This document shows, piece after piece, positions 1 to 64,000 of a DNA stretch of 64,000 bases. A program made the translations under genes and the position numbers. Under the pieces are notes generated by a model, which saw only the letters and a program-made list of their open reading frames with translations, had not been told where the DNA came from and ran no database searches. How positions within the stretch are numbered: the stretch's first letter is position 1; each line of letters begins with the position of its first letter. The stretch spans positions 64,001 to 128,000 of the IMG/VR virus record IMGVR_UViG_3300037067_013660; one strand, written 5' to 3'. Origin of the DNA: a virus. Its lineage: Duplodnaviria > Caudoviricetes.

Positions 1-1143
1 CACCGTCATGACGGTACCAGCGGCGTAGTCTTGGTCTGAAGGAAACAATTCAGCGACGTCACCAGACCCAGGCGTCAGGGCACCCAGACAATATATATTG
101 CCAGCGGACGTTACACGAAATACACTACCCTGAGTTTCAGTATAGCACCTGATGTGGTTATACGCAGTAGTGATGGGTGTGTTGCTCTTAGTAGTAAAGA
201 TATTGGACGAGGCTACTCGCGTAGTATTGCGATCATACACGTACACCACGTTAGCCGAATTGGACCACGTACTACCCACGGCAGCCAACGCTGCGTACCC
301 CAGGTTAGCAGGATTACCGTAAGCCTGGGTTTCGTGGCCGCCAACAATCGTGTGGATCGCGTAGGTAGTCGCTTCAGACCCACGAAAGTAAATACACTTG
401 ATGTGACCACTGGGTGCACTACTTTCGGTTCTGATGACGTAGTCTTCTTCGTACGGCGCTCCAGTGCTGTAGGTTTCGATCGCGAGCGCGTTGGTACTGG
501 TAAAATCGCCAACGTGTAGACGTGCAGTCGTATCGGTGGCGGCCCATCCACCCCGTACCGTCATGCCGGTCGGATCATAGACTCTAACTTGGGTTGCTCG
601 TAACGCCAAGTTAGTGTAGCCCTTGACCGTCATGCCCTCGTCGCCGTTTACTTGTGTGGACCCTGCGAAAATAGAACCGTAGGGAAGGGTTCCGTTGGTT
701 CCGATGTTGATGCGGGCCGCGTGAGTACCGCCAAGCGACGCCCGAGGTCCGACCGTCAAGGTAGTGCCCTGTAACGTGAAATCGAATATGTCGCGCCCCA
801 CGGTCATGAGTTCCCGCGTCGCGACCGTTACGGGCGGATCCGTCTGGTCTTGTGCGACGCGGAAATAGCGTACGAATCCCAGAGCGGTATCGCCATTGTC
901 TGAGTCGACGAATACGTTGACGTCGTCTGTACCTCGAATGATGTCGGACGTGAGAACCGGGGTGCTGGGCGTCGCGGTCGTGAACGCGATGGTGCTGAGG
1001 ACGGCATCAATTTGCGCGTCCGAGTAATTGGCGGGAATGGCCTCGATCTTCGCGGTGTCGGTGTAGGACGGAATAATACCCGCGTGTACGAACGAACGTA
1101 AAATAGCGCGAACCACGCGCTCCACCATCAGGGGAGACGGCAT
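1..1143 (-). CDS. Tail fibre/tailspike protein, 3' end outside the window, running into a peptidase G2-type intramolecular chaperone region
   Basis: Hand-translated and open from ATG 1143 to base 1 (MPSPLMVERVVRAIL...FRVTSAGNIYCLGALTPGSGDVAELFPSDQDYAAGTVMTV). It is absent from the ORF track because no stop falls in the window. GDVAELF...GTV resembles the autocleavage motif of chaperone-bearing fibres. The late motif lies upstream. Confidence 0.7.
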   Translation of the reverse strand, partial: MPSPLMVERVVRAILRSFVHAGIIPSYTDTAKIEAIPANYSDAQIDAVLSTIAFTTATPSTPVLTSDIIRGTDDVNVFVDSDNGDTALGFVRYFRVAQDQTDPPVTVATRELMTVGRDIFDFTLQGTTLTVGPRASLGGTHAARINIGTNGTLPYGSIFAGSTQVNGDEGMTVKGYTNLALRATQVRVYDPTGMTVRGGWAATDTTARLHVGDFTSTNALAIETYSTGAPYEEDYVIRTESSAPSGHIKCIYFRGSEATTYAIHTIVGGHETQAYGNPANLGYAALAAVGSTWSNSANVVYVYDRNTTRVASSNIFTTKSNTPITTAYNHIRCYTETQGSVFRVTSAGNIYCLGALTPGSGDVAELFPSDQDYAAGTVMTV

Positions 1144-1170
1144 CGTAGACTCCTGACCGTAAACGGGTCC

Positions 1171-1184
1171 TACTATAGATTAAC
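1171..1184 (-). promoter_or_regulatory. Putative late promoter GTTAATCTATAGTA
   Basis: One of five copies of GTTAATCTNTA(G/A)(T/G)(A/G), found upstream of structural or structural-region genes. Confidence 0.65.
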
Positions 1185-1185
1185 C

Positions 1186-1686
1186 CTAGCCAGGGGCACG
1201 TTCCTGCGCCCAGCGTAGGTTATCGTCTAGTTTGGCCTGGAGTTTCAGGGAATCACGTGCCGACGCCAAACGCTGTTGTGCCTGAGTACACAGGATGTCC
1301 AAGGTGGTCCATTGGATCCGTACCTTCACGAGCGTCGGGGCGTACTGGTTTAGTTTCTGTTGTTGCGCTGGACCCGTGGCCTTGTCGGGCAGGTCACCAG
1401 ACCGCGACATGAAACTAAGGAGATGGTGTTCCACGGCCGCGACGACCTGCAGGACACGCTTGGCGTCGTGGTGCAGCGTCACGATGCGGTCCAACCGTGC
1501 CTCGATGGTCGAGACGGCCCGTTGGGCCTGCCGGATGGACTTCGGCTTGTTGAAGTCGATGGTGGTGGGCAAGAGGTCACCAACCGTAAGGTACTGGCGG
1601 ATCTCGTCCAGTTTGGCGTCGTGGTCAGGGTCCCGCAGGTCGTTGGCCCGCGCCTTGATGACGATCAAGAGTTCCGGTAGCTTCAT
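1186..1686 (-). CDS. Hypothetical helical/coiled-coil protein
   Basis: 166-aa ORF on the coding strand, no recognised motif. Confidence 0.65.
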   Translation of the reverse strand: MKLPELLIVIKARANDLRDPDHDAKLDEIRQYLTVGDLLPTTIDFNKPKSIRQAQRAVSTIEARLDRIVTLHHDAKRVLQVVAAVEHHLLSFMSRSGDLPDKATGPAQQQKLNQYAPTLVKVRIQWTTLDILCTQAQQRLASARDSLKLQAKLDDNLRWAQERAPG

Positions 1687-2066
1687 GGTAGTGTTTTACC
1701 ACTGTTTCGCGGCAGTTTTGTATGGACAATCGGGCGGCCGAAACGCCGTTTTCGCGCGCCCTTTCTTTAAGAATTCCGGGCGGGCTCTTCTTAAGAAATT
1801 CCTTCCAAATCCTTCCGCTCTTAATTTTTCTCTTCTTCTCTTCTACCTATCAACAACCTAGCGCCCTCTTTTCTTCTTTCCCTTCCTACTTTCTCAAATT
1901 TTCGTAGAAAATTTCCACCTCACCCCCTACAACAGATTATCTGTTTTCCATTTCCGCCGTATCTAAAATGACGTAGCATCGAATCAGAAACGGCAAAGGC
2001 AACAGGACACAGCCTATTGCACATATCGCGTCAGCGGTTACGGTATACAGACAATGACTTGTTAGT

Positions 2067-2095
2067 ATTATATAGCCAGTCTTATTAGAAGTCAA
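2067..2095 (-). promoter_or_regulatory. Sigma70-type promoter TTGACT-17-TATAAT
   Basis: Near-consensus hexamers, pointing into about 370 nt of non-coding DNA. Confidence 0.7.
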
Positions 2096-2272
2096 GAAGT
2101 ATTTTCAAGAAAATTTAGCCCCAAAAAGCGTCCCCCAGTCCCCTGGTTTCACGTCGTTGTCCTCGGTTTTGTCCGTAGGCATGGTTTTCGTCCTCGTGGT
2201 TGGTTCTGATGGTAAACTACTACGGTACGGGTCTGAACGACACGTCAGGATGGACTAGATTTTGGCAGGAGA

Positions 2273-3901
2273 CTAGGCAAACAGGTGAGCAGGAGGACCA
2301 CGTACCAATAGGTTTGACAGCACTACGGGGTTCTTGATCATTATGAAGTCACGGACGACCCATTCGCGATCTTCTTTGGCACGACGCTTTCGCCACTTCG
2401 TCAACATCAGCGCGACGAATAGTCCGACGACGTGACTCAGGCGCTGACTCCACATCCGCGTAGTCTTGGCCTTATTGACGTACTGTGCGGCTTCTTCTTC
2501 CGACAGGGACCAGAATGGACTCCATCGCACGAGACCTTCGTCGTACAGAGCCATCCGGAGGAAGAAATCCTTGGACTCTGGTTCAATGCCTGACGTCCAC
2601 GGAACCAAGAACATGCCGTGCGCAGGCTTGGATTGATCCAGTGCTTTCTTGATGATCGTGCTCGTAAGTTTTAGGAAGTCGGGATGGAACTTTGTACGGT
2701 ATGGCATCCGTGCGATCGATGGCGTACCTTCCACATAGTTCCATTCGTCTTTCGGTTGTCTCCAGTGGCGCCTTACTGCCCAATATTTGCACGACATGAA
2801 CAGTTTGCGACAACGAGACTCTTTACGCGTAGAGCGATCTTTTATGATCTGTACGGCAGCGTCCCACCAGTTAGCCAAATACCTGTCCATGCACTCGACC
2901 GCGTGGATCGGGATGTCGAACTCGTGGGCGTCGTTTAGGTACCACGCGCGTTCTTCTTGTCCGTTTTGGTCGTGAACAATACGTCGTAACTTGAGACCGA
3001 TGCGCTTTTTCCCATAGCGCATGCCGTCTTCCCAACACCGTAATACATGATCGTAGTGGGCCGCGAGCTTGGGGTCTTTCGGTCGCTCTCCCATGCACTC
3101 CCATGGTCGCTTGGGCTTAATGCCTGCGTCGCATACGACGTCCAACACCTCCCACCCATCGCCCCGGTAGGTACAGTCTTTCCACTGCTCGTTGTACACC
3201 ACGAGACCCGACATAGGCCAGCGGGCCAGCTCCCGACGTTCCCCGATGTCCATGATGTACAGATCGGTAAAGACGCCAGGATTCTTCTGCCCCGCCACGT
3301 AGCTGCCGCAGTAGTTCAGAAGGTTGTAGTAGGCACGGATGTGGTCTGGGTTGTCCATGCAGTAGCGCCATGGACGTGTATGCTGAATGAAAAAGTCGGG
3401 CTTGCGTTTATGTCCCGAGATGCCGGACAATGCACGCATGTCTTGGTCGAGGGCGTCGTGCCAATCCTCGTCTGCTTCCTGTACGTCCAGCTCGTCGGCT
3501 ATGCCTTCTTTCCGCTGCTCAAGAACGTCGAAGTATGCCTCCAGCGCCCCCTCCAGCTCCTCCAGTGAATCGTGCGGATCCATGGCCATGCGGTAGTAGT
3601 AGGGACGGAACCCCTTGGGCGCACGGATCGTATGCGCCATCTCTAGCAAGAGCGTGTGTCCTTGGTGCGTCCTAAACCCCGTATTCATTTGTTCTGGGCA
3701 CCGTTGGAACCAGCGCTCTGTACCGAAGGACTGGAGGATCGGTAGCTCTCGGATGGATCCGAACTCGTACTTGAGTTTCAGGAGGGAGCCGCTGAGTTTG
3801 GCGTTGATGCGGACGTCTGCCCCTTGAGATCGCAACTGTGACTTGTGCAGTGGCGACCAGACAGGTTTGGCCTGTGACGGGCAGTAGTCGTAGCGCGGCA
3901 T
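2273..3901 (-). CDS. Hypothetical 542-aa protein with C-terminal RGPP motif, possibly an origin-binding or replication-initiation protein
   Basis: Long Trp/Arg-rich ORF. It is the last gene of the replication block and is followed by a long compositionally skewed intergenic region. Function is inferred from context only. Confidence 0.55.
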   Translation of the reverse strand: MPRYDYCPSQAKPVWSPLHKSQLRSQGADVRINAKLSGSLLKLKYEFGSIRELPILQSFGTERWFQRCPEQMNTGFRTHQGHTLLLEMAHTIRAPKGFRPYYYRMAMDPHDSLEELEGALEAYFDVLEQRKEGIADELDVQEADEDWHDALDQDMRALSGISGHKRKPDFFIQHTRPWRYCMDNPDHIRAYYNLLNYCGSYVAGQKNPGVFTDLYIMDIGERRELARWPMSGLVVYNEQWKDCTYRGDGWEVLDVVCDAGIKPKRPWECMGERPKDPKLAAHYDHVLRCWEDGMRYGKKRIGLKLRRIVHDQNGQEERAWYLNDAHEFDIPIHAVECMDRYLANWWDAAVQIIKDRSTRKESRCRKLFMSCKYWAVRRHWRQPKDEWNYVEGTPSIARMPYRTKFHPDFLKLTSTIIKKALDQSKPAHGMFLVPWTSGIEPESKDFFLRMALYDEGLVRWSPFWSLSEEEAAQYVNKAKTTRMWSQRLSHVVGLFVALMLTKWRKRRAKEDREWVVRDFIMIKNPVVLSNLLVRGPPAHLFA

Positions 3902-3914
3902 GGTTCCTTAGAGA

Positions 3915-4685
3915 CTAACCATCTTCTTCGGGGTCCAGCATTTGCTCCATCATGACGCCCACGAGGTCGTGCTCGGGGTTGAGTTTCACGGCCTTGACGA
4001 CGTTACCTTCATCGTCCTGGTGGTCGTAGAAGTAGAGGATACCTTCTTGTTCTGCTTCCGACACGAATTTGCGGGCGTCGTCCGAGTTGCAGACCTTCAT
4101 CTGTATCGGTAGTGCCGTGCGGGTCAGGTAACTGAGGCCAACGTAAGGGATCGAGGTCGTCGCGATGAACTTGATGACGGCACGATAGACTTCTGACGCG
4201 TCGACCGTAACGTCTGGTTCAATGATGTGTTCGAGCGGCACGTACACGTTGGCGTTGCGTTTTAGTGGTTCTGTTGCCGTATGCGGACTGATCAATACCA
4301 TCATCCGTACCCAGTACTTTAATCGACGCATTACGCCAATACGATCTGGATTATTGGTCGCGATGATGACGACGTCTGGTGTGTTGCCCGATACAATGTT
4401 TCGATCCAGTATGTCCATGTTGATGTCGGCCCCGCAGATTGAACTAACGTCAAAGCCCAGCCGCTGCCATCCATTGTTTTGTGCGTCGCTTTGGTACAAT
4501 ACGGATTGTTGTATGCGACCAAAATTCATTATCGTCTTAATGATTTGATTTGGTAGGTCTGGTTGTCGCAATACCTCGGGTGGCAAGTCTACGAAGGTGT
4601 TCACGCCGGGCAGCACGTAGATCTTCTTGGCTTTGTCCCTCACTGAGATTCTGGGTTCTGTTTCGTATGACCGCATTTGCTCCAC
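3915..4685 (-). CDS. NYN/LabA-like (PIN-fold) protein with degenerate active site and C-terminal winged helix
   Basis: GADINMDILD, DVVIIATNNPDR (canonical VLVSGDGDF) and ATEPLKRNANVYVPLE follow the NYN pattern. Confidence 0.55.
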   Translation of the reverse strand: MEQMRSYETEPRISVRDKAKKIYVLPGVNTFVDLPPEVLRQPDLPNQIIKTIMNFGRIQQSVLYQSDAQNNGWQRLGFDVSSICGADINMDILDRNIVSGNTPDVVIIATNNPDRIGVMRRLKYWVRMMVLISPHTATEPLKRNANVYVPLEHIIEPDVTVDASEVYRAVIKFIATTSIPYVGLSYLTRTALPIQMKVCNSDDARKFVSEAEQEGILYFYDHQDDEGNVVKAVKLNPEHDLVGVMMEQMLDPEEDG

Positions 4686-7600
4686 CGTCTTTTCTTTTCA
4701 CTTCAGTTTTCGGTTGCCTGGTTATTCCATAAATTCTGATTCCATCGCCTGCATCTATGGCGTTTTCGTCATCGTAGCGTTTTTGCTTCTTCTCCTTTTT
4801 AACTTGTATATCATGAACTAAACTTTCTTCTAAGAAACGAGACGGTGACGACATCGATAAACTACCGTCGCGAGATCTGCGGGCACGCGGCCACGTGAGC
4901 CATAGGCGTTCTTGTGCCCGCGTCACCGCAACGAAAAATATGCGACGTTCTTCTTCGTAGTGCTGTCGTATGTCGTCTGACGTCATTGTTTGCCCAGGTT
5001 CTCCCCTTGGGTATAGAGGAGTCGCACCTTCAACGCAGCCGATTACGAATACGTTTTTGAACTCCAGTCCTTTGGCAGCGTGTGCTGTCAATAACGTCAC
5101 ACTGTTGGGGTCTTTGTCTTTTTCGTCCTGCTGCATTAGTTGTGTATGCTCAAGGAAACCTCGTAAACCTTTGTGTCGTTTCTTCTTGTCTTTGGTATCG
5201 TCGAACTGATTGGCTGCATTGACCAATTCATATAGGTCTTCGATCACACGGTCGCGATATTTTTCGTCTCTGATGTTTTCGGCGTAACCAAGGTATCCGC
5301 TGTTTTTGAGAATCGCCTCGATGATGGGACCGGCTTTACGTTGGTCCATACGACGCCATTGTGCGAACACATCTCGTAGGCGGCGGAATCCATCGGCTGC
5401 CGACGCCAGCATACCGCATTTATCATAGAGTCGTTTGCCCAGCGCGACGAACAGTCTTGTGTCCTCGACTTCAGCCGCACGATTGAACGCAGCGAAACTA
5501 ACGGCTCCGATGCCCCGCGTTGGTTTATTGACGATGCGGGTAAAGGACGTATCCTCCTGTGGGTTTACAAGGAGACGAGCGTATGCTAAGATATCTTTGA
5601 TGGCGGCACGGTTGTAGAACGACAGTGAGCCAACGACGCGGTATGGTATGTTGCGTCCAACCGCCTCGTCTTCGATGGCACGACTTAGACTACGGATCCT
5701 ATAGATAATGGCGAAGTCACGCCAGTCGTCTTTACCTAGCTTTACCATGTCGCGGATCGTATTGATGACGAATCGTGTTTCGTCTTCCGTTGTTTTCAGT
5801 CCGTAGGATTTAGGTGTTTCGCCCTTTTGTTTGTGCGTCACGATGGTTTTGTCGGGACGATTAGTATTGTGCGCGATCAGTGCGTTCGCGACGGCCGCGA
5901 TGCCCGGCACACTACGGAAATTGGTCTGTAGCGTATAGGTCTTGGTTTCTGGAAATACTTTGTAGAAACGTTCTGTGTTGAGAATGTCGGCACCGCGCCA
6001 CCCATAAATAGAATTGTGTACTAGAACATTATTCGCACAGTAGTTCCGCAACTCTGGTATAGATAAATCATACACGTAACCATCGTAATGCACCCTTTTG
6101 ACGGATATTATTTTTTCGTCTCGTACTTTACTGTCTAGCTGTACCACTGGTACGGTAATCCCTGGAAAAGCGTTACCTATGGGCATAAAATCATACGTTT
6201 TATCCTCAGTAAATTTAGCAGTACGCATAATATTTGCGTTTACGTTTTCTGCGACATGTCGTACCTCTTCGTATAACTTATCATAGTCTTTTAGTGATTT
6301 TTGTATTTTCCATCGAAATCTTGGATTTCTATTCGTTACGTGCCCGCCTAGGCGTTTACCAGCACTTACCCACAGATTTTTACTTGAACTGTGTAGTGAT
6401 AATGTATGTCCATGCACAACAGTTCCATACTCACCCTTACATTTGCGTCCTTGTGCAAACATAGAAAAATGTGCTGTGGTTCTGTGCGCCGTACTGCCGC
6501 CACTCGCTGTGTAGTGCGGATACTCAAATGACAGTCCAAGTTGTTCAAGACATTTACTTGCTCTGTATTTTGTGTCTATATTTGCGAATAGGTGATCTAT
6601 ACCTTCCTGTGTTATATTTATGTTTCTACCGCTACTGTAAAAGCATACAAGAGGTATTCCATAGCGTGTAGCTAAAGTTGCTTCCCATTCGGCCGCTTCA
6701 TTTTTATCGTTACATACGCGAAGAATCCAAGTTCGATCTGCGTGCTCTTGCCGCATACGTACAATGGGACCAAACGCTGATTTACCATTACCCTGACTAC
6801 GATACGATTTACACCATCCAATACGACAACCTACGTCTTCTTTGTACATTAGGTACACGTAGAACTTGTCGTCAGCATTTGTCGGTAGTTTGCCAAAAAT
6901 GCAGTGTTCAGGTGTGCCTCGTACGACCCTGTTTGATTCTGTTATTATTTCAATCAAATCGCCAACATATTTTCGTTTTGCCACTGCAGCAACTTTACCG
7001 TATGCAGTGTATCCATATCCGCTACCACCCAATACCCAATCTTTCTTTCTGATGGTTTCAATTGGGCGCGTACCATTGTTCGTGGTAATTGGCGTACCTG
7101 CAGGTAAGCATTGATCAGTATCCCCAACGATAAACACGTTGCCTCGCTGTTGCGTCAACAGCCGAACCAATTCAAACTGTGAGAAGTTCGTATCCTGCCA
7201 CTCGTCTACCAGCATGTGGTGAATATTATGATTGTAGAACTTCTGTAATGATTCGTTGCGCCGCAACCCCAACACCGTCTTCATGATGAGGTCGTCGAAG
7301 TCCAGCATACCGTCGTGTACCAGTCGTCGCTGGTACTCTCGGTAGTACGGGATGTACTCGGGAAACCGAGTATTGGATTCATTCAGGTCGTCTGGGGTTC
7401 GAACGTAGTCTTTGTGTCCAGAGATCCAACTGCGAACGTACCGTACGTTCTCCTCGTTTTCTTCTGGGTTCCGCCGCATTTGTCGCGCTACCGTCGCGAT
7501 CGCAATTTTCGTCAACTCGTTGGCGTCGCCTTCGTCTGCGATCGTAAAGTTGCGCGGTACGCCGTACTGTTTGAAGTTGGCACGCAGTAGCGTAGCGCAA

Positions 7601-7881
7601 AACGAATGGAACGTCGAGAGCCAGACGTGGCGACCCGCACCCCCGACGAGACGCTGGACCCGCTCCTTCATTTCGCCCGCCGCCTTGTTCGTGAACGTCA
7701 CGCCCACGATGTTGGTAGGGCTGACGCCGTGCTTGATCAGGTAGGCGATGCGCTTCGTGATGGTCGAGGTTTTGCCCGAACCTGCGCAACTCATCACCAT
7801 GGCGGGGCCCGCGAGATGCAGGACCGCGACACGCTGCTCTGGCGTCAGCCCTTTTAGGATGTCTAGGCATTCCAGACTCAA
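4537..7881 (-). CDS. uvrD: UvrD/PcrA-family SF1 helicase containing an intein
   Basis: Motifs CAGSGKT, VTFTNKAA, VDEWQD, GDTDQ/SIYGWRGA, NFRS, TAHAAKGLEF and EERRIFFVAVTRA. Confidence 0.95.
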   Translation of the reverse strand: MSLECLDILKGLTPEQRVAVLHLAGPAMVMSCAGSGKTSTITKRIAYLIKHGVSPTNIVGVTFTNKAAGEMKERVQRLVGGAGRHVWLSTFHSFCATLLRANFKQYGVPRNFTIADEGDANELTKIAIATVARQMRRNPEENEENVRYVRSWISGHKDYVRTPDDLNESNTRFPEYIPYYREYQRRLVHDGMLDFDDLIMKTVLGLRRNESLQKFYNHNIHHMLVDEWQDTNFSQFELVRLLTQQRGNVFIVGDTDQCLPAGTPITTNNGTRPIETIRKKDWVLGGSGYGYTAYGKVAAVAKRKYVGDLIEIITESNRVVRGTPEHCIFGKLPTNADDKFYVYLMYKEDVGCRIGWCKSYRSQGNGKSAFGPIVRMRQEHADRTWILRVCNDKNEAAEWEATLATRYGIPLVCFYSSGRNINITQEGIDHLFANIDTKYRASKCLEQLGLSFEYPHYTASGGSTAHRTTAHFSMFAQGRKCKGEYGTVVHGHTLSLHSSSKNLWVSAGKRLGGHVTNRNPRFRWKIQKSLKDYDKLYEEVRHVAENVNANIMRTAKFTEDKTYDFMPIGNAFPGITVPVVQLDSKVRDEKIISVKRVHYDGYVYDLSIPELRNYCANNVLVHNSIYGWRGADILNTERFYKVFPETKTYTLQTNFRSVPGIAAVANALIAHNTNRPDKTIVTHKQKGETPKSYGLKTTEDETRFVINTIRDMVKLGKDDWRDFAIIYRIRSLSRAIEDEAVGRNIPYRVVGSLSFYNRAAIKDILAYARLLVNPQEDTSFTRIVNKPTRGIGAVSFAAFNRAAEVEDTRLFVALGKRLYDKCGMLASAADGFRRLRDVFAQWRRMDQRKAGPIIEAILKNSGYLGYAENIRDEKYRDRVIEDLYELVNAANQFDDTKDKKKRHKGLRGFLEHTQLMQQDEKDKDPNSVTLLTAHAAKGLEFKNVFVIGCVEGATPLYPRGEPGQTMTSDDIRQHYEEERRIFFVAVTRAQERLWLTWPRARRSRDGSLSMSSPSRFLEESLVHDIQVKKEKKQKRYDDENAIDAGDGIRIYGITRQPKTEVKRKDGGANAVIRNRTQNLSEGQSQEDLRAARREHLRRLATRGIATTRPTKSNH
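6013..7110 (-). mobile_element. Intein (366 aa) in UvrD with a GIY-YIG-like endonuclease region
   Basis: GDTDQ|CLPAGT...YVYDLSIPELRNYCANNVLVHN|SIYG, with block B TPEH and internal FYVYLMYKEDVGCRIGWC. Visibly AT-richer than the flanks. Confidence 0.9.
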
Positions 7882-8036
7882 ACTGCCAACCTCCCGGTTA
7901 ACGAGTTGCTGGATTTCCGTCGTCGTTGATCCCGCTGGTGTGTCATCACGACAGTATTAGTCTTACTAGATCTCTTACGGTAGCTCGTAGCCTCGGGCTT
8001 GTGTATTCTCATTGCTTCTCGCTCTAAAAAGTATGT

Positions 8037-8297
8037 CTACTGGCTTCGCCACTGTCGCTCCGCTTCTTCCACCAGGGCCCGCAGTTTAGTTAAGTCGCGT
8101 TCGGTTGGCTTGTAACCGAAGATCGATTTGTAGCGTTGCTGCAGGGCTCGGCGCTGCAACTCCGTTTCGGAAATCTCGCGCTTGGGCACAGGTTTTTCCT
8201 CTTCGATCTTGACGACGAAATGTTGGTCCGTGACGTTGACGTGCTGCTGGTACGCCTCTTCGTACTGCTCGTCAAACTGTTGCTTCTTCTTAGCCAT
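8037..8297 (-). CDS. Small hypothetical protein
   Basis: MAKKKQQFDEQY..., start moved to the ATG just after the upstream stop. Confidence 0.6.
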   Translation of the reverse strand: MAKKKQQFDEQYEEAYQQHVNVTDQHFVVKIEEEKPVPKREISETELQRRALQQRYKSIFGYKPTERDLTKLRALVEEAERQWRSQ

Positions 8298-8302
8298 GGA
8301 AC

Positions 8303-8854
8303 TCAAATCCCTTGCTTCCAGAGTTTCGCGTAAAATTCGTACGCGGCGTGGTCGGCCACTGGGGCCGAGTGTTGTTGATCCATCTTGTGTCGTACGATCC
8401 ATAAATAGTCAAAGACGCCAACGCCAAAGCGTAGGAGCCGAACGGCAGCGTCGTCGTACAGCACTTTCATTTGTCGAAACTTGACGTCCGTGGGCTCCGA
8501 ATAACTCAACGACACGTACCGCGTGTAGCCGTGAATTATGGGGGCGCCACTAAACATCAATACGTAACCTACGGGACGATTGCGTCCACCTTCCTGGCCA
8601 TTCACGCAGAACAGTACCACATTTTCGTGCTCGTGCAAAGAGGCTAGGTGTGGCTTCTCTTTACCAACGAATCGTTTCTGCAAAACCGCATAGGAACTCT
8701 GCCCCACGGTCGTGACGATGTTGTCGTGGAGCTGATTCCAATGTTTGCGGAGATGGCGTGTTAGTCGGCCGACTGGTCCCCCAGCATCATCGCCACGTAC
8801 TCGATCTGGCTGTCGTCCGTCTTGACGAGGATTCGGAGAAACTCTTTGTTCCAT
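8303..8854 (-). CDS. Hypothetical protein (start uncertain, probably near 8760)
   Basis: Fills the gap in the operon. Confidence 0.5.
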   Translation of the reverse strand: MEQRVSPNPRQDGRQPDRVRGDDAGGPVGRLTRHLRKHWNQLHDNIVTTVGQSSYAVLQKRFVGKEKPHLASLHEHENVVLFCVNGQEGGRNRPVGYVLMFSGAPIIHGYTRYVSLSYSEPTDVKFRQMKVLYDDAAVRLLRFGVGVFDYLWIVRHKMDQQHSAPVADHAAYEFYAKLWKQGI

Positions 8855-9897
8855 GATTCTACCGTCAGGGGCACCGACTTGGGCGCCACCTTGATGAATT
8901 CCTCAAAGTAACTAGACCGCACGATAATTTGAGCCGTCCCCCTGGCCTTGAGGTTCGCGACCTCCATTCTGTAGACGGCGGCGTTGTCTTGCGCGTACTG
9001 TTTTAGGATCGCGCCCTTTTCCTTGTTGGCCAGGATCTCCATCTTGGCCTTGACGTCCTTGCGGCTACTCACGGGCTTGACGGACTCGATCGCCTTCTTG
9101 GCCTCGGCCTGCATGATGTCGAAACGGCAGTCAAGTTTCTTCTTATCCGCCGTGATGGTTTCGATCATCTTGTCGGTGTCCATGTGTTCTTTATCGACGG
9201 TCGGGTGGTAGCAGTCGAAGTCCTTGGTCGCCAACTGCACGATGCTCCCGTCCTTCGATAACCCGATCGTTACGACGTCACCCGCCACCTCCGTGATGAT
9301 TTTGCTGAGGAGCGTGTCGCCCAGCGTGAAGTGGAACTTCTGCTTGGCCTTGATGGCGTCGGACGTCATGCAGAAACGCCCGCACGACAAATGGTCGATG
9401 CCCGCGTACTCGAAAGAATTGGCGTCGATGGAGATCTGGACGGTGTAGCCGTCCTTGATCTCACTCTTGTACGTCGCGAACTCAGCACCCGATTGCAGGG
9501 CGGTTCGGGGGATTTTCGCCAACGCCGAAATCTTTGCGACGGCACCACGCTGTTCCTTGATTTCAGCCTCGGCACTTTCGTGCAGGGCCCAGACGTACGA
9601 CGCCTTGCCGTCTGAAAACTTTACCTTGTCCTTGGCGGCGTCGATCGTGACGTTGCCCGTCAATTTCATGCGGGCCAAATCTTGGATGTTGATGCCGAAG
9701 GATCCTTCCCGCAGCAGTTGTGCGGGACAACGCTTCGCCACGTAGGCACCCATGCGGGCCGATACGATCTCTAGCGATTCTTCCGAGATCGACAGCATGC
9801 CGGGCTGTAGGTCATCGTCGCCTTGGCCGAAACCCTGTACTGCCCCCACGGTCTTGATGGCGGACATCAAGAGACCAGCGTCTACTTTTGCCTTCAT
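8761..9897 (-). CDS. dnaN: Divergent DNA polymerase III beta sliding clamp
   Basis: 378 aa with three repeated alpha/beta domains. The N-terminus MKAKVDAGLLMSAIKTV...LEIVSARM...LLREGSFGI parallels DnaN. Replication context. Confidence 0.7.
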   Translation of the reverse strand: MKAKVDAGLLMSAIKTVGAVQGFGQGDDDLQPGMLSISEESLEIVSARMGAYVAKRCPAQLLREGSFGINIQDLARMKLTGNVTIDAAKDKVKFSDGKASYVWALHESAEAEIKEQRGAVAKISALAKIPRTALQSGAEFATYKSEIKDGYTVQISIDANSFEYAGIDHLSCGRFCMTSDAIKAKQKFHFTLGDTLLSKIITEVAGDVVTIGLSKDGSIVQLATKDFDCYHPTVDKEHMDTDKMIETITADKKKLDCRFDIMQAEAKKAIESVKPVSSRKDVKAKMEILANKEKGAILKQYAQDNAAVYRMEVANLKARGTAQIIVRSSYFEEFIKVAPKSVPLTVESWNKEFLRILVKTDDSQIEYVAMMLGDQSAD

Positions 9898-10730
9898 TTT
9901 TTCTCTCCCACCAGTGTCGTGACGTCTTTGATTTCGGTACCGCGTGCCCCTAACCAAGCGGTTAGGGCTTTGACGTCGCCGACGCGTTGATCGATTTCAA
10001 GTTCCAAGTCGGTCCTCAGTTTGGTCAGGCGTTCGTATAGTTTTACAACCGATATTTTGTCATGGATCCGTTCCTTTTCTTTGGGTGTAAGCCAGTCGGC
10101 CGTCTTGATGATGTGGCGGATCCGACCAGCCGTCTGGGCTTCGGTCGCCAACCGCAGGAGCTTGTCCTTGGGTACCCGCTGGATCGCCCGAGGGATTTGA
10201 TCCGATGCGTCACCCATCAACGCCTTGGCCAGCGGGATGACGGCGGGGTCGGCGCCGAAGAGTCGGCGGCAGGCAAAGCGGTCGATCGCGAGGGTCGAGT
10301 TCTTGACTTTTGCCTGGACGGAAACGCGTGAGCAAATCATCTGCCACACGTCGCGGTCGTTCGACAGGATCGTGTGGTCGCCAGGACGTTGCACGAACGT
10401 CGCGATGGCGTCGTCGGCCTCGCCGTGTTGCGCCCGTATGATCCAGCATGTAGTATGGTGTAGCATACCGACGACTTCGGTGCGGGCGGCGTTGAATTCA
10501 GGTGATGGAATACGGTCGGCTTTGTAGCAGGGCAGCAAAGCTCTGCGTTCCGCCGTTCCTTTGCCTTCGAGCGCGTAGACCATGCGGGCAAACGGGTGTT
10601 GGCGGCGTTGTCGCACCATCATGGTGCCGACGAGGTGCAGGTAATGCTGGTCCGCGACGGCGGCGGCCCGTGCCACCACGTTCGACAAATCCACCACCAG
10701 GAACTGATCACGCTGCTGCAAAAAACGCAT
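9894..10730 (-). CDS. 5'-3' exonuclease/flap endonuclease (Pol I N-terminal family)
   Basis: VVDLSN, RRALLPCYKADR, GEADDAIAT, ILSNDRD, KALMGDASDQIP. Confidence 0.9.
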   Translation of the reverse strand: MRFLQQRDQFLVVDLSNVVARAAAVADQHYLHLVGTMMVRQRRQHPFARMVYALEGKGTAERRALLPCYKADRIPSPEFNAARTEVVGMLHHTTCWIIRAQHGEADDAIATFVQRPGDHTILSNDRDVWQMICSRVSVQAKVKNSTLAIDRFACRRLFGADPAVIPLAKALMGDASDQIPRAIQRVPKDKLLRLATEAQTAGRIRHIIKTADWLTPKEKERIHDKISVVKLYERLTKLRTDLELEIDQRVGDVKALTAWLGARGTEIKDVTTLVGEKK

Positions 10731-10760
10731 ATTTCAACTTTTGTCGTCAACTACCCCTAG

Positions 10761-12011
10761 CTAAAGCAAGGGGCTTGTGAGATCCAGTCTCATGTTTTTC
10801 CGAGTTCGTCGAAGATGCTTACGTTTAACCCAAAGGCTAAAAGCAGAGGCAACCTCTCCCTCGGCGTAACTTCCTGGCGTTGCACCGGTAGATTTACAAA
10901 ACAGATAAAGGTTGACAAGGTTTTGTGCGGCGGTTTGATCTCGATCATGTTGAGCACCACACTCTGGACAAGTCCATTGCCTTATGGACAGGTCTTTGGT
11001 GTTTTTATTTCGGTACCCACAGCAGCTACACAATTGGGAGCTAGGGAACCATCTGGAAACCTTGATGAACAACTTTCCTTGCCGTTCAGCACAAGTCTTC
11101 AACATGGTTCTCAGCTCACCGAAACCCAACCGACCGATGGATTTGCCATAGCGTCTGCGTTTACCCCTCTTCATCATGGAGACGAGATCAATATCCTCCA
11201 CCACGACGACATCGTAACGCTTAAACAACTTACAGCAAATCAGCCTCAGAAGGTTGTTCCTTTTGTTCCTTGTCTTTTCGTGGATCAACGCAACCTTTAT
11301 CTTTTGTTTTTCGTATCCTCTGGATCCGATCTTCCTCCTACTGAGAATTCGCTGGGCTCGGGACAATTTCTTTTCCTGACTTCGTATCCACTCCAGGTGT
11401 TTGGCTTTCGCGCCTTCGTTGGTCACGATCAGGTCATGAAAAGAAAAGTCCAAGCCAACTACGTTGGTGGGGTTGATCTCATCAAGGATGGGATCTGCTT
11501 GTTCCGTCAGAATAGAAACAAAGTATTTACCTGTAGGTTCTTGCGTGATGGTCGCGCTCTTAACCTTACCCTCTACCCTACGGTAGAGCACCACGTCCAA
11601 GAGCCCAACTTTGGGCAGCCTGAGTTTACCGCATTCAATCCTGACCTGTTGCCCTGCACCAGTTGGATTGGTCGTGTAACTCTTCTTTGTTTTGTGCTTG
11701 GACTTAAACTTAGGGAATCTGGTCTTACGTTTCTTAGGGAGTTTTCTGTCTTTGAGAAAACGAGCTAACGATTGTTTAAGATTCATCTGAACGTTACACA
11801 GTGCCATGCTATCTACGTCAGACAGAAATGGGTAAGCTTCTTTGTAGTAAGCGGGCGTCGGGTAAGTAAACTTCTTGGTTTTCTCGTAGGAGACTTTAAG
11901 ATCATGCAGCATCAGGTTCCAAACGAATCGAACACAGCCAAACGTCTGGTTCAGCAGATCGGCTTGCTGATCATCTGGGTAAGCTCGAAATCTGTAGGCT
12001 TTATTCAGCAT
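10761..12011 (-). CDS. tnpB: RNA-guided endonuclease TnpB
   Basis: KAYRFRAYP, FGCVRFVWN, RuvC residues in GLDFS / VVEDI / HDRDQTAAQN, zinc finger CSCCG...CPECG. Confidence 0.95.
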   Translation of the reverse strand: MLNKAYRFRAYPDDQQADLLNQTFGCVRFVWNLMLHDLKVSYEKTKKFTYPTPAYYKEAYPFLSDVDSMALCNVQMNLKQSLARFLKDRKLPKKRKTRFPKFKSKHKTKKSYTTNPTGAGQQVRIECGKLRLPKVGLLDVVLYRRVEGKVKSATITQEPTGKYFVSILTEQADPILDEINPTNVVGLDFSFHDLIVTNEGAKAKHLEWIRSQEKKLSRAQRILSRRKIGSRGYEKQKIKVALIHEKTRNKRNNLLRLICCKLFKRYDVVVVEDIDLVSMMKRGKRRRYGKSIGRLGFGELRTMLKTCAERQGKLFIKVSRWFPSSQLCSCCGYRNKNTKDLSIRQWTCPECGAQHDRDQTAAQNLVNLYLFCKSTGATPGSYAEGEVASAFSLWVKRKHLRRTRKNMRLDLTSPLL

Positions 12012-12019
12012 AACTAGGG

Positions 12020-12047
12020 ATTATACCTAATGTTTTACTAAAATCAA
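12020..12047 (-). promoter_or_regulatory. Sigma70-type promoter TTGATT-16-TATAAT, probably giving a leaderless tnpB mRNA
   Basis: The -10 box ends 8 nt before the ATG and there is no Shine-Dalgarno sequence. Confidence 0.6.
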
Positions 12048-12125
12048 CAGCTAACTATTGTTTTTCTTCAAAATAAACGATCCTGGTAATTTTTTGTCTT
12101 GACAACCGTGTTTTGATGCCGCACC

Positions 12126-12392
12126 TTATAGATAAGGGCAAGGTTTTGCCCAGGAGCAAAAGAGGTGCAACACCTCAGTAGACAGCAGTTGCGGCAGTTG
12201 CAGCGGTATCCACGAGCCGCTTCCGTTTGGAAGCGCCGTGGCGTGCATCTGGCGTCCACGACCCGCGTAGAGGTCGTGAACGGTCAGGTGCGGATCGTCC
12301 GCCAGGGCACCTGACCGCTTGACCCGGCAGGCTACAGCCCCGCGCCCAAGTAGCCGGCCACGGGTTTGCCCAACGGTTTTGAACCGTAACAT
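12126..12392 (-). CDS. Small hypothetical protein
   Basis: 88-aa ORF after dnaB; the frame choice is uncertain. Confidence 0.3.
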   Translation of the reverse strand: MLRFKTVGQTRGRLLGRGAVACRVKRSGALADDPHLTVHDLYAGRGRQMHATALPNGSGSWIPLQLPQLLSTEVLHLFCSWAKPCPYL

Positions 12393-12417
12393 GCCGTTTT
12401 TGTTTCATTTTCCCGCA

Positions 12418-13983
12418 TCAATCCAGTCCACCGGCCCCAACGGCGCGTTTCTTCCGCTTCTTCGCCTTCCCTGAGCCCCTTGGTTTGCCCGTCCTGGCCT
12501 TCCGTTTCGTGCCCTTGTCCCCACTACCCCGCCGCCCCTTCTTCGCGCCACGGGGGCGTTTCGTGCGCCTGGCGGCCGGTAGGGCGTCGAGGGGGGAGTC
12601 AAGGGGTGAATCGAGGTCCTGGGGGTACTGGCGTGTCACGGCCGAACCCCCGCCACCACCTCCACCGCCCGCGTAGTCCGTGACGCCCAAGCACTCGACC
12701 CTCATCTGGTCCATTCTGAAGTACGTGTTGAGCGTCACGGCCCTGCCGTGCCGTGCCTTCGCCAGCTCGATCTGCACCTGTCCCGACTGTTTCTCCTCCT
12801 CGCCGTATCGCCACCGCAGCCACCAGTCCGCGTCCTCCTCGGGGCCGGATCCATATTTGACGCCGTCGTCCTTGTTCATCTGCGTCAGGATCACGATCAC
12901 GCAGTTCAGGCGCCCCGCCAGTTGCTTCAGGTAGCGGCCGATTTCTTTCTGCACCATCCACATGTCGTTCGACCCCATGGCCAAGAGCGAGATGTAGTCG
13001 ATGACGATGACGTCGTATCCGAAGGGGCCGAGGTCCAGCTCGATGTTTTCGGCCCGGTACGTCGGGTCCTTCACGTCCCACGGGGTAAAGCGATTTTGGT
13101 ACTTCGCTGCCGTCTCCATCTCAAACGCGACCCAAGCACGTTGCACCGCGTAGCGTTCGGCTTTGGTGAGGCGCCGCGCCCTGACTTTGCTGGCATCCAT
13201 TTCTCCGATGTTGGCGACGAGCCGTTCCTTGATCTGTTCCTCGGCCATTTCTAACGACAGGAACCCGACGTTGCACCCAGCCTTGAACTGGTTGACCATC
13301 ATCTGGAGGGCCAACGCGGTCTTGCCGCCGCCGCGCGGTGCCGTCACGACGACCAAGTCACCGCGCGAGAACCCGACGATTTGTTCGTCCAGGGAACTGA
13401 GGCCCGTTGAAACGAACTTGCGGTCGTTTCGTTTGAAGAACTTTTTGAAGTCGGCCTTGATGTCCGCGAGGGTACGGCCTTGCCCGTAGTGGACCACGTG
13501 TTTGGAGCGGTCCTCTTGCAACTCCTTGAGGATTTGGATCAAGGCGCTTTGGGCCTGCTGGATCGTCTGTTCCGACCGCTTACCCGTACAGATGCCGTAA
13601 AGCCGTTTGGATCCTTGCAGGAGCACGCGGGCTTGCCGGTGCGAATGGAGGATCTGAACCAGGCGCTTGGCCTTCGCGAGTGAGTAGCGGCTGGCGGCCA
13701 CGCGGGTCCTGTGCTTGACCTTCAGCAGTTCTTTGGTGTCGTCGCTTAGGGCGCCGTCTTCGCGAAACAACGTGACGTCGCCGAACGTGCGGCCGTACTT
13801 GATCAGCGCGTCCATGCGGCGCCGAATTTCTTTTCCCTCGTCGGAGCCGAAATCCTCGACGCGCGTTTCCGCCAGCAGGTAATTGCGGACCTTGCGGTTG
13901 CGACTCTCAAGGATCCCCAGCACGACCTTGAGTTCAACGTTTTGGTTGATGGTCTTCAAGTAAAGTCGTCCTCGACGTAACAA
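12418..13983 (-). CDS. dnaB: DnaB-like replicative helicase with Gly-rich linker and basic tail
   Basis: STGLSSLD..GFSRGDLVVVTAPRGGGKT, FLSLEM, IVIDY, LTQMN, EEDAD, LAKARHG. Confidence 0.92.
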   Translation of the reverse strand: MLRRGRLYLKTINQNVELKVVLGILESRNRKVRNYLLAETRVEDFGSDEGKEIRRRMDALIKYGRTFGDVTLFREDGALSDDTKELLKVKHRTRVAASRYSLAKAKRLVQILHSHRQARVLLQGSKRLYGICTGKRSEQTIQQAQSALIQILKELQEDRSKHVVHYGQGRTLADIKADFKKFFKRNDRKFVSTGLSSLDEQIVGFSRGDLVVVTAPRGGGKTALALQMMVNQFKAGCNVGFLSLEMAEEQIKERLVANIGEMDASKVRARRLTKAERYAVQRAWVAFEMETAAKYQNRFTPWDVKDPTYRAENIELDLGPFGYDVIVIDYISLLAMGSNDMWMVQKEIGRYLKQLAGRLNCVIVILTQMNKDDGVKYGSGPEEDADWWLRWRYGEEEKQSGQVQIELAKARHGRAVTLNTYFRMDQMRVECLGVTDYAGGGGGGGGSAVTRQYPQDLDSPLDSPLDALPAARRTKRPRGAKKGRRGSGDKGTKRKARTGKPRGSGKAKKRKKRAVGAGGLD

Positions 13984-14507
13984 CAGAGGTCGGGGCGTAG
14001 GTGAAGGCGTGTCGTGACGAAACCGAACGGGTCTTTCGTGCCCGCGACGACCAGTAACCTGGCACGAAACCGCTGGTGGTACAGGGTGTCGCGTACCGAC
14101 TGAAGCCGGGGTCCCGTCGCCTCGGCCATGAGGTTGTGGATCATGATGCAGCGCATTCGTTTGGCGTCTTCTTTATCCTGCTTGTCGATGCGCCACAATT
14201 GATCCGCAGTCGTCAAGCAAAATGGTAGTTTTGCTTTTTGCATTTCCGCCAGACAGAAACAAGCGATCCGCAACGCCGCTTCCTCGACCAACGAGGCCAG
14301 CACTACCAATTGACCGCCGGGATCAACGCACAATTGCTTCAGGCCGCTGCGCTGCTGCGCTGGCGTCACCTTGGTTTTACCGATGGCGATCTGACGGAAT
14401 TTCAGTTGCTTTAGATCCGTGTGCCAATAATCCGCCGGTACGCCCGCCCGCAAGAGGAAGCGTTCGTCTGGCGTGGTGGCGCGGACGTAATCAGGTATTT
14501 TTCGCAT
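13956..14507 (-). CDS. Possible degenerate DnaC/IstB-like helicase loader
   Basis: LLRAGVPADYWHTDLKQL resembles DnaC-like N-termini. No intact Walker A. Adjacent to dnaB. Confidence 0.4.
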   Translation of the reverse strand: MRKIPDYVRATTPDERFLLRAGVPADYWHTDLKQLKFRQIAIGKTKVTPAQQRSGLKQLCVDPGGQLVVLASLVEEAALRIACFCLAEMQKAKLPFCLTTADQLWRIDKQDKEDAKRMRCIMIHNLMAEATGPRLQSVRDTLYHQRFRARLLVVAGTKDPFGFVTTRLHLRPDLCCYVEDDFT

Positions 14508-15651
14508 GCTTTTTGCGTTTGTTTTTCTTGGTTTTAGAAAGATTCCATATGGACTTTTGTATTTTGTTGCTTTTGTGTAGGCAGTGCGGACTGAGCCATA
14601 GCCGCTCGCGCGCCTGCTGGTGGCCGTTCTTGCCAATGTTGGCCATCCCGCCGCGCAGGAAACCCGCCTGGAACCACTCTTGGGCCGTCCATCCTGCGTC
14701 AATGAATCTAGTGCCATGCTCCCCGTCGAAACCGGCGACGACGATCCGGTATTGCGGATCCTCGCCGTGCTCGATTGCCCATGCGGCCACGTCGTGTGCA
14801 ACTGATAGGTCCTCGCATGCGTAAAGATCATCCGAGCGCCCGGCCGAGGCAGCATAGGGCGGGTCGAGGAACACGCCACACGGTCCGTGTCCCTGACGCA
14901 CGGCGAGGATCTTGGACGCGCCTCCCGTTACGCATCGCTTCCAGTCCCCGTTGAGGATCCGGACGTGACGCAAGCGTGCCGAGAGGTAGGCGAACCAACG
15001 CCGGACCTCGGGCATGGTGACAGGGTGATAGCACTCCTCGGGCACGGAAGGATCCCAGAGCGACGATCCGGCCGACTCAACCCCGGGCTCCCTCGCCCCG
15101 GCGTGGTTCACGCCCAGGCCGTTGTTACCCAGGTGCGGGCGCTGGCGCGAGACGCCTGGCTCCCTCTTGTCGCTGCGCTTGGTCAGCCGGTCGCCGTCAC
15201 CGAGCACCCACGCATGATCACCTGAGCACCACCCACTCCCGATCCAGCATGAGCATCCCCAGATCCACCATCCGGCCATCACAGGATCGCACCACAGCGG
15301 ATCGCCCATGAGATGCTCCAGCTCGTGCTCGGCACGCCAGCGCACAAGGGCCAGATGGCGAGCGTGCAGGTCCGCCTCGGACACGGGGTTGCTCGCAGCC
15401 TCAGCCGTGGCGTCAGGCTGTAGCTGGATCCCCCGCCATGCGTTCACTAACAGGCCGTCCAGATCGTTGACGGTCTCGGAGAAGTAGGGCCGGTTGGCCA
15501 GGTGGGGCCGGTTGAGCAGGACTGCCAACGACCCGGCGAAAGGCTCGACATAGTGGAGAACGTCGCCGAGGGCTTCCCATACCACGGGCGCGGCCTGGCT
15601 CTTACCGCCGAACCAGGGCCAAGGGCACTTGTCCAAGTTCTTTAGCGTCAT
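14491..15651 (-). CDS. Dam/D12-class adenine DNA methyltransferase
   Basis: PWPWFGGKS, YVEPFAGS, VNDLD, FLDPPY. Confidence 0.9.
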   Translation of the reverse strand: MTLKNLDKCPWPWFGGKSQAAPVVWEALGDVLHYVEPFAGSLAVLLNRPHLANRPYFSETVNDLDGLLVNAWRGIQLQPDATAEAASNPVSEADLHARHLALVRWRAEHELEHLMGDPLWCDPVMAGWWIWGCSCWIGSGWCSGDHAWVLGDGDRLTKRSDKREPGVSRQRPHLGNNGLGVNHAGAREPGVESAGSSLWDPSVPEECYHPVTMPEVRRWFAYLSARLRHVRILNGDWKRCVTGGASKILAVRQGHGPCGVFLDPPYAASAGRSDDLYACEDLSVAHDVAAWAIEHGEDPQYRIVVAGFDGEHGTRFIDAGWTAQEWFQAGFLRGGMANIGKNGHQQARERLWLSPHCLHKSNKIQKSIWNLSKTKKNKRKKHAKNT

Positions 15652-16931
15652 GTTGTTTTTTCCCAGATTGACTCGTTAGCCTTGATGTCTTCCGCGATCC
15701 TACGTTTCGCCATCTTGACGTATTCAGGATTCAGTTCAATCGAGATACAACGCCGCCGTAAGCGCGCCGCCACCATCGCGGTGGTACCGGCCCCCCCAAA
15801 AGGATCCAACACGACGCAGGGTTTGGTTTTGTTAACATCGCAATCACAGGTGCGTTGCCAACCCACCGTACGGGTTATGTCGATGTGACCACCGCCAGGC
15901 GCCGATACTTTACCGTCTGTGCGGCCAGTCCTGGCCGCACAGGCTCGACGGTCTGCTTCGACGTCACGATTAGGGTTTTTGATTCGTTCTAACTGTCGTT
16001 CCATTGGAGCACCACACGCAGCACAACAACCCTTTTCCGACGTAGCCGACTTAATAATCGGTTCGACCAGTGTTTCGGGCCATACGGCAAAGTGGGCTTC
16101 TGCGAACGGGTGTGGGTTGATGGTCCAGACGGAACGCGGGTTACGAGTTTCTGTTATCTGCCTGATACCCACGACGTGGGTATCATATCCTTTGATCGGT
16201 TTGTTGTCTTTGCCTAAGAATTTACCTTGTGCCGTATGTGTCTCGTTCGCGTGACGACTTGGTTCTTTAATGGCGTCGATGTCGTAGAAGTACTTGGGTG
16301 ATTTAGCAAAGTGGAACAAGTATTCGTGTGCTTTGGTGCAGCGGTCTCGCGTAGACTCCGGCATGGTTTGTCCACAGTACACCGGATTGAAACTCACGGC
16401 TTTGGCCCAGATGATGTCTTGCCGCAAATACCAACCATCGGCTTGCAACGCAAATGCTACGCGCCAAGGAATACCTATCAGGTCTTTAGGCTTTAGATCT
16501 AGGTTGGCTCTGATGCGATCTTGTTGCCTGCTCTGGTATTGTTCTCCTCCGTGTTGTTCTTTCCACTCTTCGCCATTTATCTTATGGTTAGCATAACCAC
16601 CACCAAAATAACTATCACCTAGATTCAGATAGAATGTACCGTCGGGTCTAAGGATACGTTTGACCTCGCGAAAGATCTGAATCAAATGTCCAACATAGCT
16701 CCACAAATCTTTTTCGTTGCCTAGTGACGCTGTCTGTTGTTTGACCTTGATCTTGTCTAGCCCAGGCATCGGTCGAAACGCAACACGATCCCATTCGACT
16801 GGATCGATTCCATAATTCCTTAACCCAAAATAAGGAGGTGACGTCATGACGGCGTGGACAGACTCGTCGGGCAAATCTCTGAGTACGTCCAAAACGTGTC
16901 CTTGCAGGAACTTGACGTACTGGTTTGTCAT
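15648..16931 (-). CDS. N4-C/N6-A DNA methyltransferase (beta class)
   Basis: VMTSPPY, LRQDIIWAK, AHFAVWP, VLDPFGGAGTT. In-frame G7 tract at 15791-15797. Confidence 0.92.
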   Translation of the reverse strand: MTNQYVKFLQGHVLDVLRDLPDESVHAVMTSPPYFGLRNYGIDPVEWDRVAFRPMPGLDKIKVKQQTASLGNEKDLWSYVGHLIQIFREVKRILRPDGTFYLNLGDSYFGGGYANHKINGEEWKEQHGGEQYQSRQQDRIRANLDLKPKDLIGIPWRVAFALQADGWYLRQDIIWAKAVSFNPVYCGQTMPESTRDRCTKAHEYLFHFAKSPKYFYDIDAIKEPSRHANETHTAQGKFLGKDNKPIKGYDTHVVGIRQITETRNPRSVWTINPHPFAEAHFAVWPETLVEPIIKSATSEKGCCAACGAPMERQLERIKNPNRDVEADRRACAARTGRTDGKVSAPGGGHIDITRTVGWQRTCDCDVNKTKPCVVLDPFGGAGTTAMVAARLRRRCISIELNPEYVKMAKRRIAEDIKANESIWEKTT

Positions 16932-17107
16932 CAGTTCGTGACCTTCGCCAGCATGAGGGCGATCTTTTCTTCCAGGTCGTCCAGCCGTTTGTGCAGCTCG
17001 CGATCTAGGTCGTCGAGTCGCTGTATCACGCCGGTCTCGTGGATCGCGATGTAGACGACGCGCTTGATTTGCTCTTCGGTTGTGCTCCACGTTGGTTTGT
17101 CGCTCAT
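16931..17107 (-). CDS. Small coiled-coil protein
   Basis: MSDKPTWST...LAKVTN, with start and stop overlapping its neighbours. Confidence 0.5.
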   Translation of the reverse strand: MSDKPTWSTTEEQIKRVVYIAIHETGVIQRLDDLDRELHKRLDDLEEKIALMLAKVTN

Positions 17108-18627
17108 TTCTTTTTCCATTTCGTCATCGTGAGGTTCGCGAGGTTGCGGGACCGTTGGTGGATGGTCCAGCCTTCGGCCTGGCACACCTTCGTCACGTTG
17201 TTGAACGCACCAGACAGTTGACCACCGGTGTCCTTGTAGTAGTAGACCAACGGCATGGGCTTGTTTTTGTCGGGGCGTCGCGTACGGCCGAAAATCTGCA
17301 TGATGCGGTGGCGCGCGTTCACGGGTGTGACCAAATGCAAACAGTTCAACGGCTTGATCGACACCATCGCGTCCATGACCTTTAGGCCAGCACAGATACA
17401 TCGGTATTTACCAGCAGCTAACTCGTGGTACAGGGTTTCGCGTCGCTTGTTCGGCACGGCACCATCGACGTAGCAGACGTCGTAACCGTTTTGCTTCAGG
17501 CGACGGAAAATCTCTTTCGCCAGAATCAATCGCTCGGCCAGCACGGCGACGAGACGACCGTCGTCGATCGAATCCATGACGGTCCGGACGATTAAATCGA
17601 TGCGCGACTGATCCGTCGACATCATCTGGAGCAACCGACCCCATTTCCACTGGGCAGAAAATGGCTTGCGTCCCTCCATCCACGCCGGTACCGAGAAGTT
17701 GGTCTCGATGAAGTGGACCTCGGGCTTCATTTGGTCGGCCCCGAGGCGCGCGACAACCGGCCCGATGATCTTGTACGCCAGGAACTCGCGTTTATCCAGT
17801 CGTTCGATCGTGGCGGTCAGGCCCAACCAACTGAGCGGTGCCCACAGACTGAAGACCCGGACAAACTCGGGCGATACTAGCTCGTGGATCTCGTCCGCCA
17901 CGACCAAACCAAAACGGAACTGGTCATCAATCAGGCGACCATAACCTTTGGGGTGTAGAAATGTCTGGACCGTCGCGACGCTGATGGGGTAGGCACCTTT
18001 ATGCCGGTAGGGACCGACGAGTCGTCTGCCCATCTGTTTTTCTAGCCGTTCAACGTTGGTGTGTTCGCGGAACTCCGCTTCCCAGTGTTTCTCGCCGTCG
18101 CCTCGCTTCGACAGGATCAACGTCTGGAGGCCCAGACGTGCGACGCACCCCATCCCGATGATGGTTTTGCCCGCACCCGTTTGCCCCAGGATGATGCCGG
18201 TACCGGCGTCCAGCCACGCGTCCACACATTTGTTTTGATCGGGCCATCGGGCGTCATCCAAAACGTGATGACGGAGCCGTAGTCTAAAACCCAAGGGGTT
18301 GATGGTGCGGAGATCGAGGGCGCGACGTAGTAGGTGTTGGATACCGGCGTCGTCACCACGCGGCAACCCGATCCACGTTTGCTTTGCCGTCAGGAGTTCA
18401 CGGTACGCTTCAATCACGTGGACGATTTCGACGCGCTCGGTCTTTTGCTTGCCGTTCGACAGCATGACGACGCGGTCGTTTTCGTCCACGACCAAACGGT
18501 ACTGCTGTTCTATCCATCGCAAGCGGAACCGTTCCAACAGGTCGTCTGTGACCAACTGTTCCGGTACGTACAGACGGTTCGCCAGGATGGGACGCGGCGT
18601 ACCGTCGTTTTGTTTAGACCCAAGCAT
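17104..18627 (-). CDS. SF2 DExH helicase (UvsW/Rad25-like)
   Basis: GQTGAGKT, VADEIH, GLTAT, QIFGRTRR. Confidence 0.9.
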   Translation of the reverse strand: MLGSKQNDGTPRPILANRLYVPEQLVTDDLLERFRLRWIEQQYRLVVDENDRVVMLSNGKQKTERVEIVHVIEAYRELLTAKQTWIGLPRGDDAGIQHLLRRALDLRTINPLGFRLRLRHHVLDDARWPDQNKCVDAWLDAGTGIILGQTGAGKTIIGMGCVARLGLQTLILSKRGDGEKHWEAEFREHTNVERLEKQMGRRLVGPYRHKGAYPISVATVQTFLHPKGYGRLIDDQFRFGLVVADEIHELVSPEFVRVFSLWAPLSWLGLTATIERLDKREFLAYKIIGPVVARLGADQMKPEVHFIETNFSVPAWMEGRKPFSAQWKWGRLLQMMSTDQSRIDLIVRTVMDSIDDGRLVAVLAERLILAKEIFRRLKQNGYDVCYVDGAVPNKRRETLYHELAAGKYRCICAGLKVMDAMVSIKPLNCLHLVTPVNARHRIMQIFGRTRRPDKNKPMPLVYYYKDTGGQLSGAFNNVTKVCQAEGWTIHQRSRNLANLTMTKWKKK

Positions 18628-18629
18628 AA

Positions 18630-20698
18630 CTATTTGTCACGTATCCATTTGTGATCCAAATCCCATAATGACTTCTGCTTTATTTCGGCGGTTGTGCGGG
18701 CATGTCCTTTTGCTGGCAAGGAATCGCGGCCGTATGCTGCCGCTTGCTTGATCCGTTGGACTGCGTGTCGATACCAATGTTCATCCAGTTCAATGCCGAT
18801 GAATCGTCTACCCGTCAACACGGCCGCCACGCCAGTGGATCCAGATCCCATGAATGGATCCAACACGATGTCTCCTGGTTTCGTATGGAGCTGGATAAAA
18901 TGGGCGGCCAACCGCCACGATTTTTCTGTTGGATGTTGTGTAGCACTCGGGATAATCTTCTTGATGCCGTAGTCGCCAGGCCGAATGATGTTTTCAACGT
19001 CGTGTGCCTCGCTATGCCAACGGGCTTTACCTTTACGGTGTGCCACCAGTACGAATTCGTAACTACGGCGGTATCGCCAACCCATTCCTATTGAATTGTG
19101 TCCAAGTGCACCATTGCCGACATAGAACAGATGTTTTGGATGATCAACCGTGATGTCGTAAACTTTCCCCTTGTACTTTCTGTGCGAAATATCTACTACG
19201 TCAACCCATGCAATTGTTCCATCGTTTGTGGCAAAAACGTTATTGTAGTGTCCGAGAGGGCTGTACCTCAGCTTCCAGTGTTCCGCCAATTTACCATTCT
19301 TCTTGACGTAGGTAGAAACGTTATGGTGTACAGCGCACGGCTGACTGCGCATCTTCAGTAGCCAAGACATTTGTTCGATCAATTTGGAAGATGCCGATAC
19401 ACCCTCAAATTGGTTGCAGCTTTTTCGGAAGTGCCCGTCACCATCCATCCATCCGTCGAGTACACCGGCTAAGAATTCAGGACAACCCTGTAGTACTGTT
19501 TGTGATAGTTGTTTATTGACGGCTATTCCTGGAACTAATTTGTGAAAAATAGTTGCCAGCGTTTTTCCATTGATCCGGGTTCTCGCTTTTTCCCCAGATA
19601 CGGTTTCTGTCTTCACCTGTATGCCGTAATTACCACACCATGTATGGATTCTAGCCACGTATTCAGCTTCTTTTGCGTGGTGTGTTAATTGAATAGAGTT
19701 ATGGTGAACGTCGCCCTCTGCTGCATAAAAGCCGACCATCCACCCAAAATCGTAGTCCATTGGGATGCGTAATGGTAGCCAACTATGTGCAAAGTGTGCC
19801 CGTACCGCGATCAGACGATTTTCTGGGATCGGAAATTTCAAGGGAACTTGGTGTTTACTCAACCACCAATGCGCTTTGTTGTAGCGCAAACCCAAATGCT
19901 CTGCTAAGGTGCACGTGCTGACGTCTTTCCTACTCTTCAGCTTTCCTACTAGGTAGTCACGACCGAGCAAGTCAACTACCGACAAAAATGTTTTGCCTGT
20001 GTCCTTGCGTTTGGCCATCAGCGTTGGAACCTTATCACCCAGCTTAATTTCATCAGCACGCCTGCACCCGTCTACGCATTCTATTGGATGATTTGGCGTC
20101 ACTTTTAATTTTGTACCGTCTCGTAATTTAAGAATGACGAGATCACCACGAAAAGATCTGATGCTTGTATCGACAACGGCTGACCACTTTCCTTCAGCGT
20201 CAACTACTTCGACATACTTGTCTGATGATTGTTGTCGAACAACATCAGCTATGTTCGTGAATTCGACCATACCATCAATACGGCATGGAAGCCGCGTAGA
20301 AGGATGGTAGCAACCTTTGTCCCACACGACCGCCTGTTCCCAGACAAACGTTTGGTTAATGGCATCGGCCCATCGAACGAATTGTATGCCTTTGTGCCCG
20401 CCCCCCCTCCACAGCAACACGCTACGTAGCCGCCAGGCTTCAGGATGTTGCGCCATAACGGCAAAGACGAAAGAAACAAATCATTAGCTTGGTCAAAATC
20501 ATCATTTTGGATAGGACGTCCTTCGTCATGTCGGTCTCTGTTTTTGCACGCGTGTCCAACGCGTCTGATGAGGTCATCGTTGTTGTTGTTGTGCCCATAG
20601 GGCGGATCCGTAAAAATGAAGTGTACGGGCTTTAGCTTAGGCAAAATGTCCAAACTATTCCCTCGGTACAGTCGGGCCTTATCATCGATGCGGATCAT
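18630..20698 (-). pseudogene. N6-A/N4-C DNA methyltransferase with intein, frameshifted at a G7 tract (possible phase-OFF allele)
   Basis: The N-half (TDPPY, ORF 20249-20707) and C-half (HPTEK, LDPFMGSG, ORF 18630-20456) join at 20401-20407. G8 restores CCCGGGGGHKG, matching the paralog's CCCCAGGGGGPDP. Confidence 0.85.
19095..20312 (-). mobile_element. Intein (406 aa) with LAGLIDADG homing endonuclease
   Basis: VWDKG|CYHPST...VTPNHP...WMVGFYAAEG...FLAGVLDGWMDGDG...VYDITV...GALGHN|SIGMGW. Confidence 0.92.
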
Positions 20699-22728
20699 CG
20701 GTCCCATAGCGTTTTCTCCGGCTTCTTTGGTTCGTCGTGTTGTTTCGTTTGTTTGGTCTTGACGCGGAATGCCTTGGGGTGACGGCGGGCGAAACGAATA
20801 CGGTGGCGTGCGATCTCGGCGTATTCTTCCTCTCGCTCGACACCGAAGAAATCAAAGCCCTCCAACATGCACGCGATGCCGGTGGTACCGCTGCCCGTAA
20901 ACGGATCCAATACCATGCCGTTGGGTGGCGTGACGAGTCGTACTAGGTAGCGCATCAGGTCCACGGGCTTGACGGTTGTGTGGGTATTGTGCCGAACCGT
21001 ATCACCGCGCTGGTATGGGTTGTCGATGGAGGTGCCGCGTCCGTCGTTGACGTTTTTGCTAGGGAAATCGTGTAACCCGAGTTCGCGTTCTCGACGTGAC
21101 GCTTTAGCGCAATACTTAAATCTTGCCAAAGCCTGATCCCCATGTACCATATTCTGCGACGTGATTTTTAATGTGACAGGCACGGCAGAGCCATTTAATT
21201 TCAAATGGTTTATCATAATTTTCATGGTGCCTGTCTGCGCGCAAAGATCCACAAACTTCACAAGGCATTTGTTTTGGGAATGCTTTTCGCGCCCGCACTC
21301 TGGCCAGTACCCGTTTTCTAAACTCAGGATCGTCGCGATAGCGATTGCGGAGATTATTTTTAATTCTGGCTGAGTTACGTGAATAGAATGTTCCTTCAAA
21401 TCGCTTGATAGATTGACCCCTGGGACTACCGAGGTTACTACAGCGTTTAGAACAGAATCTACGTGTTTTTCGATTTGGTTTGAATACTTTGCCACAGTAC
21501 TCGCAATTTCTTGGTTCCATTTGTTTATTACCTCCATAGTAGTATGAAGAATTAAATCATCATTGTGTGTAAATTGTTCGAAAAACCGGCTGGCTGTCCC
21601 CGCGTCACCATGTTGAGGACCTGCTGGTTTGCCTGTTGACGGTGCCCATATTCCGCCGCTGCCGCTGCCGCTGTGAGAGTAGCCGCTTTGCTCGTCCAAC
21701 ATTTTGACTGGACACCCATCAACGCATTCCCATTGTTCTGTTGTTTCGGTACCGTCAGGATCAGCGTATCCTCTCCTTGTCTGGGCTGTCGGTCGGAATC
21801 TCCATTGAGTTTTGTCACCCCTACCTGCATCTCCCTCTGGCCTTGTATCAGTGCGTCCACCATCAATCTTCTTTGTCCCCGCGCAACGACACCCATCTGA
21901 ATGCTGGAGCACCACGTTTGACGGCCACCGACCAGTTGTTTGCCTGCCGGTGTAGGGATGACCCGCGCCACCCCCGAACGGCTTAGAGCCGTCATCCCAC
22001 GTATTAATCGTAACGGTGTCGGTACCGACGCGACACCCATCAATGTTTAGACCACCAGTTCCCCATTTGAGGACATTCTCCGCAACCGTGCCATCCAGGG
22101 GTTTGCGCGCAAGGATGATGGGTTCATGTGCAGGTTTAAGTGCTACGTTGAAGCCCTGCCAGTCAAAAGCCTTTTGACTGGCAGGTAGTGTTACGTCGAC
22201 AGGTGTATTGGGTTTCAATCCCCACTTACCACGATCATTAGGAATGTTGCCTTGTCCTCTACGCTGCCCTATGACTTTTCGTTTCTTTTTAAGTTTTCGA
22301 TCTATAGCTTTTGATATGTCGTGTCCCTTTGGAAATCCTGACCCAAAAAGGTAACTAATGGTATCGCGTAGCTCAAACCCCGCCAACCGGATCGCGATGG
22401 CCATCAGGTCCATGGTTCTGGTACCTGCAAACGCCAACACGTAGCCGCCGGGCTTCAGGACACGCCGACACGCCCGCCACGTTTCGGGACCGGGGACAAA
22501 CCCGTCCCACTCTTTTCCCATGAAACCCTTTTTCTTGGTCTTGTGTCGTTTCCTAGATAACCACGCCGTCAACGCCGCTTCGATGTCCTCGGTCGTGTGG
22601 GCTGCTAATCCATAGGGTGGGTCGCACACGATCGCGTCGATGCTGTTGGCCGGTAGGTCGCGCAGTACATCGCGGCAATCGCCCGTCACGACTCGGAACC
22701 TTAGCTTTTTCTTTTCGTTATTTCCCAA
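20695..22728 (-). CDS. N6-A DNA methyltransferase (beta class) with an in-frame insertion of about 150 aa
   Basis: VCDPPY, GSGFPK, LKPAHEPI, HTTVKP, LDPFTGSGTT. The insertion lies between SRFFEQF and RFKYCAKAS. Confidence 0.9.
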   Translation of the reverse strand: MGNNEKKKLRFRVVTGDCRDVLRDLPANSIDAIVCDPPYGLAAHTTEDIEAALTAWLSRKRHKTKKKGFMGKEWDGFVPGPETWRACRRVLKPGGYVLAFAGTRTMDLMAIAIRLAGFELRDTISYLFGSGFPKGHDISKAIDRKLKKKRKVIGQRRGQGNIPNDRGKWGLKPNTPVDVTLPASQKAFDWQGFNVALKPAHEPIILARKPLDGTVAENVLKWGTGGLNIDGCRVGTDTVTINTWDDGSKPFGGGAGHPYTGRQTTGRWPSNVVLQHSDGCRCAGTKKIDGGRTDTRPEGDAGRGDKTQWRFRPTAQTRRGYADPDGTETTEQWECVDGCPVKMLDEQSGYSHSGSGSGGIWAPSTGKPAGPQHGDAGTASRFFEQFTHNDDLILHTTMEVINKWNQEIASTVAKYSNQIEKHVDSVLNAVVTSVVPGVNLSSDLKEHSIHVTQPELKIISAIAIATILSLENGYWPECGREKHSQNKCLVKFVDLCAQTGTMKIMINHLKLNGSAVPVTLKITSQNMVHGDQALARFKYCAKASRRERELGLHDFPSKNVNDGRGTSIDNPYQRGDTVRHNTHTTVKPVDLMRYLVRLVTPPNGMVLDPFTGSGTTGIACMLEGFDFFGVEREEEYAEIARHRIRFARRHPKAFRVKTKQTKQHDEPKKPEKTLWDR
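21116..21520 (-). CDS. HNH endonuclease nested out of frame inside the methyltransferase gene
   Basis: CEYCGKVF...FCSKRC, CEVCG...RHHENYDKPFEIKWLCRACHIKNH. It has its own GGAGGT ribosome-binding site. Confidence 0.85.
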   Translation of the reverse strand: MEPRNCEYCGKVFKPNRKTRRFCSKRCSNLGSPRGQSIKRFEGTFYSRNSARIKNNLRNRYRDDPEFRKRVLARVRARKAFPKQMPCEVCGSLRADRHHENYDKPFEIKWLCRACHIKNHVAEYGTWGSGFGKI

Positions 22729-23241
22729 ATCGACACCGATGGTTTCGATGGTTCTGGCGTGTACTTAGGTCTATTGCGTTTTACCGTCAAATCAACTTCG
22801 CCCGCGACCCAACATTTCTTAGGACAGGTTGGTGCTTTGTCTTGTCGCGGACGAGCAGCGCAGTTCCAAGAACCGCCAGAAGTGGTGTGTGTGTGTCCAT
22901 CCAACAGCACGTAACGACGTACCTGATTCCTCGTCCAGCGTATAGGTGATGACGCGGTGGTACCCCATGGCTTTGGCGGTACGCCACGCTGCAGCATAAA
23001 GAAATGATGGCACGTTGGGAGTTCCGTCGCTACAAAGTCGGTTGACCTCTAACGTAAGATCGTCGTAACTTTTGGCGACGGGACGTCCGACGGTCACGAC
23101 ACCCACGAGTTTGTCGTCGACCCAGCAGGCAAGAGAAAATTTATGGCCAACGACTGGTTGGTGGTGTCGATGATGGCGTGCTATAAAAGCGTTGGCCTCG
23201 ACTAACGAAATGGGAAACAAACGTAGGTCAGCGTACCGCAT
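22701..23241 (-). pseudogene. XF1762-family/Mom-like GNAT DNA-modification protein, frameshifted at (AC)6
   Basis: EANAFIARHHRHH, GRPVA, LEVNRLC, ITYTLDEESGTSLRAVGW. The family C-terminus GGSW..RPR.DK.PT.PK..W is in another frame (ORF 22701-22997). (AC)7 at 22885-22896 would join them. Confidence 0.8.
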
Positions 23242-24770
23242 CCCACAAACCTTTGGGTTCAGATTTGTCTTGTGCGTGGGCAGATAAAATCACGTAGGCC
23301 AAGACAACGCATTGTGGTACTTGGCCGTTGCCAATAGCTTGTAGCCGTTGGACGCGATGCCGTTTTCTCGTAGTCGTACGTTTGAGTCCTTGTTCCCACG
23401 AAACGCCATCTTGCCAAAGCGCCATGGCGTTGCGTTGCCACGCTGCCCATTCGTTTTTATTGAATGGTCGTATTTTGGTCCATCCTCGGGGCCAGCCCAT
23501 CAGGGCCTCGACCCACGTGGGATTGAGGTAACGATTTACTGCGTTGTCGTGGCGCGGCGCCACGACAGTCTCCAAGTTCGGGAATCGATCTTCTTGTGCA
23601 GTATTGTCCGTAATCTTAGCCGTCATGCTGGTACAGTTGCGAGGTGTAGGCCAAACGTCAGGTCGTTTTACTACGTCGGCTAAACACAAACTATGGCTAC
23701 TTTGTCCGTCTTTAGACAAGCGTTGATTATGTTGGTTTAGTTCTGCGTCTGGATGTTCTACCTCCTGCGTCGTTGGCCTACGCCAACGACGCAGTTGTCG
23801 TTTGGACCAGTAACGAGATTTGTCTCGGTATTTTCCACGTACCTGGATGTCAAGTGTCGTTAGCCCTGGAGCATAGCTTTCGTCGCAACTGTAGGATCGT
23901 GGAGTTGGCCATAACGATACAGCCGTAGGTAGATCTAGAGAGTTGCGATCATGGCAAGCAGGACTTGCGTTGGATTTATGATCGTGGGCCGTTGGCGTAG
24001 GCCAACGGCCCACGTCTTCGTCTACGGCGACGACCTCTTCCAAGTTACTCCTGTGCCCTTTCGCTTCGTCCTGTCGAGACCTGTCAGGTCTCGACATTTG
24101 AGTTCTGGGAGTAGGCCACGGACGCATGCGACTAGGTGTAAGACTGCCTTGGATCATATCCTCGGCTTCTTCTCTCGACAACTTACCGGCGTCAACCATG
24201 GTACGCATTTGACCAATTATACCTTCAGATCTAGCTTGCGTTGCGGTAGGGGTAGGCCATTGATCTGGCATGCAAATGACACGCGCCAAACTTTTCTCTG
24301 CCGTACCTTCGCGTACCATTTGAAGCGTTTTATCGCTCGTCCCGTCTTGGCTGGCTTTTGGCCTACGCCAAAAGCCAGCCAGACTGTTATCGTTTGGTAC
24401 ACCAAACCCAGAGACGATTTCTTTTATGCAACGCTCCTGTATGGTACGCTCCCAGACAACCCCATTCCGCATCGTACCCCAACGAGGCCAAGTCAGCGAT
24501 GACGGTTCCGAAGTAGCCGTGCGACGGCGCAAGAAGTCCTGGTACGTTTTCCAAGAGTGCGTGGGGGGGGGCATACTTTGCGAAGAACGTCGGCCGTCGC
24601 GGGCCACATGTTACGTTCGTCGTCAGCGGCTCGCTGTCGTCCCGCGGCGCTAAAGGGCTGGCAGGGAAATCCAGCAGCAACGACCTCGACCATGCCTTTA
24701 TACGCTTTCGCGTACTTTTTGCAGAACTCGCGGACGTCACCAAATATCGGAGCTTCGGGGAGGATGCCAT
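23228..24770 (-). CDS. C5-cytosine methyltransferase second chain (WPTP repeats plus motifs IX and X), overlapping the first chain and frameshifted at C9
   Basis: SWKT...TWPRWGTMRNG, seven W(P/R)(T/R)P units, LNPTWVEALMGWPRGWT, RLQAIGNGQVP. Confidence 0.75.
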
Positions 24771-24915
24771 CTAGAATCCTTTGGTTCAGAATTTTTTGGC
24801 AATGTTCATTGTACTCAACATATCCGACGGGACGCCAGCCAAGCAAATGGGTACCGAGTAGACCACCACCTGCGCCCGTAAACAACGACAACTCTCTAAC
24901 GACTTGTTTCGTCAT
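24387..24915 (-). pseudogene. C5-cytosine methyltransferase catalytic chain (motifs I-VIII), frameshifted at C9
   Basis: LSLFTGAGG and GFPCQPFS lie in one frame; LLENVPGL and HKRNRLW lie in another. C8 at 24563-24571 restores the frame. Confidence 0.85.
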
Positions 24916-24917
24916 GA

Positions 24918-25349
24918 CTACTTTGGTGTTGCTTTTTCTGGCAGTTCGGTTGAGGCCGAAAGCACCTGCAGGATAGTTTCGATTTTGTCCGCGTTGTGTT
25001 CTACGTCGATCATCATGACGTGTACGTATCGGAGCGCTTGCATCAGTGCGTGCATTACGTGTTTGGGCGGTACGCCAAGCAACAGCCCGCAGTCAACCGC
25101 CGCCATGGTTTTCAGCAGCGCTACGCGGTACTGCAATAAATTGTCGTGTGTCCGGTAGCACCACGTCGGCACCGTCGCGTTGACTTGGTGTACGGTTTCA
25201 TGTGGGCACTGATGTGTTAGGTGGCCAGCGGTTTTGTCTACGTCGAGGCGATGGATCCGAACGTTAGGTCCGCACGCCCGTACGACCCGCTGGCCCAACG
25301 CCATCAACTCGGGCGTCGGTTCAGCGGTACAGAAAAGCGCGACGTTCAA
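24918..25349 (-). CDS. Hypothetical protein (start uncertain)
   Basis: Fills an operon gap; the TTG start overlaps the upstream stop. Confidence 0.45.
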   Translation of the reverse strand: MNVALFCTAEPTPELMALGQRVVRACGPNVRIHRLDVDKTAGHLTHQCPHETVHQVNATVPTWCYRTHDNLLQYRVALLKTMAAVDCGLLLGVPPKHVMHALMQALRYVHVMMIDVEHNADKIETILQVLSASTELPEKATPK

Positions 25350-25897
25350 ATCAGTCGCTCCATGCGTGCGTACCGACTCAGTACCTGCAGGATGACGGCG
25401 GGGTTTTCGATGTGACCCTTGCCGGAATCGCCGACCGGCACGTACTGTTGATCCAAGTTGTTCCACAGCAGCATCATGGGGATCAGGATTTTGTTGTTGG
25501 CGGGATCGATTCTGATCTGGATCCCCACGACGATGCTGTAGCGCGCCACCACGCAGATGGGCGTCCATTCAAACGTGCCGGGGATCGTCTGCAAGATGTC
25601 GGCGCGCGTCAACACGACCGACAGGTACGTAGCCTTGGCCTCCTCGGGCATCTCGGTATATTGGGCGTCGTCGATGAGCGGGACGCCGAATACCCGCGCC
25701 ACGTTATTGGCCAAGGGCCGCAGGTACCGGACTTCAAAACGCCCGACCCAGTCGTGTTGTTCTGGGTGTTCGCATGGGTAGAACTGCGTCAGTTCTTTGA
25801 ACGGTCGGATGATCTGGATGCCCTCGGGCGGTGCATAGTCGTCGGGCAAATTGGTTTCCTGCACGTAACGATTTGGGGGTTGTTCCGTCATCGCCAT
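25346..25897 (-). CDS. Hypothetical protein
   Basis: 183-aa ORF within the operon. Confidence 0.65.
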   Translation of the reverse strand: MAMTEQPPNRYVQETNLPDDYAPPEGIQIIRPFKELTQFYPCEHPEQHDWVGRFEVRYLRPLANNVARVFGVPLIDDAQYTEMPEEAKATYLSVVLTRADILQTIPGTFEWTPICVVARYSIVVGIQIRIDPANNKILIPMMLLWNNLDQQYVPVGDSGKGHIENPAVILQVLSRYARMERLI

Positions 25898-26724
25898 AAT
25901 GACTTCTGTGTCATCTCCTCGGTAGACCTAGCTCGTTGTTTTCGTCCGGGTTTCGGGTCGTGTCCCAACGCCACGGCTTTCCTGATGCGTTTTACCGCGT
26001 GTCGGTACCAGTGTTCGTCCAGCTCGATGCCTATGAATCTTCTACCCGTCAGCACGGCCGCCACGCCTGTAGATCCTGAACCCATGAATGGATCCAACAC
26101 GATGTCGCCTGGTTTCGTATGGAGCTGGATAAAGTGTGCTGCCAGTCGCCAGGGTTTCTCTGTTGGGTGTTGCGTGGCACTCGGGATAATCTTCTTGATG
26201 CCGTAGTCGCCGGGTCGGATGATGTTTTCGATCTTGTTGGTTTCGTCGTACCACTTGGCCTTGGCGCCTGGTTTTTGTCCTACCAATACGAACTCGTAGC
26301 TACGCCGGTAATGCCAACCCATACCCATGGAAGATTTATCCCACACGACCGCGTGTTTGAACCCGATGATTTTGTCCATCATGAGGCTCCAACGGGCGAA
26401 CTGTGGATCGGGTCCTCCTCCTCCTCCTGCGCAACAGCAACAGATTGCCCCCCCCTTCGGAAGAATCGGCGTGATGGCCTTGAGCATCTTTTTAGTTACG
26501 GCGTTGGCTTGGTCAAAATCATCATTTGCAATAGGCCGGGCTTCTTCGTTTTGACCCGTAGACCTCCCCAGGGCTTTCTCCCAGTTGGCGATTAGGTCAC
26601 CGTCGTTGTTGTTGTGTCCATAAGGCGGATCCGTAAAGACAAAATCGATACGTTTCAACGTCGGCATGACGTCAAGGCAGTCGGCAAGCCATAGTTTTGC
26701 TTTGTTGTCGATCTTCTCAAACAT
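25888..26724 (-). CDS. N6-A/N4-C DNA methyltransferase, intein-free paralog of 18630-20698
   Basis: TDPPY, HPTEK, LDPFMGSG. In-frame G8 tract at 26448-26455. Confidence 0.92.
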   Translation of the reverse strand: MFEKIDNKAKLWLADCLDVMPTLKRIDFVFTDPPYGHNNNDGDLIANWEKALGRSTGQNEEARPIANDDFDQANAVTKKMLKAITPILPKGGAICCCCAGGGGGPDPQFARWSLMMDKIIGFKHAVVWDKSSMGMGWHYRRSYEFVLVGQKPGAKAKWYDETNKIENIIRPGDYGIKKIIPSATQHPTEKPWRLAAHFIQLHTKPGDIVLDPFMGSGSTGVAAVLTGRRFIGIELDEHWYRHAVKRIRKAVALGHDPKPGRKQRARSTEEMTQKSLWR

Positions 26725-27190
26725 CTCGTCGTCTCGGGTAAATCTTGACTTCACGGGGTTTGTTCGTGACGTTGCCTTCGCTGTCTTGGATGTCTTGGTC
26801 CTCGAAACCAAACGACGCCCACACGTCATTCTGTCCAGGTCCTTTGACCACTACTTCGCCCGCGAACGCCGGAGCCGATTGTTTCGCCGTAAACTGCTTC
26901 GTTATGACGCCCTGGTCGTCCAGCGCCATCATGTAGGTTCTGAAGTGACCGTAGTCGTTGTGGTCCACTTGCCACGCCAACACCAGGACGTCTGTATCGC
27001 TGATCCAGAAACTCCACGCTTGGTTTTTCTTGGGGTCGAACTTTACCTCGCTGAGTTTCTTGCCGCTGAACTTCGGCTGAAACGGGCGACCGGCAGCAAA
27101 CTGATCACACGCCTTACGTTTCAGTCCCTTGGATTTTTCGCACTTCCCCTTAACCGTAAAGAACTTTCGACATTCACGACACAGCGGCAT
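26717..27190 (-). CDS. Hypothetical protein with N-terminal Cys cluster
   Basis: MPLCRECRKFF...C...C. Confidence 0.6.
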   Translation of the reverse strand: MPLCRECRKFFTVKGKCEKSKGLKRKACDQFAAGRPFQPKFSGKKLSEVKFDPKKNQAWSFWISDTDVLVLAWQVDHNDYGHFRTYMMALDDQGVITKQFTAKQSAPAFAGEVVVKGPGQNDVWASFGFEDQDIQDSEGNVTNKPREVKIYPRRRDV

Positions 27191-27195
27191 GGCGG

Positions 27196-27768
27196 TTAGC
27201 TCTTCTTCAGGATGGTTTCGATGATTTTCTGTTCGTGTGGCGAAAACTCTTGCTGGTGCGGTACCTCCACGACCTTTAGGTCGCGTTGGCTCGGTTCGTG
27301 TTTGGCGGCCGCCTGTTTGATGCGTTCGGTCTCGTCGATGATTTCCTGGTAGAAGTGGTCGCCCAGTAGTTTTTCGTAAGCGTCGACCTTGATCCACGCT
27401 TTGGTCTTGTCGCGGTTATAAAAACCCTCGGTTGACGTGAGTCCGTGGATCTGGTAGTTGCCTCGTTGGGTTTGGCGGATCGCCAGGATCGGTTTGATGG
27501 CGAGGCGCTCGGTCGCGGGCGTCACGGGGCCGGTGGGCGCGTCGGTGCCGCCGACCTCCGCGTAAAACCCACGACACAGTTTCGCGACGTCGAGGCCGAG
27601 TCGCTTACGGTATTCGTCGGCCCCGTAGGGTTTGGGTGTTTCGCCCGGTTTCTTTACCGGTACGTTGCCGAACAGCCGGGCCGCCGCGACGTCAAAGTCA
27701 CTCGGTTTCAGCAGCCGCCATAATTCGATCCAAGGTGGCCGGATCAACTCCATCAGTAGGTCGGTCAT
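27196..27768 (-). CDS. Hypothetical protein
   Basis: 190-aa ORF within the operon. Confidence 0.65.
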   Translation of the reverse strand: MTDLLMELIRPPWIELWRLLKPSDFDVAAARLFGNVPVKKPGETPKPYGADEYRKRLGLDVAKLCRGFYAEVGGTDAPTGPVTPATERLAIKPILAIRQTQRGNYQIHGLTSTEGFYNRDKTKAWIKVDAYEKLLGDHFYQEIIDETERIKQAAAKHEPSQRDLKVVEVPHQQEFSPHEQKIIETILKKS

Positions 27769-28423
27769 TCGTCAGGTCTCCAAATTCTGCTTCCACGACG
27801 TTGCCATAAAAATCCCGTAGTCGTCCGTCGATGAGGAAGCGGTGATCGACGCACACGATTTTCTCTACTTCATCAACACGGGTCCGCACCATGATGAGTT
27901 TTTCGATAATGTTGAGTTCCTGGGTACCGTCGGCCGCAACTTCACTGACGCGACACCGCAGCGTAATGCTGTACTGCCCGTCGGGCCACGACTCGGCCTT
28001 TAGGAAGTCGTTCAGTTGGTAGGGGTTGACGCCTTCGGTCGAGAGCAACGGCACGCACGCCGGGTCCTCCACGATTTTGATCTCGCTGCCAAACTTTTCA
28101 ACCGCGTACGCCACCACCACGATGCCGTCGGCCAGCAGTGCTTCCAGCGTCATGAAGTCGGTCGAGACGAACGACACGGCCGTGAGGTTGTGGGGATCGT
28201 CCTGTAGGTCTTTGGTTCTGACCACGTAGCTGACGAGCCGTTGGATCTGTCGGCCGTGTTGGCCATCGGGTAGGCGTTCGACGAACAGGTAGTAGTCGCC
28301 TACCTGAACGTCGTGGTCATCGACCCGCAGGTCAAACGAGCGTTCGCCTCGTGCGATCAAGTCAAACATTTCGGCGTCGCAATAACGACGTATGGTTTGG
28401 GGCATCAGCATTTTGGTCCCCAC
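27698..28423 (-). CDS. ASCH/DUF3850 (PUA-like) domain protein
   Basis: FDLIARGERSFDLRVDDHDVQVGDYYLFVE...GRQIQRLVSYV. Confidence 0.75.
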   Translation of the reverse strand: MGTKMLMPQTIRRYCDAEMFDLIARGERSFDLRVDDHDVQVGDYYLFVERLPDGQHGRQIQRLVSYVVRTKDLQDDPHNLTAVSFVSTDFMTLEALLADGIVVVAYAVEKFGSEIKIVEDPACVPLLSTEGVNPYQLNDFLKAESWPDGQYSITLRCRVSEVAADGTQELNIIEKLIMVRTRVDEVEKIVCVDHRFLIDGRLRDFYGNVVEAEFGDLTNDRPTDGVDPATLDRIMAAAETE

Positions 28424-29916
28424 AAAGATTTGGTTGGAGGTTTTGGTTCAGGTCGTTTTGTTTTATCTGGTCTGTTTTCTCTAGCGTACCGGATCCTAGC
28501 CTTCGCGATCTCGACGTACTCGGGTTCTTGTTCAATGCCGTAGAAATTACGTTTGAGCGTCACGGCTGCGACGCCTGTGGTACCGCTACCACAAAATGGG
28601 TCTAATACGAGGTCGTTGGGTCTGGAACCCAGCGTTACGAGGTAGTGCATGAGCTTGACGGACTTAACGGTCGGATGGGAATTGGCATGGAGGGGCCGCC
28701 CCTCCATGCCATCGACCGTGTGAAGTTTGGGATCTACTTTTGTTGCGGTATTGAAACCGTCGCCGTATACTTCGCGCTTGGCTCGTTTTTGTAAGTCGTC
28801 TAGTCCAGCGTTCTTTTCTCGTCGCGATGGCTTCGCTACATACAGAAATGGGAATGTTGCTTGTGCGGATTCGGGCAAGTCACCGATGCGTTCAGCGAAC
28901 CAAGCGTCTAGGTCGAAGTACCGCGAGACAGAACCATTGTTATTTGCAAACCTTTGCATCGCGGTTTTGTCTGTAACGTCTTTGCCGTTTCCGAAACATC
29001 CACCGAACGACGCCTTACCCCCACCATGAGACTTAGTTGGACCTGCTCCGCGCAAAGCGTCGTCCTGTACCAGTACGTTGGCGTGAACACGACCAGACGG
29101 TTGTACTACCGTGGGTCTATCGGATCCTGCTTTATTCATTCCCCAAACTTGACCAGAAACGTCTGTTTCGCGTTTATTACGATTCATTACACGACCGACT
29201 TGTGTTGCGTCGGCCGATGGGTTTACGGGTATTCTACAATCGTCCAGCCAGGTGCAACCTTTTCTGTTGACCAGCGTCTGATCAATGTAGGTTGTTTCGG
29301 TAATGGGTTTCATCACCACCACAATATTTTCTAGGTTCGGCCGTGGCTGGTAGCCAGCGTAACTACCGTTAAGGCGTTTGGCTTCTTCGGTAGCAGGGGC
29401 AGTAACAAGTCTAGTACCTCTTTTATGTCTAGCACTACGATCTGTTCTTCCTTCACCTGATCGCCACGCATCATAGTTATCGCCGCCGCCAGACGGTACT
29501 TCTGCAACCACCTCTCGTTCCACTCCCGCTCGTTTGTCTAGGTGCTTGCTAATGTTTTTAGCTTTGCCGAATCCTTGAGAATGAATCCAGTAAATAGATG
29601 TATAGCCAATGACAAAACCGGCTTTTTGCAACCGTAGGATCAGCTTCGCCAGACAGTCTTGTCTAGGGGAACACATGATGAACGCGAAGGCGCCGGGCTT
29701 CAGGACGCGCAAACACTCCCGCCAGATCTTTGTGCTGGGAACGTCCACGTCCCACTTGGCCGCCATGAAGCCACCGCTGGCTTTGGTTCTCTTACCCCGT
29801 GGGCTCACGGGTGTCAGGCCGTAGGGCGGATCCGTCACGATGCAGTCAACGGTTTCGTCGGGAAACCGTTTCAGCACGTCCAGGCAGTTGCCTAGTTTGA
29901 CCCGAGCCTTCAGCAT
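28405..29916 (-). CDS. N6-A DNA methyltransferase (beta class)
   Basis: IVTDPPY, HPTVKS, VLDPFCGSGTT. Confidence 0.92.
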   Translation of the reverse strand: MLKARVKLGNCLDVLKRFPDETVDCIVTDPPYGLTPVSPRGKRTKASGGFMAAKWDVDVPSTKIWRECLRVLKPGAFAFIMCSPRQDCLAKLILRLQKAGFVIGYTSIYWIHSQGFGKAKNISKHLDKRAGVEREVVAEVPSGGGDNYDAWRSGEGRTDRSARHKRGTRLVTAPATEEAKRLNGSYAGYQPRPNLENIVVVMKPITETTYIDQTLVNRKGCTWLDDCRIPVNPSADATQVGRVMNRNKRETDVSGQVWGMNKAGSDRPTVVQPSGRVHANVLVQDDALRGAGPTKSHGGGKASFGGCFGNGKDVTDKTAMQRFANNNGSVSRYFDLDAWFAERIGDLPESAQATFPFLYVAKPSRREKNAGLDDLQKRAKREVYGDGFNTATKVDPKLHTVDGMEGRPLHANSHPTVKSVKLMHYLVTLGSRPNDLVLDPFCGSGTTGVAAVTLKRNFYGIEQEPEYVEIAKARIRYARENRPDKTKRPEPKPPTKSLWGPKC

Positions 29917-32900
29917 TGCGTGTATCCACAGGTACGGCAGCACGGACACTTGCCCGGTATGATGACGAGCGTACAGTTACCGCACCCCGGACAATAATCG
30001 TACGGTAGCTTGATGCCGTCTTGCTCTGCCTTTTTGATTTCGGTTTCGATTTCGGTACGGTATTCGTCTACGTCGTGACCGTTGCCAGGATCGCCCTCCA
30101 GCACGTAGCGACTGATTTGATCCAGTTTCGTAACGTCGCCGCCGCAGGTCCGCAACTCGTCGAGCAACTCTTTCATCGGCTGAATACCAAACGGTAGGTT
30201 CGCGACGGGGAAATCGGCTTCAAGGTACCGGTTCAGTATCTTCGCGATGGCGTCAGGCATCGACCGTTTGGCCTCGGGTCCAAACCCTACTTGACCACGG
30301 CCCAAGATGTCGATCAATTGATCGCGGATCAATTCGAGCCGCATCTGCTGATTGATCTTCTGGTCGTTGGGGAACCGTAGGATCATGCTCATGAGGCGAC
30401 CGATTGCTTCGCCGTCGGCCGACGCATCACCCTTACCCGTGATGACGAAGACGTCGATGGGGTCACCAGTTTGTGGATCGTGTCGGATCGTTAGGTGGAT
30501 GGTACCGATGGGCGACTCTTCCGAGAACGTTACGCTCATGCCTGCGTTGGGACGTGGGCGTACGACGGCGGTTTCGGATGACGCTTCAACCACTTGCACG
30601 GGTACGGGCTTGTCGGTGTAGAGGACCTGTACGTCGCGGCTGCTGTCGCGGTAAACGGTTCCGCCCTTACACCCTAGTTCCCACATCAACATGTAGGTAT
30701 AGGCTACGTCCTTGACGGTCGCGTTGGCGGGCAAATTCGCAGTTTTTGATATCGCCGAATCAACCCACCGTTGCATCGCGGCTTGGGTTTTGACGTGGTG
30801 CTCGGGCGTGATGCCCCGCTGTGCCGTCACGACGTACAGAGGCCATTTTTGTGGTTCCGTACCGAACTGTTGGAAGATTTGATCGACGACCCCAGCTTTT
30901 TCTTTCACGATGCCGATGCGTGTCGTGCTGGTATACTGGAGGTCGAAGAACGGTTCGCATCCCGTCGACGTATTCATGATGGCGGCTGTACTTCCAGTCG
31001 GCGCAATGGTGGTGACGGTGACGTTACGGATGCCATGCTTGCGAACCAACGCCCGTACGTCTTTGGGCATCTGCTTCATGAAGCCGCTGTTGAGGAAATG
31101 GTCCACTTGAAACCGTGGGAACGCACCGCGTTCTTTTGCCAACTGGACCGACGCCTTGTACGCCGTCGTCGTGAAGACCCGCATCAACTCGTCGGTAAAC
31201 GCGAGGGCGTCGGCAGATCCGTAGCACAGACCTAACCGCATCAAGGCGTCGCCGTAACCGAGGATCCCGAGTCCTATGCGCCGTTCCGACAACTGTTGCT
31301 TCTTTACGGCGTCGTCGTGGTAGACGTTCAGGTCGTTGACGTTGTCGAGGAACCGGACGCCCATCTGTACGTCAGACTTTAGGGTTTCCCAATCAAACGC
31401 TTGCTTGGCTTGCTCGGTTGTCTGGACGGTGTGGGGCAATGTCGTGGTCGTGACGTAACGCCCGAGGTTCAGGTGTGCTAAATTGCACACTGCGTTGTCC
31501 GGAAGTACCTGTTCGCTGCAGTTCGACAATATGATGCCGTTGCCGATGAACGTACTGGTCGTGGTATTGACGACATCGTACACGTCGGCGTCTCCGGCAA
31601 ATTCGCACGATACCATTTTCGCGGTACCGCCGGCTACCTGTACGATAGATTCTTTCGTCAGGTCTTTAATCGCTACCTTCCCTGTATTCGTCAGTACTCT
31701 GTGGTCGGGTGTGGCTTGTAGCGTGTACGTCTGTCCTTCGGGTTGGTCTGCGCGCAGTACCAACGTTACGGTTGGTTTATGTCCAGTGAAGACGACTCGT
31801 TCTGCTTTATCGGATCGGTGTTGTGGCGAAATTGTGGTCAGTAATTTGTCTGCTCCGTGCTGTCGCGCGTCTACGGCGACCAGACAGTTTTGTTCCCCTG
31901 CCATATCTTTTACGCGGCGGTGGTACAGATTTCCGTCGGGCCGCGCGCACGTCACCATGGTATCGCCCGTAACGCAGGGATTAGTTCCGATCAACGGTGC
32001 GTAGTACCACGAGTTCGACATTTGGTTTGCCCGCTCCATGAAGATGATGCCAGGCTCACCCGCTTCCCACGCGTGCTGGATGATGCGGTTCCACAAATCC
32101 CTGGCTTTGATGGTCCGGTATACTACGATGGGTTTTTTCAATTCGTCGCGCCACTGCCAGATGTTGCCGTTCCACTGGTCGTCGTAACCGGGAGCGTCGG
32201 TGTCGGGGAATACGAGATCCCAGTCAGCGTTTTGCTGCACCGCCCGCATGAAATCTTCGGTCAGCAGGATGCTGACGTTGGCGTTGCACAGCAAATTCTT
32301 GTTCATGCTGAAGGTTTTGCCGTCGGGTAACGGGATTTCTTCCCGCAGCGACTTGACGTCTACCAATTCCAATACGTCTGGGTGCCAGCACCACTGACAG
32401 AGCATCGCGGCGCCGCGCCGGCTTCCACCTTGTTCTACCGCGCCGGTGATTTGGCTAAACTGTTCCGCCCACGAGACGCTACCACTGGACCTGCCGTTGA
32501 CCTTGCGGACGACCGTGCCTTTGGGCCGTAGTACTGATAGCGGCGTACCGACGCCCCCGCCCCGCGAGTACGTTTCGAACAACCGCCCCCAGTGTTCCGT
32601 GATACCGCGACGACTGTCTTGCGTGATGTTGAAGACGTAGCAGTTGAACAGCGTGAGGTCGTAGCCGGGGCGTCCTAACCCCGAGAGGATCCGGCCAGCC
32701 GGTACGAACCGTTCCGCCACCATCGCGGTCTCCACGGCTTCGGCGAATTTCTTGCGGTCCTTTTTCTTCTCCACGGTACTGATGGCCGTGGCGACGCGGC
32801 GGCAAATGTCTGGGTAGGTTTTTTCCGTCACGTAGTCCAAACGGCTACGGGGGATCTTTGGTTCCGTGGTGCCGTCGGTATCGAGCTTGACGTCGTAGGT

Positions 32901-33152
32901 GCCGTCAGGATTTACGCCCTGGATCCATCCGATCTCCCGTGACTCCACGGGGCGGCCGGTGCGATCGAACTTACGCTGTAACGACGCCACCACCATGTCG
33001 TTGATTTGGAGCTGGGCGTCGGGGTTCTTAACGGCATAACGGTCAAGACGGACACGATCTCGATACTCCATGGGGAGGTCCTCGGGCGCGCCTACGGCAC
33101 GAGTTTTAGATTTTGCTACGGCGACGGAACTGTTCCGCCATTGGTTTGACAA
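29910..33152 (-). CDS. nrdJ: Class II (B12-dependent) ribonucleotide reductase with mini-intein, C-terminal TSCPD-like domain and Zn ribbon
   Basis: FVPAGRIL, TLFNCYV, GGSRRGA, TNP|C..|CSEQ, CNLAHLNL, TIAPTGS, AISKT, KGGTVYRD. Confidence 0.93.
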   Translation of the reverse strand: MSNQWRNSSVAVAKSKTRAVGAPEDLPMEYRDRVRLDRYAVKNPDAQLQINDMVVASLQRKFDRTGRPVESREIGWIQGVNPDGTYDVKLDTDGTTEPKIPRSRLDYVTEKTYPDICRRVATAISTVEKKKDRKKFAEAVETAMVAERFVPAGRILSGLGRPGYDLTLFNCYVFNITQDSRRGITEHWGRLFETYSRGGGVGTPLSVLRPKGTVVRKVNGRSSGSVSWAEQFSQITGAVEQGGSRRGAAMLCQWCWHPDVLELVDVKSLREEIPLPDGKTFSMNKNLLCNANVSILLTEDFMRAVQQNADWDLVFPDTDAPGYDDQWNGNIWQWRDELKKPIVVYRTIKARDLWNRIIQHAWEAGEPGIIFMERANQMSNSWYYAPLIGTNPCVTGDTMVTCARPDGNLYHRRVKDMAGEQNCLVAVDARQHGADKLLTTISPQHRSDKAERVVFTGHKPTVTLVLRADQPEGQTYTLQATPDHRVLTNTGKVAIKDLTKESIVQVAGGTAKMVSCEFAGDADVYDVVNTTTSTFIGNGIILSNCSEQVLPDNAVCNLAHLNLGRYVTTTTLPHTVQTTEQAKQAFDWETLKSDVQMGVRFLDNVNDLNVYHDDAVKKQQLSERRIGLGILGYGDALMRLGLCYGSADALAFTDELMRVFTTTAYKASVQLAKERGAFPRFQVDHFLNSGFMKQMPKDVRALVRKHGIRNVTVTTIAPTGSTAAIMNTSTGCEPFFDLQYTSTTRIGIVKEKAGVVDQIFQQFGTEPQKWPLYVVTAQRGITPEHHVKTQAAMQRWVDSAISKTANLPANATVKDVAYTYMLMWELGCKGGTVYRDSSRDVQVLYTDKPVPVQVVEASSETAVVRPRPNAGMSVTFSEESPIGTIHLTIRHDPQTGDPIDVFVITGKGDASADGEAIGRLMSMILRFPNDQKINQQMRLELIRDQLIDILGRGQVGFGPEAKRSMPDAIAKILNRYLEADFPVANLPFGIQPMKELLDELRTCGGDVTKLDQISRYVLEGDPGNGHDVDEYRTEIETEIKKAEQDGIKLPYDYCPGCGNCTLVIIPGKCPCCRTCGYTQC
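31521..31976 (-). mobile_element. Mini-intein (152 aa) in NrdJ
   Basis: IGTNP|CVTGDT...ATPDHRV...DVYDV...FIGNGIILSN|CSEQ. Confidence 0.9.
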
Positions 33153-33179
33153 CCGAAAATTGGCTAGGAAAACAAATCG

Positions 33180-33371
33180 TTATGACGTGGATGTAGGCGG
33201 GGCGAGGGCCTGGCGAGCACCGCAGACCTTGCACTGGAGCATCGGCTGTGGCGCGACGTCCGGGGTGCTGACGCGGTAGGTAACGGGTTGTGTTTCACCA
33301 CCGCATTTTTCGCAGCGGGGCTTATTGGGATCCGTGGTGAATGATCTCCGGTCTTCCATCTTAGCCCTCAC
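33180..33371 (-). CDS. Small zinc-ribbon protein
   Basis: CEKCG...CKVCG. Confidence 0.6.
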   Translation of the reverse strand: MRAKMEDRRSFTTDPNKPRCEKCGGETQPVTYRVSTPDVAPQPMLQCKVCGARQALAPPTSTS

Positions 33372-33822
33372 GTTTCATCTTGAGCATGAGTTTCAATTGA
33401 GCGATCGGTACGATGACTTCCATGGGACCAACGTGACCATCGACGCTACAGAGTGCCTGCAGTACCGCGACGTCGTCGCGCCGCAGCATGTCGTCGACCT
33501 CGACGATCTCGACCTGCTGCGGCACCTTGCCCGTCGCCTCGATGGTGGCGACGCGTTTGTGTGCTGCCGTGGCTTCGACGCGGGCGTCGTCCAGGAGCTT
33601 GCGCGTAGCCGCCAATTCTGCTGATTTGATCTTCAGTGCGGACTCTGCCTGTGCCGCCTTGCCGTTCGCAACGTCGACCTGTCGGTTGAGCTGCGCCACT
33701 TCTTCCGTGACGAACTCGGTTTCCTTCGTCGCGGGAACCAACAGGCCGTTCTTGATGACCTTCGGAGCCGCAACTACACGCGGTACATTTCGGTGATTGA
33801 TCAGGATGGGAGGTTTCGGCAT
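33361..33822 (-). CDS. Hypothetical coiled-coil protein
   Basis: 153-aa ORF within the operon. Confidence 0.6.
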   Translation of the reverse strand: MPKPPILINHRNVPRVVAAPKVIKNGLLVPATKETEFVTEEVAQLNRQVDVANGKAAQAESALKIKSAELAATRKLLDDARVEATAAHKRVATIEATGKVPQQVEIVEVDDMLRRDDVAVLQALCSVDGHVGPMEVIVPIAQLKLMLKMKREG

Positions 33823-33831
33823 GGTGACGTC

Positions 33832-34302
33832 CTACAGGCGCGACATGACGTAGCGTATGACGTTGGCGGCGTCGGCTTCGTGTTCGGTCTTGAGGTGACG
33901 GAGGTCCGGACAGGTCTGCATGTTCAACTTGCCTTTGACCTGCTCGGCGCCATGGTGGTCGCCCGCCCATTTCTTGTGCGTCGCGGCCAAGACCAAGTGG
34001 ACGGGAATTTTCTTGCGACTACACAGTCCGCACACGACCCCGATCATAATGTTGACGAGTTCCATGTTGCCGACGAAGCCGGTGCCTCGGCGCAACTGGT
34101 AGCGTTCGATCCCCACGACGTCCGGGCTGAACCATTTTATGATGCGGGCGACTTGCGAGGTAAATTCGGGTAGGCGAACGACATCATCGATGCCTTCAAT
34201 GACGTCGGTTTCTTCTACGTGGTCGTGGTGCCACACCGCGTAGGCACAGTTGACTTTGCCTGGGTCAAAACCAAGACCACGAAGTTGTTGCGTGCGGCCC
34301 AT
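33832..34302 (-). CDS. ruvC: RuvC-like Holliday junction resolvase
   Basis: GFDPG...AYAV, VGIERY, EHEADAA. Confidence 0.82.
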   Translation of the reverse strand: MGRTQQLRGLGFDPGKVNCAYAVWHHDHVEETDVIEGIDDVVRLPEFTSQVARIIKWFSPDVVGIERYQLRRGTGFVGNMELVNIMIGVVCGLCSRKKIPVHLVLAATHKKWAGDHHGAEQVKGKLNMQTCPDLRHLKTEHEADAANVIRYVMSRL

Positions 34303-34318
34303 GCGGGTTGTTTGACAA

Positions 34319-34807
34319 CTACCGCTTCGGGCGCTTGGAAGTTTTCTTGTCGACCTTTTTGTCTTCCTTGGGCTTGTCCGCTTGGGGTTTGACGGCAGGC
34401 GGGGGCGCCAGATCAAACAGGTCCGCAGGCTTCTCTTCCTTCGCCTTTTTCAACTCAATGACGGCCGCTTCCTTGACCTGGGGCTTTGCCTCGGCCTTGG
34501 GCTTTTCCACCACCTTGGCTTTCGCGGCCTCGGCCTCCAGTACCACGAGCAGACGTTTCGTGTTGGCCAACTCGATCGACAACGCATCCTTCGCTTGCTT
34601 CAGTTGGATATTTTCCTCAACCAAGCGTGACAAGTGGGTCTGTGCCCTTCCCATGTTGCTTTCGAGCGACGTGATCTTTGCCGCAGCGTCATCCAGTTTA
34701 GCTTGAAGTGGATTTCGTGGCGGCGGCTGTAGAGGAACTACTGGTATGTTGCCAGGTGCCGTAGCCGTTACGACGCCGCGACGATTAAGTGTGATGTTCT
34801 TTCCCAT
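34319..34807 (-). CDS. Hypothetical coiled-coil, Lys-rich protein
   Basis: AGGAG ribosome-binding site; heptad pattern. Confidence 0.6.
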   Translation of the reverse strand: MGKNITLNRRGVVTATAPGNIPVVPLQPPPRNPLQAKLDDAAAKITSLESNMGRAQTHLSRLVEENIQLKQAKDALSIELANTKRLLVVLEAEAAKAKVVEKPKAEAKPQVKEAAVIELKKAKEEKPADLFDLAPPPAVKPQADKPKEDKKVDKKTSKRPKR

Positions 34808-34818
34808 GATGCTTCTCC

Positions 34819-35475
34819 TTAGTACGCCGCAATGGTGCTGGCCGCTACTTCGGCCGTTCCCACCACCCACAGTTTATGGCCAGCGTACGCTCTATGTAGT
34901 TCTTGTAGTGCCTCGACGGCGGTTGGTAGGTCAATCGCTACTACCGGCGCCAACACGTTTACGATGTCTACGTTGGGGTGTGCTGCACCGTCTGCGATGT
35001 GTGCAGGATACGTTATCTGAGCCGCTGCGAGCCATACCAACAACGTAGCTAAGTCGGTTGGTACTGCGGCTGCGATTACGGCGCCTGCGGCAGCATTATG
35101 CACAGCTAAACTAAATATATGGGCGTTGATAGCAGTATTGAGTGAGTCTGCGACTTGCATTGCGTGTTCTAGTGCGAGCCCTTGGGCTGCAGGCAGCAGA
35201 TAATCATACGGGTAGTCGCAAACATTTCCCTTGTCTTGGTACAGGTGCGACGCGTTCAGGTCGTACACCCGGATGATGCCGTGCATCATGTACTCGGCGA
35301 TGTTTTGCTTTACCGACTCGTGCCAATCAATTACGTACTGCTTTGGGACTTCGATGTGGGCACCGGGCACCAGCGTGAAGTACATGGGGTAACCGGACGA
35401 CCCACTGAACTTCGTATTGATCACCACCTTGCGTTCGTTGGTGGTGCCGCGCGTGACGTTGCGAAACTGTAGCAT
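34819..35475 (-). CDS. Putative virion protein
   Basis: H..HI...AAH.N.D repeats resemble the insert in the sheath protein. Downstream of a late motif. Confidence 0.5.
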   Translation of the reverse strand: MLQFRNVTRGTTNERKVVINTKFSGSSGYPMYFTLVPGAHIEVPKQYVIDWHESVKQNIAEYMMHGIIRVYDLNASHLYQDKGNVCDYPYDYLLPAAQGLALEHAMQVADSLNTAINAHIFSLAVHNAAAGAVIAAAVPTDLATLLVWLAAAQITYPAHIADGAAHPNVDIVNVLAPVVAIDLPTAVEALQELHRAYAGHKLWVVGTAEVAASTIAAY

Positions 35476-35484
35476 GGTCAACTC

Positions 35485-36420
35485 CTAGAGAGGAAATAGA
35501 ACTTGACTTTCGTACGGGTGGATCAGCCGAGTATCCAGGTCCCACGCAACCAGCAAGTCCTCTGGAGCAAATTCGTTGACGGTGTTGATTTTCCACCGCG
35601 TGTTTTCGTTGACGTGCGCGACCCAGTCTTCCGTCGTGATGGAACGCAACGTGTTGTCGAGCCAGAAGTGCTGTGCCTCCCAGTTGTCCGTGACGCCGAA
35701 TTCTTGCAGCATGTTGGACTTGGCGGTTCTGGGAATATTGGCACGGATGGTACGGTCGACCAACTGGTTGTAGCGAATGAACAGTAGGCCAAAGCGCGGT
35801 GACGTCGCGATGGGCGACGATCGGGAAAAGTCAACGCGGAAATCGATCCACGGGTTGAACAGCCGTTGCGTTATGGCGGCGCTGGAGAACGGCACCCACT
35901 CGGTGTCGCCCGGTGCTTTGACGTACGGTGTGATGGCACTGCCGGGTGGGATCTCCGTCATGGCGAAGACGTGGTCCAGCTCCCCGACGTTCGTGCGGAT
36001 CGGCATGCGCGCCACAACGTAGCCGTCGGTAGCACCAGGGATCAAGACGAAGTGTCGCGGGCGGGTTCTGCGCGTGTAGTCCGCGATGACGTTGTAGCTG
36101 CGGATCGACGGGTGCGTGACGTCGAAGACTTCGGTGTAGGTGCCGTATTTGTCGTAGCCGCCGACGAAGCCGGTGCCGTAGCACGAGCGGCACATCGACG
36201 CAGGCGACGCCTCGATGTCGAAACAGCTACACCTTCGACCACCCCGTATCTTCGCGTAGAAGAACATGGGGATCGAAATGGTTTCGAGCGCGATTTGATT
36301 CTCGACGGCCAACCGGGGTATCAGTTGCTGCACCGCGATGTTGTGGGCGTGGGGCCGCAACACCTCGTGACCAACGGAAACGCGGTCGTCCCGTTTCGGG
36401 CGATAGAATCTCGATCCCAA
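35485..36420 (-). CDS. Putative head-closure/neck protein
   Basis: RCSC...CRSCYGTGFVGGY motif, seen in neck-region genes of large myoviruses. Late motif upstream. Confidence 0.5.
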   Translation of the reverse strand: MGSRFYRPKRDDRVSVGHEVLRPHAHNIAVQQLIPRLAVENQIALETISIPMFFYAKIRGGRRCSCFDIEASPASMCRSCYGTGFVGGYDKYGTYTEVFDVTHPSIRSYNVIADYTRRTRPRHFVLIPGATDGYVVARMPIRTNVGELDHVFAMTEIPPGSAITPYVKAPGDTEWVPFSSAAITQRLFNPWIDFRVDFSRSSPIATSPRFGLLFIRYNQLVDRTIRANIPRTAKSNMLQEFGVTDNWEAQHFWLDNTLRSITTEDWVAHVNENTRWKINTVNEFAPEDLLVAWDLDTRLIHPYESQVLFPL

Positions 36421-36434
36421 GGCACACTACTCCT

Positions 36435-36490
36435 CCTTAAAGATTAACGCTTTTTCTGAAATTACAGATCCGAGGGGTTAATCTTTAGTA
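36435..36490. promoter_or_regulatory. Back-to-back pair of putative late promoters
   Basis: GTTAATCTTTAAGG (minus, 36435-36448) and GTTAATCTTTAGTA (plus, 36477-36490) at the strand switch. Confidence 0.7.
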
Positions 36491-36529
36491 TGGGGTTGAC
36501 TTCGTGTCGCCCCTTCCCGAGAGGCAAAT

Positions 36530-37705
36530 ATGGCAAATCTAGTCCGTGGTACCCAAACCAACTTTTCCGCCGATTTCTTTGATTTCGACGGCGCCCCGAT
36601 GCTACCGGCCGACGCGGAGAACTGGCCCCAAGTGGTGATCCGCGACGGCGCCAACACCGTCATCACGACGGGCGTGGGCCGCATAGTGGCGGCGGGTCAG
36701 TATCAGTTTCCGTGGTTCGTGCCCGTGGCCGCGACGCTCAGCACCGAGGACGCGCCCTGGACCGTCAACTGGACGTTCGTGACGAGCGAGGGCCACACCA
36801 GATCCTACGCCGAATCGTTCGCCGTGGTGGACCGGATTGAATCGACGCCCGACGAACGACAGCAGACCTACATCACGAACGCGGGCGGTACGATCCGCGC
36901 GTTACTCCGTTGGCCCACGCAACTACAGGCCGTCAAGTTGGAGGTCAGGAACTATTCGTCGAGCGGCACGCTGTTGGTGGTGGACGGCGTCGCGACCAAC
37001 GACCTGGAGGCGAGCGCCTGCAACACACAGCGGAAAATCAATCAGGTGGCACAGGACGGCGAGTACGTCTACTACTACGACGTCGGTCCCCTGAGCGTCG
37101 GGGAATATCAGTTCCACTGGATCGTGCAGGAGACGACCGTCTCGCCCATCGACGTCCACGTACAGATTGGGCGTGCCGTATCGAATCTCTTCTGGCACTA
37201 CAACGTGGAACTCAGGACCCTGATCGACAAGCTACAGAAGCACGTCGGTACCGTCCAAGCCTACAGCGATTCCGACATCTACAGCTATATTCTGGGCGGC
37301 CTCGACATGCTGAACTTTACGCCGCCATCCACCAACTGGCTGCTGGCCGATATTCCATTGCAGGGTTCCCGTGGCGTCAGGACCGCGTTGATCTACTGTT
37401 CCGCGATCTATGGGCTGAACGCGCAACAGATCCTTGAGATTGAATTGTCGTTCGACCACGCGGGCCAGACCGTCACGTTGAACTACAACCACGACTACTC
37501 CGGGCCTCTGGGCAACCTGCTGTCCTACTTGGAAAAGTTTACCGAGGCCAAGAAATCGATCTTCCGACTGGCCCAGGGCGTCGCGTTCTCGGGCGGTCGA
37601 GTCAAGAATTATCGTTGGACCAATCGAGTGTTTCGGTTGGACCAGGCGCTGCGTAACGTCTCGCCCCCAGGCGGCGCCGCGCTATGGCAAAATCTGGGGC
37701 TATGA
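36530..37705 (+). CDS. Putative neck/head-tail adaptor protein with Ig-like N-terminal domains
   Basis: Beta-rich N-terminus, helical C-terminus (YSDSDIYSYI...LNFTPP), late motif upstream. Confidence 0.5.
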   Translation: MANLVRGTQTNFSADFFDFDGAPMLPADAENWPQVVIRDGANTVITTGVGRIVAAGQYQFPWFVPVAATLSTEDAPWTVNWTFVTSEGHTRSYAESFAVVDRIESTPDERQQTYITNAGGTIRALLRWPTQLQAVKLEVRNYSSSGTLLVVDGVATNDLEASACNTQRKINQVAQDGEYVYYYDVGPLSVGEYQFHWIVQETTVSPIDVHVQIGRAVSNLFWHYNVELRTLIDKLQKHVGTVQAYSDSDIYSYILGGLDMLNFTPPSTNWLLADIPLQGSRGVRTALIYCSAIYGLNAQQILEIELSFDHAGQTVTLNYNHDYSGPLGNLLSYLEKFTEAKKSIFRLAQGVAFSGGRVKNYRWTNRVFRLDQALRNVSPPGGAALWQNLGL

Positions 37706-37722
37706 CGAGAGGAAGACGGTAA

Positions 37723-38472
37723 ATGCTGAACCTTCGTGATCTAATTCGAGACAACAAGCCGATCTACGTGAAGAACTGTACGGGCAAGTTCCTGGAGAAG
37801 CAGGCGGACCACATCCTAGAGATCCGCCACGAGGGCAAGAAGTCCCAGCAGGTCATCATCCCGGCGACCAAGTTCCCGTTCCACCTGTCCGCCCGAGTGC
37901 CGGCCACTGCGTTGGCCTCGTGCTCGGAACTGTTCGACGCCATCAACCGAGGGATCCTAGAGCTAGTGGATCCCGATGATGCCAAGAACATCATGAAGGA
38001 CCCGCTGGCCCAAAAGGCCGAAGCCCACGCACTTCGTCGTTTCCAGCCAGTGAAGCGTGAGTCTGTGGTGCCACCGGAACTCAAGAAGTTCGGCCACACG
38101 CCCGAGGGTGTTGACAAGGGCATTTCGGAAGTGCCGCCCGACGACGTTAGTTTCCCGCTGCGCGTCGCCGATACCGAAGAGGACGATGTCAAGCCGGCGG
38201 TCGTGCAGATCCTCAAGGACATCAAGACGGATCCGGCGCTGCGCGACGAGAAGTACCTGGAGCTGGTGGCGTTGCCGGATCTGACGGAAGATGACTATGG
38301 GTACGTCCTGGTGAACTGTGACGTCGCGAAGATCAAGCAGTGGGCGCGTGACGAAATGGTCAAGCTGGTTGGAGAGGACCGTGTCGATGAGTTGGAGGCC
38401 GAGCAGGCGGAAGCCGAGGCCACCGGCACCCAGTTGGTGCGGCGGAAGAAGCACCGTCGTCAGCGTCGTTAG
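37723..38472 (+). CDS. Hypothetical protein
   Basis: 249-aa ORF with ribosome-binding site. Confidence 0.7.
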   Translation: MLNLRDLIRDNKPIYVKNCTGKFLEKQADHILEIRHEGKKSQQVIIPATKFPFHLSARVPATALASCSELFDAINRGILELVDPDDAKNIMKDPLAQKAEAHALRRFQPVKRESVVPPELKKFGHTPEGVDKGISEVPPDDVSFPLRVADTEEDDVKPAVVQILKDIKTDPALRDEKYLELVALPDLTEDDYGYVLVNCDVAKIKQWARDEMVKLVGEDRVDELEAEQAEAEATGTQLVRRKKHRRQRR

Positions 38473-38525
38473 TTTTGCGCTGGGCCGTTACGTTTTGGCG
38501 TAACGGCCCCAGCGGGGAGATCCTG

Positions 38526-39506
38526 ATGCCGAAAGTCTCCAACATATTTAGCAGCTCGCTAGAGGCGATGGACAACCCATACGCCCCCGCACCACAGTCT
38601 CGTTTGATCGATCAAATACAGGCACGTGCCAAGGCCAGGATCGCGGAAGCCGGCGAGCGTCAAATACATCAACGCGACGCCATGCATCCACGCGACGCCA
38701 TGATCGTGACGACGACGCATTGGGAGCACCAAGGCAAGTTCATCACGTTGTGGGCCAACCCGTCCGATATGCAGTGGAGCTTGCCGCGACGCGGCACAGC
38801 CGTCAAGACGATGGGCGGGACGGTACGGAACGTGTGGCGGAACCGTTACAAGGGCACGTACTACGACGAGGGCACCGTCAACATCACGTTTCAGTCGGGC
38901 AACATTATGCCGGGCGCCGCCTACACGAACGCGGAGATCCGAGACGTCGACACCGCGATAAATGCTCGTAACAATCCACGTCCGCCGCACGGACTACAGA
39001 ACTTCTACGATTTTCTTGCCATGTTGAACGACCCCATGCTGTTGGGTGCGGGCGAGAATTTCCACCATATTTTCTGTCGTACTCGTGTGTTTCCCGACCT
39101 GCACCTCGAAGGTTATTTCCAAGAGGACACCCTTACGATGGGCGAGCGATCGAGCGAAGGCAACTCGATCACGTGGTCCGCGACATTCCAGATCTATAAG
39201 TCGACGCCAAAGCTCTGGAGTTCCGTCGGCCTGACGGCAGCGTACGAAGGCGTACACAAGCAAAACGCCGAAGAGACCATCGGTGCCCAGTGGATCAAGA
39301 ACATCGAGGACAAACAAATGTCCGACGCGTTCGCCGCTGGAATTCCCGCCATTAAGCCCAAGACCATCACGTCCTCCCCTACCAACAACAAGATCATCAG
39401 CGATGCGGCCAAGAACCTGAAGGTACAGACGGGACAAACTGACGCGAACGCGGGTCCGATCCTCAAAAATCCTATGCTGCGCGAAGTAATGGGACAGAAC
39501 GGCTAG
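38526..39506 (+). CDS. Putative baseplate/tube-initiator protein
   Basis: LWANPSDMQWS...KTMGG...ITFQS...EGYF...ITWSATF is a tube-fold pattern. Confidence 0.5.
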   Translation: MPKVSNIFSSSLEAMDNPYAPAPQSRLIDQIQARAKARIAEAGERQIHQRDAMHPRDAMIVTTTHWEHQGKFITLWANPSDMQWSLPRRGTAVKTMGGTVRNVWRNRYKGTYYDEGTVNITFQSGNIMPGAAYTNAEIRDVDTAINARNNPRPPHGLQNFYDFLAMLNDPMLLGAGENFHHIFCRTRVFPDLHLEGYFQEDTLTMGERSSEGNSITWSATFQIYKSTPKLWSSVGLTAAYEGVHKQNAEETIGAQWIKNIEDKQMSDAFAAGIPAIKPKTITSSPTNNKIISDAAKNLKVQTGQTDANAGPILKNPMLREVMGQNG

Positions 39507-40411
39507 AACGCGAACCGCATCGCCGTCTTGGCGCCCAGGAGGTCGGCGGACTGGTCGTTCTGTGATGGGCGGGGTGTGCGCGTCAGGGCAAAGCGGGCGA
39601 GTCGTATGGGCGTGTCGTTGATGCGCTGCTTTGTCTCCTCGATCTGATCGATGGCCGTGCGCTTGGCGTCGGCCAGTTTCTTGAGCTTCAGGGTCCTGAG
39701 CCGAATCGACGTCGTGAGCCTCTCGGCCGACAGTTTACGCAGCTCGTCTTCTACGTCCCGCTCTGGTCCCAGAACTTCCGCGATCTTCGTTTCGATCTTC
39801 GTCAGATCCTTTTCCGCCTTGTTGATGGACCGCGCCTTCTGCCTCGCTTCCTTCACGGCCTCGTCCACCAGAAATCCCACGCGCTCGGGCAGAATTTCGG
39901 TGAAGCCCTGCATTCTCTGCACGACCTCTCGGATGCTCTTGGGGTCAAGGTCGCGGTACGCCTTTTCCAGTGCCGCGAGTCCTTCACGGAGGTCGTCGAG
40001 CACAGTTTCGAGCGCCTGGATGTTGTCGCCCTTGATCTCGAAAACCAGCAGTGTGAAGCCGATGCGTGTGTGCTTGCTGTCGGCGTTGAACTCGTCGATC
40101 TGCCGTTTCCACTCGTCACGGAACAGCGCGACCTCTTCCTTGCGGTCCACCGACGCCACGATCCCGACGGGCGTGTGGCGCCCGAGCTTGCTGGCCGCGT
40201 ACTTGCACGAGGACTGAAGCTTGGTGGCGGCCTGGTACTCCGTTTCGTCGTCCAGCACCTTCTTGGTCGTCCACGTGGCCTTGAGGGTGCCGTTGGTGCG
40301 GTCCTCTTGAATGTCCTCTCGCGTGTAGGACTGGCCGCCTGTGCGCGACACGTCCAGCGCGACCAGCAGGCAGGGCCGGAGATCCTGTACTGTGATGGGT
40401 TGCGTCGTCAT
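39503..40411 (-). CDS. Hypothetical protein (DUF3150-like partner of the AAA ATPase)
   Basis: AGGAG ribosome-binding site; follows the AAA gene; helical C-terminal half. Confidence 0.55.
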   Translation of the reverse strand: MTTQPITVQDLRPCLLVALDVSRTGGQSYTREDIQEDRTNGTLKATWTTKKVLDDETEYQAATKLQSSCKYAASKLGRHTPVGIVASVDRKEEVALFRDEWKRQIDEFNADSKHTRIGFTLLVFEIKGDNIQALETVLDDLREGLAALEKAYRDLDPKSIREVVQRMQGFTEILPERVGFLVDEAVKEARQKARSINKAEKDLTKIETKIAEVLGPERDVEDELRKLSAERLTTSIRLRTLKLKKLADAKRTAIDQIEETKQRINDTPIRLARFALTRTPRPSQNDQSADLLGAKTAMRFAF

Positions 40412-40423
40412 GGTGGTGCTCCT

Positions 40424-41989
40424 TTACTTTCGGCCGATTCGGCGAACCCGCTGACTCAGCGGTGTAGGGGTGGCGGTTGTGGTGTTGTCTGCGTTGGCCT
40501 TGATGGCGGCGTCGCGCCACTTCGTCAGACCCTCGGACATCGCGAACGTGTCGTTCACTTTCGTGACGTTTTTCAGTTCGTCGGTGACGTCCTTGGTCGT
40601 CATGTCGCGCTCTTCCAGCATGGCGGTGAGTGCCGCTTCCTCGAAGCACGCCTCGATCTCGGCACCCGTGCAGTTCTCAGACGCCGCCACGATGGCGTTG
40701 GTATCGACGTTCCCAGCTTTGGGGTAGCGGGTACGAAACACTTCCGCGATGCTCTGACGCTCCGCTGTCGTCGGGATGTCGAACCACATGGTAGCGTCGA
40801 AGCGACCGGCCCGCGTGAACTCGGGCGGCAGTAGGTCCATCCGGTTGCCCGCCAAATATACGAAGACCTGAGCGGTCTTTTCCTGCATCCAGGTCAGGAA
40901 GGAGCCGAACACGCGTTCGCCCGTGCCGCCGTCGGTCGCGCCACCTGCGCCAACTCCTGAAAATGCCTTTTCCACTTCGTCCACCCACAAAATGCACGGA
41001 GCGATGGCCTCAGCGACCAAAATTGCTGAAGTAAAACTCTGATCGCTCTGGCCCTGGTACATGCCTCTGGTGGCCCCGACGTCGAGGCGCAGCAGTACCA
41101 TGCCCCACTCGCTCGCCAGCGCCTTCGCGAACGCCGACTTCGCACAGCCGGGTTTTCCGCCCGCCACCAAGCCCTTGGGAGGACGAACGCCGTAGCGGGC
41201 ACGACGCTCCTCGTCGAATGCCACGACCCGCTTCCTCGCCCACGCTTTCACGGGCTCCAGTCCGCCCAGTGCGTCGAAGCCTCGGGGGTCGGGGTCGATC
41301 CACGTGATGCCCTGGGCACTCACCAGTTCTTTTTTGAATGACCTGATGACGTCGGCGTCCACGCGGTTGGTCCGCGACACCGACTCACTGATGGCGTTGG
41401 ACGCCTGGTAGGCCGGGAGACCCGCCAGAGCGTTGAGGAGCTTTTCTCGGTCGTGACTCGCCTGCGTCGTGGTGGCCGGCAACGTCTCCAGGATGGCGTC
41501 CAAGATGGCGCCCATCTCTTTGCGGTCCGGCAGTTCTAACGCCAACTTTTGCATCGACACCGGAAGCTCCGGGTCGGCTTGGTCACAGATGATCAACTGC
41601 ACGACCGCTCCGTCACCCTCGATCATCTGCTGGCCGAGCGTAATGTCCTTTAGCAACCGTGCGATCATCGGGAGGCTAGGCAAGCGGTTCGCCATCGTGA
41701 AGAAGTCGAACGCCAGGATCAAAGAAGGACCCGCGTCCCATTCTTTGATCTTGAGCAGGAGCTTTTGCGGGTCCATGATACCGGCCAGCTCCTTGACCTG
41801 CAGGTCGTTGTATTCGCAGCCCGCGATGGGCTGGATACCCTCGCTGTAGGTCCAGCGCAGGAAATTGTATCCCGCGTTGGACGCGACCTGCTGGCACTTC
41901 GTTTCCAACCGAACCTCGTCGTCCTCGCGGACGTGGATCACGCCCGAGGACGCCGACATCTTGGCCTGGAGTTCTTGGATAAACATCAT
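40424..41989 (-). CDS. Ycf46-like AAA+ ATPase
   Basis: GGLEPVKAW, GKPGCAKS, ILWVDEVEKAF, LPPEFTRAGRFD, TGAEIE. Confidence 0.88.
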   Translation of the reverse strand: MMFIQELQAKMSASSGVIHVREDDEVRLETKCQQVASNAGYNFLRWTYSEGIQPIAGCEYNDLQVKELAGIMDPQKLLLKIKEWDAGPSLILAFDFFTMANRLPSLPMIARLLKDITLGQQMIEGDGAVVQLIICDQADPELPVSMQKLALELPDRKEMGAILDAILETLPATTTQASHDREKLLNALAGLPAYQASNAISESVSRTNRVDADVIRSFKKELVSAQGITWIDPDPRGFDALGGLEPVKAWARKRVVAFDEERRARYGVRPPKGLVAGGKPGCAKSAFAKALASEWGMVLLRLDVGATRGMYQGQSDQSFTSAILVAEAIAPCILWVDEVEKAFSGVGAGGATDGGTGERVFGSFLTWMQEKTAQVFVYLAGNRMDLLPPEFTRAGRFDATMWFDIPTTAERQSIAEVFRTRYPKAGNVDTNAIVAASENCTGAEIEACFEEAALTAMLEERDMTTKDVTDELKNVTKVNDTFAMSEGLTKWRDAAIKANADNTTTATPTPLSQRVRRIGRK

Positions 41990-41995
41990 GTCCTC

Positions 41996-42313
41996 CTAAT
42001 GCTTGTGCCCGTGAGCGTGGGCATGCTGGTGGGCGACGGTAAAATTTCGCTCCTGCACGCCCGCGTGAGCGGCAGCGAGTTGAAACTCCAGGGAACCACG
42101 TTGCGCCAGGGCATCGAGGACACACAGGTCACCCATGCCCTTGGGCGTGACGGAACCGCCGACGATGCGGGCGACACCCGTGATGGGATCCACTTCGATG
42201 CTGGCGGTCCCCATGCCCAACTCCTGCTCCAGCCGCGTCAGATCATCGTTGCGCTGCTGGTTCAGGATATCCTCTGGGGAGGGCTGCCGGACATAGACAT
42301 AATCACAGGCCAT
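41996..42313 (-). CDS. Small protein with His-rich tail, first gene of the AAA cassette
   Basis: MACD...HQHAHAHGHKH. Confidence 0.65.
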   Translation of the reverse strand: MACDYVYVRQPSPEDILNQQRNDDLTRLEQELGMGTASIEVDPITGVARIVGGSVTPKGMGDLCVLDALAQRGSLEFQLAAAHAGVQERNFTVAHQHAHAHGHKH

Positions 42314-42344
42314 TGGTTTTGCTTTCGTGGCTGTTTGTAATTCC

Positions 42345-42373
42345 GTTGTACCAAACGGCGCTCCGAGTGTCAA
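42345..42373 (-). promoter_or_regulatory. Sigma70-type early promoter TTGACA-17-TACAAC
   Basis: GTATTGACA context is shared with the sites at 44001, 44737 and 62041. Confidence 0.6.
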
Positions 42374-42515
42374 TACATTTTTCAGGTAACAGAAAAATAT
42401 ATTTCTGCATTACCCCGTAATTATGCGAAACAACTAGGTTTTTCGGAAATGAAAAAGAAGTGGACACAGGAGAAGCGGAAGGTTGTGCCCCTAGTCAACG
42501 CGGAGTTTGTCGTTT

Positions 42516-42896
42516 CTACTCGTCGTCATCTAGGAAAATGTCGGCGTCGAGGTCGGGCCAGTGGAGCCACGGTGACGTCGGATCCGGTGCCGTGACGTTG
42601 CGGAGTTCTGCGGCGGCGTCCTGCACCTCCACGTCTGTGACGTTCCTTCCCCTCGCCTTTTCTTCGACATCTGGTTCGATCCAGAAGGCCGCGATAAAGA
42701 CTTTGTGGTCGTTCCTTACCTTACCCTCATAGACGTGGACGTGCGGACGTTTGGGTAAGCCGCCGCCTCCCGTCGATATTTCGCTCTCGAAGCGGATGGT
42801 GTAGCGCCCGGTGTAGCGAACGAGCGGGAAGGCTACGCGGTGTTGCAGCATCGCTAATCCGCCGAGACGTTCTCGGTCTTGCGCCACGCCCGCCAC
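42516..42896 (-). CDS. Hypothetical protein (start probably near 42852)
   Basis: Contains PHVHV, possibly DUF4160-like. Confidence 0.5.
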   Translation of the reverse strand: MAGVAQDRERLGGLAMLQHRVAFPLVRYTGRYTIRFESEISTGGGGLPKRPHVHVYEGKVRNDHKVFIAAFWIEPDVEEKARGRNVTDVEVQDAAAELRNVTAPDPTSPWLHWPDLDADIFLDDDE

Positions 42897-43957
42897 CGCA
42901 ACGACAAGTCACCGTCGCGGTCCAGCACGGCCCAGAAGGTGCGGCTCTTGGGCTTCTCCTTGAAGGACACACCCCACGCGGCATTGGGTGCCCACGAGGG
43001 CGTCGGCATCGTGGCGATGTATTTGCCCGCCAGGTAGTCGAGGATCTGGTTGTCCTTCAGGGTTTCGAGGATCGCGTGCTTCCAGAACGCGAACTCGCTG
43101 GCGCGCGTATGGAAGCGGAGCTGTGTGATCAACTGGTCGATCCTACTGAGCAGCAGGCCGATCTCCTCCAGCGCTTCCTTGGTCGTGGGGTACGGGGTGT
43201 AGTCGCCCGTGAGCTTGATGCCGTCGACCACGAAATTGCAGGCCCAGACCTCGATCTGCGTCTCGGCCCCAACCTTCTCCGACTTGGGCCACACCTTCTG
43301 CTGCTCGTCCTCGCGGTCGCTGTAGAGCCGCTTGCGCTCGGCCTTCAAGAAACGCTGCTGGTCGGCCAACCGCTCGATCGCGACCTTGGCGAGCAAGTAG
43401 GGACGCGAGTAGATGGAGGTCCAGCGGTTCGGGTGGACTAGGTACTCGAACGCCACCTTGTTGGTGTCGGCGAACAGGCGCTTCTCCTCGTCGGTGTGGG
43501 GCAGGATTTCGACTTCCTTCCACCCGTCGTGCCAGGTACCATCGAGGTCCTGCAGCATGAAGTTGTGCGGCGCCCCTACGCTGCTGGTCGTGATGACGTT
43601 GGCGTCCTCGACCAGTACGTTAAACGACCAGACTTCCTTGTTGGACGTGAGGCGCATGAGGCGGCCGTGGCGGTTTTCCTTGCTGACCACCACCTCGCCT
43701 TCCTTGCGGGTCGCGGCCCTGCGGGTCTTGTAGACGGGCAACGTCACGACGGCCCTGCGGTCAGCCAACGCCGACAGGAAAGCCGCCAGATCCAAACTGG
43801 TGGTCCACTTCCCGTCCTCGTCTTGGTATGCGGTTCCGCTCTTGCGGGTCGCCAAGTCATACTTCCAGGTGTCCGCGATCCTGCCGACGCAGGCGCGGAC
43901 GTCCTCGGTGCGGTCCAACAGTCGAGACAACTCGCTCAGAAACTCTTCCTTCTTCAT
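42854..43957 (-). CDS. Hypothetical protein
   Basis: 367 aa, AAGGAGG ribosome-binding site, own promoter. Confidence 0.75.
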   Translation of the reverse strand: MKKEEFLSELSRLLDRTEDVRACVGRIADTWKYDLATRKSGTAYQDEDGKWTTSLDLAAFLSALADRRAVVTLPVYKTRRAATRKEGEVVVSKENRHGRLMRLTSNKEVWSFNVLVEDANVITTSSVGAPHNFMLQDLDGTWHDGWKEVEILPHTDEEKRLFADTNKVAFEYLVHPNRWTSIYSRPYLLAKVAIERLADQQRFLKAERKRLYSDREDEQQKVWPKSEKVGAETQIEVWACNFVVDGIKLTGDYTPYPTTKEALEEIGLLLSRIDQLITQLRFHTRASEFAFWKHAILETLKDNQILDYLAGKYIATMPTPSWAPNAAWGVSFKEKPKSRTFWAVLDRDGDLSLRWRAWRKTENVSAD

Positions 43958-43977
43958 GGTATGCCTCCTTGTTCTCG

Positions 43978-44006
43978 TTTGTACGCAAAATCGTTCCGAT
44001 TGTCAA
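43978..44006 (-). promoter_or_regulatory. Sigma70-type early promoter TTGACA-17-TACAAA
   Basis: Consensus -35 with 17-nt spacer. Confidence 0.55.
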
Positions 44007-44010
44007 TACA

Positions 44011-44700
44011 TTATTTTTCTGTCGCGGCCAACAGGCTGGCCCACACGACAAAACTGTTGAAACTACGGTAGAATCGTGGCGCCGTAGTAAAAACGTCCTC
44101 GATTAGATCTGGCGGCATCGGTAGTGCATGGCTTTGGATCTTAGCGGTCGGAAGGTTGCGGGTGGTGCTGCGCCATAAACCACGAGGCAACAGTAACGTA
44201 CGGGCCTCGACGTTGTCGTCGATTTGCCCGAGTAGCCGTTCTACCGCTTCGACACAGAACAATGGAATGTCTTGCGTCACGCCCTGAATGATCTTTTCGA
44301 TTTGCCTGGGCATCTGTACCCGCACGGCCCTGGGTACCGTTTGTTCCACGTCAATTTCGTCGGGCGGTGCCGTCAGCGACATACCCCACAATAATAGACG
44401 GGTGGTTGGCTGCCACAGGCGTGTCGCCACGTCCGTGACGATGTCGAGGGCTTTGGGCAAGGCCCGAATCGTCACCATGGCGCTGCCGTCGTCCGCTTCT
44501 AGCGCACAGCGGCCCGCTGGGATGCGCAATGATTTTATTTTGGCACCGTGACGAAATGCCGCGACTAAGCGGTGGGCACTCCGCAGTATATGGTCAGTTT
44601 GATTTTTCGCTGCATCGCGGTGTACCGCGTCCAGTGATGCTGTCCGCAGGACCGTAGGCATACGAAACGAAATTGAAGCCGTTGCTTTGGCCGTCACCAT
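44011..44700 (-). CDS. Hypothetical protein
   Basis: GGAGGT ribosome-binding site before ATG 44700; TTGACA-17-CATCCT at 44714-44742. Confidence 0.55.
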   Translation of the reverse strand: MVTAKATASISFRMPTVLRTASLDAVHRDAAKNQTDHILRSAHRLVAAFRHGAKIKSLRIPAGRCALEADDGSAMVTIRALPKALDIVTDVATRLWQPTTRLLLWGMSLTAPPDEIDVEQTVPRAVRVQMPRQIEKIIQGVTQDIPLFCVEAVERLLGQIDDNVEARTLLLPRGLWRSTTRNLPTAKIQSHALPMPPDLIEDVFTTAPRFYRSFNSFVVWASLLAATEK

Positions 44701-44777
44701 GACCTCCATCAATAGGATGACGCAAATCACCCAGATTGTCAATACGGGTTTTACAACGGAACTGAGGTGGGGACCAG

Positions 44778-45329
44778 CTACTTCGTAAAATCGGCTGCGT
44801 AGGGCGAAGCGGGTTCTGGCGTGGTCACGACGGTGGTCTTGCCGTACAGTTCTGATTTACCGGCGCCTTGTTTCGTCGTCGCGACGACCACGTGGTTGGC
44901 CAGGACGGTCAAGACGTACCTATATAATCCCGTACCGATCGCCAGGGTTTTGAGGCGGTGGTGCAGCCACGTCGGTACTTCCAACGACATTTTGACGACG
45001 TCGTCGGTTTGATCGATTCCTGCCTCTGGGATCTCAGCGCTGCGCACGTGGGTAGTGCGGGCCTGCACGATGATGCCGGCGAGTTTTTTCATGCGCTCTT
45101 GTCGTGCCGGTTGGTTCGGTAGGTACTGTTCGATGATGTCGTGGGCTTCACCGGCACGGCGCGCGTAGAGTTTCTGTGCGATGCTGTGGACGGCCGAGTG
45201 ACACGACGCGCACAGGACACAACGATTCTCTGGTACGTCGGGACCACCATACGCGGTCGGGTGTTTGTGGTGGACCTCTAACGCTTGTTTGGGCAGGTGG
45301 ACGTCGTCGTGGATCAGGCACGTAGGCAT
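44778..45329 (-). CDS. HNH endonuclease with possible C-terminal ribbon-helix-helix
   Basis: LEVHHKHP..YGGPD..ENRCVLCASCHSAVH, MSLEVPTWLHHRLKTLA. Confidence 0.75.
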   Translation of the reverse strand: MPTCLIHDDVHLPKQALEVHHKHPTAYGGPDVPENRCVLCASCHSAVHSIAQKLYARRAGEAHDIIEQYLPNQPARQERMKKLAGIIVQARTTHVRSAEIPEAGIDQTDDVVKMSLEVPTWLHHRLKTLAIGTGLYRYVLTVLANHVVVATTKQGAGKSELYGKTTVVTTPEPASPYAADFTK

Positions 45330-45556
45330 CAGAGGATCTCGATCAAGCTGGCGCGTGCCAGGTCTTCCAAGTTGGACCACTGCAGCATCATGGCGTCCGT
45401 GAGTTTCGGGGCCAGCTCCTCGGTCGCGTAACTGCGCAGCACGAGGGTTTGGCGTTTATTACTGCGATCTCGGTACCACACCATTACCTCGCCGGTCGTC
45501 TTGTTCCTGACCTTTACGTTCGTCGCCATCATGGCGCGCTTCAATTTCTTGGACAT
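45329..45556 (-). CDS. Small hypothetical protein
   Basis: 75 aa with AGGAG ribosome-binding site. Confidence 0.6.
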   Translation of the reverse strand: MSKKLKRAMMATNVKVRNKTTGEVMVWYRDRSNKRQTLVLRSYATEELAPKLTDAMMLQWSNLEDLARASLIEIL

Positions 45557-45565
45557 TGGTTTCTC

Positions 45566-48403
45566 CTATCGTCCGTGGTCGTCTTTGGACCGTTGTTTTG
45601 CCAATCCGTCGTTCATCTTGGAGAGGTTCATCTTCAGCTTTACGGGCAACGTGAGCGTCACTTCGCCTTTGGCGTTGGGTTCCGCCAATGATCCTGATAC
45701 GCTCTGACTTTCTAAGTCGCTGGTCGCGGCACCGATGAGCAGACGACGTGCTTCTTCTACGGGTGATCTTTCTTCTAAGAACTTACTGGTTCTTAATTTA
45801 TCTGAATCGTCGAACGACATACGACTTCTGTCGCCCTCGCCCAGCTTTTCACCGTGGAGTCTGTAGTATAGTTCGGCGATCCGCTCCTTCGACATGCCCT
45901 CTACTTTGGCCTTGCCCTTTGCGTCGTAGCCATATTCACTGCGCTTCACAGTGTAGCGCATGGCCTGCTCGCTCGCGGCCTTGAAGACGTCGTCCGTACC
46001 GGCACCTATTTTAGCGCGGTCTTCTGGTGACATCGACTCCATTAGGCGTGCGATGGCTTGGGGTACCTGATCACCAGAGCGAATCAAGTGCTCTCTTAGT
46101 TGTGGTGCGCCTTCGCCCAGGTTGCCCGTCATCAACTGTTTGGCGTATTCCTCTGGGTTCGCGGCCGTGATGCCCTGCTGCGCCATTATTTGCATGCGTT
46201 TCAGCAGGGTTTTGTGGATGTGCTGCTGCGATTCAAAGCCAGCCTCGCCTTCGGCTGCACGCTGACGATCCATTCGTCCGCCCAACGCTTGTTCCCGTTT
46301 GTCGCGTTCTCGCTTCATTATGCGTAGGCGTTGTTTTTGTTCCTCTGACAAAACGTCGCTCAGGTTTTCCAGGTGTTCGATTTCTTTTTCCAACGACTTG
46401 ATGACCTTCTTGCGCTTATCCTTTTCCTCCCACGTCATCTTGTCCATGATGGCGGCGGTTTCCTTGCCGTGTGCAATGCTCGACGTTAAGTAGTCCGTAT
46501 AACTCTCGAACGTACCTTTCAGCGCATCTCCAGAATCCTCTACCAACTTGACGGCCGCCGCATCCAGTGCTTTGGACCCGTAGTAAGACGCAGCAAACGT
46601 GGCACCCAGTATGCCTCCTTTACCAATCATCGGTAATGCGCGGCTACCCAAGGCCAGCGCCTTGGATCCTAGACCGCCGCCTGCCGCCAACGGACTACTT
46701 GGGCCGAGTGTTAGGCCCGACATTAGAGACTGACGTACTGCATGTGGTGCGACCTGTGCGCCCGCCACGTTGATCAAACCGCCACCGCCCGTCGTCAACG
46801 CTTTGGTCGCGGCCGACGTCGCGAGTCCGCCCGCTATTCTCTTTATTATGGTACCACCCAAAGAACCGAGCAATTGACCACCCATCAGCATGTAGGGAAA
46901 TTTGGTCGCCAGAAACTCCAGATACTTTACACCTTCGTCTACCAGCGCGACCATTTTGTAGTCTAGGTCTTTGGGTGTCGCCCCGGCTTTGACCATATCT
47001 TCAAAACCTTTTCTCCATAATTGAGTTTGTTCTTCTCGTTCACCCGAAGCCCCCGCCTCAGCTTCTTTTTCAAACGCCAACGCGGCTTCACCGTTTTTGA
47101 TTTGTTTCGTCAGGACACTAGATATGAAGCCGCCAGACTGTGTCACTGTCTTTACTAATTCTAAGTTCAATTCGCCAGTAGTGGAGTCTTTCATACCGTG
47201 CATTATACGAGCATTAAACGAAGCCGAGCCCTTCATCGCACTCATGACCGCTTCCATCTTTTGTGGCTCTGGTGCGTCTTTGAAGGTTTCTCGCACTATT
47301 TCCATGCGCTTGCGTTCGTGTTCATTTTTGAAATTGGACAAGTCGTCCCACTGCGAGATCATTTGTTCTGCCGCTTTTATTCCGAAAACAGCAAGCTTTC
47401 CGCCCATTGTAGACGACTCACTCAGCACCTTTTTCATGGCCTCGGCAGATTCCCGCTGCTCATTAACGGACAACCCACCTTCCTTGCCCTTCACCAACAG
47501 GTCTTTCAATGCAGCGGAATAAGCGGCGGCGTCGTAGGCGCCGGTGCGCAGTTCCTTGCCGACGTCCTGCACCATCTTGAGGAACTCGTTTTTCCCTACG
47601 TTGCCGGTCTTGAGGAACTGGTCCCCCATCTTCGCCAGTTCCTTGGCGTACTTGTCGGCCGTGTAGGTCACGGCGATCAGTTCTTTGCGTGACTGATCGA
47701 GCGTCATGGTGGTTTGTTGCATACGGTCGTTCCACACGTCCATGATTTCCGACATCTCGACGCCAAGGTAGCGGCCCAGCACCAGGGCGTCGCGTTGCAT
47801 CCCCTTCATCGCGCCCGACATATCACCCGACGCCGCGATCTGCGTGGCGAACCGGGCGTTCAGGTCGTCAACCGCTTTCTTCAGCGTGGCGGTCTCGACG
47901 CGAAACTCTCCCGCGACCTTCGACGCGTTGGCGTAGGAGTGGTGAACTGCGTTGACGTACTGCTGCGACTTTTCCATCGCGCGGGCCGTATCGCCCGTCG
48001 TCGCGACCAACGATTTGGTAAACGCCTCCTGCCCCTTCCGCATGTACATGAGCTTGTCGGCGTAGACCTTGGAGATGGAGCCGAGCCGCATCATCTCGCC
48101 GGCAAACCCTTTGACCGACTGTTTGGCGTCGTCGTACTGACCCCGCAGGCTAAACAGTTGCTTGCCCCAGTCCTTCGCGGCCTTGGCGTCCTCTAGCAAT
48201 ACGTCGCGGAACTTCTCGTGCTCCTTCCTCGCTTTAGCCGAGAGGCGCCCGTAGTGCTCCAGCGCACCGGAGGATTCCCGATACGCTGCCGCCATTTGGC
48301 GCACCGCTTCGGTCAGTGCTTTGGAATCGTCAGCAGTACGTTGATCCTCCCCCATGCCCGTGGAAGAACCAACCCCACCAAATCCACCGGTGCCTTCAGC
48401 CAT
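45566..48403 (-). CDS. Tail tape measure protein
   Basis: 945 aa, helical and Ala/Gly-rich with hydrophobic patches; follows the chaperone pair. Confidence 0.7.
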   Translation of the reverse strand: MAEGTGGFGGVGSSTGMGEDQRTADDSKALTEAVRQMAAAYRESSGALEHYGRLSAKARKEHEKFRDVLLEDAKAAKDWGKQLFSLRGQYDDAKQSVKGFAGEMMRLGSISKVYADKLMYMRKGQEAFTKSLVATTGDTARAMEKSQQYVNAVHHSYANASKVAGEFRVETATLKKAVDDLNARFATQIAASGDMSGAMKGMQRDALVLGRYLGVEMSEIMDVWNDRMQQTTMTLDQSRKELIAVTYTADKYAKELAKMGDQFLKTGNVGKNEFLKMVQDVGKELRTGAYDAAAYSAALKDLLVKGKEGGLSVNEQRESAEAMKKVLSESSTMGGKLAVFGIKAAEQMISQWDDLSNFKNEHERKRMEIVRETFKDAPEPQKMEAVMSAMKGSASFNARIMHGMKDSTTGELNLELVKTVTQSGGFISSVLTKQIKNGEAALAFEKEAEAGASGEREEQTQLWRKGFEDMVKAGATPKDLDYKMVALVDEGVKYLEFLATKFPYMLMGGQLLGSLGGTIIKRIAGGLATSAATKALTTGGGGLINVAGAQVAPHAVRQSLMSGLTLGPSSPLAAGGGLGSKALALGSRALPMIGKGGILGATFAASYYGSKALDAAAVKLVEDSGDALKGTFESYTDYLTSSIAHGKETAAIMDKMTWEEKDKRKKVIKSLEKEIEHLENLSDVLSEEQKQRLRIMKRERDKREQALGGRMDRQRAAEGEAGFESQQHIHKTLLKRMQIMAQQGITAANPEEYAKQLMTGNLGEGAPQLREHLIRSGDQVPQAIARLMESMSPEDRAKIGAGTDDVFKAASEQAMRYTVKRSEYGYDAKGKAKVEGMSKERIAELYYRLHGEKLGEGDRSRMSFDDSDKLRTSKFLEERSPVEEARRLLIGAATSDLESQSVSGSLAEPNAKGEVTLTLPVKLKMNLSKMNDGLAKQRSKDDHGR

Positions 48404-48412
48404 TGGTGTTTC

Positions 48413-48940
48413 CTAGCGTTTCCTACCGAGTGACACGTTGTCTCGTACTGCGTAAAAGTTACGTGGGATCAAACCAGTGAACATGCTGGCCAAGTTGATG
48501 AAGTCCTGGCGCTTCATCTCGTAACCTTCTACGACTTCGTCCTTGTCTTCCTCTTGGTACCAACCGGGTGCCGAGATGCCGCCTGCACTACCGAAGGTAT
48601 CGCGAATGAAATCCTGCAGCTTGGGCTGCATGATCAAGGCCAGCGGCACCAGCAGGTCTTTGCGCGGTCCCTTGGGTCGTTTGGTCCCGACCTTCGGGTT
48701 CATCATGGCGTCGACGGTATCGCGGGTCCAGTAGACGCCCAGGATTTCGCCCAGCTTCTGGAACGACAATTCCTCTATGTTCTGCTGTGCACTGGCGGCA
48801 AACAGTAACGCCGAGGAATTCTCGTACAATTTTTTCGCCTCGTCGCTGATGGGCGACAGGCGTAAGTACGCTACGGTGCGGCCCCAGAGGGCGAGGTAGC
48901 TGTCTCCGTCGAAGACGTCGGAGACAACTTTAGGAAAGGG
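48413..48940 (-). CDS. Tail assembly chaperone, -1 frameshift extension (GT-like)
   Basis: The -1 frame opens after TGA TAG just upstream of C CCT TTC (48934-48940) and runs to 48413. Confidence 0.7.
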   Translation of the reverse strand, partial: PFPKVVSDVFDGDSYLALWGRTVAYLRLSPISDEAKKLYENSSALLFAASAQQNIEELSFQKLGEILGVYWTRDTVDAMMNPKVGTKRPKGPRKDLLVPLALIMQPKLQDFIRDTFGSAGGISAPGWYQEEDKDEVVEGYEMKRQDFINLASMFTGLIPRNFYAVRDNVSLGRKR

Positions 48941-49920
48941 TCGTAGAGGGTCTCCCTATCACCCACACGATCCGGCATGACGTCGCGCATCAAGCCAAAC
49001 AGGATCGACAGTTTCTCGTAGGGACCAAAGTCCTCGACGAAGAACTGGTGGACGCGCCGCGTACACTCCATCCTCAAGTCCAGCGGCATGTCGAACGGAT
49101 CCAGAATACTGTCGCAGTGCGGGCACACCACGGCACCGACGTCAACCTGACCACCGCAGGCATCACATTCTTTTACGTAGAGCGGTTGACTCATGGTCTC
49201 GCCGCTGATTTCAAACGTACCGACCAACTCGATGCCCAGCACATCGTACAGCGGCGCGTCGTCGATCCCTACCAAGTTGGCCGAGACCTTCAGGGCTGTA
49301 TAGGCACCGACCTGCTGCTCCACCACGACCGCGACCCAATTGTCCACGAGAGGAGGTGCGGGGGCGAAGTGCCACTTGGAGCCCGCCCACTCGATGGTCG
49401 CGGGTTTGATTTTCTTGAGCCCGAGGTTGCGCTTCAGTTTATTGAGTGCAGGGTGCTCCGTGCGCTTGGTACGTATGCGCTTGGGTTTTGCTTCCCCGAG
49501 GATCTGACTCAGTACGCCTTTCAGTTGTTCTGCCAGGTCGTCGTCACCTCGCTTACGCGCCTCGACTGCACGTTCACTCAAAAGTGCAGCTAACGTAGCT
49601 TTGTCCAAGTCGGCTTCGGGTGTCGCTGCTTGTTTTTCTTCTTGGTTCTTCAGAAACTCTGGCAGTACTGATGACAACTCTTGTGCCATTTCTGAATTTG
49701 TCGTAGGGATTTCGATCGGTTGATCCCCTACGCTGCCTGTCATGTGGGCGAACGCACCTTCGGCCAGTTGACTGGTGTCGATACTGTTGAGCGTTCTGCC
49801 TGCTACCGTAACGGTATGGGGACTACGGTCGATTTCGTCACGCTGTGGATTTCGTGGTGGTGTGGTGCCAGTTTTTTGCGTTCCCATGTTGGTCCTTATG
49901 GTTGGGTCAGGATGTCCCAC
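48871..49920 (-). CDS. Tail assembly chaperone (G-like) with zinc ribbon
   Basis: Lies between tube and tape measure genes; CDACG...CPHC. Confidence 0.6.
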   Translation of the reverse strand: MGHPDPTIRTNMGTQKTGTTPPRNPQRDEIDRSPHTVTVAGRTLNSIDTSQLAEGAFAHMTGSVGDQPIEIPTTNSEMAQELSSVLPEFLKNQEEKQAATPEADLDKATLAALLSERAVEARKRGDDDLAEQLKGVLSQILGEAKPKRIRTKRTEHPALNKLKRNLGLKKIKPATIEWAGSKWHFAPAPPLVDNWVAVVVEQQVGAYTALKVSANLVGIDDAPLYDVLGIELVGTFEISGETMSQPLYVKECDACGGQVDVGAVVCPHCDSILDPFDMPLDLRMECTRRVHQFFVEDFGPYEKLSILFGLMRDVMPDRVGDRETLYDPFLKLSPTSSTETATSPSGAAP

Positions 49921-50810
49921 TGTTTGAAGTATTTTCGTTGTGTCGCCGGAATATTGACGACCGGAACATAGTAGTGGTGTTGGATGCGACGCGGCATAGG
50001 AATAACAGAATGATTGATCGCGACGCCATCGGTCGCGAACATGTCGGCAAACGTCTCGAAGCGATCGATCTTGATTTCGTCTTTCTTCGTTTTGACGAGT
50101 TGTGGCACCACTCCGATGAACTGGCAGGGCGTCACCACCACGTAGGAACCGTACACGACGTAGACGTCACAACTTTTTGCCCAGTCAACCAGCACGGTTT
50201 CGGGCACGACGGTTTCGGGCAGCAAAAGGATCGGTGCCGTCACGATGCCAAAGTCATCCTGTTGATGCAAGAGTTGTGTTTTGTTCGCCGCGATGGTCTT
50301 GATGCATCGCCACGATTGATCAAACCCGTCGATTTGTTCGGTCTCGACCTTCGGTTCTACCGTAGTGCCGACACGCCACCCCCTCGTGGCCACGGCTTCC
50401 AAGAACCGACTGATCTGTACGACCGTCTCGGTGGCGGGCGGCTCCTCGACGGCGTGGGGTGTAAGGTCATGTAGGAGTTTGTGGGCACCCGTGGTCCACC
50501 GGGCCAGCGCCTTGGTGGCGTCGCCGTTGGGTCGCCGGTTGGCGAACAGGTCGTCCTCCACGGCGCCGTAGATCGCGTCCAGGGCGTCGCGCAGCAGGAC
50601 CAGGCGTCGTAGCGGCAGGGTCGTGTGGGCGGCGTCCAGGGCGTCCCGTAGGGCCGTGAGGGTAGCGAGGAGAGAACCGACGGGCGGTAGCTTAGGTCGG
50701 GCGAGGAGCCGCTCTACGCGGCGGCAGCAGTGCCGTACCGACTGCACCACGGTCGTCTGCTGGTCACGGACGTTGGGCGCCCCGATCTGGCGGAAACACT
50801 GGTACGACAT
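49896..50810 (-). CDS. Hypothetical protein
   Basis: GGAGGGAG ribosome-binding site before MSYQCF. Confidence 0.55.
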   Translation of the reverse strand: MSYQCFRQIGAPNVRDQQTTVVQSVRHCCRRVERLLARPKLPPVGSLLATLTALRDALDAAHTTLPLRRLVLLRDALDAIYGAVEDDLFANRRPNGDATKALARWTTGAHKLLHDLTPHAVEEPPATETVVQISRFLEAVATRGWRVGTTVEPKVETEQIDGFDQSWRCIKTIAANKTQLLHQQDDFGIVTAPILLLPETVVPETVLVDWAKSCDVYVVYGSYVVVTPCQFIGVVPQLVKTKKDEIKIDRFETFADMFATDGVAINHSVIPMPRRIQHHYYVPVVNIPATQRKYFKQWDILTQP

Positions 50811-50872
50811 GGCAGCTCCCTCCTGTTGCCGCATGTTTGACAAACAAATAGGAGTAGCGACATGTCGAATCG

Positions 50873-51406
50873 TTAGACTGTACCGGCGGTGTGCTGGCGG
50901 GCGACGTAGGCGAAATTGAAGTTGGCGATGACGCGGGTATCGCCATCTGCGCGGTAGTCGGATTCGTTTCGATCTTGGAGCCAGCATCCGAGGTACGTCC
51001 AGACCTCGTACGGGGCCGAACCCTTGAACCAGAATTCTTGTGCCTCGAAAGGACGTGTCTGGCTGATGAGGTCGGTGTAGCGGTTGGCGGCACCCGTCTG
51101 GATCTCAATTTCAGATCCCCAGAGTTCCGCGACCGTCGCGTTGATGGTGTAGCCCGACGCGATACCCGGCACGTAGTCGATGGGGCGACCAAACGTACGG
51201 TTACTCAATTCCATTACGTGGACACCGGCACGTGTATACGCACCGCTATTGTTCCACCCCTGTACGCGTCCCAAAACGTTACCGTTCACCACCAACGTGA
51301 TGCCGTGGTACGTCTTGGACGAGATAGGTCTCGCGACGCTATAGTCGAGTGGCTCAACCTGCTGGCCGAACTTGTTACCAGCGAATTTAGTGTAGTCAAG
51401 AGCCAT
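50873..51406 (-). CDS. Tail tube protein
   Basis: 177 aa; VMELS...IDYVPG, WTYLGCWL...Y.ADGD..VIAN..F.Y; downstream of the sheath gene. Confidence 0.75.
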   Translation of the reverse strand: MALDYTKFAGNKFGQQVEPLDYSVARPISSKTYHGITLVVNGNVLGRVQGWNNSGAYTRAGVHVMELSNRTFGRPIDYVPGIASGYTINATVAELWGSEIEIQTGAANRYTDLISQTRPFEAQEFWFKGSAPYEVWTYLGCWLQDRNESDYRADGDTRVIANFNFAYVARQHTAGTV

Positions 51407-51426
51407 TTTGATTTCTCCTCGCTAGA

Positions 51427-51852
51427 TCAAAACGATGTCCCAGCACTAAACTGGGTTTGTACTTCGGTGCTGCCCGTCAGGATGGAGTGGAAGATCTGAC
51501 TCGCGACCCCGACGTTCGTGATTGTGACTTCGTGCGTAGTGGTGATGGCGGTATTCTTGTCCAACTGAATGCCGTCAAAATCGTACGTGTACATGGCGCC
51601 CGTTGGGATCGTGACGTCCACGACGGTGTTGTTGTACACGCCGCTGTTGAGTGGGTCGTCGGTATCGACCCCGAGGTTGAGCGTGTAGACGATCTGTAGC
51701 TCTACGTCTTCGGTACCGACGTTATGAAAACGAAAGACAGGGTTGTACACCGCGTTGGTGTTGCGCAGTGCCGTCGTTTCCATGACGAACGACGCGGATT
51801 CTCCAGTCGTCAGTTGGTGCGACCACTTAGTCTTAAACGGTACCAGAGCCAT
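51427..51852 (-). CDS. Putative virion protein (beta-rich)
   Basis: Located in the sheath-tube operon. Confidence 0.55.
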   Translation of the reverse strand: MALVPFKTKWSHQLTTGESASFVMETTALRNTNAVYNPVFRFHNVGTEDVELQIVYTLNLGVDTDDPLNSGVYNNTVVDVTIPTGAMYTYDFDGIQLDKNTAITTTHEVTITNVGVASQIFHSILTGSTEVQTQFSAGTSF

Positions 51853-52282
51853 CTTGCGGCCTCACGGGAAAATGTTCGTCACGGTCGTACTGAATGACTG
51901 GACGACCAGACAACACGGGGTTTTGCCACACGTCCGACGCTATGTCGGCCGACGTGGAATCAATATCGATGGTCTGGCTGGCGGTACGACCGTCCGCCAG
52001 CGTGACGTTGACGCGGGCCTTCATGTTGACGCGGACTTGCGGGTGATGGAAAAAGAAATAGAACTGTCCGCGATCCTCTGGTTCTTCCGTTCCGTTGATC
52101 CAATAGACCCGGTGGTTCGCCGTAAAGGTCTCGGAAACCATCGCGGCGTCGCCGTGTAGGATCGCGACCGTACCGGTCACGACTTTTGGTGCGGCGGTGG
52201 TGCCGTCATCTTCCTGCACTATGACGGCAACCTGAATGCTGTCCGGCAGGGCAAAATAACTGGCGATGGCTTCTAGGATCAT
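51833..52282 (-). CDS. Putative virion protein
   Basis: Located in the sheath-tube operon. Confidence 0.55.
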   Translation of the reverse strand: MILEAIASYFALPDSIQVAVIVQEDDGTTAAPKVVTGTVAILHGDAAMVSETFTANHRVYWINGTEEPEDRGQFYFFFHHPQVRVNMKARVNVTLADGRTASQTIDIDSTSADIASDVWQNPVLSGRPVIQYDRDEHFPVRPQDGSGTV

Positions 52283-52287
52283 GATGA

Positions 52288-55200
52288 CTACGCGGCATTC
52301 AGGTCACGCGCATCCCAGAACCGTGTATTCACGCTGTAGAGCCCCAGGATGTTCTTGATGGGCAACCGCGTGTTGAAGTAGTAGCCGAAGTGGTAGGTGC
52401 GCTGGTCCAGTGGATCGGCGAACACGTATACGTCGCGGTTCGGGTTGATGGGCCGGATGGTCGGGGGATTCTGCTCCGAGCCGTAGGGCGCCACGATGCC
52501 GCTCGACGCCATGCCGCCGAGGATCAACACGAGGTTGCTCTGGATCAGCAGTACACCGGCCGCTGGGCTGGGCGGTACGAAACCGATGAGGTTGTTCAGC
52601 TCGGTGCGGATCTGTTTCAGGACGTAGTGCTCTTGCGTCCTGGCGCTGATCTCATTGAGCGCCACCTCGGTGGTATCGACCGTGCGGGACTCACCGTATT
52701 CATAAATGCTGGAGCCCAGCGTATTCATGTAGACGGTCGAGGCGGCGCCCAGGATCTTGGTTTCGCTCTCGGTAAAGAGCGTGATGGAATCGAACGACGC
52801 GACCTGTTGCTTCAGGATCGTGCTGGCGGGATCATTGAAGCTGGCGGTCAGGGCAGCGGCATGAGCCGCGAGGAACGAACCGTCCAGCGACAACGTAGTG
52901 GTTGAACCGTCCTCCATCTGTTGCGTACGGGTCAACGTATTGTTGGCCATCAGGATGACGTTGCCCTTGCCTTGGGAGTTCGGACCAAACTGCAGTGTTT
53001 TGCGCGCTAGGTACACGATGGTGCCGGGCGTAGTGTCGTCGCCGATGGCGGTGCCGGACGGTACTCCGACCCACAGGAGTCTCTGCTTACCCTCGAACGG
53101 GTCGCACATTTGTTCAACCGAGAGCTTCGCGTAACCCAAGGCGTTGAAGTACGACAGCACGATGATGTCGGAAATGTCGGACTTGGTTTCGGACGCGTCG
53201 ATGGCGTTCCGATAATCCGCGATGGTGTAGACCTCGTTGTCACCCGCAGACTTCACCTGAATGAAGTAGCCGCCGAAGAACGAAGTGTCGAACATGATCT
53301 CGGCCGCGAGCCACAGGTGGTTCGATGTGGCGGACGGGTAGAGCCCGAGGCGTGCGGAATCACGATCGAGGTAGCGGAGCGGTTGGTTGAACTCTGTGTC
53401 GGCACGTTTTCGGTTTGCCGTAACGAAATAGGACTCGCCGGCGTTGGGCTCGTAGCCTGCCCACTCGTAGTCCACCTGGATGTCGACGGCGGGATCCGTC
53501 GCGAAGTAAATGTAGGGCGTGTCCGTCACCCACGTGTAGCTAAGGGGCGTACCGGCGAGCGCCTGCTTAACTCGCAGGATAGACGTAGGGGTTTCGTTTA
53601 GGATGATGTAGTAGGTGAGGGGTACGCCAGTGATGGTACCGGGGCCATCGAACTGCACGTCGCCATCGTCGATGGTTTCGCTCGCGCGTCGTACCAGCGT
53701 CCAGTCCACGGTGTCGTCGCACGTCACCGAGAAACTGTGCTTGTCGTTTGCGGCATAACGGCTGTCGACGTTGCGCAGCATGAGGCGCAGGTTGTCCGGC
53801 AGGTCCACGTAGGGATCCAGATACGATCCACCCGTTGCCGTCGCGGTCAAGACGCCCCAGCTACCTTCGTAGTTGTTGGCGTTGTAGGTAAGCTGGACCG
53901 ATACGCCAGCATTTACGGTGTTGATGGTGACGAGGTAGTTGCGGTCGTCCTTCGCGGTGTACTCACGGCGGTCGGCCCGCGCGTTGATGGTCCAGTAGTC
54001 GCCGTCAATAAACCCGGAGGCCACGCGGTGCTTGTTGTACTGCACGATGGCGTCGTTGAGCCACGCCAGGATGTCGCCCAGCGATGACGTTGTCGTCACC
54101 GTATAGGTAAAGTCGTGGGTGGTGTCGGCGACGAGGTGCTGTGTGGTGTCGGCCCAGTGAGCCAACAGCTTGGTTTGGGCATCAAGCGCCCAGGTACGAA
54201 GCGTTTCGAGATCGATGGGGGCCGCGACGGCAAATGGATGCGATCCAGCACCACCAGTGTGCCAACCGCCACCTCCGTTGTTGTCGTGCAGGTTGTACTT
54301 CGTCATGAACGTCGAGGCCAACGACAGCGCACTGGCCAGGGACGTGGCGGTACCGGTCAACGTGTTGGTGGTGTCGGCAACCGCATGGTCGGCCCCGAAC
54401 GCGAAGTTCAGGTAGATTTTCTTTTCCAGCAGGACGTTCGTCAGGGACGTGGCCGTCGCTTCCGTCAGCGTGAAGGAACCCTCGCTGAACGGCAACTCGT
54501 TGTGGGCGGCCCATTGAATATCGACCGTGCGGGTGGGACCAACGCCCGCCGCGTTGGTCGCGACCAACGTGTACTGCCGATCAAACTCGTCGTTGTAATC
54601 GGTTTCACTACTGATCGTGATGGCGCTGCCGGACGAAAACACGTTGGCGGGCGTGACGCTGTTGTAGGCGCCGGCAACCGGATCCTCGACGTCGGAGAAC
54701 TGGTTGGTGTTCTGGTGCGCCGACGAAAATTCCATCAGGCCAGGACCAGACGCCGTCCAAGTAAACACGTCACCGTTGTCAAAATTGGCAACGCCGTTCC
54801 AAGCAATGTCTAGTACGATGCCGTCGTCTGGCCACCAAGTAGGAAGTTTGTACCCTACCTTGTAGAAGGTGTTGTCGTCCAGCGCGATGTTGGTGTCGTT
54901 GACTCCCTGTTGAATTGCCAAAACAGGTGCGTCGGCAGTACTGAAGAACGGCAGGTTAGTGGTTTGACTATTCCCGCCCGACGTAGCCGTAACCTCGACC
55001 TTGAATTCAATCGTGCGGTTGGGATCAGCACTACCGGCATTTTGCGCCGTCAGTGTGTAGGTACGATTGTAAGGGAACACGTAATCTGTGGTGACGTTGA
55101 ATGTCAACGCGGCAGGACTTGCACCAGCGGGTGTTTCTGTGATGGCACTGACGGCACCGTCTGTGTAGGTGTTGGTCGTGGCCGCGACCAGCGCGTCGGT

Positions 55201-55752
55201 ATCGGTCGAGTCGCCCGTCAACGTGGTGTTGATGCGGTAGTCCTCGAACTCGGTGTAGCGCGACACCCCAGAGGAGTCGCCGACGTACAGGACGCTACGG
55301 AGGTCGTCGAACTGAAGCTCGTCCAGCACGTCGTCATCAACCGACTGGTATTCGATCAGGTAGGAGGCGTTTTTGTCGAACGCCGTGTCGATGATGACGA
55401 CGCGGTCGTATTCACCCGAGCCCGTAGTAGTCTCGTAGAACGCCCACTTGTCGATCGTGACTTCGTCCCCGGTGCTTTTGTACAGACGGGCCAAACCTTG
55501 ATCGTTGGACGCGTTGTGGTCCAGGGACGCGAAGTACGGCGGCGCCGGCGAGAAACTCAGGGTTTCGGCGTAGACGTAAGCACGGATGTGCCGACTGTCC
55601 TGTTCTCGCGCCAGACGACTGCCACGGCCAATGGCACACGGAAATCGAGGCGTTCCCGTCAAAGACGAAGGTCTGGGTTGATGTACACGCCCAATATACG
55701 TGCCGGGGCGGATATAACGATTTGTAGTCAAACGGATGTCGCCGACTGCCAT
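52288..55752 (-). CDS. Contractile tail sheath protein with large insertions
   Basis: N-terminal YIRPGTYI; C-terminal sheath-like core (DGSFLAAHAAA...EISARTQEHYV..IR...FNTRLPIKNI). Confidence 0.8.
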   Translation of the reverse strand: MAVGDIRLTTNRYIRPGTYIGRVHQPRPSSLTGTPRFPCAIGRGSRLAREQDSRHIRAYVYAETLSFSPAPPYFASLDHNASNDQGLARLYKSTGDEVTIDKWAFYETTTGSGEYDRVVIIDTAFDKNASYLIEYQSVDDDVLDELQFDDLRSVLYVGDSSGVSRYTEFEDYRINTTLTGDSTDTDALVAATTNTYTDGAVSAITETPAGASPAALTFNVTTDYVFPYNRTYTLTAQNAGSADPNRTIEFKVEVTATSGGNSQTTNLPFFSTADAPVLAIQQGVNDTNIALDDNTFYKVGYKLPTWWPDDGIVLDIAWNGVANFDNGDVFTWTASGPGLMEFSSAHQNTNQFSDVEDPVAGAYNSVTPANVFSSGSAITISSETDYNDEFDRQYTLVATNAAGVGPTRTVDIQWAAHNELPFSEGSFTLTEATATSLTNVLLEKKIYLNFAFGADHAVADTTNTLTGTATSLASALSLASTFMTKYNLHDNNGGGGWHTGGAGSHPFAVAAPIDLETLRTWALDAQTKLLAHWADTTQHLVADTTHDFTYTVTTTSSLGDILAWLNDAIVQYNKHRVASGFIDGDYWTINARADRREYTAKDDRNYLVTINTVNAGVSVQLTYNANNYEGSWGVLTATATGGSYLDPYVDLPDNLRLMLRNVDSRYAANDKHSFSVTCDDTVDWTLVRRASETIDDGDVQFDGPGTITGVPLTYYIILNETPTSILRVKQALAGTPLSYTWVTDTPYIYFATDPAVDIQVDYEWAGYEPNAGESYFVTANRKRADTEFNQPLRYLDRDSARLGLYPSATSNHLWLAAEIMFDTSFFGGYFIQVKSAGDNEVYTIADYRNAIDASETKSDISDIIVLSYFNALGYAKLSVEQMCDPFEGKQRLLWVGVPSGTAIGDDTTPGTIVYLARKTLQFGPNSQGKGNVILMANNTLTRTQQMEDGSTTTLSLDGSFLAAHAAALTASFNDPASTILKQQVASFDSITLFTESETKILGAASTVYMNTLGSSIYEYGESRTVDTTEVALNEISARTQEHYVLKQIRTELNNLIGFVPPSPAAGVLLIQSNLVLILGGMASSGIVAPYGSEQNPPTIRPINPNRDVYVFADPLDQRTYHFGYYFNTRLPIKNILGLYSVNTRFWDARDLNAA

Positions 55753-55823
55753 TGGTTTCTCCTATTGCGGCAAAACCATCGTCGTGAAACACCACGATGG
55801 TTCAGAAAAATGAAACAACTTCT

Positions 55824-55837
55824 TACTAAAGATTAAC
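55824..55837 (-). promoter_or_regulatory. Putative late promoter GTTAATCTTTAGTA
   Basis: Upstream of the sheath gene. Confidence 0.7.
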
Positions 55838-55838
55838 G

Positions 55839-56834
55839 CTATCGGGCCACGACCGTGACGTCATGGGAGGCCAGAACTTCGGGACCGTCTTGTTGTGATC
55901 CGAACAGGCGCGTTACCATCAACTTGAAGGTGCCGACACGACGCGGTTCAATGATCCACTGGTATCCACGTTGGCTCACGACCGCGATGCGGGGATCGTT
56001 GCTGTAGACCTGCACGGGTTTCGGTTGATTCAACAGCGTGATGCGGTGCGGTTGCCCGACGCGCAACGTATCGGGTACCGATAACCTGATGGTGCCGCGT
56101 AACGGTACGGCCCTGGGATCTGATCGGTACTGCAACAAGATGGAGTTCTCGAACTCCACCTCCATGGTGCAGGACACGGACCAGAACTGATTACGTGGAT
56201 CGCCGTGGACGGCCGAGTGCGACTTGGCCCCCATGGTGTGGCTCAGGGGAATTCGTACCTCCCACAAAGAGCCCTCGACGTCTGGGGCCTGGCGCAAAAT
56301 GTAGTTGATGGTGAAGCAGCATAGTTGGCCAAACGCCGTCGACAAAACAGCCTGTAGGTCCTCGACCTCAACGACCGACATCGCGACGCACGTGATGTCG
56401 ATCGGGATCTTTACGACGTCCATGACGCGGACAACCTGGTGACCTGCCGAGGTATTGAGGTTCCACCCGGCGTTCAGGCTCCCGAGGGAGTTCGTGACGT
56501 ATTGGTAACCGTTGTCCTGAATGAATATCTGGGGCGGCCGTTCCTGCATGTTGTCGTAGAACGTAGCGATCTGCAGGTGGCGGTCGTCCGCGTCCTGACC
56601 TAGTTTCTGATTAATGTGGTAGCCGACCGTGTAGGTCGCGACCTTGTCGAAAAATTCACGGAACTGACCGTTTGGCTTCAGACATTCTTCTAAGTACTGC
56701 TTGATCGCCAGTTTCGTGATGCGCAGGTATTGCGTGACGTCGGAGCGAAACAATCCCGTCAGGGCGCTGCGGTCAAGCGGCGCCATCGCGATGAACTGCG
56801 GTCCTGGTCGTTCCGTCGGTACGTTATCGCTCAT
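55839..56834 (-). CDS. Putative tail terminator/completion protein with C-terminal Ig-like domain
   Basis: Upstream of the sheath gene; ERPPQIFI...IDITCVA; YSNDPRIAVV...PRRVGT. Confidence 0.5.
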   Translation of the reverse strand: MSDNVPTERPGPQFIAMAPLDRSALTGLFRSDVTQYLRITKLAIKQYLEECLKPNGQFREFFDKVATYTVGYHINQKLGQDADDRHLQIATFYDNMQERPPQIFIQDNGYQYVTNSLGSLNAGWNLNTSAGHQVVRVMDVVKIPIDITCVAMSVVEVEDLQAVLSTAFGQLCCFTINYILRQAPDVEGSLWEVRIPLSHTMGAKSHSAVHGDPRNQFWSVSCTMEVEFENSILLQYRSDPRAVPLRGTIRLSVPDTLRVGQPHRITLLNQPKPVQVYSNDPRIAVVSQRGYQWIIEPRRVGTFKLMVTRLFGSQQDGPEVLASHDVTVVAR

Positions 56835-57577
56835 ACGGTTGGCTTCGAATAATCGACAGCAGTTAGGCCGTGGCTACAAAGGATTTCGTAGACCCCGAGG
56901 TACAGTTTGCCGTGACGTGGGTGTTGGAACAAAGTGCCGTGTACTGCGTCGTCCAGCAAGACTCGTAGGCGAGCCGCGACCGATGATTTAGACGGGTGCA
57001 TAAAGAAATAGGCCGATGACGTGAATTCATTTTCGATCCACGCGAGGTAGTCGTCGGATACCCGTCCTTTGAGCCAGTACTCCAACGCGATGGTGATGCC
57101 GTAGGCGTCGTACTCTTGCTCGGCGCGGAAACGACCAAACGGTACGGGCGAACTCAGGACAGCCCCGACGCCCACACCGATCAAGCTGATCCACCAAGGC
57201 GCGACGAATAACCAGAGCGGCAACGCCATCAACATCAACAGCAGTGCCGCGACAAAATAAACGGGCGTGCCCAGCAGGTACAGAGGACCAAACAATAAAC
57301 GCCACCGTTTTGCTTGGCGGGCGTGTTGCGCTTCGTGCAGGATGATGCCGTATTCGGTCGCGGGATCCACGGTACTGGTGGGATACGCGGTCGTCTGCCC
57401 GATGGTGGTCCAGTAGGCTTCGAGGTAGCGTTTGTTGATCGCCCACCCGAACGCCCACGGAACCCGCAGGGCCCAACCGATGAATCGGTGGAGTCGTGAA
57501 TCGGACTTACAGATGATGCGGAATTTGGGTACGTGCGTTTGGATTAAACGCAGAACCTCGACGTAGACGCTGTCCAC
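56831..57577 (-). CDS. Membrane-associated HExxH zinc metalloprotease-like protein
   Basis: ILHEAQHARQ, two hydrophobic helices, downstream RAEQEYDAY. Confidence 0.6.
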   Translation of the reverse strand: MDSVYVEVLRLIQTHVPKFRIICKSDSRLHRFIGWALRVPWAFGWAINKRYLEAYWTTIGQTTAYPTSTVDPATEYGIILHEAQHARQAKRWRLLFGPLYLLGTPVYFVAALLLMLMALPLWLFVAPWWISLIGVGVGAVLSSPVPFGRFRAEQEYDAYGITIALEYWLKGRVSDDYLAWIENEFTSSAYFFMHPSKSSVAARLRVLLDDAVHGTLFQHPRHGKLYLGVYEILCSHGLTAVDYSKPTV

Positions 57578-57597
57578 CGTAACTCCAGTAGTTGTTC

Positions 57598-57611
57598 TAC
57601 TAGAGATTAAC
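57598..57611 (-). promoter_or_regulatory. Putative late promoter GTTAATCTCTAGTA
   Basis: Fifth copy of the motif. Confidence 0.65.
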
Positions 57612-57623
57612 GATGTATCGAGG

Positions 57624-57818
57624 TTACGGAAGGAAGAGGGCGCGCAGGATGGCGAAAAGCAACATGCCCAGCCCGATGCCGAACATCACGCCACTGACGA
57701 ATGCTTGGCGTTCTGTTGCATCTCGGTAGCGGTACAACAAATCAGACGCGTCGCGCCCCAACACAGAGCAACGACGTTCTAGGGCGTCGAATAGGTGTCG
57801 TGCGGTTACGCGGCCCAT
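57624..57818 (-). CDS. Small membrane protein
   Basis: C-terminal transmembrane helix FVSGVMFGIGLGMLLFAIL. Confidence 0.55.
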   Translation of the reverse strand: MGRVTARHLFDALERRCSVLGRDASDLLYRYRDATERQAFVSGVMFGIGLGMLLFAILRALFLP

Positions 57819-58435
57819 AGTTTTGTTAGGGCCGGAGCCTTGACGCCAATGGTTTTGATGACGAGGTCGTGAAACGTTTGGGTCTGGTCTGCGGTCCACA
57901 CGTTCGTCACGTACTGAAGGCGCGCGTAGCCCAGCGCGATGAACGCGACGTCGATCAGCAGACGTTTTCCTATGCGCTTGCGTCGGTCTCGATCCTCCCA
58001 AGTTTTAATAACGTCTAATTCGGGACGTGGTGGCAGACCGCACAGATGGCACATCATGTCGAACCCCATGGTGCCGGTCGGGTTTGTCATCTCGCGTAAC
58101 TCTTGTGCGACGTCCACGTGCCCGATGACGTCGTCGATCTTGATCAGGTTGGGGACCGGTACGTTCGCGATCAACGCGTTGCTCATGACGACCGGCATGC
58201 CGAAGTGCTTGCCCGCGAACGACGTGACGACGTGGGCGTTCGCGACCGACGCGTCCAACCGAGCCAACACGTCGGCGGGATTTTCTCGTAGGCAGACCCA
58301 CGCTTTCATCTTGGGTGGATCCCGTTTCATTACCTCCAGACCCGCCGCCCCGATGAGTTGGTGATGGGGCGGCGGGGGAAAGGATCCTTGTTGGTTGTAC
58401 GTTGCGACGTGCCAGAATAGGTGGTGTTGCATCAT
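57806..58435 (-). CDS. PolB-related 3'-5' exonuclease-fold protein, apparently inactive
   Basis: FWHVAT, FPPPPHHQLI, VTSFAGKHFGMPVV, GHVDV, FDMMCHLCGLP follow the family pattern without the acidic ligands. Confidence 0.55.
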   Translation of the reverse strand: MMQHHLFWHVATYNQQGSFPPPPHHQLIGAAGLEVMKRDPPKMKAWVCLRENPADVLARLDASVANAHVVTSFAGKHFGMPVVMSNALIANVPVPNLIKIDDVIGHVDVAQELREMTNPTGTMGFDMMCHLCGLPPRPELDVIKTWEDRDRRKRIGKRLLIDVAFIALGYARLQYVTNVWTADQTQTFHDLVIKTIGVKAPALTKLWAA

Positions 58436-58440
58436 GGTGA

Positions 58441-59655
58441 TTACTGCAGTACGGTCGCTAGATTTTCCCGTAGTTCGTTGCGACCAATTCCGACAAACGT
58501 ACGGGCCGCGCACACCAAGGTTTTGACCGGCAGTTCGTCGCTGTGGTGGCCTGTTGTTTCGACGCAGTGGGCGTCGAACAGCGGCTCCCAGTCACCGTTT
58601 AGTGTTTCGATGAACTGCTTGATCTTGGGGTCGATGACGTTGTGGTGGCGGTCGAATTGAATCTCCGGCAAGACCGAGGGCGACGGAATGACGTCGTGGA
58701 GCGTCAGGCCCGTCTCGGGATTCGGCACGTCGAACGAACGGGTGCGCGGGATCCAATCGCCCACGGTCTCGGGCGTCAGGTCCATGATGATGGTGCGGGT
58801 CTTCAGGACGCCCCTGCGACAATCCCGCAACGCCTGTTCGGCCTCTTGCTGCGTCGGGTAGAAGCGGTAGACGTTGGAGTAGCGGACGCGGTCGACAAAA
58901 TACGTCAGGACTTTGGTACCGCGCCGGTGGTGGCGGTCTTCCGGCAGCACGAAGGCTTTCTCGACTTTTTCCTGCCGGACGTTCAGGTACCACACGGTCT
59001 TGTGCTTTTCCCTGGTCTCCAGGCTGAGCAGCGGATTGCGGGATTCGTGGCCGTGGTGTTTCGCCAGGTTGGCGGCGTAGTTTTTCAAACCCCGCGCCAC
59101 CAACGCCGCCATCGTGTTGGCGTTGTAGTCGAATATTTCGTAGTGTCGGATGATGCGAACAGCTTGACACGCCAACTCGGCCTCGACGTCGTCAGCGTCA
59201 ACGCCGTGGTCGTTGGCCCAGAAAAAGTACAGACGTTTGCGCGTGAGGAAACGGTTGTAGCGCGTAACCGCGTCGATGACCTCGATGATGGCGCGGTCGC
59301 ACAGGCGCCTGGGTTTAGGGCGGCGCTGCAACTCGTCGCGGTCGTGGGCGTCAAGGCAATGGAAACACGCCTTGAGCCCATCGGGATCAAGGCCCAGGCG
59401 TGCCGCGATCTTCTGGTACCGGGGATTCGGCTGGTGTGCGATCCACCAGAGTCCTCGGTACAGTTGATTCTTGTGGACGCTACAGTCTATCCACTCGCGC
59501 ACGGTGCGAAAAGCATCGCGCTGGCCAAAGGGTAACGACATACTCAAATGATTAATTTCGTGATATTGCGTGAACCGGCAGACGTAGCGAACGAAGTGGG
59601 GCAAAAGCGTGGCGGACGCAGCAGGTAAATGCTGCGCAATTTTTGCACACAACAC
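58441..59655 (-). CDS. Divergent RNA polymerase sigma factor-like protein
   Basis: Region 2-like DADDVEAEL...IRHYE...ARGLKNYAANL and region 3.2-like SFDVPNPETGLTLHDVIP. Promoter TTGACA-17-TAACGT at 59706-59734. Confidence 0.55.
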   Translation of the reverse strand: MLCAKIAQHLPAASATLLPHFVRYVCRFTQYHEINHLSMSLPFGQRDAFRTVREWIDCSVHKNQLYRGLWWIAHQPNPRYQKIAARLGLDPDGLKACFHCLDAHDRDELQRRPKPRRLCDRAIIEVIDAVTRYNRFLTRKRLYFFWANDHGVDADDVEAELACQAVRIIRHYEIFDYNANTMAALVARGLKNYAANLAKHHGHESRNPLLSLETREKHKTVWYLNVRQEKVEKAFVLPEDRHHRRGTKVLTYFVDRVRYSNVYRFYPTQQEAEQALRDCRRGVLKTRTIIMDLTPETVGDWIPRTRSFDVPNPETGLTLHDVIPSPSVLPEIQFDRHHNVIDPKIKQFIETLNGDWEPLFDAHCVETTGHHSDELPVKTLVCAARTFVGIGRNELRENLATVLQ

Positions 59656-59902
59656 GTGGCAGCCTCCAGGTTTTGGTTTTCCCGTCTAAGTTGAACCGTT
59701 CGGCTACGTTACGCCAGGTCGCGTTTCGTGTCAACTACTTTGTTCGGGGCATTGCCTAATGATTCCGCTACGTTGTTGCTTGGGGCCAAACTTTTTGCAT
59801 AGGACGGATCCCGCTGGATCGCTTGGGGTGGGGCTGGGGACGCCATGGGACTAGATCCAATCCGATCCTATTCGATTTATTGGCTTGGCGTTGGTTCCCG
59901 TG

Positions 59903-60148
59903 GGCTTTGCCCCAAATTGCCTTCTTGCCCCATAATTCCCTCGCTTGCCCAAGAATTGAACCAACCCGATTCTAACAGCGATGTACTCCACGACGACGCT
60001 ACAACTTTCAATTATTTATTTCGAACCCATTGCCCTCCTCAGAACAGAGCCTATGCTTGCGGCCATATCGTGCTCCAAGATCCACGATAGAGACCATGGC
60101 TGGCCCCCACATTGGCTTTGCCCCAAAATGCCTTTCTGCCCCATAATT
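59903..60148 (+). repeat. 35-bp imperfect direct repeat (59903-59937 and 60114-60148)
   Basis: GGCTTTGCCCCAAAWTGCCTTYYTGCCCCATAATT, 32 of 35 positions identical. Confidence 0.85.
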
Positions 60149-60507
60149 TCATCGTCTGCCTCAAAATAACCGCAAGCCGCCGAAATCACACTGACCGTTA
60201 CCAAGGTACTTGTGGCGCCATCATTCGCGCAAGCTCCAGGACATAGTGACTGAGGGTCTTGGCGTACGATACCCGTGTGCAATCTGGAAGAGCCCTAAAG
60301 CAACGCTGGGTTGGGAGAGGAGATCTCATCCTATTGTCAATACAACTGCATTCTCGATAGGTTCCGACACACCATTACGCAGTATCGTGATGTAATGTCT
60401 TGGTTAAATACCGACACATACGTTTTGTGCCAACGCAACGCAGAGTAACGATTTATCATTGACTAACCCGTAGCATGCCAGTACATTCGTGTCTGGAGGT
60501 CACGAGT

Positions 60508-60864
60508 ATGCCGAACGAGACGATCCAGGCCATCGACGCGAAGATCAAAAAATACGAAAAGGAACTCGCGACACTCAGACAAGCCCGCGAGATATTCCTG
60601 CGGGACGTAGAAGGTAATGGTGGATCAGCATTACCCGACGCAGTACAGACCCTACACTGGCCCGACGTCGCGATGGACATCATCCAAGGCTATGGCGGAG
60701 CCCAGTTCAAAAAGAGTCAACTGGTAGAAGATCTGATCGCACGAGGAACGTCCACAGATCCCCGCAACGTCGCGACGTGGCTTTCGCGCAACGCAAAAGG
60801 CGATAAGCCCAAATTCAAGCTACAGGGTCGCCACTGGATCCTGATACAAAAAATGAGTGCGTGA
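60508..60864 (+). CDS. Coiled-coil plus winged-helix DNA-binding protein
   Basis: GGAGGT ribosome-binding site; AMDII...KKSQLVEDLIARG...NVATWLSR...F...GRHWIL. Confidence 0.65.
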   Translation: MPNETIQAIDAKIKKYEKELATLRQAREIFLRDVEGNGGSALPDAVQTLHWPDVAMDIIQGYGGAQFKKSQLVEDLIARGTSTDPRNVATWLSRNAKGDKPKFKLQGRHWILIQKMSA

Positions 60865-60877
60865 TGATGAATTAAAC

Positions 60878-60910
60878 AAAAAACCCAGCAAGGTGACGCT
60901 TGCTGGGTTT
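60878..60910 (+). terminator. Intrinsic terminator-like hairpin
   Basis: AAACCCAGCAAG-gtgacg-CTTGCTGGGTTT right after the stop codon. Confidence 0.7.
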
Positions 60911-61451
60911 GCCGAAGTCGGCACCGGCTAGAACCTCGAAATACATCAAGATTCTAGCCGCTCCGCTACAAGAAGTCAAGGGTTATTTTGTGGTTGGCGT
61001 GCCGACCTAACTACAAGAAATCCTTGGGAAAGGGGAGAGAACCATGTTTTCGTTGACGATTACATGGCCTAGACGATGGTGTCTACGCTGCGAGATTTCG
61101 CGTGACGGCTTAAGTCTAGACATTACGAAACGTTAGCCTCTGCTCGGGGAGTCCTGTACTCCCCGAGCATCGAGTGCGCTTCAGCTACCTAAGCTGCCGA
61201 TCTCTTGCCTAGCGATCCGCCTGGGTGATGGTCGTCCAGCAGCTCGCCCAAGGAACCCAGGCACAAGATCCAGTAGTTTACTCAACCAGCCGCAACGTAG
61301 GACACGGCACGTCTTTCACCACCACGGGTGCAGCATCGGCGGCAGTGGGATCGTCCTCCAGATCGGGCAAGTAGCCGCAGTGCGGACAAGCGCCAGCACG
61401 GAAATAGACGATGAGCCTGACGGCGATGGTACTTAGCTTGCCGTTTGGGCA

Positions 61452-61994
61452 TCAACGGTACTTCGGCCAGTTTTCCGTTTCGCGTGGGTGGCGCGCTCGC
61501 ATTGGGTAGCGTTCAGGGTGCTGTAAATGACGTGCACAAAGGTCTGCATCTAAGGCAGGCCAGTAGAAGCCACCATCACCGATGAGTTGGACGTCTCGGA
61601 TCTCGTCGTCGGTGCCGTAGCGAAAAATTGGGTACGTGGTAAAATCGATCCAGTAGAGTTCTGTGTCGTAGTACAGCCAAAGACCCTTTGCCATAACCGC
61701 GTAAACAAACAAACGCGATCTATTGGCTGTTCTGTGGGCAGCAAAAAATGTACGCCAGGCGTCCATGATGACGTCATAGTGTTGCTCTACATAACGTTTT
61801 GACTTCCTGATGTCTGCGGCTTTTACGGCGGATTCTTTATGTTTTAGAGATACAGCACCAGCCTTAACTTTACCAAGCCACCACATAACAGTGCCACTAG
61901 GAGTGTCGACGTGTACGTGGGCTACGCTTCCTTCTGTACTATTAAAATAAAAACGAAAGCCGCCGACATTGATGGTAGTGATGGTGGGTGACAT
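61452..61994 (-). CDS. DUF4160-DUF2442 fusion (toxin-antitoxin-like)
   Basis: N-half GGFRFYFNSTE..AHVHV...WRTFF; C-half YPIFRYGTDDEI.DVQL...GFYWPALDADL...PERYPM. Promoter TTGACA-17-TAGGCT at 62018-62046. Confidence 0.75.
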   Translation of the reverse strand: MSPTITTINVGGFRFYFNSTEGSVAHVHVDTPSGTVMWWLGKVKAGAVSLKHKESAVKAADIRKSKRYVEQHYDVIMDAWRTFFAAHRTANRSRLFVYAVMAKGLWLYYDTELYWIDFTTYPIFRYGTDDEIRDVQLIGDGGFYWPALDADLCARHLQHPERYPMRARHPRETENWPKYR

Positions 61995-62087
61995 TAATAG
62001 TACCTCTTCATTTCGTTAGCCTACTACGAAGCGCAGGGTCTGTCAATACCTATTATTCCTTACCCACTAGGTAGGATATGATTGGGC

Positions 62088-62116
62088 TTGACACCCCAGT
62101 CAGCGCCCGCTAGGAT
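62088..62116 (+). promoter_or_regulatory. Sigma70-type promoter TTGACA-17-TAGGAT for the leader/tRNA operon
   Basis: Consensus -35 with 17-nt spacer. Confidence 0.7.
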
Positions 62117-62138
62117 GCAGGCGACAAGGAAACGACCG

Positions 62139-62282
62139 ATGCGAACCCGAACCACCACCCAGGCCAAAGAGAAGCGCGTGACAGTGCGCCGTCTGGACTG
62201 GTTTGCCTCCTCACCGTGCAGTATTCCATCGTATCCCGATAATATGCATGGTCTTACCAAGGAGAACAGCCGGGCGGCATAG
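62139..62282 (+). CDS. Putative leader peptide (47 aa) of the tRNA operon
   Basis: AAGGA ribosome-binding site, tandem TAG TAA stops, all 20 amino acids, 36 different codons. Confidence 0.7.
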   Translation: MRTRTTTQAKEKRVTVRRLDWFASSPCSIPSYPDNMHGLTKENSRAA

Positions 62283-62304
62283 TAAGACCGAAAGAAACTG
62301 AACC

Positions 62305-62341
62305 AGGCCGCCCAGCGAAAGCTCGGTGGCCTTTTTGTTTT
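62305..62341 (+). terminator. Intrinsic terminator/attenuator
   Basis: AGGCCGCC-c-AGC GAAA GCT-c-GGTGGCCT followed by TTTTGTTTT. Confidence 0.85.
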
Positions 62342-62400
62342 CCGGGTGCTGTTTTGCAGTGCGGAACAGTAGCGTAGCACGGTGCGAATCCGTGGCCCGG
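62342..62400 (+). ncRNA. tRNA-like remnant (acceptor stem plus T arm)
   Basis: CCGGGT...CACGG TGCGAAT CCGTG GCCCGG, with no proper D or anticodon arm. Confidence 0.35.
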
Positions 62401-62619
62401 CATCGCCCGTGGAAAGCACGTGCGGGTTATGTTGGTTGGTGGCGACGAGCGTTGGTCCCGTGACGTGGTGGAAGCGGTAGCGGCGGCGCGGTCTCGACTG
62501 CGGTGCGGTGGTGTCGTAAGGCACTGCACGGTAGAGTTGAAAAACAAATAGTAAGGAGGTGATGTTTGCAGGAATTCCGTGGACACGTTCCGCTCCGTTG
62601 ATATGGGCGTGTCCACACT

Positions 62620-62690
62620 GGAGCTATGGTGTAGTGGCAACACGTTGGACCGTCTATCCGAAACCCCGAGTTCGATTCTCGGTAGCTCCG
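62620..62690 (+). tRNA. tRNA-Asp(GTC) with C33 and U37
   Basis: Cloverleaf; anticodon arm TTGGA CCGTCTA TCCGA. Confidence 0.8.
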
Positions 62691-62695
62691 TTGAC

Positions 62696-62770
62696 GGGGA
62701 TATAGTGTAATCTGGAAACACGGGTGGCCTGATCCGAACCACCAATTGCGGTTCAAATCCGATATCCCTG
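62696..62770 (+). tRNA. Atypical or pseudo tRNA with 11-nt anticodon loop
   Basis: GGTGG CCTGATCCGAA CCACC; bulged T stem. Confidence 0.5.
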
Positions 62771-62774
62771 ATTT

Positions 62775-62846
62775 GGACTCTTGGTGTAATCGGCAGCACA
62801 GGAGACTGAAGATCTCTTAGTCCAGATTCGATTTCTGGGGGGTCCA
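62775..62846 (+). tRNA. tRNA-Phe(GAA)
   Basis: GGAGA CTGAAGA TCTCT. Confidence 0.85.
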
Positions 62847-62848
62847 TT

Positions 62849-62920
62849 GCCTCGGTAGCCTAGTGGTCAGGCACCAGTCCGTTAAACTGTTTTACGCGAG
62901 TTCGACTCTCGCCCGAGGCG
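62849..62920 (+). tRNA. tRNA-Asn(GTT) with C33
   Basis: CCAGT CCGTTAA ACTGT. Confidence 0.85.
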
Positions 62921-62931
62921 TTAGGTATTTT

Positions 62932-63002
62932 GGAGAGATCGTCCAATGGTAGGACCCCAGACCGTAACTCTGCTAATCTAGGTTCGAGTCCTGCCCTCGT
63001 CA
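62932..63002 (+). tRNA. tRNA with GTA (Tyr) anticodon, C33, short variable loop and weak acceptor stem
   Basis: CCAGA CCGTAAC TCTGC; the body resembles tRNA-Gln. Confidence 0.6.
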
Positions 63003-63007
63003 TCTAC

Positions 63008-63080
63008 GTGCCTGTAGTTCAATTGGCAGAACGATCGCTTGATGGGCGATAGGTTGGGGGTTCGACGCCCTCCAGGCACA
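63008..63080 (+). tRNA. tRNA-Ile(GAT) with G37 and G38
   Basis: ATCGC TTGATGG GCGAT. Confidence 0.85.
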
Positions 63081-63084
63081 TTTT

Positions 63085-63165
63085 GGCTGGTACCGTGCAG
63101 GGCACAAACTAGGTCCGAACCCTAGGGCGGTCTAACGGCCGGGAGTTCGATTCTTCTACCAGCCT
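63085..63165 (+). tRNA. tRNA-Ser(CGA) with C33 and long variable arm
   Basis: CTAGG TCCGAAC CCTAG. Confidence 0.7.
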
Positions 63166-63172
63166 TTGTTTT

Positions 63173-63257
63173 GGAAGGATGGCTGAGTGGTAAGGGACCG
63201 GATTGCTAATCCGAGGTCATCGTAATGGATGCGCGTGTTCAATCCACGCCACCTCCT
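63173..63257 (+). tRNA. tRNA-Ser(GCT)
   Basis: CCGGA TTGCTAA TCCGA; long variable arm; imperfect acceptor stem. Confidence 0.7.
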
Positions 63258-63258
63258 T

Positions 63259-63342
63259 GGAGGACGAGATGCAAGGCGCGCAAGCTGGTTGGAAGCCAGT
63301 TAGATCTGAAAAGATCGCCGAGTTCGATTCTCGGGCCTTCCG
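63259..63342 (+). tRNA. tRNA-Ser(GGA)
   Basis: GCTGG TTGGAAG CCAGT; long variable arm. Confidence 0.75.
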
Positions 63343-63343
63343 T

Positions 63344-63415
63344 GCGACCGTAGTGTAATTGGTAGCACGTAAGTCTTCCAAACTTGCGGTACGAGTTCAA
63401 GTCTCGTCGGTTGCT
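63344..63415 (+). tRNA. tRNA-Gly(TCC)
   Basis: TAAGT CTTCCAA ACTTG. Confidence 0.9.
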
Positions 63416-63497
63416 TTATGGGGTGTGGTCCGGCGACCAAATTGATACTGTACATGTGTGCGGGCGCGTGTTATAATATAATGCAGGAGTGTACCTA

Positions 63498-64000
63498 ATG
63501 CCGAAACCTAATTGTGTGTGCACTATTTGTGGAGAGTCGTTCTATAGAGGTAAAAGTAGACTCAAAAACATCAAGCATGGTGTCTATTGCTCGCGGGAGT
63601 GTTTTCAGTTAGCACCCAAAACACAGAAACCAGAAAAGCGGCAGAAGGCACGGAAGTTGCGTATTGACGGGTGGTCCGTAAACAAAATTGCGGACAAGTT
63701 GAGTGTGTCTAAAGGAACTGTAAGCTTATGGGTACGTGACATGCCCAGACCTGAAAACTTAATCCCCAAACCTAAACCAGAGCCCAAACTACACGTACGT
63801 AAACAATATGTGATGGATAGCCAAGGCTATGTAATGGTACCGCACCCACGAAACTACAAAAATACTACGTATTGTGGTGGTCGCTACGTATACTTACACC
63901 GACTTGTCATGGAACGTTTTCTGCGTAGATATTTAACTTCTACTGAGGTAGTACACCACATCAACGGAGACAAACAAGACAATCGGCTAGATAATCTTGA
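63498..64000 (+). CDS. HNH homing endonuclease with zinc finger and HTH (runs off the window)
   Basis: Hand-translated: MPKPNCVCTICG...YCSREC...SVNKIADKLSVSKGTVSLWV...YLHRLVME...EVVHHINGDKQDNRLDNL. Confidence 0.85.
   Translation, partial: MPKPNCVCTICGESFYRGKSRLKNIKHGVYCSRECFQLAPKTQKPEKRQKARKLRIDGWSVNKIADKLSVSKGTVSLWVRDMPRPENLIPKPKPEPKLHVRKQYVMDSQGYVMVPHPRNYKNTTYCGGRYVYLHRLVMERFLRRYLTSTEVVHHINGDKQDNRLDNL

Follow-up and report, generated by a model that had tools for sequence, protein, structure and literature searches.

Simple repeats as candidate on/off switches in the DNA-modification genes of a large uncultivated phage

The modification island and its repeat tracts

The window (the whole 64-kb stretch of DNA that was analysed) is part of a 197-kb contig from a large uncultivated phage. 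Its DNA-modification island comprises eight genes, five of them N6/N4 methylases; the others are a D12 methylase, a two-part C5 methylase, and a Mom-like gene. One more D12 methylase lies outside the island, elsewhere on the contig. A G/C run of 7-9 bases is found in five methylase genes and an (AC)6 repeat in the Mom-like gene. In the state captured here, the intein-bearing N6/N4 methylase, the Mom-like gene, and the C5 catalytic half are off, and a further two N6/N4 methylases that contain tracts are on. The features are as follows (window coordinates, strand in brackets):

14491..15651 (-), D12-class adenine methylase, 386 aa, Pfam PF02086; no homopolymer tract
15648..16931 (-), N6/N4 methylase, 427 aa from the ATG at 16931, Pfam PF01555 (E = 2e-37); intact here
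15791..15797 (-), G7 tract at codon 379 of 427, in frame (on)
17104..18627 (-), SF2 helicase with ResIII and Helicase_C domains, between two methylases; no repeat tract
18630..20707 (-), N6/N4 methylase with intein, split by G7 into 152-aa and 608-aa ORFs (off)
19095..20312 (-), LAGLIDADG intein, ~406 aa, Pfam PF14890 and PF14528
20401..20407 (-), G7 tract, out of frame; in frame if G8
20695..22689 (-), N6/N4 methylase, 664 aa; intact, no long repeat
22701..23241 (-), Mom-like DNA-modification gene, PHROG 1384 (E = 4e-37)
22885..22896 (-), (AC)6 tract, out of frame; in frame as (AC)7 or (AC)4
23228..24472 (-), C5 methylase second half, PHROG 1008; repeat-rich recognition region and motifs IX and X
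24387..24915 (-), C5 cytosine methylase catalytic half, Pfam PF00145 on both pieces
24563..24571 (-), C9 tract, out of frame; in frame as C8
25888..26724 (-), N6/N4 methylase, 278 aa from the ATG at 26724, Pfam PF01555 (E = 5e-32); intact here
26413..26427 (-), (GGA)5 in-frame trinucleotide repeat (Gly run)
26448..26455 (-), G8 tract, in frame (on)
28405..29949 (-), fifth N6/N4 methylase, 514 aa; intact, no long repeat

A repeat scan of the window recovered all five tracts that the first-pass annotation had listed, at the same coordinates. On the plus strand these are C7 (15791-15797), C7 (20401-20407), C8 (26448-26455), G9 (24563-24571), and (GT)6 (22885-22896); the genes lie on the minus strand and the runs therefore read G7, G7, G8, C9, and (AC)6. 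As had been noted by eye, the window holds no further G/C run of at least 7 bases beyond those four. The scan also shows (AC)6 to be its sole dinucleotide repeat of at least 6 units. All five tracts lie within coding regions, and translations and homologue alignments show that gain or loss of a unit decides whether the product is full-length or truncated, both of which are features of a contingency locus. Three-frame translation and homologue alignment also bore out the claims that three modification genes are broken at their tracts (G7 at 20401, (AC)6 at 22885, and C9 at 24563) and that one repeat unit repairs each of them. The frame is restored by one added base (G8) in the intein-bearing methylase, by two added bases ((AC)7, or equally by (AC)4) in the Mom-like gene, and by the loss of one base (C8) in the C5 methylase. 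The two methylases with in-frame tracts, G7 at 15791 and G8 at 26448, are intact as described.

Five genes exceed the curated cut-off for PF01555. The G7 at 15791 encodes the Gly-Gly of SAM-binding motif I in the 427-aa methylase, the exact protein of which is already on record. The D12 methylase of the island has an in-frame 24-aa repeat present in 1 copy here vs 3 in the relative L015 by pairwise alignment. In the broken intein methylase, the C-terminal part scores 74.9 bits against PF01555 and the N-terminal fragment alone scores 20 bits, which is below the cut-off. The paralogue of this gene, the 278-aa methylase at 25888-26724, is continuous exactly at the insertion site; the intein itself begins with Cys1 and ends with His-Asn followed by Ser. 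The 664-aa methylase contains an AT-rich insert with a nested 134-aa ORF, for which a Pfam search returned zero matches. The (AC)6 tract divides the Mom-like gene: a 140-aa ORF comes first, and the frame beyond the break can still be aligned to homologues. Because the gene is split, it scores 24.6 bits against PF25680, under the cut-off of 27.1; homologues at 70% identity carry this domain.

The C5 methylase is arranged differently. In its catalytic half, motifs I-IV lie upstream of C9 (60.9 bits to PF00145) and motifs VI-VIII lie downstream in the next frame (31.3 bits), which ends at the stop at 24389-24387. The C9 tract encodes Pro-Pro directly ahead of the ENV motif. The second half is one frame off the catalytic half, and likewise in relatives. 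Since the family is naturally two-frame, C8 restores the catalytic half (motifs I-VIII, ~176 aa) and not one long protein. In two-subunit C5 methylases such as M.AquI, motifs I-VIII and IX-X are also encoded in separate, overlapping reading frames. Unlike M.AquI, the second frame here is open through the whole first half in five of six relatives. The two-frame arrangement may represent a split enzyme, a programmed shift, or an overprinted gene.

Tract length in relatives and in other assemblies

The SF2 helicase served as anchor in finding relatives. The relatives compared here are L015 (95% identical), L024, L025, and L026; ~21 kb was aligned to L015 and L024. Comparison with related genomes, a check that the first-pass annotation had proposed, revealed frame-toggling length variants at 15791 and 26448 and a difference by interruption at 20401. 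The tract at 15791 is G7 (on) here vs G8 in L015, where the protein is truncated (394 aa called). The tract at 26448 is G8 in the window and in L024, G6 in L025, and G9 in L026, and the gene is off in the latter two; apart from G6 vs G9, L025 and L026 have 0 mismatches over 886 bases. The polymorphism that marks a contingency locus is thus present at 15791 (G7/G8) and at 26448 (G8/G8/G6/G9). At 20401, G7 (off) here corresponds to an interrupted, in-frame G5-A-G2 in L015. The (GGA) repeat at 26413..26427 has 5 units in the window, 4 in L024, and 3 in both L025 and L026. Within the ~21 kb aligned to L015 and L024, frameshifting coding indels occur only at these tracts; every other indel adds or removes repeat units in frame, belongs to a single divergent block whose net effect is in frame, or lies between genes. 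These results demonstrate that the tracts are hypermutable among close relatives, changing far faster than point substitutions. As relatives carry other repeat lengths, the repeats appear, on this comparative evidence, to be real mutational on/off switches in phage modification genes.

For (AC)6 and C9, no on variant and no other length was found among ~15 billion proteins, and pattern scans of viral and metagenome contigs for within-population switching had zero returns. A reversal from off to on was not directly observed; L025 and L026 are both off.

The off states are reproduced in other assemblies. The G7-off state at 20401 is identical in three ENA MEGAHIT assemblies (L021-L023), and a JGI contig encodes a one-residue protein variant of the intein methylase with the same off-frame start. 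The (AC)6 state at 22885 is the same base for base in ENA and JGI contigs and is common to three other assemblies, either DNA-verified or ORF-inferred. One Logan contig has a matching ORF layout at all three breaks. The C9 state is supported by the window and one Logan contig with the exact 140-aa product, although this contig may share the same reads. The first-pass annotation had allowed that the breaks might be assembly errors, and homopolymers are classic error sites. This is contradicted by the recurrence of the off states at 100% identity in other assemblies, as G7 and (AC)6 are found base for base in independent short-read assemblies. Additionally, a dinucleotide repeat is an atypical error site and coding sequence within the ~21 kb of relatives' contigs has no stray homopolymer indels. 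The breaks are not assembly errors, and the probability that we leave to a sequencing or assembly artefact is negligible.

A second alternative is programmed recoding, in which ribosomal frameshifting or RNA-polymerase slippage would express the broken alleles and the tract would set dose rather than on or off. Transcriptional slippage is known to occur on runs of 7-9 identical bases, so the off alleles are probably leaky, and two frames are already the rule in the C5 family. However, the shift that is needed differs by locus (-1, +1, and +2), tract length is not conserved, and the relatives have plain in-frame genes (G5-A-G2, G7, and G8) without a recoding signal. We regard recoding as very improbable.

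Distribution of repeats and selection on the broken genes

The repeats had been described as confined to modification genes. For G/C runs of at least 7 bases this is correct in the window, but it does not hold genome-wide. Three further G/C runs of at least 7 bases lie outside the window: one is in frame in the second D12 methylase, which is split by a TnpB element, and two (G8 and G7) are in frame in a 690-aa lectin-like gene, in which no tract variants were found. Three small genes also carry repeats at their 5' ends: (AG)8, (GA)9, and (AG)11. With repeats in the lectin-like and small genes as well, the repeats are concentrated in modification genes rather than confined to them. The genome-wide count inside vs outside modification genes is uneven: five of the seven G/C runs of at least 7 bases are in methylase genes, which make up 6% of the genome by length (binomial P ~2e-5). 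Codon resampling puts the expected number of such runs at 1.13 in modification genes, where 4 are present (P = 0.024), and at 15.05 in all other genes, where there are 3, a ~five-fold depletion. Over-representation of this kind is another mark of a contingency locus. Since the G runs encode conserved Gly-Gly motifs, part of the enrichment is due to protein composition, and the resampling P value is a modest one.

The description of the broken genes as undegraded was upheld. Downstream of the tracts dN/dS is 0.04-0.19, with values of 0.126 for the intein methylase (588 codons), 0.14 for the 427-aa N6/N4 gene, and 0.038 for L025 vs the window (dS 0.64); the helicase control gave 0.065. The intein is intact with canonical junctions, and conserved C-terminal tails are retained in the shifted frames. 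By these measures, the affected genes remain under purifying selection.

These data bear on the possibility of one-way recurrent inactivation, in which accessory methylases are redundant and weakly selected, tolerated homopolymers break often, and the off alleles are young pseudogenes. All assemblies of the exact strain share the three off states, which would also fit fixation. Loss of the intein-bearing methylase may be neutral given its near-identical intact paralogue, and the D12 methylase broken by the TnpB element suggests a general erosion of this gene class. At 20401, losing the interrupting A would yield G7, and the run would then be the result and not the cause of the break. Runs of at least 6 bases in modification genes are at the neutral expectation in codon resampling (4 vs 4.1). 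Set against these points are the strong conservation of the downstream frames, the excess of runs of at least 7 bases, and the four lineages, each with a distinct on/off combination. In addition, G6 vs G9 in otherwise identical DNA reflects repeated length change within very little time, and by its mechanism such change implies movement in both directions. One-way inactivation is judged to be unlikely.

Probable slipped-strand switching and its relation to known systems

The explanation that we favor, and consider likely, is that the hypermutable tracts toggle the modification genes by slipped-strand switching, which may be reversible and selected via host nucleases. The interpretation in the first-pass annotation is partly supported. 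When phage DNA is replicated, the tracts would be especially prone to slipped-strand mispairing, and a unit gained or lost would shift the gene into or out of frame. We infer that switching is reversible at a useful frequency within a population, and it would be selected since each mark guards against some host nucleases and exposes the phage to modification-dependent ones. A broader version of this model is more tentative, and we hold it at somewhat below even chances. Six independently slipping repeats in ten modification genes would produce a combinatorial, heritable, and reversible methylome with dozens of epigenotypes per burst population. The repeats in the lectin-like (possibly host-binding) gene and the small genes would be included, and the population would be pre-adapted to differing restriction and modification-dependent defences.

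In bacterial phasevarions, Type III mod and Type I hsd methylases are switched by repeats (Haemophilus, Neisseria, and Helicobacter). The likeness lies in slipped-strand repeats inside methylase genes that turn them on or off, with several independent switches giving combinatorial methylomes. The phasevarion methylases are part of restriction-modification systems and regulate the genes of the cell, whereas those described here are orphan phage enzymes that likely serve the self-protection of phage DNA, with no regulon implied. Membership in the phasevarions was rejected, as the genes, of N6/N4, D12, C5, and Mom-like type, stand alone within the replication region of a phage and show no mod/res or hsd architecture. 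No nuclease domain was detected in the 507-aa ResIII-domain helicase that adjoins the methylases.

Among phages, Liu et al. reportedly noted in 2004 a poly-G tract in a methylase gene of Bordetella phage BPP-1. It resembles the present case in having poly-G within a phage methylase gene and differs in that a single locus was noted without study.

A precedent is phage T2, whose DNA-glucosylation gene agt contains an A-run that acts as a contingency locus and sets escape from TgvAB against restriction by McrA/BC (Gomez, Barrick and Waters 2025, bioRxiv 10.1101/2025.10.21.683753). As in agt, a simple repeat lies within a phage DNA-modification gene and frameshifts are frequent. In agt, turning the mark off allows escape from a modification-dependent defence and brings sensitivity to another nuclease; by analogy, reversible, adaptive bet-hedging is plausible here. 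T2 has one glucosyltransferase with A-runs for which rates and reversion were measured, whereas the present case, known from comparative evidence, spans six methylase or Mom-like genes that bear G/C or (AC) repeats.

In Campylobacter Fletchervirus phages, G runs of 7-11 bases in receptor-binding genes reportedly create subpopulations (Sorensen et al. 2021). The lectin-like 690-aa gene (G8 and G7) may be the same kind of locus. As described there, the Fletchervirus tracts affect host recognition and not DNA modification, and the lectin-like tracts here are in frame.

Phage methylases are usually viewed as a fixed means of countering restriction. Independent repeat-driven switching of several of them, if real, would give a single phage stock many epigenotypes. 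Models of host range, of escape from restriction, and of sensitivity to modification-dependent (type IV-like) defences would then have to change, as would the reading of phage methylomes from metagenomes. In annotation, "broken" phage methylase genes should not be written off as errors or as pseudogenes. Experiments on T2 agt have demonstrated the idea for a single gene, and a natural multi-locus case would offer a route to testing combinatorial bet-hedging.

The modification-gene island and its repeat tracts

The source contig, of which the window covers bases 64001-128000, is a linear IMG/VR virus sequence of 196,895 bases with a GC content of 55%, and since CheckV rates it as 56% complete it represents part of a large uncultivated phage. 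The DNA-modification genes are clustered on the minus strand from 14.5 to 30 kb, amid replication genes encoding a DnaB-like helicase, an SF2 helicase, and a ribonucleotide reductase.

Modification genes (window coordinates unless marked)
14491-15651, minus strand: D12-class methylase
15648-16931, minus strand: N6/N4 methylase (427 aa), bears G7 at 15791
18630-20707, minus strand: N6/N4 methylase with intein, broken at G7 20401
20695-22689, minus strand: N6/N4 methylase (664 aa)
22701-23241, minus strand: Mom-like gene, broken at (AC)6
23228-24915, minus strand: C5 methylase, broken at C9
25888-26724, minus strand: N6/N4 methylase, bears G8 at 26448
28405-29949, minus strand: N6/N4 methylase
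contig ~11.85-13.86 kb (L002:350-2360, a piece of the contig outside the window): second D12 adenine methylase, split by an IS605-type TnpB gene

The TnpB gene lies on the opposite strand to the second D12 methylase, about 40 bases past an in-frame G7, and the end of the element is marked by a short GC hairpin. All of the modification enzymes of 14491-29949 have in common a short C-terminal tail of the Lys-Ser/Thr-Leu/Ile-Trp type. According to the annotation of L015, a contig from a relative, the UvrD-like helicase (4537-7881) also contains an intein. The 664-aa methylase contains a nested ORF of 134 aa, which had no Pfam match at E <= 0.01.

The first-pass annotation listed five tracts in this island and claimed that three genes are broken at repeats, each with a defined repair. 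All five tracts were recovered by a regular-expression scan of the window, which found no further G/C run of at least 7 and no further dinucleotide repeat of at least 6 units; Tandem Repeats Finder reported no repeats on 14-30 kb. Three-frame translation bore out both the breaks and the repairs. The frame of the intein-bearing N6/N4 methylase switches at the G7 and is restored by one additional G, that of the Mom-like gene switches at the (AC)6 and is restored by the gain of one unit or the loss of two, and that of the C5 gene switches at the C9 and is restored by the loss of one C. In the Mom-like gene, the frame past the break keeps the C-terminal residues that are conserved in an alignment of the family. 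The remaining two tracts are in frame, with the G7 at 15791 coding for the Gly-Gly of SAM-binding motif I and the G8 at 26448 coding for Lys-Gly-Gly-Ala. In alignment A1, two Mom-like homologues from other phages (P0008 and P0084) have divergent C-termini that resemble a frameshifted conserved tail, and the divergence begins about where the Mom-like gene of the window breaks.

Off states in other assemblies and the two-frame C5 methylase

The exact products of the off states, in which the tract is out of frame and the gene is split, are also found on other contigs. The G7 at 20401 is present in three ENA MEGAHIT assemblies at 100% identity over 1.3-2.1 kb, and the (AC)6 at 100% identity in one ENA contig and one JGI contig. 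A 7.3-kb Logan contig has an ORF layout matching the window for all three breaks, and a one-residue protein variant on another JGI contig likewise begins off-frame. This recurrence excludes assembly error for G7 and (AC)6; for C9, where there is a single confirmation that may not be independent, assembly error is unlikely. Overall, both assembly error and programmed frameshifting were rated low as explanations.

The off states are the same in all assemblies of the strain, which favors the main rival explanation, the repeated neutral loss of redundant accessory genes. Also on its side are an intact, near-identical paralogue of the intein-bearing methylase and the breakage of another methylase by the TnpB element.

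The C5 gene has an arrangement of its own. Past the C9, the frame with motifs VI-VIII ends at a stop (24389-24387), and the recognition region with motifs IX and X lies one frame further on. The same arrangement, with the remainder in the +1 frame relative to the catalytic half, is found in three contigs with related C5 methylases (L009, L016, and L017), and the in-frame C5 domain is missing in 28 of the 29 homologues of the second half. Because the layout is repeated in this way, the two-frame C5 is a family trait and not decay. Across the family, motifs I-VIII are in one frame and a repeat-rich recognition region with motif IX (mostly also X) is in another.

Two-frame loci of the C5 family
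window 23228-24915
L009:6200-7300
L016:4001-5368
L017:4001-5737

The +1 frame is open over the entire C5 catalytic half in five of six relatives, with the result that gene callers predict long products whose N-termini are C5 motifs read out of frame. A 459-aa ORF over the C9 tract was first read as a conserved tract-spanning protein, and this was rejected on the three related contigs; the apparent homology of its N-terminus comes from conserved C5 motifs read in the +1 frame. The conserved ATG of the +1 frame sits within the motif VII-VIII region. As judged from the sequence, a C8 tract would restore a 176-aa catalytic half and the long upstream +1 ORF seen in relatives. For the two-frame gene, the candidate readings are a split enzyme, a programmed shift, and an overprinted gene.

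Tract length and selection among relatives

The first-pass annotation had proposed a comparison with related genomes, and in relatives of 89-98% identity (two contigs each from NCBI metagenomes and from Logan) the lengths differ at 15791, 20401, and 26448. The tract at 15791 is G7 in the window versus G8 in L015, where it truncates the protein directly past motif I, and the tract at 20401 is G7 in the window versus an in-frame G5-A-G2 in L015. The tract at 26448 is G8 in the window and in L024, G6 in L025, and G9 in L026; the G6 and G9 versions are off-frame and divide the gene into ORFs of 114 or 115 aa and 163 aa. L025 and L026, which derive from adjacent runs, show no difference over 886 aligned bases apart from the 3 bases by which their tract lengths differ. 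A (GGA) repeat beside this tract has 5, 4, 3, and 3 units in the window, L024, L025, and L026, respectively.

Where L015 and L024 align with the window, over ~21 kb, frameshifting coding indels are confined to the G tracts. The remaining indels are repeat units that keep the frame, a single divergent block with no net frame change, or changes between genes. Shorter runs (6 at most), among them the G6 of the DnaB-like gene, are invariant in the aligned relatives. For the Mom-like and C5 genes, a search of the protein collection returned neither on variants nor any other tract length, and for the 427-aa methylase it returned nothing closer than L015. Scans of viral and metagenome contigs for the sequence around each tract, with gaps of variable size allowed, gave no match in collections from which near-identical records seem to be absent. 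The phage collection gave no near match, only short distant methylase matches, and genome_contigs gave Mom relatives at 50-58% only.

The claim that the broken genes are otherwise undegraded held up, as no decay was seen in dN/dS against relatives, the intein, or the tails. The dN/dS is 0.126 over the 588 codons past the G7 break of the intein-bearing methylase, 0.14 past the G8 break in L015, and 0.038 (dS 0.64) past the G6 break in L025, with 0.065 for the adjacent helicase. For the intein in the broken methylase (19095-20312), the junctions are canonical and a LAGLIDADG domain is present, and the shifted downstream frames of all three broken genes keep the Lys-Ser/Thr-Leu/Ile-Trp tail.

Other differences accompany these. 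An in-frame 24-aa (72-base) repeat of the D12 methylase occurs once in the window (14950-15170) versus three times in L015 (5450-5700), and in the 427-aa N6/N4 methylase a stretch of ~45-50 aa lying between Cys-rich motifs is fully replaced, as in a swapped cassette, in the 95%-identical L015 (window 15861-15986 versus L015:4651-4764). The dS of the island is 0.12-0.47, above the 0.01-0.04 of flanking core genes, and the contigs of both relatives terminate within the island.

Repeats across the genome and a probable multi-locus switch

Seven G/C runs of at least 7 occur across the genome, one in each of five methylase genes and two in a single 690-aa gene; five of seven fall within 6% of the genome by length (P ~2e-5). 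In a null model, synonymous codons were resampled while each protein and the genome codon usage were kept.

Runs observed and expected under synonymous resampling
Modification genes, run of at least 7: observed 4, expected 1.13 (P = 0.024)
All other genes, run of at least 7: observed 3, expected 15.05
All other genes, run of at least 6: observed 14, expected 57.2

These figures indicate that ordinary genes strongly avoid such runs and modification genes do not. The Gly-Gly motifs of methylases account for part of the enrichment. Similar runs are also present in C5 genes on phage contigs unrelated to this one, as G9 in L009 and as G7 in L017.

The repeats had also been described as confined to modification genes, which fails genome-wide, as they occur in the 690-aa gene and in three small genes as well. 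The 690-aa gene (L003:908-2980; contig 165407-167479) has in-frame G8, G7, and G6 tracts and an N-terminal hydrophobic segment. It has no match in Pfam or PHROG, and its nearest ESM Atlas clusters consist of viral proteins resembling concanavalin/LamG lectins, which hints at, but does not prove, carbohydrate binding by its product; it is possibly a host-binding contingency gene. The three small genes, with no assigned function, are near the contig end (L004:2783-4841; contig 191.8-193.8 kb). Two have an ATG followed by (AG)8 or (GA)9, and the third has (AG)11 seven bases ahead of its ATG. The (AG)8 gene is called from a start past the repeat in one Logan assembly, which hints at another repeat number. 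The gaps between genes in this region contain recurrent copies of a short inverted-repeat motif.

Thus, of the phase-variable epigenome first proposed, the real tracts, the lengths that vary among relatives, and the kept frames stand, and the confinement to modification genes does not. Hypermutable repeats that toggle the reading frame are the probable explanation, and the full adaptive, combinatorial reading is tentative. The mechanism proposed for these phage repeats is the one that operates in bacterial contingency loci. Among published cases, agt of phage T2 comes closest: a recent study by Gomez, Barrick and Waters (2025, bioRxiv 10.1101/2025.10.21.683753) determined that an A-run in agt frameshifts and reverts ~1000-fold faster than a point mutant, with escape from TgvAB traded against McrA/BC restriction. 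The same study noted poly-G tracts in receptor-binding genes of Campylobacter phages and a poly-G tract in a methylase gene carried by Bordetella phage BPP-1. In contrast to T2, several modification genes are involved here and the evidence is comparative; a literature search found no description of several repeat-bearing methylases in one phage. This is a known kind of switch, here in multi-locus form, by which hypermutable repeats would turn single modification enzymes on and off in wild populations.

Follow-up and report, generated by a model that had tools for sequence, protein, structure and literature searches.

We tentatively interpret positions 62088-62341 of the analysed window (a stretch of 64,000 nucleotides from a tailed phage) as a ribosome-mediated transcription attenuator standing before a phage array of ten tRNA genes, a reading drawn from the sequence. 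If it is true, the phage gauges decoding capacity and produces tRNAs on demand; the regulation of phage tRNA arrays is barely known. An initial annotation of this region had proposed a leader-ORF attenuator whose ORF samples most decoding tRNAs once. The general idea of the attenuator has stood, supported by helices that outperform shuffled sequences, by folding with the ribosome masked, by linkage of the leader to the array and by an inferred compensatory change, whereas the pan-codon part has not.

Promoter, leader ORF and tRNA array

The features of the region, in the order of their coordinates, are as follows:

62019-62047, minus strand: divergent promoter TTGACA-N17-TAGGCT, serving the DUF4160/DUF2442 gene (61452-61994)
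62088-62116, plus strand: sigma-70-like (host-type) promoter TTGACA-N17-TAGGAT, 10 of 12 consensus positions matched
62126-62131, plus strand: Shine-Dalgarno-like AAGGAA, 8 nt before the ATG at 62139 (9 nt in relatives)
62139-62282, plus strand: leader ORF, 47 sense codons and TAG, then an in-frame TAA
62188-62200, plus strand: region 1, the 5' strand of helix 1:2 (anti-antiterminator) in the minimum free energy fold
62196-62243, plus strand: codon cluster (codons 20-35) with cognate codons of the downstream tRNAs
62213-62252, plus strand: inner hairpin between regions 1 and 2, found by folding
62250-62289, plus strand: competing stem GGTCTTAC/GTAAGACC enclosing region 2, -12.8 kcal/mol
62267-62278, plus strand: region 2, partner of either region 1 or the terminator 5' arm
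62305-62341, plus strand: intrinsic terminator (regions 3 and 4) with a GAAA loop and a T tract at 62332-62341
62342-62618, plus strand: conserved 277-nt spacer, 96.8% identical to the related contig L007
62619-63415, plus strand: array of ten tRNA genes (ARAGORN)

The promoter, the ribosome-binding site, the 47-codon ORF, the terminator and the two complementarities reported in the initial annotation were all found again at the positions given there. The transcript start is expected near 62123, and the ATG at 62139 lies about 16 nt downstream of it. The counterpart of the promoter in L007 reads TTGACG-N17-TAGGAT, and the promoter itself is one of seven TTGACA-N17/18-TAnnnT sites clustered within 16 kb (genome positions 123.7-140 kb), where we estimate that about 0.4 would be expected by chance. 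The pairing energy of AAGGAA (-5.4 kcal/mol) is typical for genes of this phage, the median of its best-scoring starts being -6.0, and is equalled by only 10% of background ATGs.

The leader ORF contains 36 distinct codons and encodes all 20 amino acids. Its codon-usage score of 0.07 per codon is nearer to that of in-frame genes (0.22 +/- 0.14) than to that of off-frame sequence (-0.40 +/- 0.24), and a gene caller predicted it once as a protein (P0004). Both observations would also suit an independent early unit with a promoter and an efficient terminator of its own and no functional link to the tRNAs, either a gene for a 47-aa phage protein or an approximately 220-nt small RNA; in that case transcripts of the array would arise through constitutive leak-through or from a promoter that escaped recognition. 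Other short promoter-terminator units do occur nearby, for example one with a minus-strand promoter at 60979 and a terminator at 60910-60881. We consider such a unit possible, but the peptide has neither homologue nor family: it matched only itself among 1.84 billion representatives and in a 5.8-billion set, PHROG and Atlas gave no lead, and Pfam likewise returned nothing for either the RNA or the peptide.

The ten tRNA genes are ordered Asp, an odd tRNA with a UGA anticodon, Phe, Asn, Tyr, Ile, Ser-CGA, Ser-GCU, Ser-GGA and Gly-UCC; ARAGORN detected seven in 62619-63415 with default settings and ten with relaxed settings. Phage tRNA arrays are now regarded as a means of countering host defences that degrade tRNAs, and such anti-defence arrays, like the present one (C33 in tRNA-Asp and tRNA-Tyr), are clusters with altered anticodon loops. 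Phage tRNAs have also been proposed to replace depleted host tRNAs (PMC10264068; PMC11555353). At its 3' end the spacer forms a 9-bp hairpin (62579-62616) adjoining tRNA-Asp. A scan of 62342-62618 for sigma-70-like sites found none before tRNA-Asp, which counts against an independent leader unit with a separately transcribed array; the tRNA Leu-UAG gene of the same phage, for its part, has a promoter-like site directly at its 5' end. A phage-specific promoter, or one of another type, may nevertheless lie in the spacer, which would speak against the attenuator.

Mutually exclusive RNA helices

The terminator stem (62305-62332) consists of 8 bp, a 1x1 mismatch, 3 bp and the GAAA loop (-20.4 kcal/mol) and is followed by TTTTTGTTTT. 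A simple terminator scan overlooked this stem because of the internal mismatch. The initial annotation had noted that GGGCGGC (62272-62278) is complementary to GCCGCCC (62307-62313) of the terminator 5' arm, and that GGTCTTAC (62250-62257) can pair with GTAAGACC (62282-62289); both statements proved correct. With two more pairs the former complementarity yields the antiterminator, helix 2:3, of -19.5 kcal/mol. The putative competing stem is invariant in L007 and incompatible with the inner hairpin.

To these we add helix 1:2 (62188-62200 with 62267-62278; -21.6 to -22.7 kcal/mol), which fills out the classical three-helix layout. Helices 1:2, 2:3 and 3:4 are mutually exclusive and of similar strength (-21.6, -19.5 and -20.4 kcal/mol, respectively). 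Helix 1:2 exceeds shuffled sequences at p=0.0095, and helix 2:3 exceeds dinucleotide shuffles at p=0.0055; restricted to the final 46 nt, the latter value becomes p=0.002. Ten terminator-like hairpins were detected in the contig, and of these the present terminator has the strongest upstream complement. A GC-rich complement of 7-9 bp to the terminator 5' arm, located at the stop codon, would weaken a plain terminator and seldom arises by chance (p=0.002-0.0055), which again speaks against an independent unit; the whole leader RNA nevertheless folds better than shuffles (z=-2.4), as a small RNA of such a unit might.

Folding with the ribosome footprint masked, a check that the initial annotation had suggested, retained helix 2:3 when the A site was at codons 9-41 and lost it from codon 43 to the stop; in these folds the antiterminator disappears when the ribosome sits anywhere from codon 42 to the stop. 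A single base separates region 2 from the TAG at 62280. The full-length folds amount to -72.2 kcal/mol with the antiterminator versus -68.8 kcal/mol with the terminator and helix 1:2. Equilibrium folding predicts read-through when no ribosome is present, in contrast to classical attenuators, which counts against the attenuator.

The attenuator would then operate as follows. Host RNA polymerase would start at the sigma-70-type promoter and produce a leader RNA of about 220 nt, which carries the 47-codon ORF and can adopt two folds, region 2 pairing either with region 1 or with the terminator 5' arm (62307-62313). A ribosome at the last six codons or at the stop would cover region 2, allowing the terminator to form and preventing tRNA transcription. 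If the ribosome were delayed upstream, or were absent in the equilibrium picture, region 2 would pair with the terminator arm, and the polymerase would cross the 277-nt spacer into the tRNA genes. Slow decoding of the leader would therefore raise phage tRNA synthesis. Translation of the ORF, regulation of the terminator and the direction of this response are what we infer; the parts expected of an attenuator are present, namely a near-start ORF with a ribosome-binding site, a terminator, an antiterminator, a 1:2 helix and a stop codon that lets the ribosome mask region 2. On the other hand, the control region has no run of identical regulatory codons.

The same helices could in principle serve a riboregulator switched by a protein, a small RNA, a tRNA or a metabolite, with the ORF being incidental. 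The near-equal energies of the two folds agree with such a device, but a covariance search of Rfam, T-box included, revealed no family match even at E up to 10. Sub-threshold matches were driven by the terminator: BjrC68 with 17.5 bits (threshold 39) and the trpB motif with 17.9 bits (threshold 59). We regard this explanation as improbable also in view of how the ORF is conserved, which is described below.

Conservation in related contigs

L007, the only relative with actual DNA, is 96% identical and too close to show covariation, whereas the nucleotide changes in the contigs that carry proteins P0009 and P0011 were back-inferred from translations of an antisense ORF. A further contig, L005, differs by a single SNP, at 62540, and represents the same phage. 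In about four related contigs the leader keeps its place beside the array. Four Logan contigs carry the leader; the related Logan contigs come from samples SRR22315507, SRR22315505, SRR22388041 and ERR10755944, with proteins P0002, P0006/P0010, P0007/P0011 and P0009. In the P0006/P0010 and P0007/P0011 contigs it adjoins tRNA-Asp or a gene-free stretch of the size of the array, despite a differing flank on the other side.

All helix strands, region 1 included, are invariant in L007, and the terminator is identical; in P0009 and P0011 the antisense translation shows the latter to be conserved. Within the inner hairpin, L007 has the G-U pair 62216:62249 replaced by G-C, and two apical pairs are lost. 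In the more distant P0009 contig, the antisense translation forces two changes, C62275 to T and G62310 to A. These positions are partners of one 2:3 pair, so the two inferred changes would together constitute a compensatory change; the new bases still pair in helix 1:2 (G-U) and in helix 3:4 (A-U). This single inferred event is consistent with the antiterminator pairing that the initial annotation had expected across relatives, and by preserving that pairing it disfavours an independent unit.

The inferred indels are confined to the linkers between helices. Such variable linkers between conserved helix segments, and the extension of nucleotide-level conservation to synonymous sites, would be natural for a riboregulator. 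However, the indels within the ORF sum to multiples of three (those outside it are +1, +4, +2 and +1), and the ATG, the Shine-Dalgarno-like purines and the reading frame are kept in L007, P0011 and P0009, which would not be expected of an incidental ORF. At least two relatives still have the stop codon bordering region 2: in L007 it is unchanged, and in P0011 it lies one codon away. A 2-nt insertion in the P0009 contig takes TAG and TAA out of the reading frame, and the old stop position reads TGN. With A as N the ORF would terminate at this codon; with any other base it would continue through the terminator, which counts against the attenuator.

Leader codons 2-16 vary among the relatives, whereas codons 17-42 are nearly invariant, and most substitutions in the core affect third positions and leave the plus-frame amino acid unchanged. 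An almost invariant peptide core is what a protein-coding unit would show, and it is stricter than a mere ribosome track needs, which counts against the attenuator; the N-terminal third of the peptide, in turn, evolves freely, contrary to the protein-coding explanation. Compared with L007, the window differs at 2.5% of sites in 62187-62467, versus 21% of sites and 32% of third positions in the adjacent protein gene. The spacer is as strongly conserved as the leader. This too weakens the case for the attenuator, since the module may recently have been exchanged in its entirety, which would account for some of the conservation.

Relatives of the leader were found neither in INPHARED phages, by DNA and protein searches, nor in IMG/VR searched by peptide, neighbouring proteins, DNA patterns and antisense-translation alignment, nor among the genome contigs searched. 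The only match to the tRNA-Asp anticodon-arm pattern was an unrelated contig (L003) with no tRNA there. In contigs L004 and L006 a DUF4160/DUF2442 gene of 50% identity is present, but neither the leader nor the array lies near it. The antisense ORF 62060-62524 (154 aa), chosen by the gene caller in relatives, was rejected as a real gene: a 4-nt indel breaks its frame in L007, the frame switches in P0009 and P0011, and the core substitutions are non-synonymous in its frame.

Relation to known systems

The trp, his, thr, pheA and ilv attenuators share with the phage leader a promoter-proximal short ORF with a Shine-Dalgarno sequence, the 1:2, 2:3 and 3:4 helices, a terminator before the genes and a stop codon that lets the finishing ribosome block region 2. 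The control region of classical attenuators repeats the codons of a single amino acid in tandem, and the regulated genes encode biosynthetic enzymes, whereas the phage leader has no such repeat and would regulate tRNAs. It further differs in being phage-borne, in the length of its ORF (47 codons) and in that region 1 begins only at codon 17.

Ribosome-mediated leaders that respond to general translation stress, namely bmrB-bmrCD and vmlR of Bacillus subtilis and the tet(M) leader of Tn916, are further counterparts. Ribosome stalls in them are reported to raise read-through whatever the amino acid, and rare codons of bmrB to influence the decision (PMC4191407; PMC9226507; 10.64898/2026.10.01.756105). 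They resemble the phage leader in combining a small upstream ORF with alternative stem-loops, and differ in controlling resistance genes in response to ribosome-targeting drugs, while the phage leader would control tRNAs, its likely input being decoding capacity in infection. No sequence similarity was found between the phage leader and the bmrB-bmrCD, vmlR and tet(M) leaders.

T-box riboswitches, which need no ORF, regulate aminoacyl-tRNA synthetase genes and amino-acid genes. In them, as in the phage leader, antiterminator and terminator helices compete within some 200 nt of leader RNA, and they sense a tRNA state, as the phage leader might; the phage leader has no Rfam T-box match, specifier or recognisable T-box sequence. 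At the level of abstracts, the literature on phage tRNA arrays yielded no leader ORF or attenuator regulating them, and attenuator control of such an array is what would be new.

Codon content of the leader

The most conspicuous statement of the initial annotation was that codons 15-47 form a run of 33 codons with no repeat. The run is indeed there. For 33 fixed codons to show no repeat, the probability is 2.0e-5 with uniform usage and 2.5e-6 with the usage of this phage; for a run of at least 33 anywhere in a 47-codon ORF the values are 1.3e-4 and 3e-5, respectively. In 55,400 windows of real genes the longest such run was at most 26, and the 33-codon run is the longest across the six frames of the 197-kb contig. 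The per-ORF probabilities of 36 distinct codons and of all 20 amino acids are 0.0085 and 0.011. These numbers lend some appeal to a leader selected to hold most codons once, in which the loss of any tRNA would stall the ribosome and open the array, all the more as the modelled geometry would let stalls at about codons 9-41 free region 2.

Nevertheless, we consider selection of this kind very improbable. Local codon shuffles of the contig reached a genome-wide maximum of at least 33 in 8.7% of trials (p about 0.09), and codons 1-14 of the same ORF contain ACC four times and CGA twice. The L007 leader has 34 distinct codons and a longest no-repeat run of only 22, and three of its five codon changes inside the run region create repeats (ACC, TCA, GCA). 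Codon 16, inside the run, is GTG in the window and GCN in L007, P0009 and P0011, so the GTG is derived and recent. P0011, in addition, implies a change of GAT to AAT beside an existing AAT. The initial annotation had itself named homologous leaders poor in codon diversity as evidence against its proposal, and L007 provides such a leader. Since the run is unremarkable genome-wide and not conserved, we reject a selected pan-codon design, and the record run is most likely incidental. Dropping it from the claim takes away the most spectacular and least likely part.

The codons that match the downstream array may be the real signal instead, at moderate significance and with a statistic picked post hoc. 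Codons 20-35 provide one cognate codon each for nine of the ten array tRNAs (Asp, Phe, Ser-GGA, Ser-UGA, Ser-GCU, Ile, Ser-CGA, Tyr and Asn), and the match holds within a 14-codon stretch. With this post hoc choice, p is 0.0006 for ten tRNAs, 0.005 for nine and 0.054 for the seven canonical ones; at the amino-acid level, the match between the leader and the seven amino acids of the array is not significant (p=0.21).

On this basis one could imagine the leader as a feedback sensor for its own cargo, in which a shortage of any tRNA supplied by the array stalls the ribosome and induces replacements, although we judge this unlikely. Codons 20-35 begin in region 1 and extend into the inner hairpin, and they include one codon for each of the four serine isoacceptors. 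A tRNA shortage, caused for instance by a host anticodon nuclease, would stall the ribosome there, leave the antiterminator free and let replacement tRNAs be made. If true, this would be the logic of the trp operon applied to tRNA supply, and it is narrower and more testable than the pan-codon proposal. Should the match between codons and tRNAs hold in relatives, the leader would show which tRNA shortages the phage expects.

A run of regulatory codons of the trp/his/thr type is absent near region 1, the ACC and CGA repeats lying more than 25 nt upstream of it. An attenuator sensing Thr or Arg through these repeats (codons 2-7) was rejected, since a ribosome on these codons would reach only to some 18 nt short of region 1. 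Finally, a reading built on the four clustered codons of the NAU (queuosine) family at Y32, D34, N35 and H37, with a rough post hoc p of about 0.03, was likewise rejected; in P0011, D34 is replaced by N.

Architecture of the leader unit

The leader unit in front of the tRNA array is most likely, on a tentative assignment, a ribosome-mediated attenuator that would gate this array. Its promoter, ribosome-binding site, ORF and terminator were all recovered as the initial annotation had placed them, and its codon counts were confirmed:

62088-62116, promoter TTGACA-N17-TAGGAT
8 bases upstream of ATG 62139, ribosome-binding site AAGGAA, with a pairing energy to the 16S rRNA 3' end typical for genes of this phage
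62139-62282, leader ORF with 47 sense codons before TAG TAA; it uses 36 different codons to encode all 20 amino acids, and no codon recurs between codons 15 and 47
62305-62332, stem of a strong terminator (GAAA loop, -20.4 kcal/mol), then TTTTTGTTTT

The two complementarities named in that annotation, of GGGCGGC with the terminator 5' arm and of a competing stem, are present in the sequence. A further helix, absent from it, appears in the minimum-energy fold, where 62188-62200 (region 1) forms a duplex with 62267-62278 (region 2, which includes GGGCGGC). This helix gives the leader the classical attenuator layout of anti-antiterminator (1:2), antiterminator (2:3) and terminator (3:4), regions 3 and 4 being the terminator arms. 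The three helices are mutually exclusive and of similar energy (-21.6, -19.5 and -20.4 kcal/mol, respectively), and folds of the whole leader are nearly equal, at -72.2 with the antiterminator versus -68.8 with the terminator plus 1:2. In folding of the growing transcript, 1:2 forms first and the optimum shifts to 2:3 after region 3 emerges. Complements as strong as these are rare in dinucleotide-shuffled sequence, with p=0.0055 for 2:3 (0.002 when restricted to the last 46 nt) and p=0.0095 for 1:2; among ten terminator-like hairpins in the contig, the leader terminator has the strongest upstream complement to its own 5' arm. Folding with the ribosome footprint masked, a check proposed initially, keeps 2:3 with A-site codons 9-41 and loses it from codon 43 to the stop. 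An Rfam search, T-box included, gave no match for the leader RNA.

The sequence right after the terminator T tract (62342-62405) contains a T-arm-like motif, CACGG-TGCGAAT-CCGTG, within a CCGGG...CCCGG frame. A degenerate tRNA-like element is one possible reading; the motif has no Rfam tRNA match and carries three changes in L007, a related Logan contig.

Conservation of the leader in related contigs

Protein database searches found no homologue of the leader peptide, and therefore the divergently transcribed DUF4160/DUF2442 gene served as the search handle. In this gene (61452-61994, minus strand) both domains are fused in a single 180-aa product, and in related contigs it has HEPN, SecB-like or TacA-like antitoxin genes beside it, a setting of toxin-antitoxin type. 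The DNA of L007 aligns to window positions 61389-62472. In three further contigs, P0009, P0010 and P0011, the leader region is known only from antisense translations made by a gene caller; since the antisense and leader frames share their wobble position, these determine positions 1 and 2 of most leader codons. The back-translated codon sets were aligned to the window, and conclusions on P0009-P0011 are inference, not sequence.

Between 62187 and 62467, 2.5% of sites differ from L007, compared with 21% in the adjacent protein gene and 32% at its third positions; the DUF4160/DUF2442 gene evolves much faster than the leader beside it (78.6% versus 97% identity to L007). Every helix strand is invariant in L007, where one inner-hairpin pair is improved from G-U to G-C. 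In P0009, the most distant contig, the antisense residues are compatible only with T at 62275 (C in the window) and A at 62310 (G in the window), two positions that pair with each other in 2:3, a coincidence with an estimated chance of roughly 0.05-0.1; by the same back-translation the changes are also tolerated in 1:2 as G-U and in 3:4 as A-U. The back-inferred indels of P0009 and P0011 sit in the linkers that separate the helices. Those within the ORF sum to multiples of three (+3 and -6; -3, +4, -1), and those outside are +1, +4, +2 and +1. Most substitutions in the ORF core hit third positions and leave the plus-frame peptide unchanged, whereas in the antisense frame they are non-synonymous. 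The start codon is retained in L007, P0009 and P0011. The stop is retained in L007, and P0011 uses the backup TAA one codon later; P0009 has a 2-nt insertion that puts TGN at the old stop position, and whether this is TGA is the main weakness of the attenuator case. The overall pattern fits a structured, translated leader.

Link to the tRNA array and comparison with known systems

The array (62619-63415) comprises seven tRNAs called by ARAGORN at default settings and three additional tRNA-like matches from Rfam, all ten being called at relaxed ARAGORN settings. Several are non-canonical: C33 replaces U33 in the Asp, Tyr and UGA-anticodon tRNAs, the Tyr tRNA has a short variable arm, and the second tRNA, without a long variable arm, has a mismatched anticodon stem or else an 11-nt loop. 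All four serine anticodons (UGA, CGA, GCU and GGA) are covered, the UGA one without the long variable arm typical of serine tRNAs.

The main rival, a less probable one, reads the unit as an independent small gene or small RNA that carries its own terminator. A promoter pattern search of the 277-nt spacer (62342-62618) found no promoter-like site. In the P0010 contig, the spacer and tRNA-Asp adjoin the DUF4160/DUF2442 gene, and in the P0007 contig (the same as that of P0011) an extra antitoxin-like gene lies between this gene and the leader, which still adjoins a gene-free stretch of 1.5 kb; from these arrangements, the leader travels with the array. This linkage, the excess of the helices over shuffles and the masked folds argue for the attenuator gating the array, while the "pan-codon" sensing originally attached to it, in which the ORF samples most codons once, was not supported.

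Trp/his/thr-type attenuators are alike in layout, but the leader described here has no single-codon run in its control region. Its proposed behaviour is closer to that of leaders which respond to any ribosome stalling: the ribosome-mediated attenuators bmrB-bmrCD (PMC4191407) and vmlR (PMC9226507) and, as 10.64898/2026.10.01.756105 summarises it, the Tn916 tet(M) leader. Substitution of phage tRNAs for those attacked by host nucleases is established (PMC10264068, PMC11555353). Among the abstracts covered by our literature searches, none describes a leader ORF or attenuator upstream of a phage tRNA array.

Within the spacer, TAAGGAGGTGATG (62553-62565) is a 12-base complement to the 16S rRNA 3' end and includes ATG 62562, which starts a 48-codon frame reaching into tRNA-Asp (62559-62705); P0010 keeps its purine core only partly (GAGGTGATG). 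A perfect 9-bp hairpin at 62579-62616 (GTGGACACG ... CGTGTCCAC), ending 3 bases upstream of the tRNA-Asp 5' end, could have a role in processing or protecting the tRNA precursor.

Codon diversity: chance or design

In a single 47-codon ORF, a repeat-free run of at least 33 codons has P = 3e-5 under phage codon usage and 1.3e-4 under uniform usage; real genes of the phage, sampled in 55,400 windows, reach 26 at most, and the leader's run is the contig maximum across all six frames. Local codon shuffling in all open frames gave genome-wide maxima of typically 30-31, with at least 33 in 8.7% of trials, so the run is remarkable only by its location.

Homologous leaders do not keep this diversity, an outcome that the initial annotation had named as refuting its reading. 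The intact L007 ORF carries transitions at seven sites and no other changes (A9T, K10E, V16A, A23T and two synonymous). Of the five codons altered within the run, three now duplicate another codon (GCA, ACC, TCA); L007 counts 34 different codons, and its longest run is 22. Codon 16, GTG in the window, is GCN in L007 and, back-inferred, in P0009 and P0011, and is thus a recent change within the run; P0011 also implies GAT to AAT beside an existing AAT. As judged from these relatives, codon uniqueness is not maintained by selection, and a selected "pan-codon" design is very unlikely.

Codons matched to the array are a hypothesis that could explain part of the diversity. As a post hoc finding, nine of the ten array tRNAs (all but Gly-UCC) have one cognate codon each within codons 20-35, where the four serine codons (TCC, TCA, AGT and TCG) correspond to four different serine tRNAs of the array. 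A stretch of at most 14 codons covering nine of ten occurs in 0.06% of real-gene windows, again a post hoc statistic, and the leader covers random sets of ten decoding boxes equally well in only 0.2% of cases. The match has p=0.054 with the seven canonical tRNAs only and 0.005 with nine; compared as amino acids, leader and array show no signal (p=0.21). L007 has TCG to TCA and P0009, back-inferred, TCC to TCR, so conservation of a strict one-to-one match is not obvious. We consider an array-matched version of the attenuator unlikely.

Genomic setting

The window covers bases 64001-128000 of an IMG/VR virus record that has 196,895 bases at about 56% completeness (CheckV), which indicates a very large phage; DNA and protein searches found no cultured phage similar in DNA or in a large protein. 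Most genes are on the minus strand, including a ribonucleotide reductase whose C terminus carries a TSCPD domain (29910-33152), an intein-containing UvrD-type helicase (4537-7881, minus strand), an AAA ATPase and a DNA methylase. The leader unit sits in a stretch dense with host-type promoters: seven TTGACA-N17/18-TAnnnT sites fall within 16 kb at genome 123.7-140 kb (window 59734 to past its end), against a chance estimate of about 0.4. Near-consensus sites (TTGACA-N17-TAnnnT) lie there on both strands amid tRNAs, HNH genes and small ORFs, and the cluster looks like an early region transcribed by host polymerase. One of these promoters, TTGACA-N17-TAATAT, abuts the 5' end of tRNA-Leu(UAG) (genome 135357), a tRNA outside the array. 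An IS605 OrfB/TnpB-like gene in L007 (1255-2484) is 91% identical to one in a distant part of the phage genome (12283-13510), and is thus a mobile element common to both phages. At 60881-60979 (minus strand), a TTGACT-N17-TAGAAT promoter is followed about 40 nt on by a 12-bp terminator hairpin; this very short stand-alone transcription unit is probably a small RNA.

What the first reader, a model, noticed from the sequence alone, without database searches (positions are those of the whole stretch)
62620..63342. Systematic anticodon-loop changes in the phage tRNAs, including C33 in all three GUN tRNAs
Seen: the near-invariant U33 is C in Asp(GTC), Asn(GTT), Tyr(GTA) and Ser(CGA). Asp has U37, Ile(GAT) has G37-G38 and Phe has G37. 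Established: tRNA-guanine transglycosylase recognises U33-G34-U35 to insert queuine precursors, GUN tRNAs are the colicin E5 targets, t6A needs A37, and phage tRNA loop mutations have been proposed to evade anticodon nucleases. Inference: these tRNAs avoid host modifications and the nucleases that read them, which fits the upstream sensor.
Basis: partly seen in the sequence, partly recalled or inferred. Interest (0 to 1): 0.72.

Follow-up and report, generated by a model that had tools for sequence, protein, structure and literature searches.

The report
Phage tRNAs with C33 anticodon loops
An uncultured large phage carries a tRNA gene cluster in which five of about thirteen tRNAs have C instead of the almost universal U before the anticodon. 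The trait proved widespread in phage tRNAs and very rare in bacterial ones, and it is not specific to the queuosine (Asp/Asn/Tyr) family as first proposed.

Summary
In the cluster at 62620-63415, C33 is present in Asp(GUC), Asn(GUU), a weak Tyr(GUA)-like unit and a Ser(CGA)-like unit. Asp has U37, Ile(GAU) has G37-G38 and Phe has G37. A fifth C33 tRNA, Leu(UAG), lies outside the window.

Five C33 of 13 compares with 2.4% C33 in 574 randomly seeded viral tRNAs (P about 1e-5). The well-scoring tRNAs keep almost perfect stems, so this is not simple decay.

The queuosine-centred reading is only partly supported:
- Published data show that colicin E5 cuts a U33C substrate as well as the wild type.
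- In 71 other phage loci with a C33 tRNA-Asn, the other GUN tRNAs carry C33 no more often (8%) than non-GUN tRNAs (8.6%).
- C33 shows no link to the wobble base or to G+C content.
- C33 is a published anti-determinant for E. coli t6A synthesis, and TGT needs U33-G34-U35. Loss of Q34 and t6A37 is therefore a likely consequence.

Best reading: these are working phage tRNAs with maintained loop variants that escape host enzymes reading the anticodon loop; which enzyme is unknown. No relatives carrying the cluster were found and expression is untested. Earlier follow-ups of this scan reported C33-rich phage tRNA sets on many other genomes.

The parts
62620..62690 (+). tRNA-Asp(GUC). Loop CCGUCUA (C33, U37). 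G73 and G10 present, no encoded CCA.
   Evidence: (55.9 bits, no mismatched pair). Identical in the independent contig L269.
62696..62770 (+). Deviant tRNA-like unit. It has either an 11-base anticodon loop (CCUGAUCCGAA) on a 5-bp stem or a 7-base loop CCUGAUC on a poor stem. The T stem is weak.
   Evidence: 35.2 bits, loop insertion; relaxed ARAGORN only.
62775..62846 (+). tRNA-Phe(GAA). Loop CUGAAGA (U33, G37).
   Evidence: (53.1 bits).
62849..62920 (+). tRNA-Asn(GUU). Loop CCGUUAA (C33). G73 present. The 31-39 pair is U-A, so bases 36-40 read UAAAC.
   Evidence: (58.5 bits, one C27-U43 mismatch).
62932..63002 (+). Tyr(GUA)-like unit. Loop CCGUAAC (C33, C38). A73 present. It has a short variable loop, unlike bacterial tRNA-Tyr, and four mismatched stem pairs.
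   Evidence: 32.8 bits; relaxed ARAGORN only; 37 of 42 distinct viral Tyr tRNAs have the long arm.
63008..63080 (+). tRNA-Ile(GAU). Loop UUGAUGG (U33, G37, G38).
   Evidence: (61.1 bits).
63085..63164 (+). Ser(CGA)-like class II unit. Loop UCCGAAC (C33, C38). The acceptor and anticodon stems are perfect, the D stem has 3 bp and the variable arm is long.
   Evidence: tRNA-Sec model only, 25.9 bits, below cut-off.
63173..63257 (+). tRNA-Ser(GCU). Loop UUGCUAA (U33). Three mismatches in the acceptor stem.
   Evidence: (27 bits, just under cut-off).
63258..63343 (+). tRNA-Ser(GGA). Loop UUGGAAG (U33, G38). Irregular D arm.
   Evidence: (Sec model, 18.6 bits).
63344..63415 (+). tRNA-Gly(UCC). Loop CUUCCAA, fully canonical.
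   Evidence: (65 bits).

Best explanation
These are working tRNA genes of a large uncultured phage. Several carry maintained substitutions at loop positions 33, 37 and 38: C33 in Asp, Asn and Leu(UAG), and probably in the Tyr-like and Ser(CGA)-like units; U37 in Asp; G37 in Ile and Phe.

The changes leave the cloverleaf and the anticodon intact. They remove bases that host enzymes read in the anticodon loop. By published determinants, the C33 GUN tRNAs should not receive queuosine, Asn (C33) and Ile (G37) should not receive t6A37, and Phe (G37) should not receive i6A37.

The selective benefit is inferred: escape from a host tRNA-targeting activity, either a nuclease or modifier that reads U33/A37, or one that needs those modifications. 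The enzyme is unidentified.

The trait belongs to a phage-wide C33 phenomenon and is not special to the queuosine family.

Shown: the bases, the intact folds, the excess over background, and the phage-versus-cell contrast. Inferred: lack of modification, expression, charging and the benefit.
For: 1. Loops and folds are documented. The eight well-scoring tRNAs (51.8-65 bits) show 2 mismatched pairs in about 168 stem pairs. Five of them deviate at positions 33, 37 or 38. Changes are therefore concentrated in the loop, which is not the pattern of decay.
2. C33 background in viral tRNAs is 14 of 574 (2.4%). No locus with 8 or more tRNAs exceeded 2 loop deviants (position 33 not U, or position 37 not a purine). 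Here 5 of 13 carry C33, P = 9e-6.
3. C33 tRNA-Asn is common and intact in phages. One high-GC lineage with a conserved tRNA order keeps the CCGUUAA loop while its stems have diverged throughout.
4. The cellular contrast is strong. The same C33 Asn pattern gave 9 hits in 802 bacterial genomes, of which only 1 is a real tRNA. The U33 form was found in 4 of 4 genomes.
5. G+C content does not predict C33.
6. C33 blocks t6A synthesis by E. coli TsaBCDE (PMC8887486), and TGT requires U33-G34-U35 (PMC8136771).
7. The phage uses mostly NAC codons (65-77%), which G34 reads directly.
8. There are precedents for phage tRNA variants that defeat host tRNases: T5 Lys/Thr/Asn against PARIS AriB (PMC12409363) and the hypothesis of PMC10264068.
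Against: - No relative carrying this cluster was found, so conservation of these particular C33 bases could not be tested.
- There is no expression or charging evidence.
- Half of the cluster (unit 2, Tyr-like and the three Ser units) is structurally deviant. Some decay is therefore likely, and two of the five C33 bases sit in weak units.
- The only two anticodon nucleases for which U33C has been tested, colicin E5 and gamma-toxin, are not affected by it.
- In related phages, C33 and U33 alternate in orthologous tRNAs. That fits an arms race but equally fits near-neutral drift.
- The host is unknown, so host tRNAs and host defence genes could not be compared.
Confidence: 0.5

Rival explanations
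1. Queuosine-specific adaptation. C33 was selected in Asp, Asn and Tyr together so that the host TGT cannot insert preQ1/Q, and so that nucleases aimed at GUN or Q tRNAs, such as colicin E5-type toxins, miss them.
For: All three GUN tRNAs held have C32-C33-G34-U35. The hypergeometric P for 3 of 3 GUN among 5 C33 of 13 is 0.035. TGT needs U33-G34-U35. The phage prefers NAC codons.
Against: - Colicin E5 cleaves the U-to-C variant as well as the wild type and only needs a pyrimidine there (PMC1635277).
- C33 also occurs in Leu(UAG) and Ser(CGA) here.
- In 71 phage loci with a C33 Asn, the other GUN tRNAs carry C33 in 6 of 75, against 49 of 567 for non-GUN tRNAs.
- In an unbiased viral sample only 1 of 90 GUN tRNAs has C33.
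- The C33 rate is the same for A, C, G or U at position 34 (P = 0.93).
- No TGT/DpdA or QueC gene is present in the 197 kb held.
- The P value is post hoc.
Confidence: 0.1
2. Relaxed selection or decay. The cluster is partly redundant with host tRNAs. U33C is the mildest tolerated change and drifts in, and several members are already pseudogenes.
For: - Five of ten units are deviant. Unit 2 has an 11-base loop and a 3-bp T stem. The Tyr-like unit has 4 mismatches and lacks the long arm. Ser(GCU) has 3 acceptor mismatches. Ser(GGA) has an irregular D arm. Ser(CGA) scores low.
- C33 and U33 alternate among orthologous tRNAs of related phages.
- C33 is spread over nearly all anticodons without a pattern.
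Against: - Asp, Asn and Leu(UAG) have flawless or near-flawless stems and normal T loops, yet carry C33.
- Deviations cluster at 33/37/38 and not in the 42 stem bases.
- C33 Asn persists across 52 different, mostly well-paired anticodon arms.
- Five of 13 is far above the phage background, which already includes any drift.
Confidence: 0.22
3. A translational tuning role. C33 alters the U-turn and so changes decoding speed, wobble range or frame maintenance for particular phage codons, with no link to host defence.
For: From established tRNA structure, U33 makes the U-turn that presents the anticodon, and initiator tRNAs of multicellular eukaryotes work with C33 (PMC8887486). C33 almost always follows C32 (53 of 68) and is somewhat enriched with C36 (10% against 4-5%, P = 0.006). 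That hints at a structural context.
Against: There is no codon-usage feature that singles out the codons read by the C33 tRNAs. The idea gives no reason why it should be confined to phages.
Confidence: 0.1
4. Decoys. The deviant units (Tyr-like, unit 2, some Ser) are not charged at all and act as bait or inhibitors for host tRNA-binding nucleases.
For: The Tyr-like unit lacks the long variable arm that bacterial TyrRS uses (established knowledge; one search shows the long arm in 37 of 42 viral Tyr tRNAs). Unit 2 has no normal anticodon loop. PMC12409363 raises the possibility that overexpressed viral tRNAs inhibit AriB.
Against: There is no direct evidence. Asp and Asn carry their synthetase identity bases (G73, the anticodon, and G10 in Asp; read) and look chargeable.
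Confidence: 0.08

Closest known systems
Nuclease-insensitive phage tRNAs: the hypothesis of van den Berg et al. 2023 (PMC10264068) and the T5 tRNA-Lys(UUU)/Thr(UGU)/Asn(GUU) variants that neutralise PARIS AriB (PMC12409363, PMC11464382)
   Same: Both are phage-encoded tRNAs that keep the anticodon and cloverleaf but differ from the cellular norm in the anticodon arm. A tRNA-Asn is among them. Here bases 36-40 of Asn read UAAAC where the E. coli AriB targets share UAAUC, the same U39-to-A difference that protects T5 tRNA-Lys.
   Different: The T5 changes are in the anticodon stem (39, 41), at a mapped cleavage site, and resistance was shown experimentally. Here the hallmark is C33 (plus U37/G37). 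No nuclease is known to be blocked by C33. PMC10264068 does not mention position 33. Nothing has been tested.
C33 initiator tRNA-Met of multicellular eukaryotes
   Same: This is a natural, functional tRNA with C instead of U33. C33 acts as an anti-determinant for t6A synthesis by bacterial TsaBCDE and yeast KEOPS (PMC8887486).
   Different: It is an initiator, not an elongator. It is eukaryotic and a single tRNA species. Here C33 is in elongator tRNAs of a bacterial virus, in five different isoacceptors.
Colicin E5 substrates (tRNA Tyr, His, Asn, Asp with U-Q/G-U)
   Same: The same GUN anticodon family is involved.
   Different: E5 needs only a pyrimidine before GU and cuts the C variant equally well (PMC1635277). 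C33 therefore gives no escape.
C33-rich tRNA sets of other uncultured phages, reported by earlier follow-ups of this scan (unpublished AI notes, e.g. e1-5632801, e1-5377812, e1-5896967)
   Same: These are large phages in which 20-35% of intact tRNAs carry C33, mostly as C32-C33, spread over many anticodons. Here the figure is 5 of 13.
   Different: The isoacceptors affected differ in each phage. This phage has no detectable relatives carrying the cluster, and about half of its cluster is structurally deviant.

Membership tests
tRNA (Rfam RF00005) | Cloverleaf scoring at or above the gathering score of 29 bits | tested here: met
   Asp 55.9, Asn 58.5, Phe 53.1, Ile 61.1, Gly 65, unit 2 35.2 and Tyr-like 32.8 bits. 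Not met by Ser(GCU) at 27 bits, or by Ser(CGA) and Ser(GGA), which match only the tRNA-Sec model below its cut-off.
tRNA (Rfam RF00005) | U at position 33 and a purine at position 37 (near-universal features, not required by the model) | tested here: not met
   C33 in Asp, Asn, the Tyr-like unit, Ser(CGA) and, outside the window, Leu(UAG). U37 in Asp.
Substrates of bacterial tRNA-guanine transglycosylase (queuosine) | U33-G34-U35 in a 7-base anticodon loop | tested here: not met
   All three GUN tRNAs read C33-G34-U35. The determinant is as reviewed in PMC8136771. Actual modification cannot be tested here.
Substrates of bacterial t6A37 synthesis (TsaBCDE) | U36-A37, with U33 (C33 is an anti-determinant in E. 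coli) | tested here: not met
   Asn has C33 and Ile has G37. Only Ser(GCU) keeps U33, U36 and A37 (PMC8887486).
Nuclease-insensitive phage tRNAs (T5 versus PARIS type) | The phage tRNA differs from the host tRNA at the nuclease's recognition or cleavage site | tested here: inconclusive
   The host is unknown (one search gave no close host match). Relative to the universal consensus the loops differ. Asn has A39 where the E. coli AriB targets have U39.
Nuclease-insensitive phage tRNAs (T5 versus PARIS type) | Demonstrated resistance to cleavage and rescue of infection | not testable with these tools
   This needs biochemistry and a cultured host. Published tests of U33C with colicin E5 and gamma-toxin show no protection.
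tRNA pseudogenes | Disrupted stems or a missing T loop, with no selection on pairing | tested here: inconclusive
   Not met by Asp, Asn, Phe, Ile, Gly and Leu(UAG), which have 0-1 mismatch each. Partly met by unit 2, the Tyr-like unit and Ser(GCU), which have 3-4 mismatches or an 11-base loop.

The most novel reading that the evidence does not exclude
The phage carries a deliberately 'unmodifiable' tRNA set. By changing positions 33, 37 and 38 it makes most of its tRNAs non-substrates for the host enzymes that install Q34, t6A37 and i6A37. Its translation would then become independent of host modification status and invisible to defence nucleases or modifiers that read those bases or modifications. 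C33 would be a general, unpublished phage counter-defence mark.
Probability: 0.2. Interest if true: 0.75.

Novelty: new variant of a known kind. Interest (0 to 1): 0.45.

Why it matters
U33 is one of the most conserved bases in biology. If C33 is a selected phage trait, two possibilities follow. There may be a class of host enzymes, either defence nucleases or modification enzymes, whose action on tRNA hinges on U33. Alternatively, phages may benefit from tRNAs that stay unmodified.

Both can be tested with simple C33/U33 swaps. The negative result here also matters. The appealing queuosine and colicin E5 story does not hold up against published enzymology or against a survey of other phages. 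Effort should go to a general U33-dependent mechanism.

Tried and rejected
1. Close relatives, to test conservation:
- Megablast and blastn of the cluster against GenBank phages gave no match.
- An exact Asn pattern in IMG/VR gave none.
- Protein-seeded searches gave one 54%-identical fragment without tRNAs and nothing for two neighbouring proteins.
- A metagenome pattern scan found only a 1.3-kb, 99.9%-identical copy of the same phage.

2. Host inference from the IS605-type transposase: best hits are 42% identical or less and scattered over phyla, so this was uninformative.

3. Link to 7-deazaguanine DNA modification: no TGT/DpdA or QueC in the 197 kb held.

4. Phage RNA repair or CCA-adding enzymes as signs of a tRNA arms race: no RtcB, RNA ligase or CCA-adding family match. 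The record is only about 56% complete.

5. G+C pressure as the cause of C33: rejected.

6. Recent duplication as a common origin of the three GUN tRNAs: rejected, since only T-arm similarity is shared.

8. Archaeal host, suggested by G37 in Phe and the short-arm Tyr: rejected. The Tyr-like unit has G1-C72, and the surrounding signals are bacterial-type (a sigma-70-like promoter, Shine-Dalgarno sequences, a hairpin terminator).

Full report
**Setting**

The window is bases 64001-128000 of a 196,895-base IMG/VR virus record that CheckV rates about 56% complete. The record is therefore a fragment of a large phage. The window carries replication and nucleotide-metabolism genes: helicases, a DnaB-like helicase, ribonucleotide reductase and six DNA methyltransferase-like ORFs. 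The tRNA cluster lies near the window's end. A DUF4160/DUF2442 fusion gene runs divergently upstream and HNH endonuclease genes lie downstream.

**What is in the sequence**

ARAGORN at default settings calls seven tRNAs. Rfam's tRNA model adds two more units above its gathering score, plus weaker class II units. Relaxed ARAGORN draws ten cloverleaves in a row between 62620 and 63415.

- Asp(GUC): CCGUCUA.
- Asn(GUU): CCGUUAA.
- Tyr(GUA)-like: CCGUAAC.
- Ser(CGA)-like: UCCGAAC.
- Ile(GAU): UUGAUGG.
- Phe(GAA): CUGAAGA.

Ser(GCU), Ser(GGA) and Gly(UCC) have U33. None of the ten encodes CCA.

Four further tRNA-type genes lie 8-11 kb beyond the window. One of them, Leu(UAG), also has C33 (CCUAGGA). 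The count is therefore five C33 in about thirteen tRNA genes, and C33 is not confined to GUN anticodons.

A 1315-base contig from a different metagenome assembly matches 61581-62895 with one mismatch, at 62540 outside any tRNA. The Asp loop is therefore not an assembly artefact.

**Quality of the genes**

Asp, Phe, Asn, Ile and Gly score 53-65 bits, with at most one mismatched pair (C27-U43 in Asn). Leu(UAG), Ala(UGC) and Leu(UAA) outside the window score 52-55 bits.

The other five units are deviant:
- Unit 2 (62696-62770) has an 11-base anticodon loop and a 3-bp T stem.
- The Tyr-like unit has four mismatched pairs and a short variable loop, where bacterial tRNA-Tyr has a long arm. Thirty-seven of 42 distinct viral Tyr tRNAs in my samples have the long arm.
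- Ser(GCU) has three acceptor mismatches.
- Ser(GGA) has an irregular D arm.
- Ser(CGA) has perfect acceptor and anticodon stems but matches only the tRNA-Sec model, below its cut-off.

Two of the five C33 bases thus sit in weak calls. Three sit in tRNAs that look fully functional.

**Is it more than chance?**

I seeded an unbiased sample of viral tRNA clusters with a D-arm word that does not involve the anticodon loop. ARAGORN on the 117 loci gave 574 tRNAs: 553 U33, 14 C33, 4 A33 and 3 G33. One of 90 GUN tRNAs had C33. No locus with eight or more tRNAs had more than two loop deviants, meaning position 33 not U or position 37 not a purine.

Against that 2.4% background, five of 13 has P = 9e-6. 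Three of the eight well-scoring genes has P = 7e-4.

The other loop oddities are also above background:
- 81% of viral NNA-anticodon tRNAs keep A37-A38. Here 1 of 5 does.
- 94% of NNU tRNAs keep U33 plus A37. Here 1 of 3 does.
- U37 in Asp recurs in other phages: 4 of 33 Asp loops in my samples have a pyrimidine at 37.
- G37 in Phe is fairly common, at 5 of 19.

**Is it tied to queuosine?**

This was the specific claim, and it makes a testable prediction. If avoidance of TGT or of Q-directed nucleases drives C33, then phages whose Asn has C33 should tend to have C33 in Asp, Tyr and His as well.

It yielded 71 loci with a genuine tRNA-Asn(GUU) reading CCGUUAA. These comprise 68 distinct sequences and 52 distinct anticodon arms, whose stems keep mostly Watson-Crick pairs of many types.

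After removing duplicates, the other GUN tRNAs in those loci carry C33 in 6 of 75 and the non-GUN tRNAs in 49 of 567. There is no coordination.

Pooling 1207 distinct viral tRNAs, the C33 rate is 5-8% whichever base is at position 34 (P = 0.93). It is mildly higher with C32 and with C36. Within this phage, the three-of-three GUN pattern has a post hoc hypergeometric P of 0.035.

Published enzymology also removes colicin E5 from the picture. The U-to-C change before GU leaves a tRNA-Tyr minihelix as susceptible as the wild type, because the enzyme needs only a pyrimidine there (PMC1635277). K. lactis gamma-toxin is also unaffected by U33C (PMC2275089).

The 197 kb held has no TGT/DpdA or QueC homologue. 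A link to phage 7-deazaguanine metabolism is therefore not supported either.

**What C33 is likely to do**

Two published determinants do bear on it. TGT requires U33-G34-U35 in a seven-base loop (reviewed in PMC8136771). E. coli TsaBCDE fails to place t6A on a U33C tRNA (PMC8887486). The predicted consequences, none of them measured, are:
- Asp, Asn and the Tyr-like unit are not expected to receive Q34.
- Asn is not expected to receive t6A37.
- Ile (G37) cannot receive t6A37.
- Phe (G37) cannot receive i6A37.

The phage's own codon usage favours NAC over NAU (65-77%), and unmodified G34 reads NAC directly.

These consequences cannot explain C33 in Leu(UAG) or Ser(CGA). Nor can they explain it in the Val, Glu, Gly, Ala and Pro tRNAs of other phages. 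A more general U33-dependent factor is needed, and none is known.

**Phage-specific, and neither a G+C effect nor simple decay**

The same C33 Asn pattern gave 9 hits in 802 bacterial genomes (401 Pseudomonadota and 401 Actinomycetota). This is no more than the reversed-pattern control. Only one hit is a real tRNA. The U33 form was present in each of four genomes checked.

G+C content of the locus does not predict C33 in either sample.

In one high-GC phage lineage with a conserved tRNA order, the Asn genes all read CCGUUAA although their stems have diverged throughout. Asp, Glu, Lys, Val and Arg(CCU) orthologues switch between C33 and U33 from phage to phage. That lability fits an arms race, but it also fits near-neutrality.

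**Verdict on mechanism**

The best-supported reading (about 0.5) is that Asp, Asn and Leu(UAG), and possibly the Tyr-like and Ser(CGA) units, are working tRNAs. Their loop variants are maintained because they take the tRNA out of reach of host enzymes that read the anticodon loop. Loss of Q34 and t6A37 would be a predicted consequence. The decisive enzyme is unidentified.

The rivals are:
- Decay or drift under relaxed selection, about 0.2. This is clearly part of the picture for the deviant units.
- A queuosine-specific adaptation, about 0.1.
- Translational tuning, about 0.1.
- Decoys, under 0.1.

**What could not be done**

No relative carrying this cluster exists in the collections searched. 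The host is unknown. No RNA-repair or CCA-adding genes were found in the part of the genome held.

**Comparison with what is known**

The idea that phage tRNAs carry anticodon-arm changes to evade host tRNases is published (PMC10264068). It has been shown for T5 tRNAs against PARIS AriB (PMC12409363). Position 33 is not mentioned in PMC10264068. Full-text searches for C33/U33/U33C together with phage tRNA found no paper on it.

Earlier follow-ups of this scan have reported C33-rich tRNA sets in many other uncultured phages. My independent samples agree with their main claims on phage enrichment, spread over many anticodons and recurrent C33 in Ile(GAU). This case is therefore another instance of a recurrent, apparently unpublished variant of a known kind, not a new system. 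Its particular GUN twist is not supported as a general principle.

Noticed in passing
window 62696-62770: A tRNA-like unit sits between Asp and Phe. It has a good acceptor and D arm, an 11-base anticodon loop (CCUGAUCCGAA) and a 3-bp T stem. It scores 35 bits on the tRNA model. It may be a decaying tRNA or a non-decoding tRNA-like RNA.
   Followed up: partly
window 62088-62341: A promoter-like site (TTGACA-17-TAGGAT) is followed by a 47-codon ORF (62139-62282) and then a strong hairpin with a T run (62305-62341, -20 kcal/mol). Transcripts from this promoter would have to read through a terminator to reach the tRNAs. No other promoter-like site was found before 62620.
   Followed up: partly
window 62562-62705: A second 47-codon ORF has a strong Shine-Dalgarno sequence (AAGGAGG) and starts 58 bases before tRNA-Asp. 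It reads through the whole Asp gene. A hairpin with a long perfect stem (about 62578-62617) abuts the tRNA's 5' end.
   Followed up: no
window 62849-62920: Bases 36-40 of tRNA-Asn read UAAAC where the E. coli AriB targets share UAAUC. The same U39-to-A change makes tRNA-Lys resistant to PARIS AriB in published work (PMC12409363).
   Followed up: partly
window 15648-29949: Six ORFs matching DNA methyltransferase families lie within 15 kb (15648-17090, 18630-20456, 20695-22728, 23228-24607, 28405-29949 and neighbours). This is an unusually dense set.
   Followed up: no
window 10761-12011: An IS200/IS605-type transposase-like gene (phrog_506, E 2e-102) lies inside the phage replication module. 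Its closest bacterial homologues are only 42% identical or less.
   Followed up: partly
L264 (G782:C1:1125906-1128935), tRNA at 1469-1543: This is the only real cellular tRNA-Asn(GUU) with C33 among 802 bacterial genomes searched. It is in an actinobacterial genome. Whether it lies in a prophage was not checked.
   Followed up: no
L069:8134-8206 and other viral loci: tRNA-Asp with a pyrimidine at position 37 (loops CUGUCUA, CUGUCUC) recurs in unrelated phage contigs, in 4 of 33 Asp loops sampled. The U37 seen here is therefore a recurrent phage variant and not a one-off.
   Followed up: partly
L269 (Ga0172380_10266058, 1315 bases): A contig from another metagenome assembly is 99.92% identical to window 61581-62895. 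The same phage therefore occurs in a second data set.
   Followed up: yes
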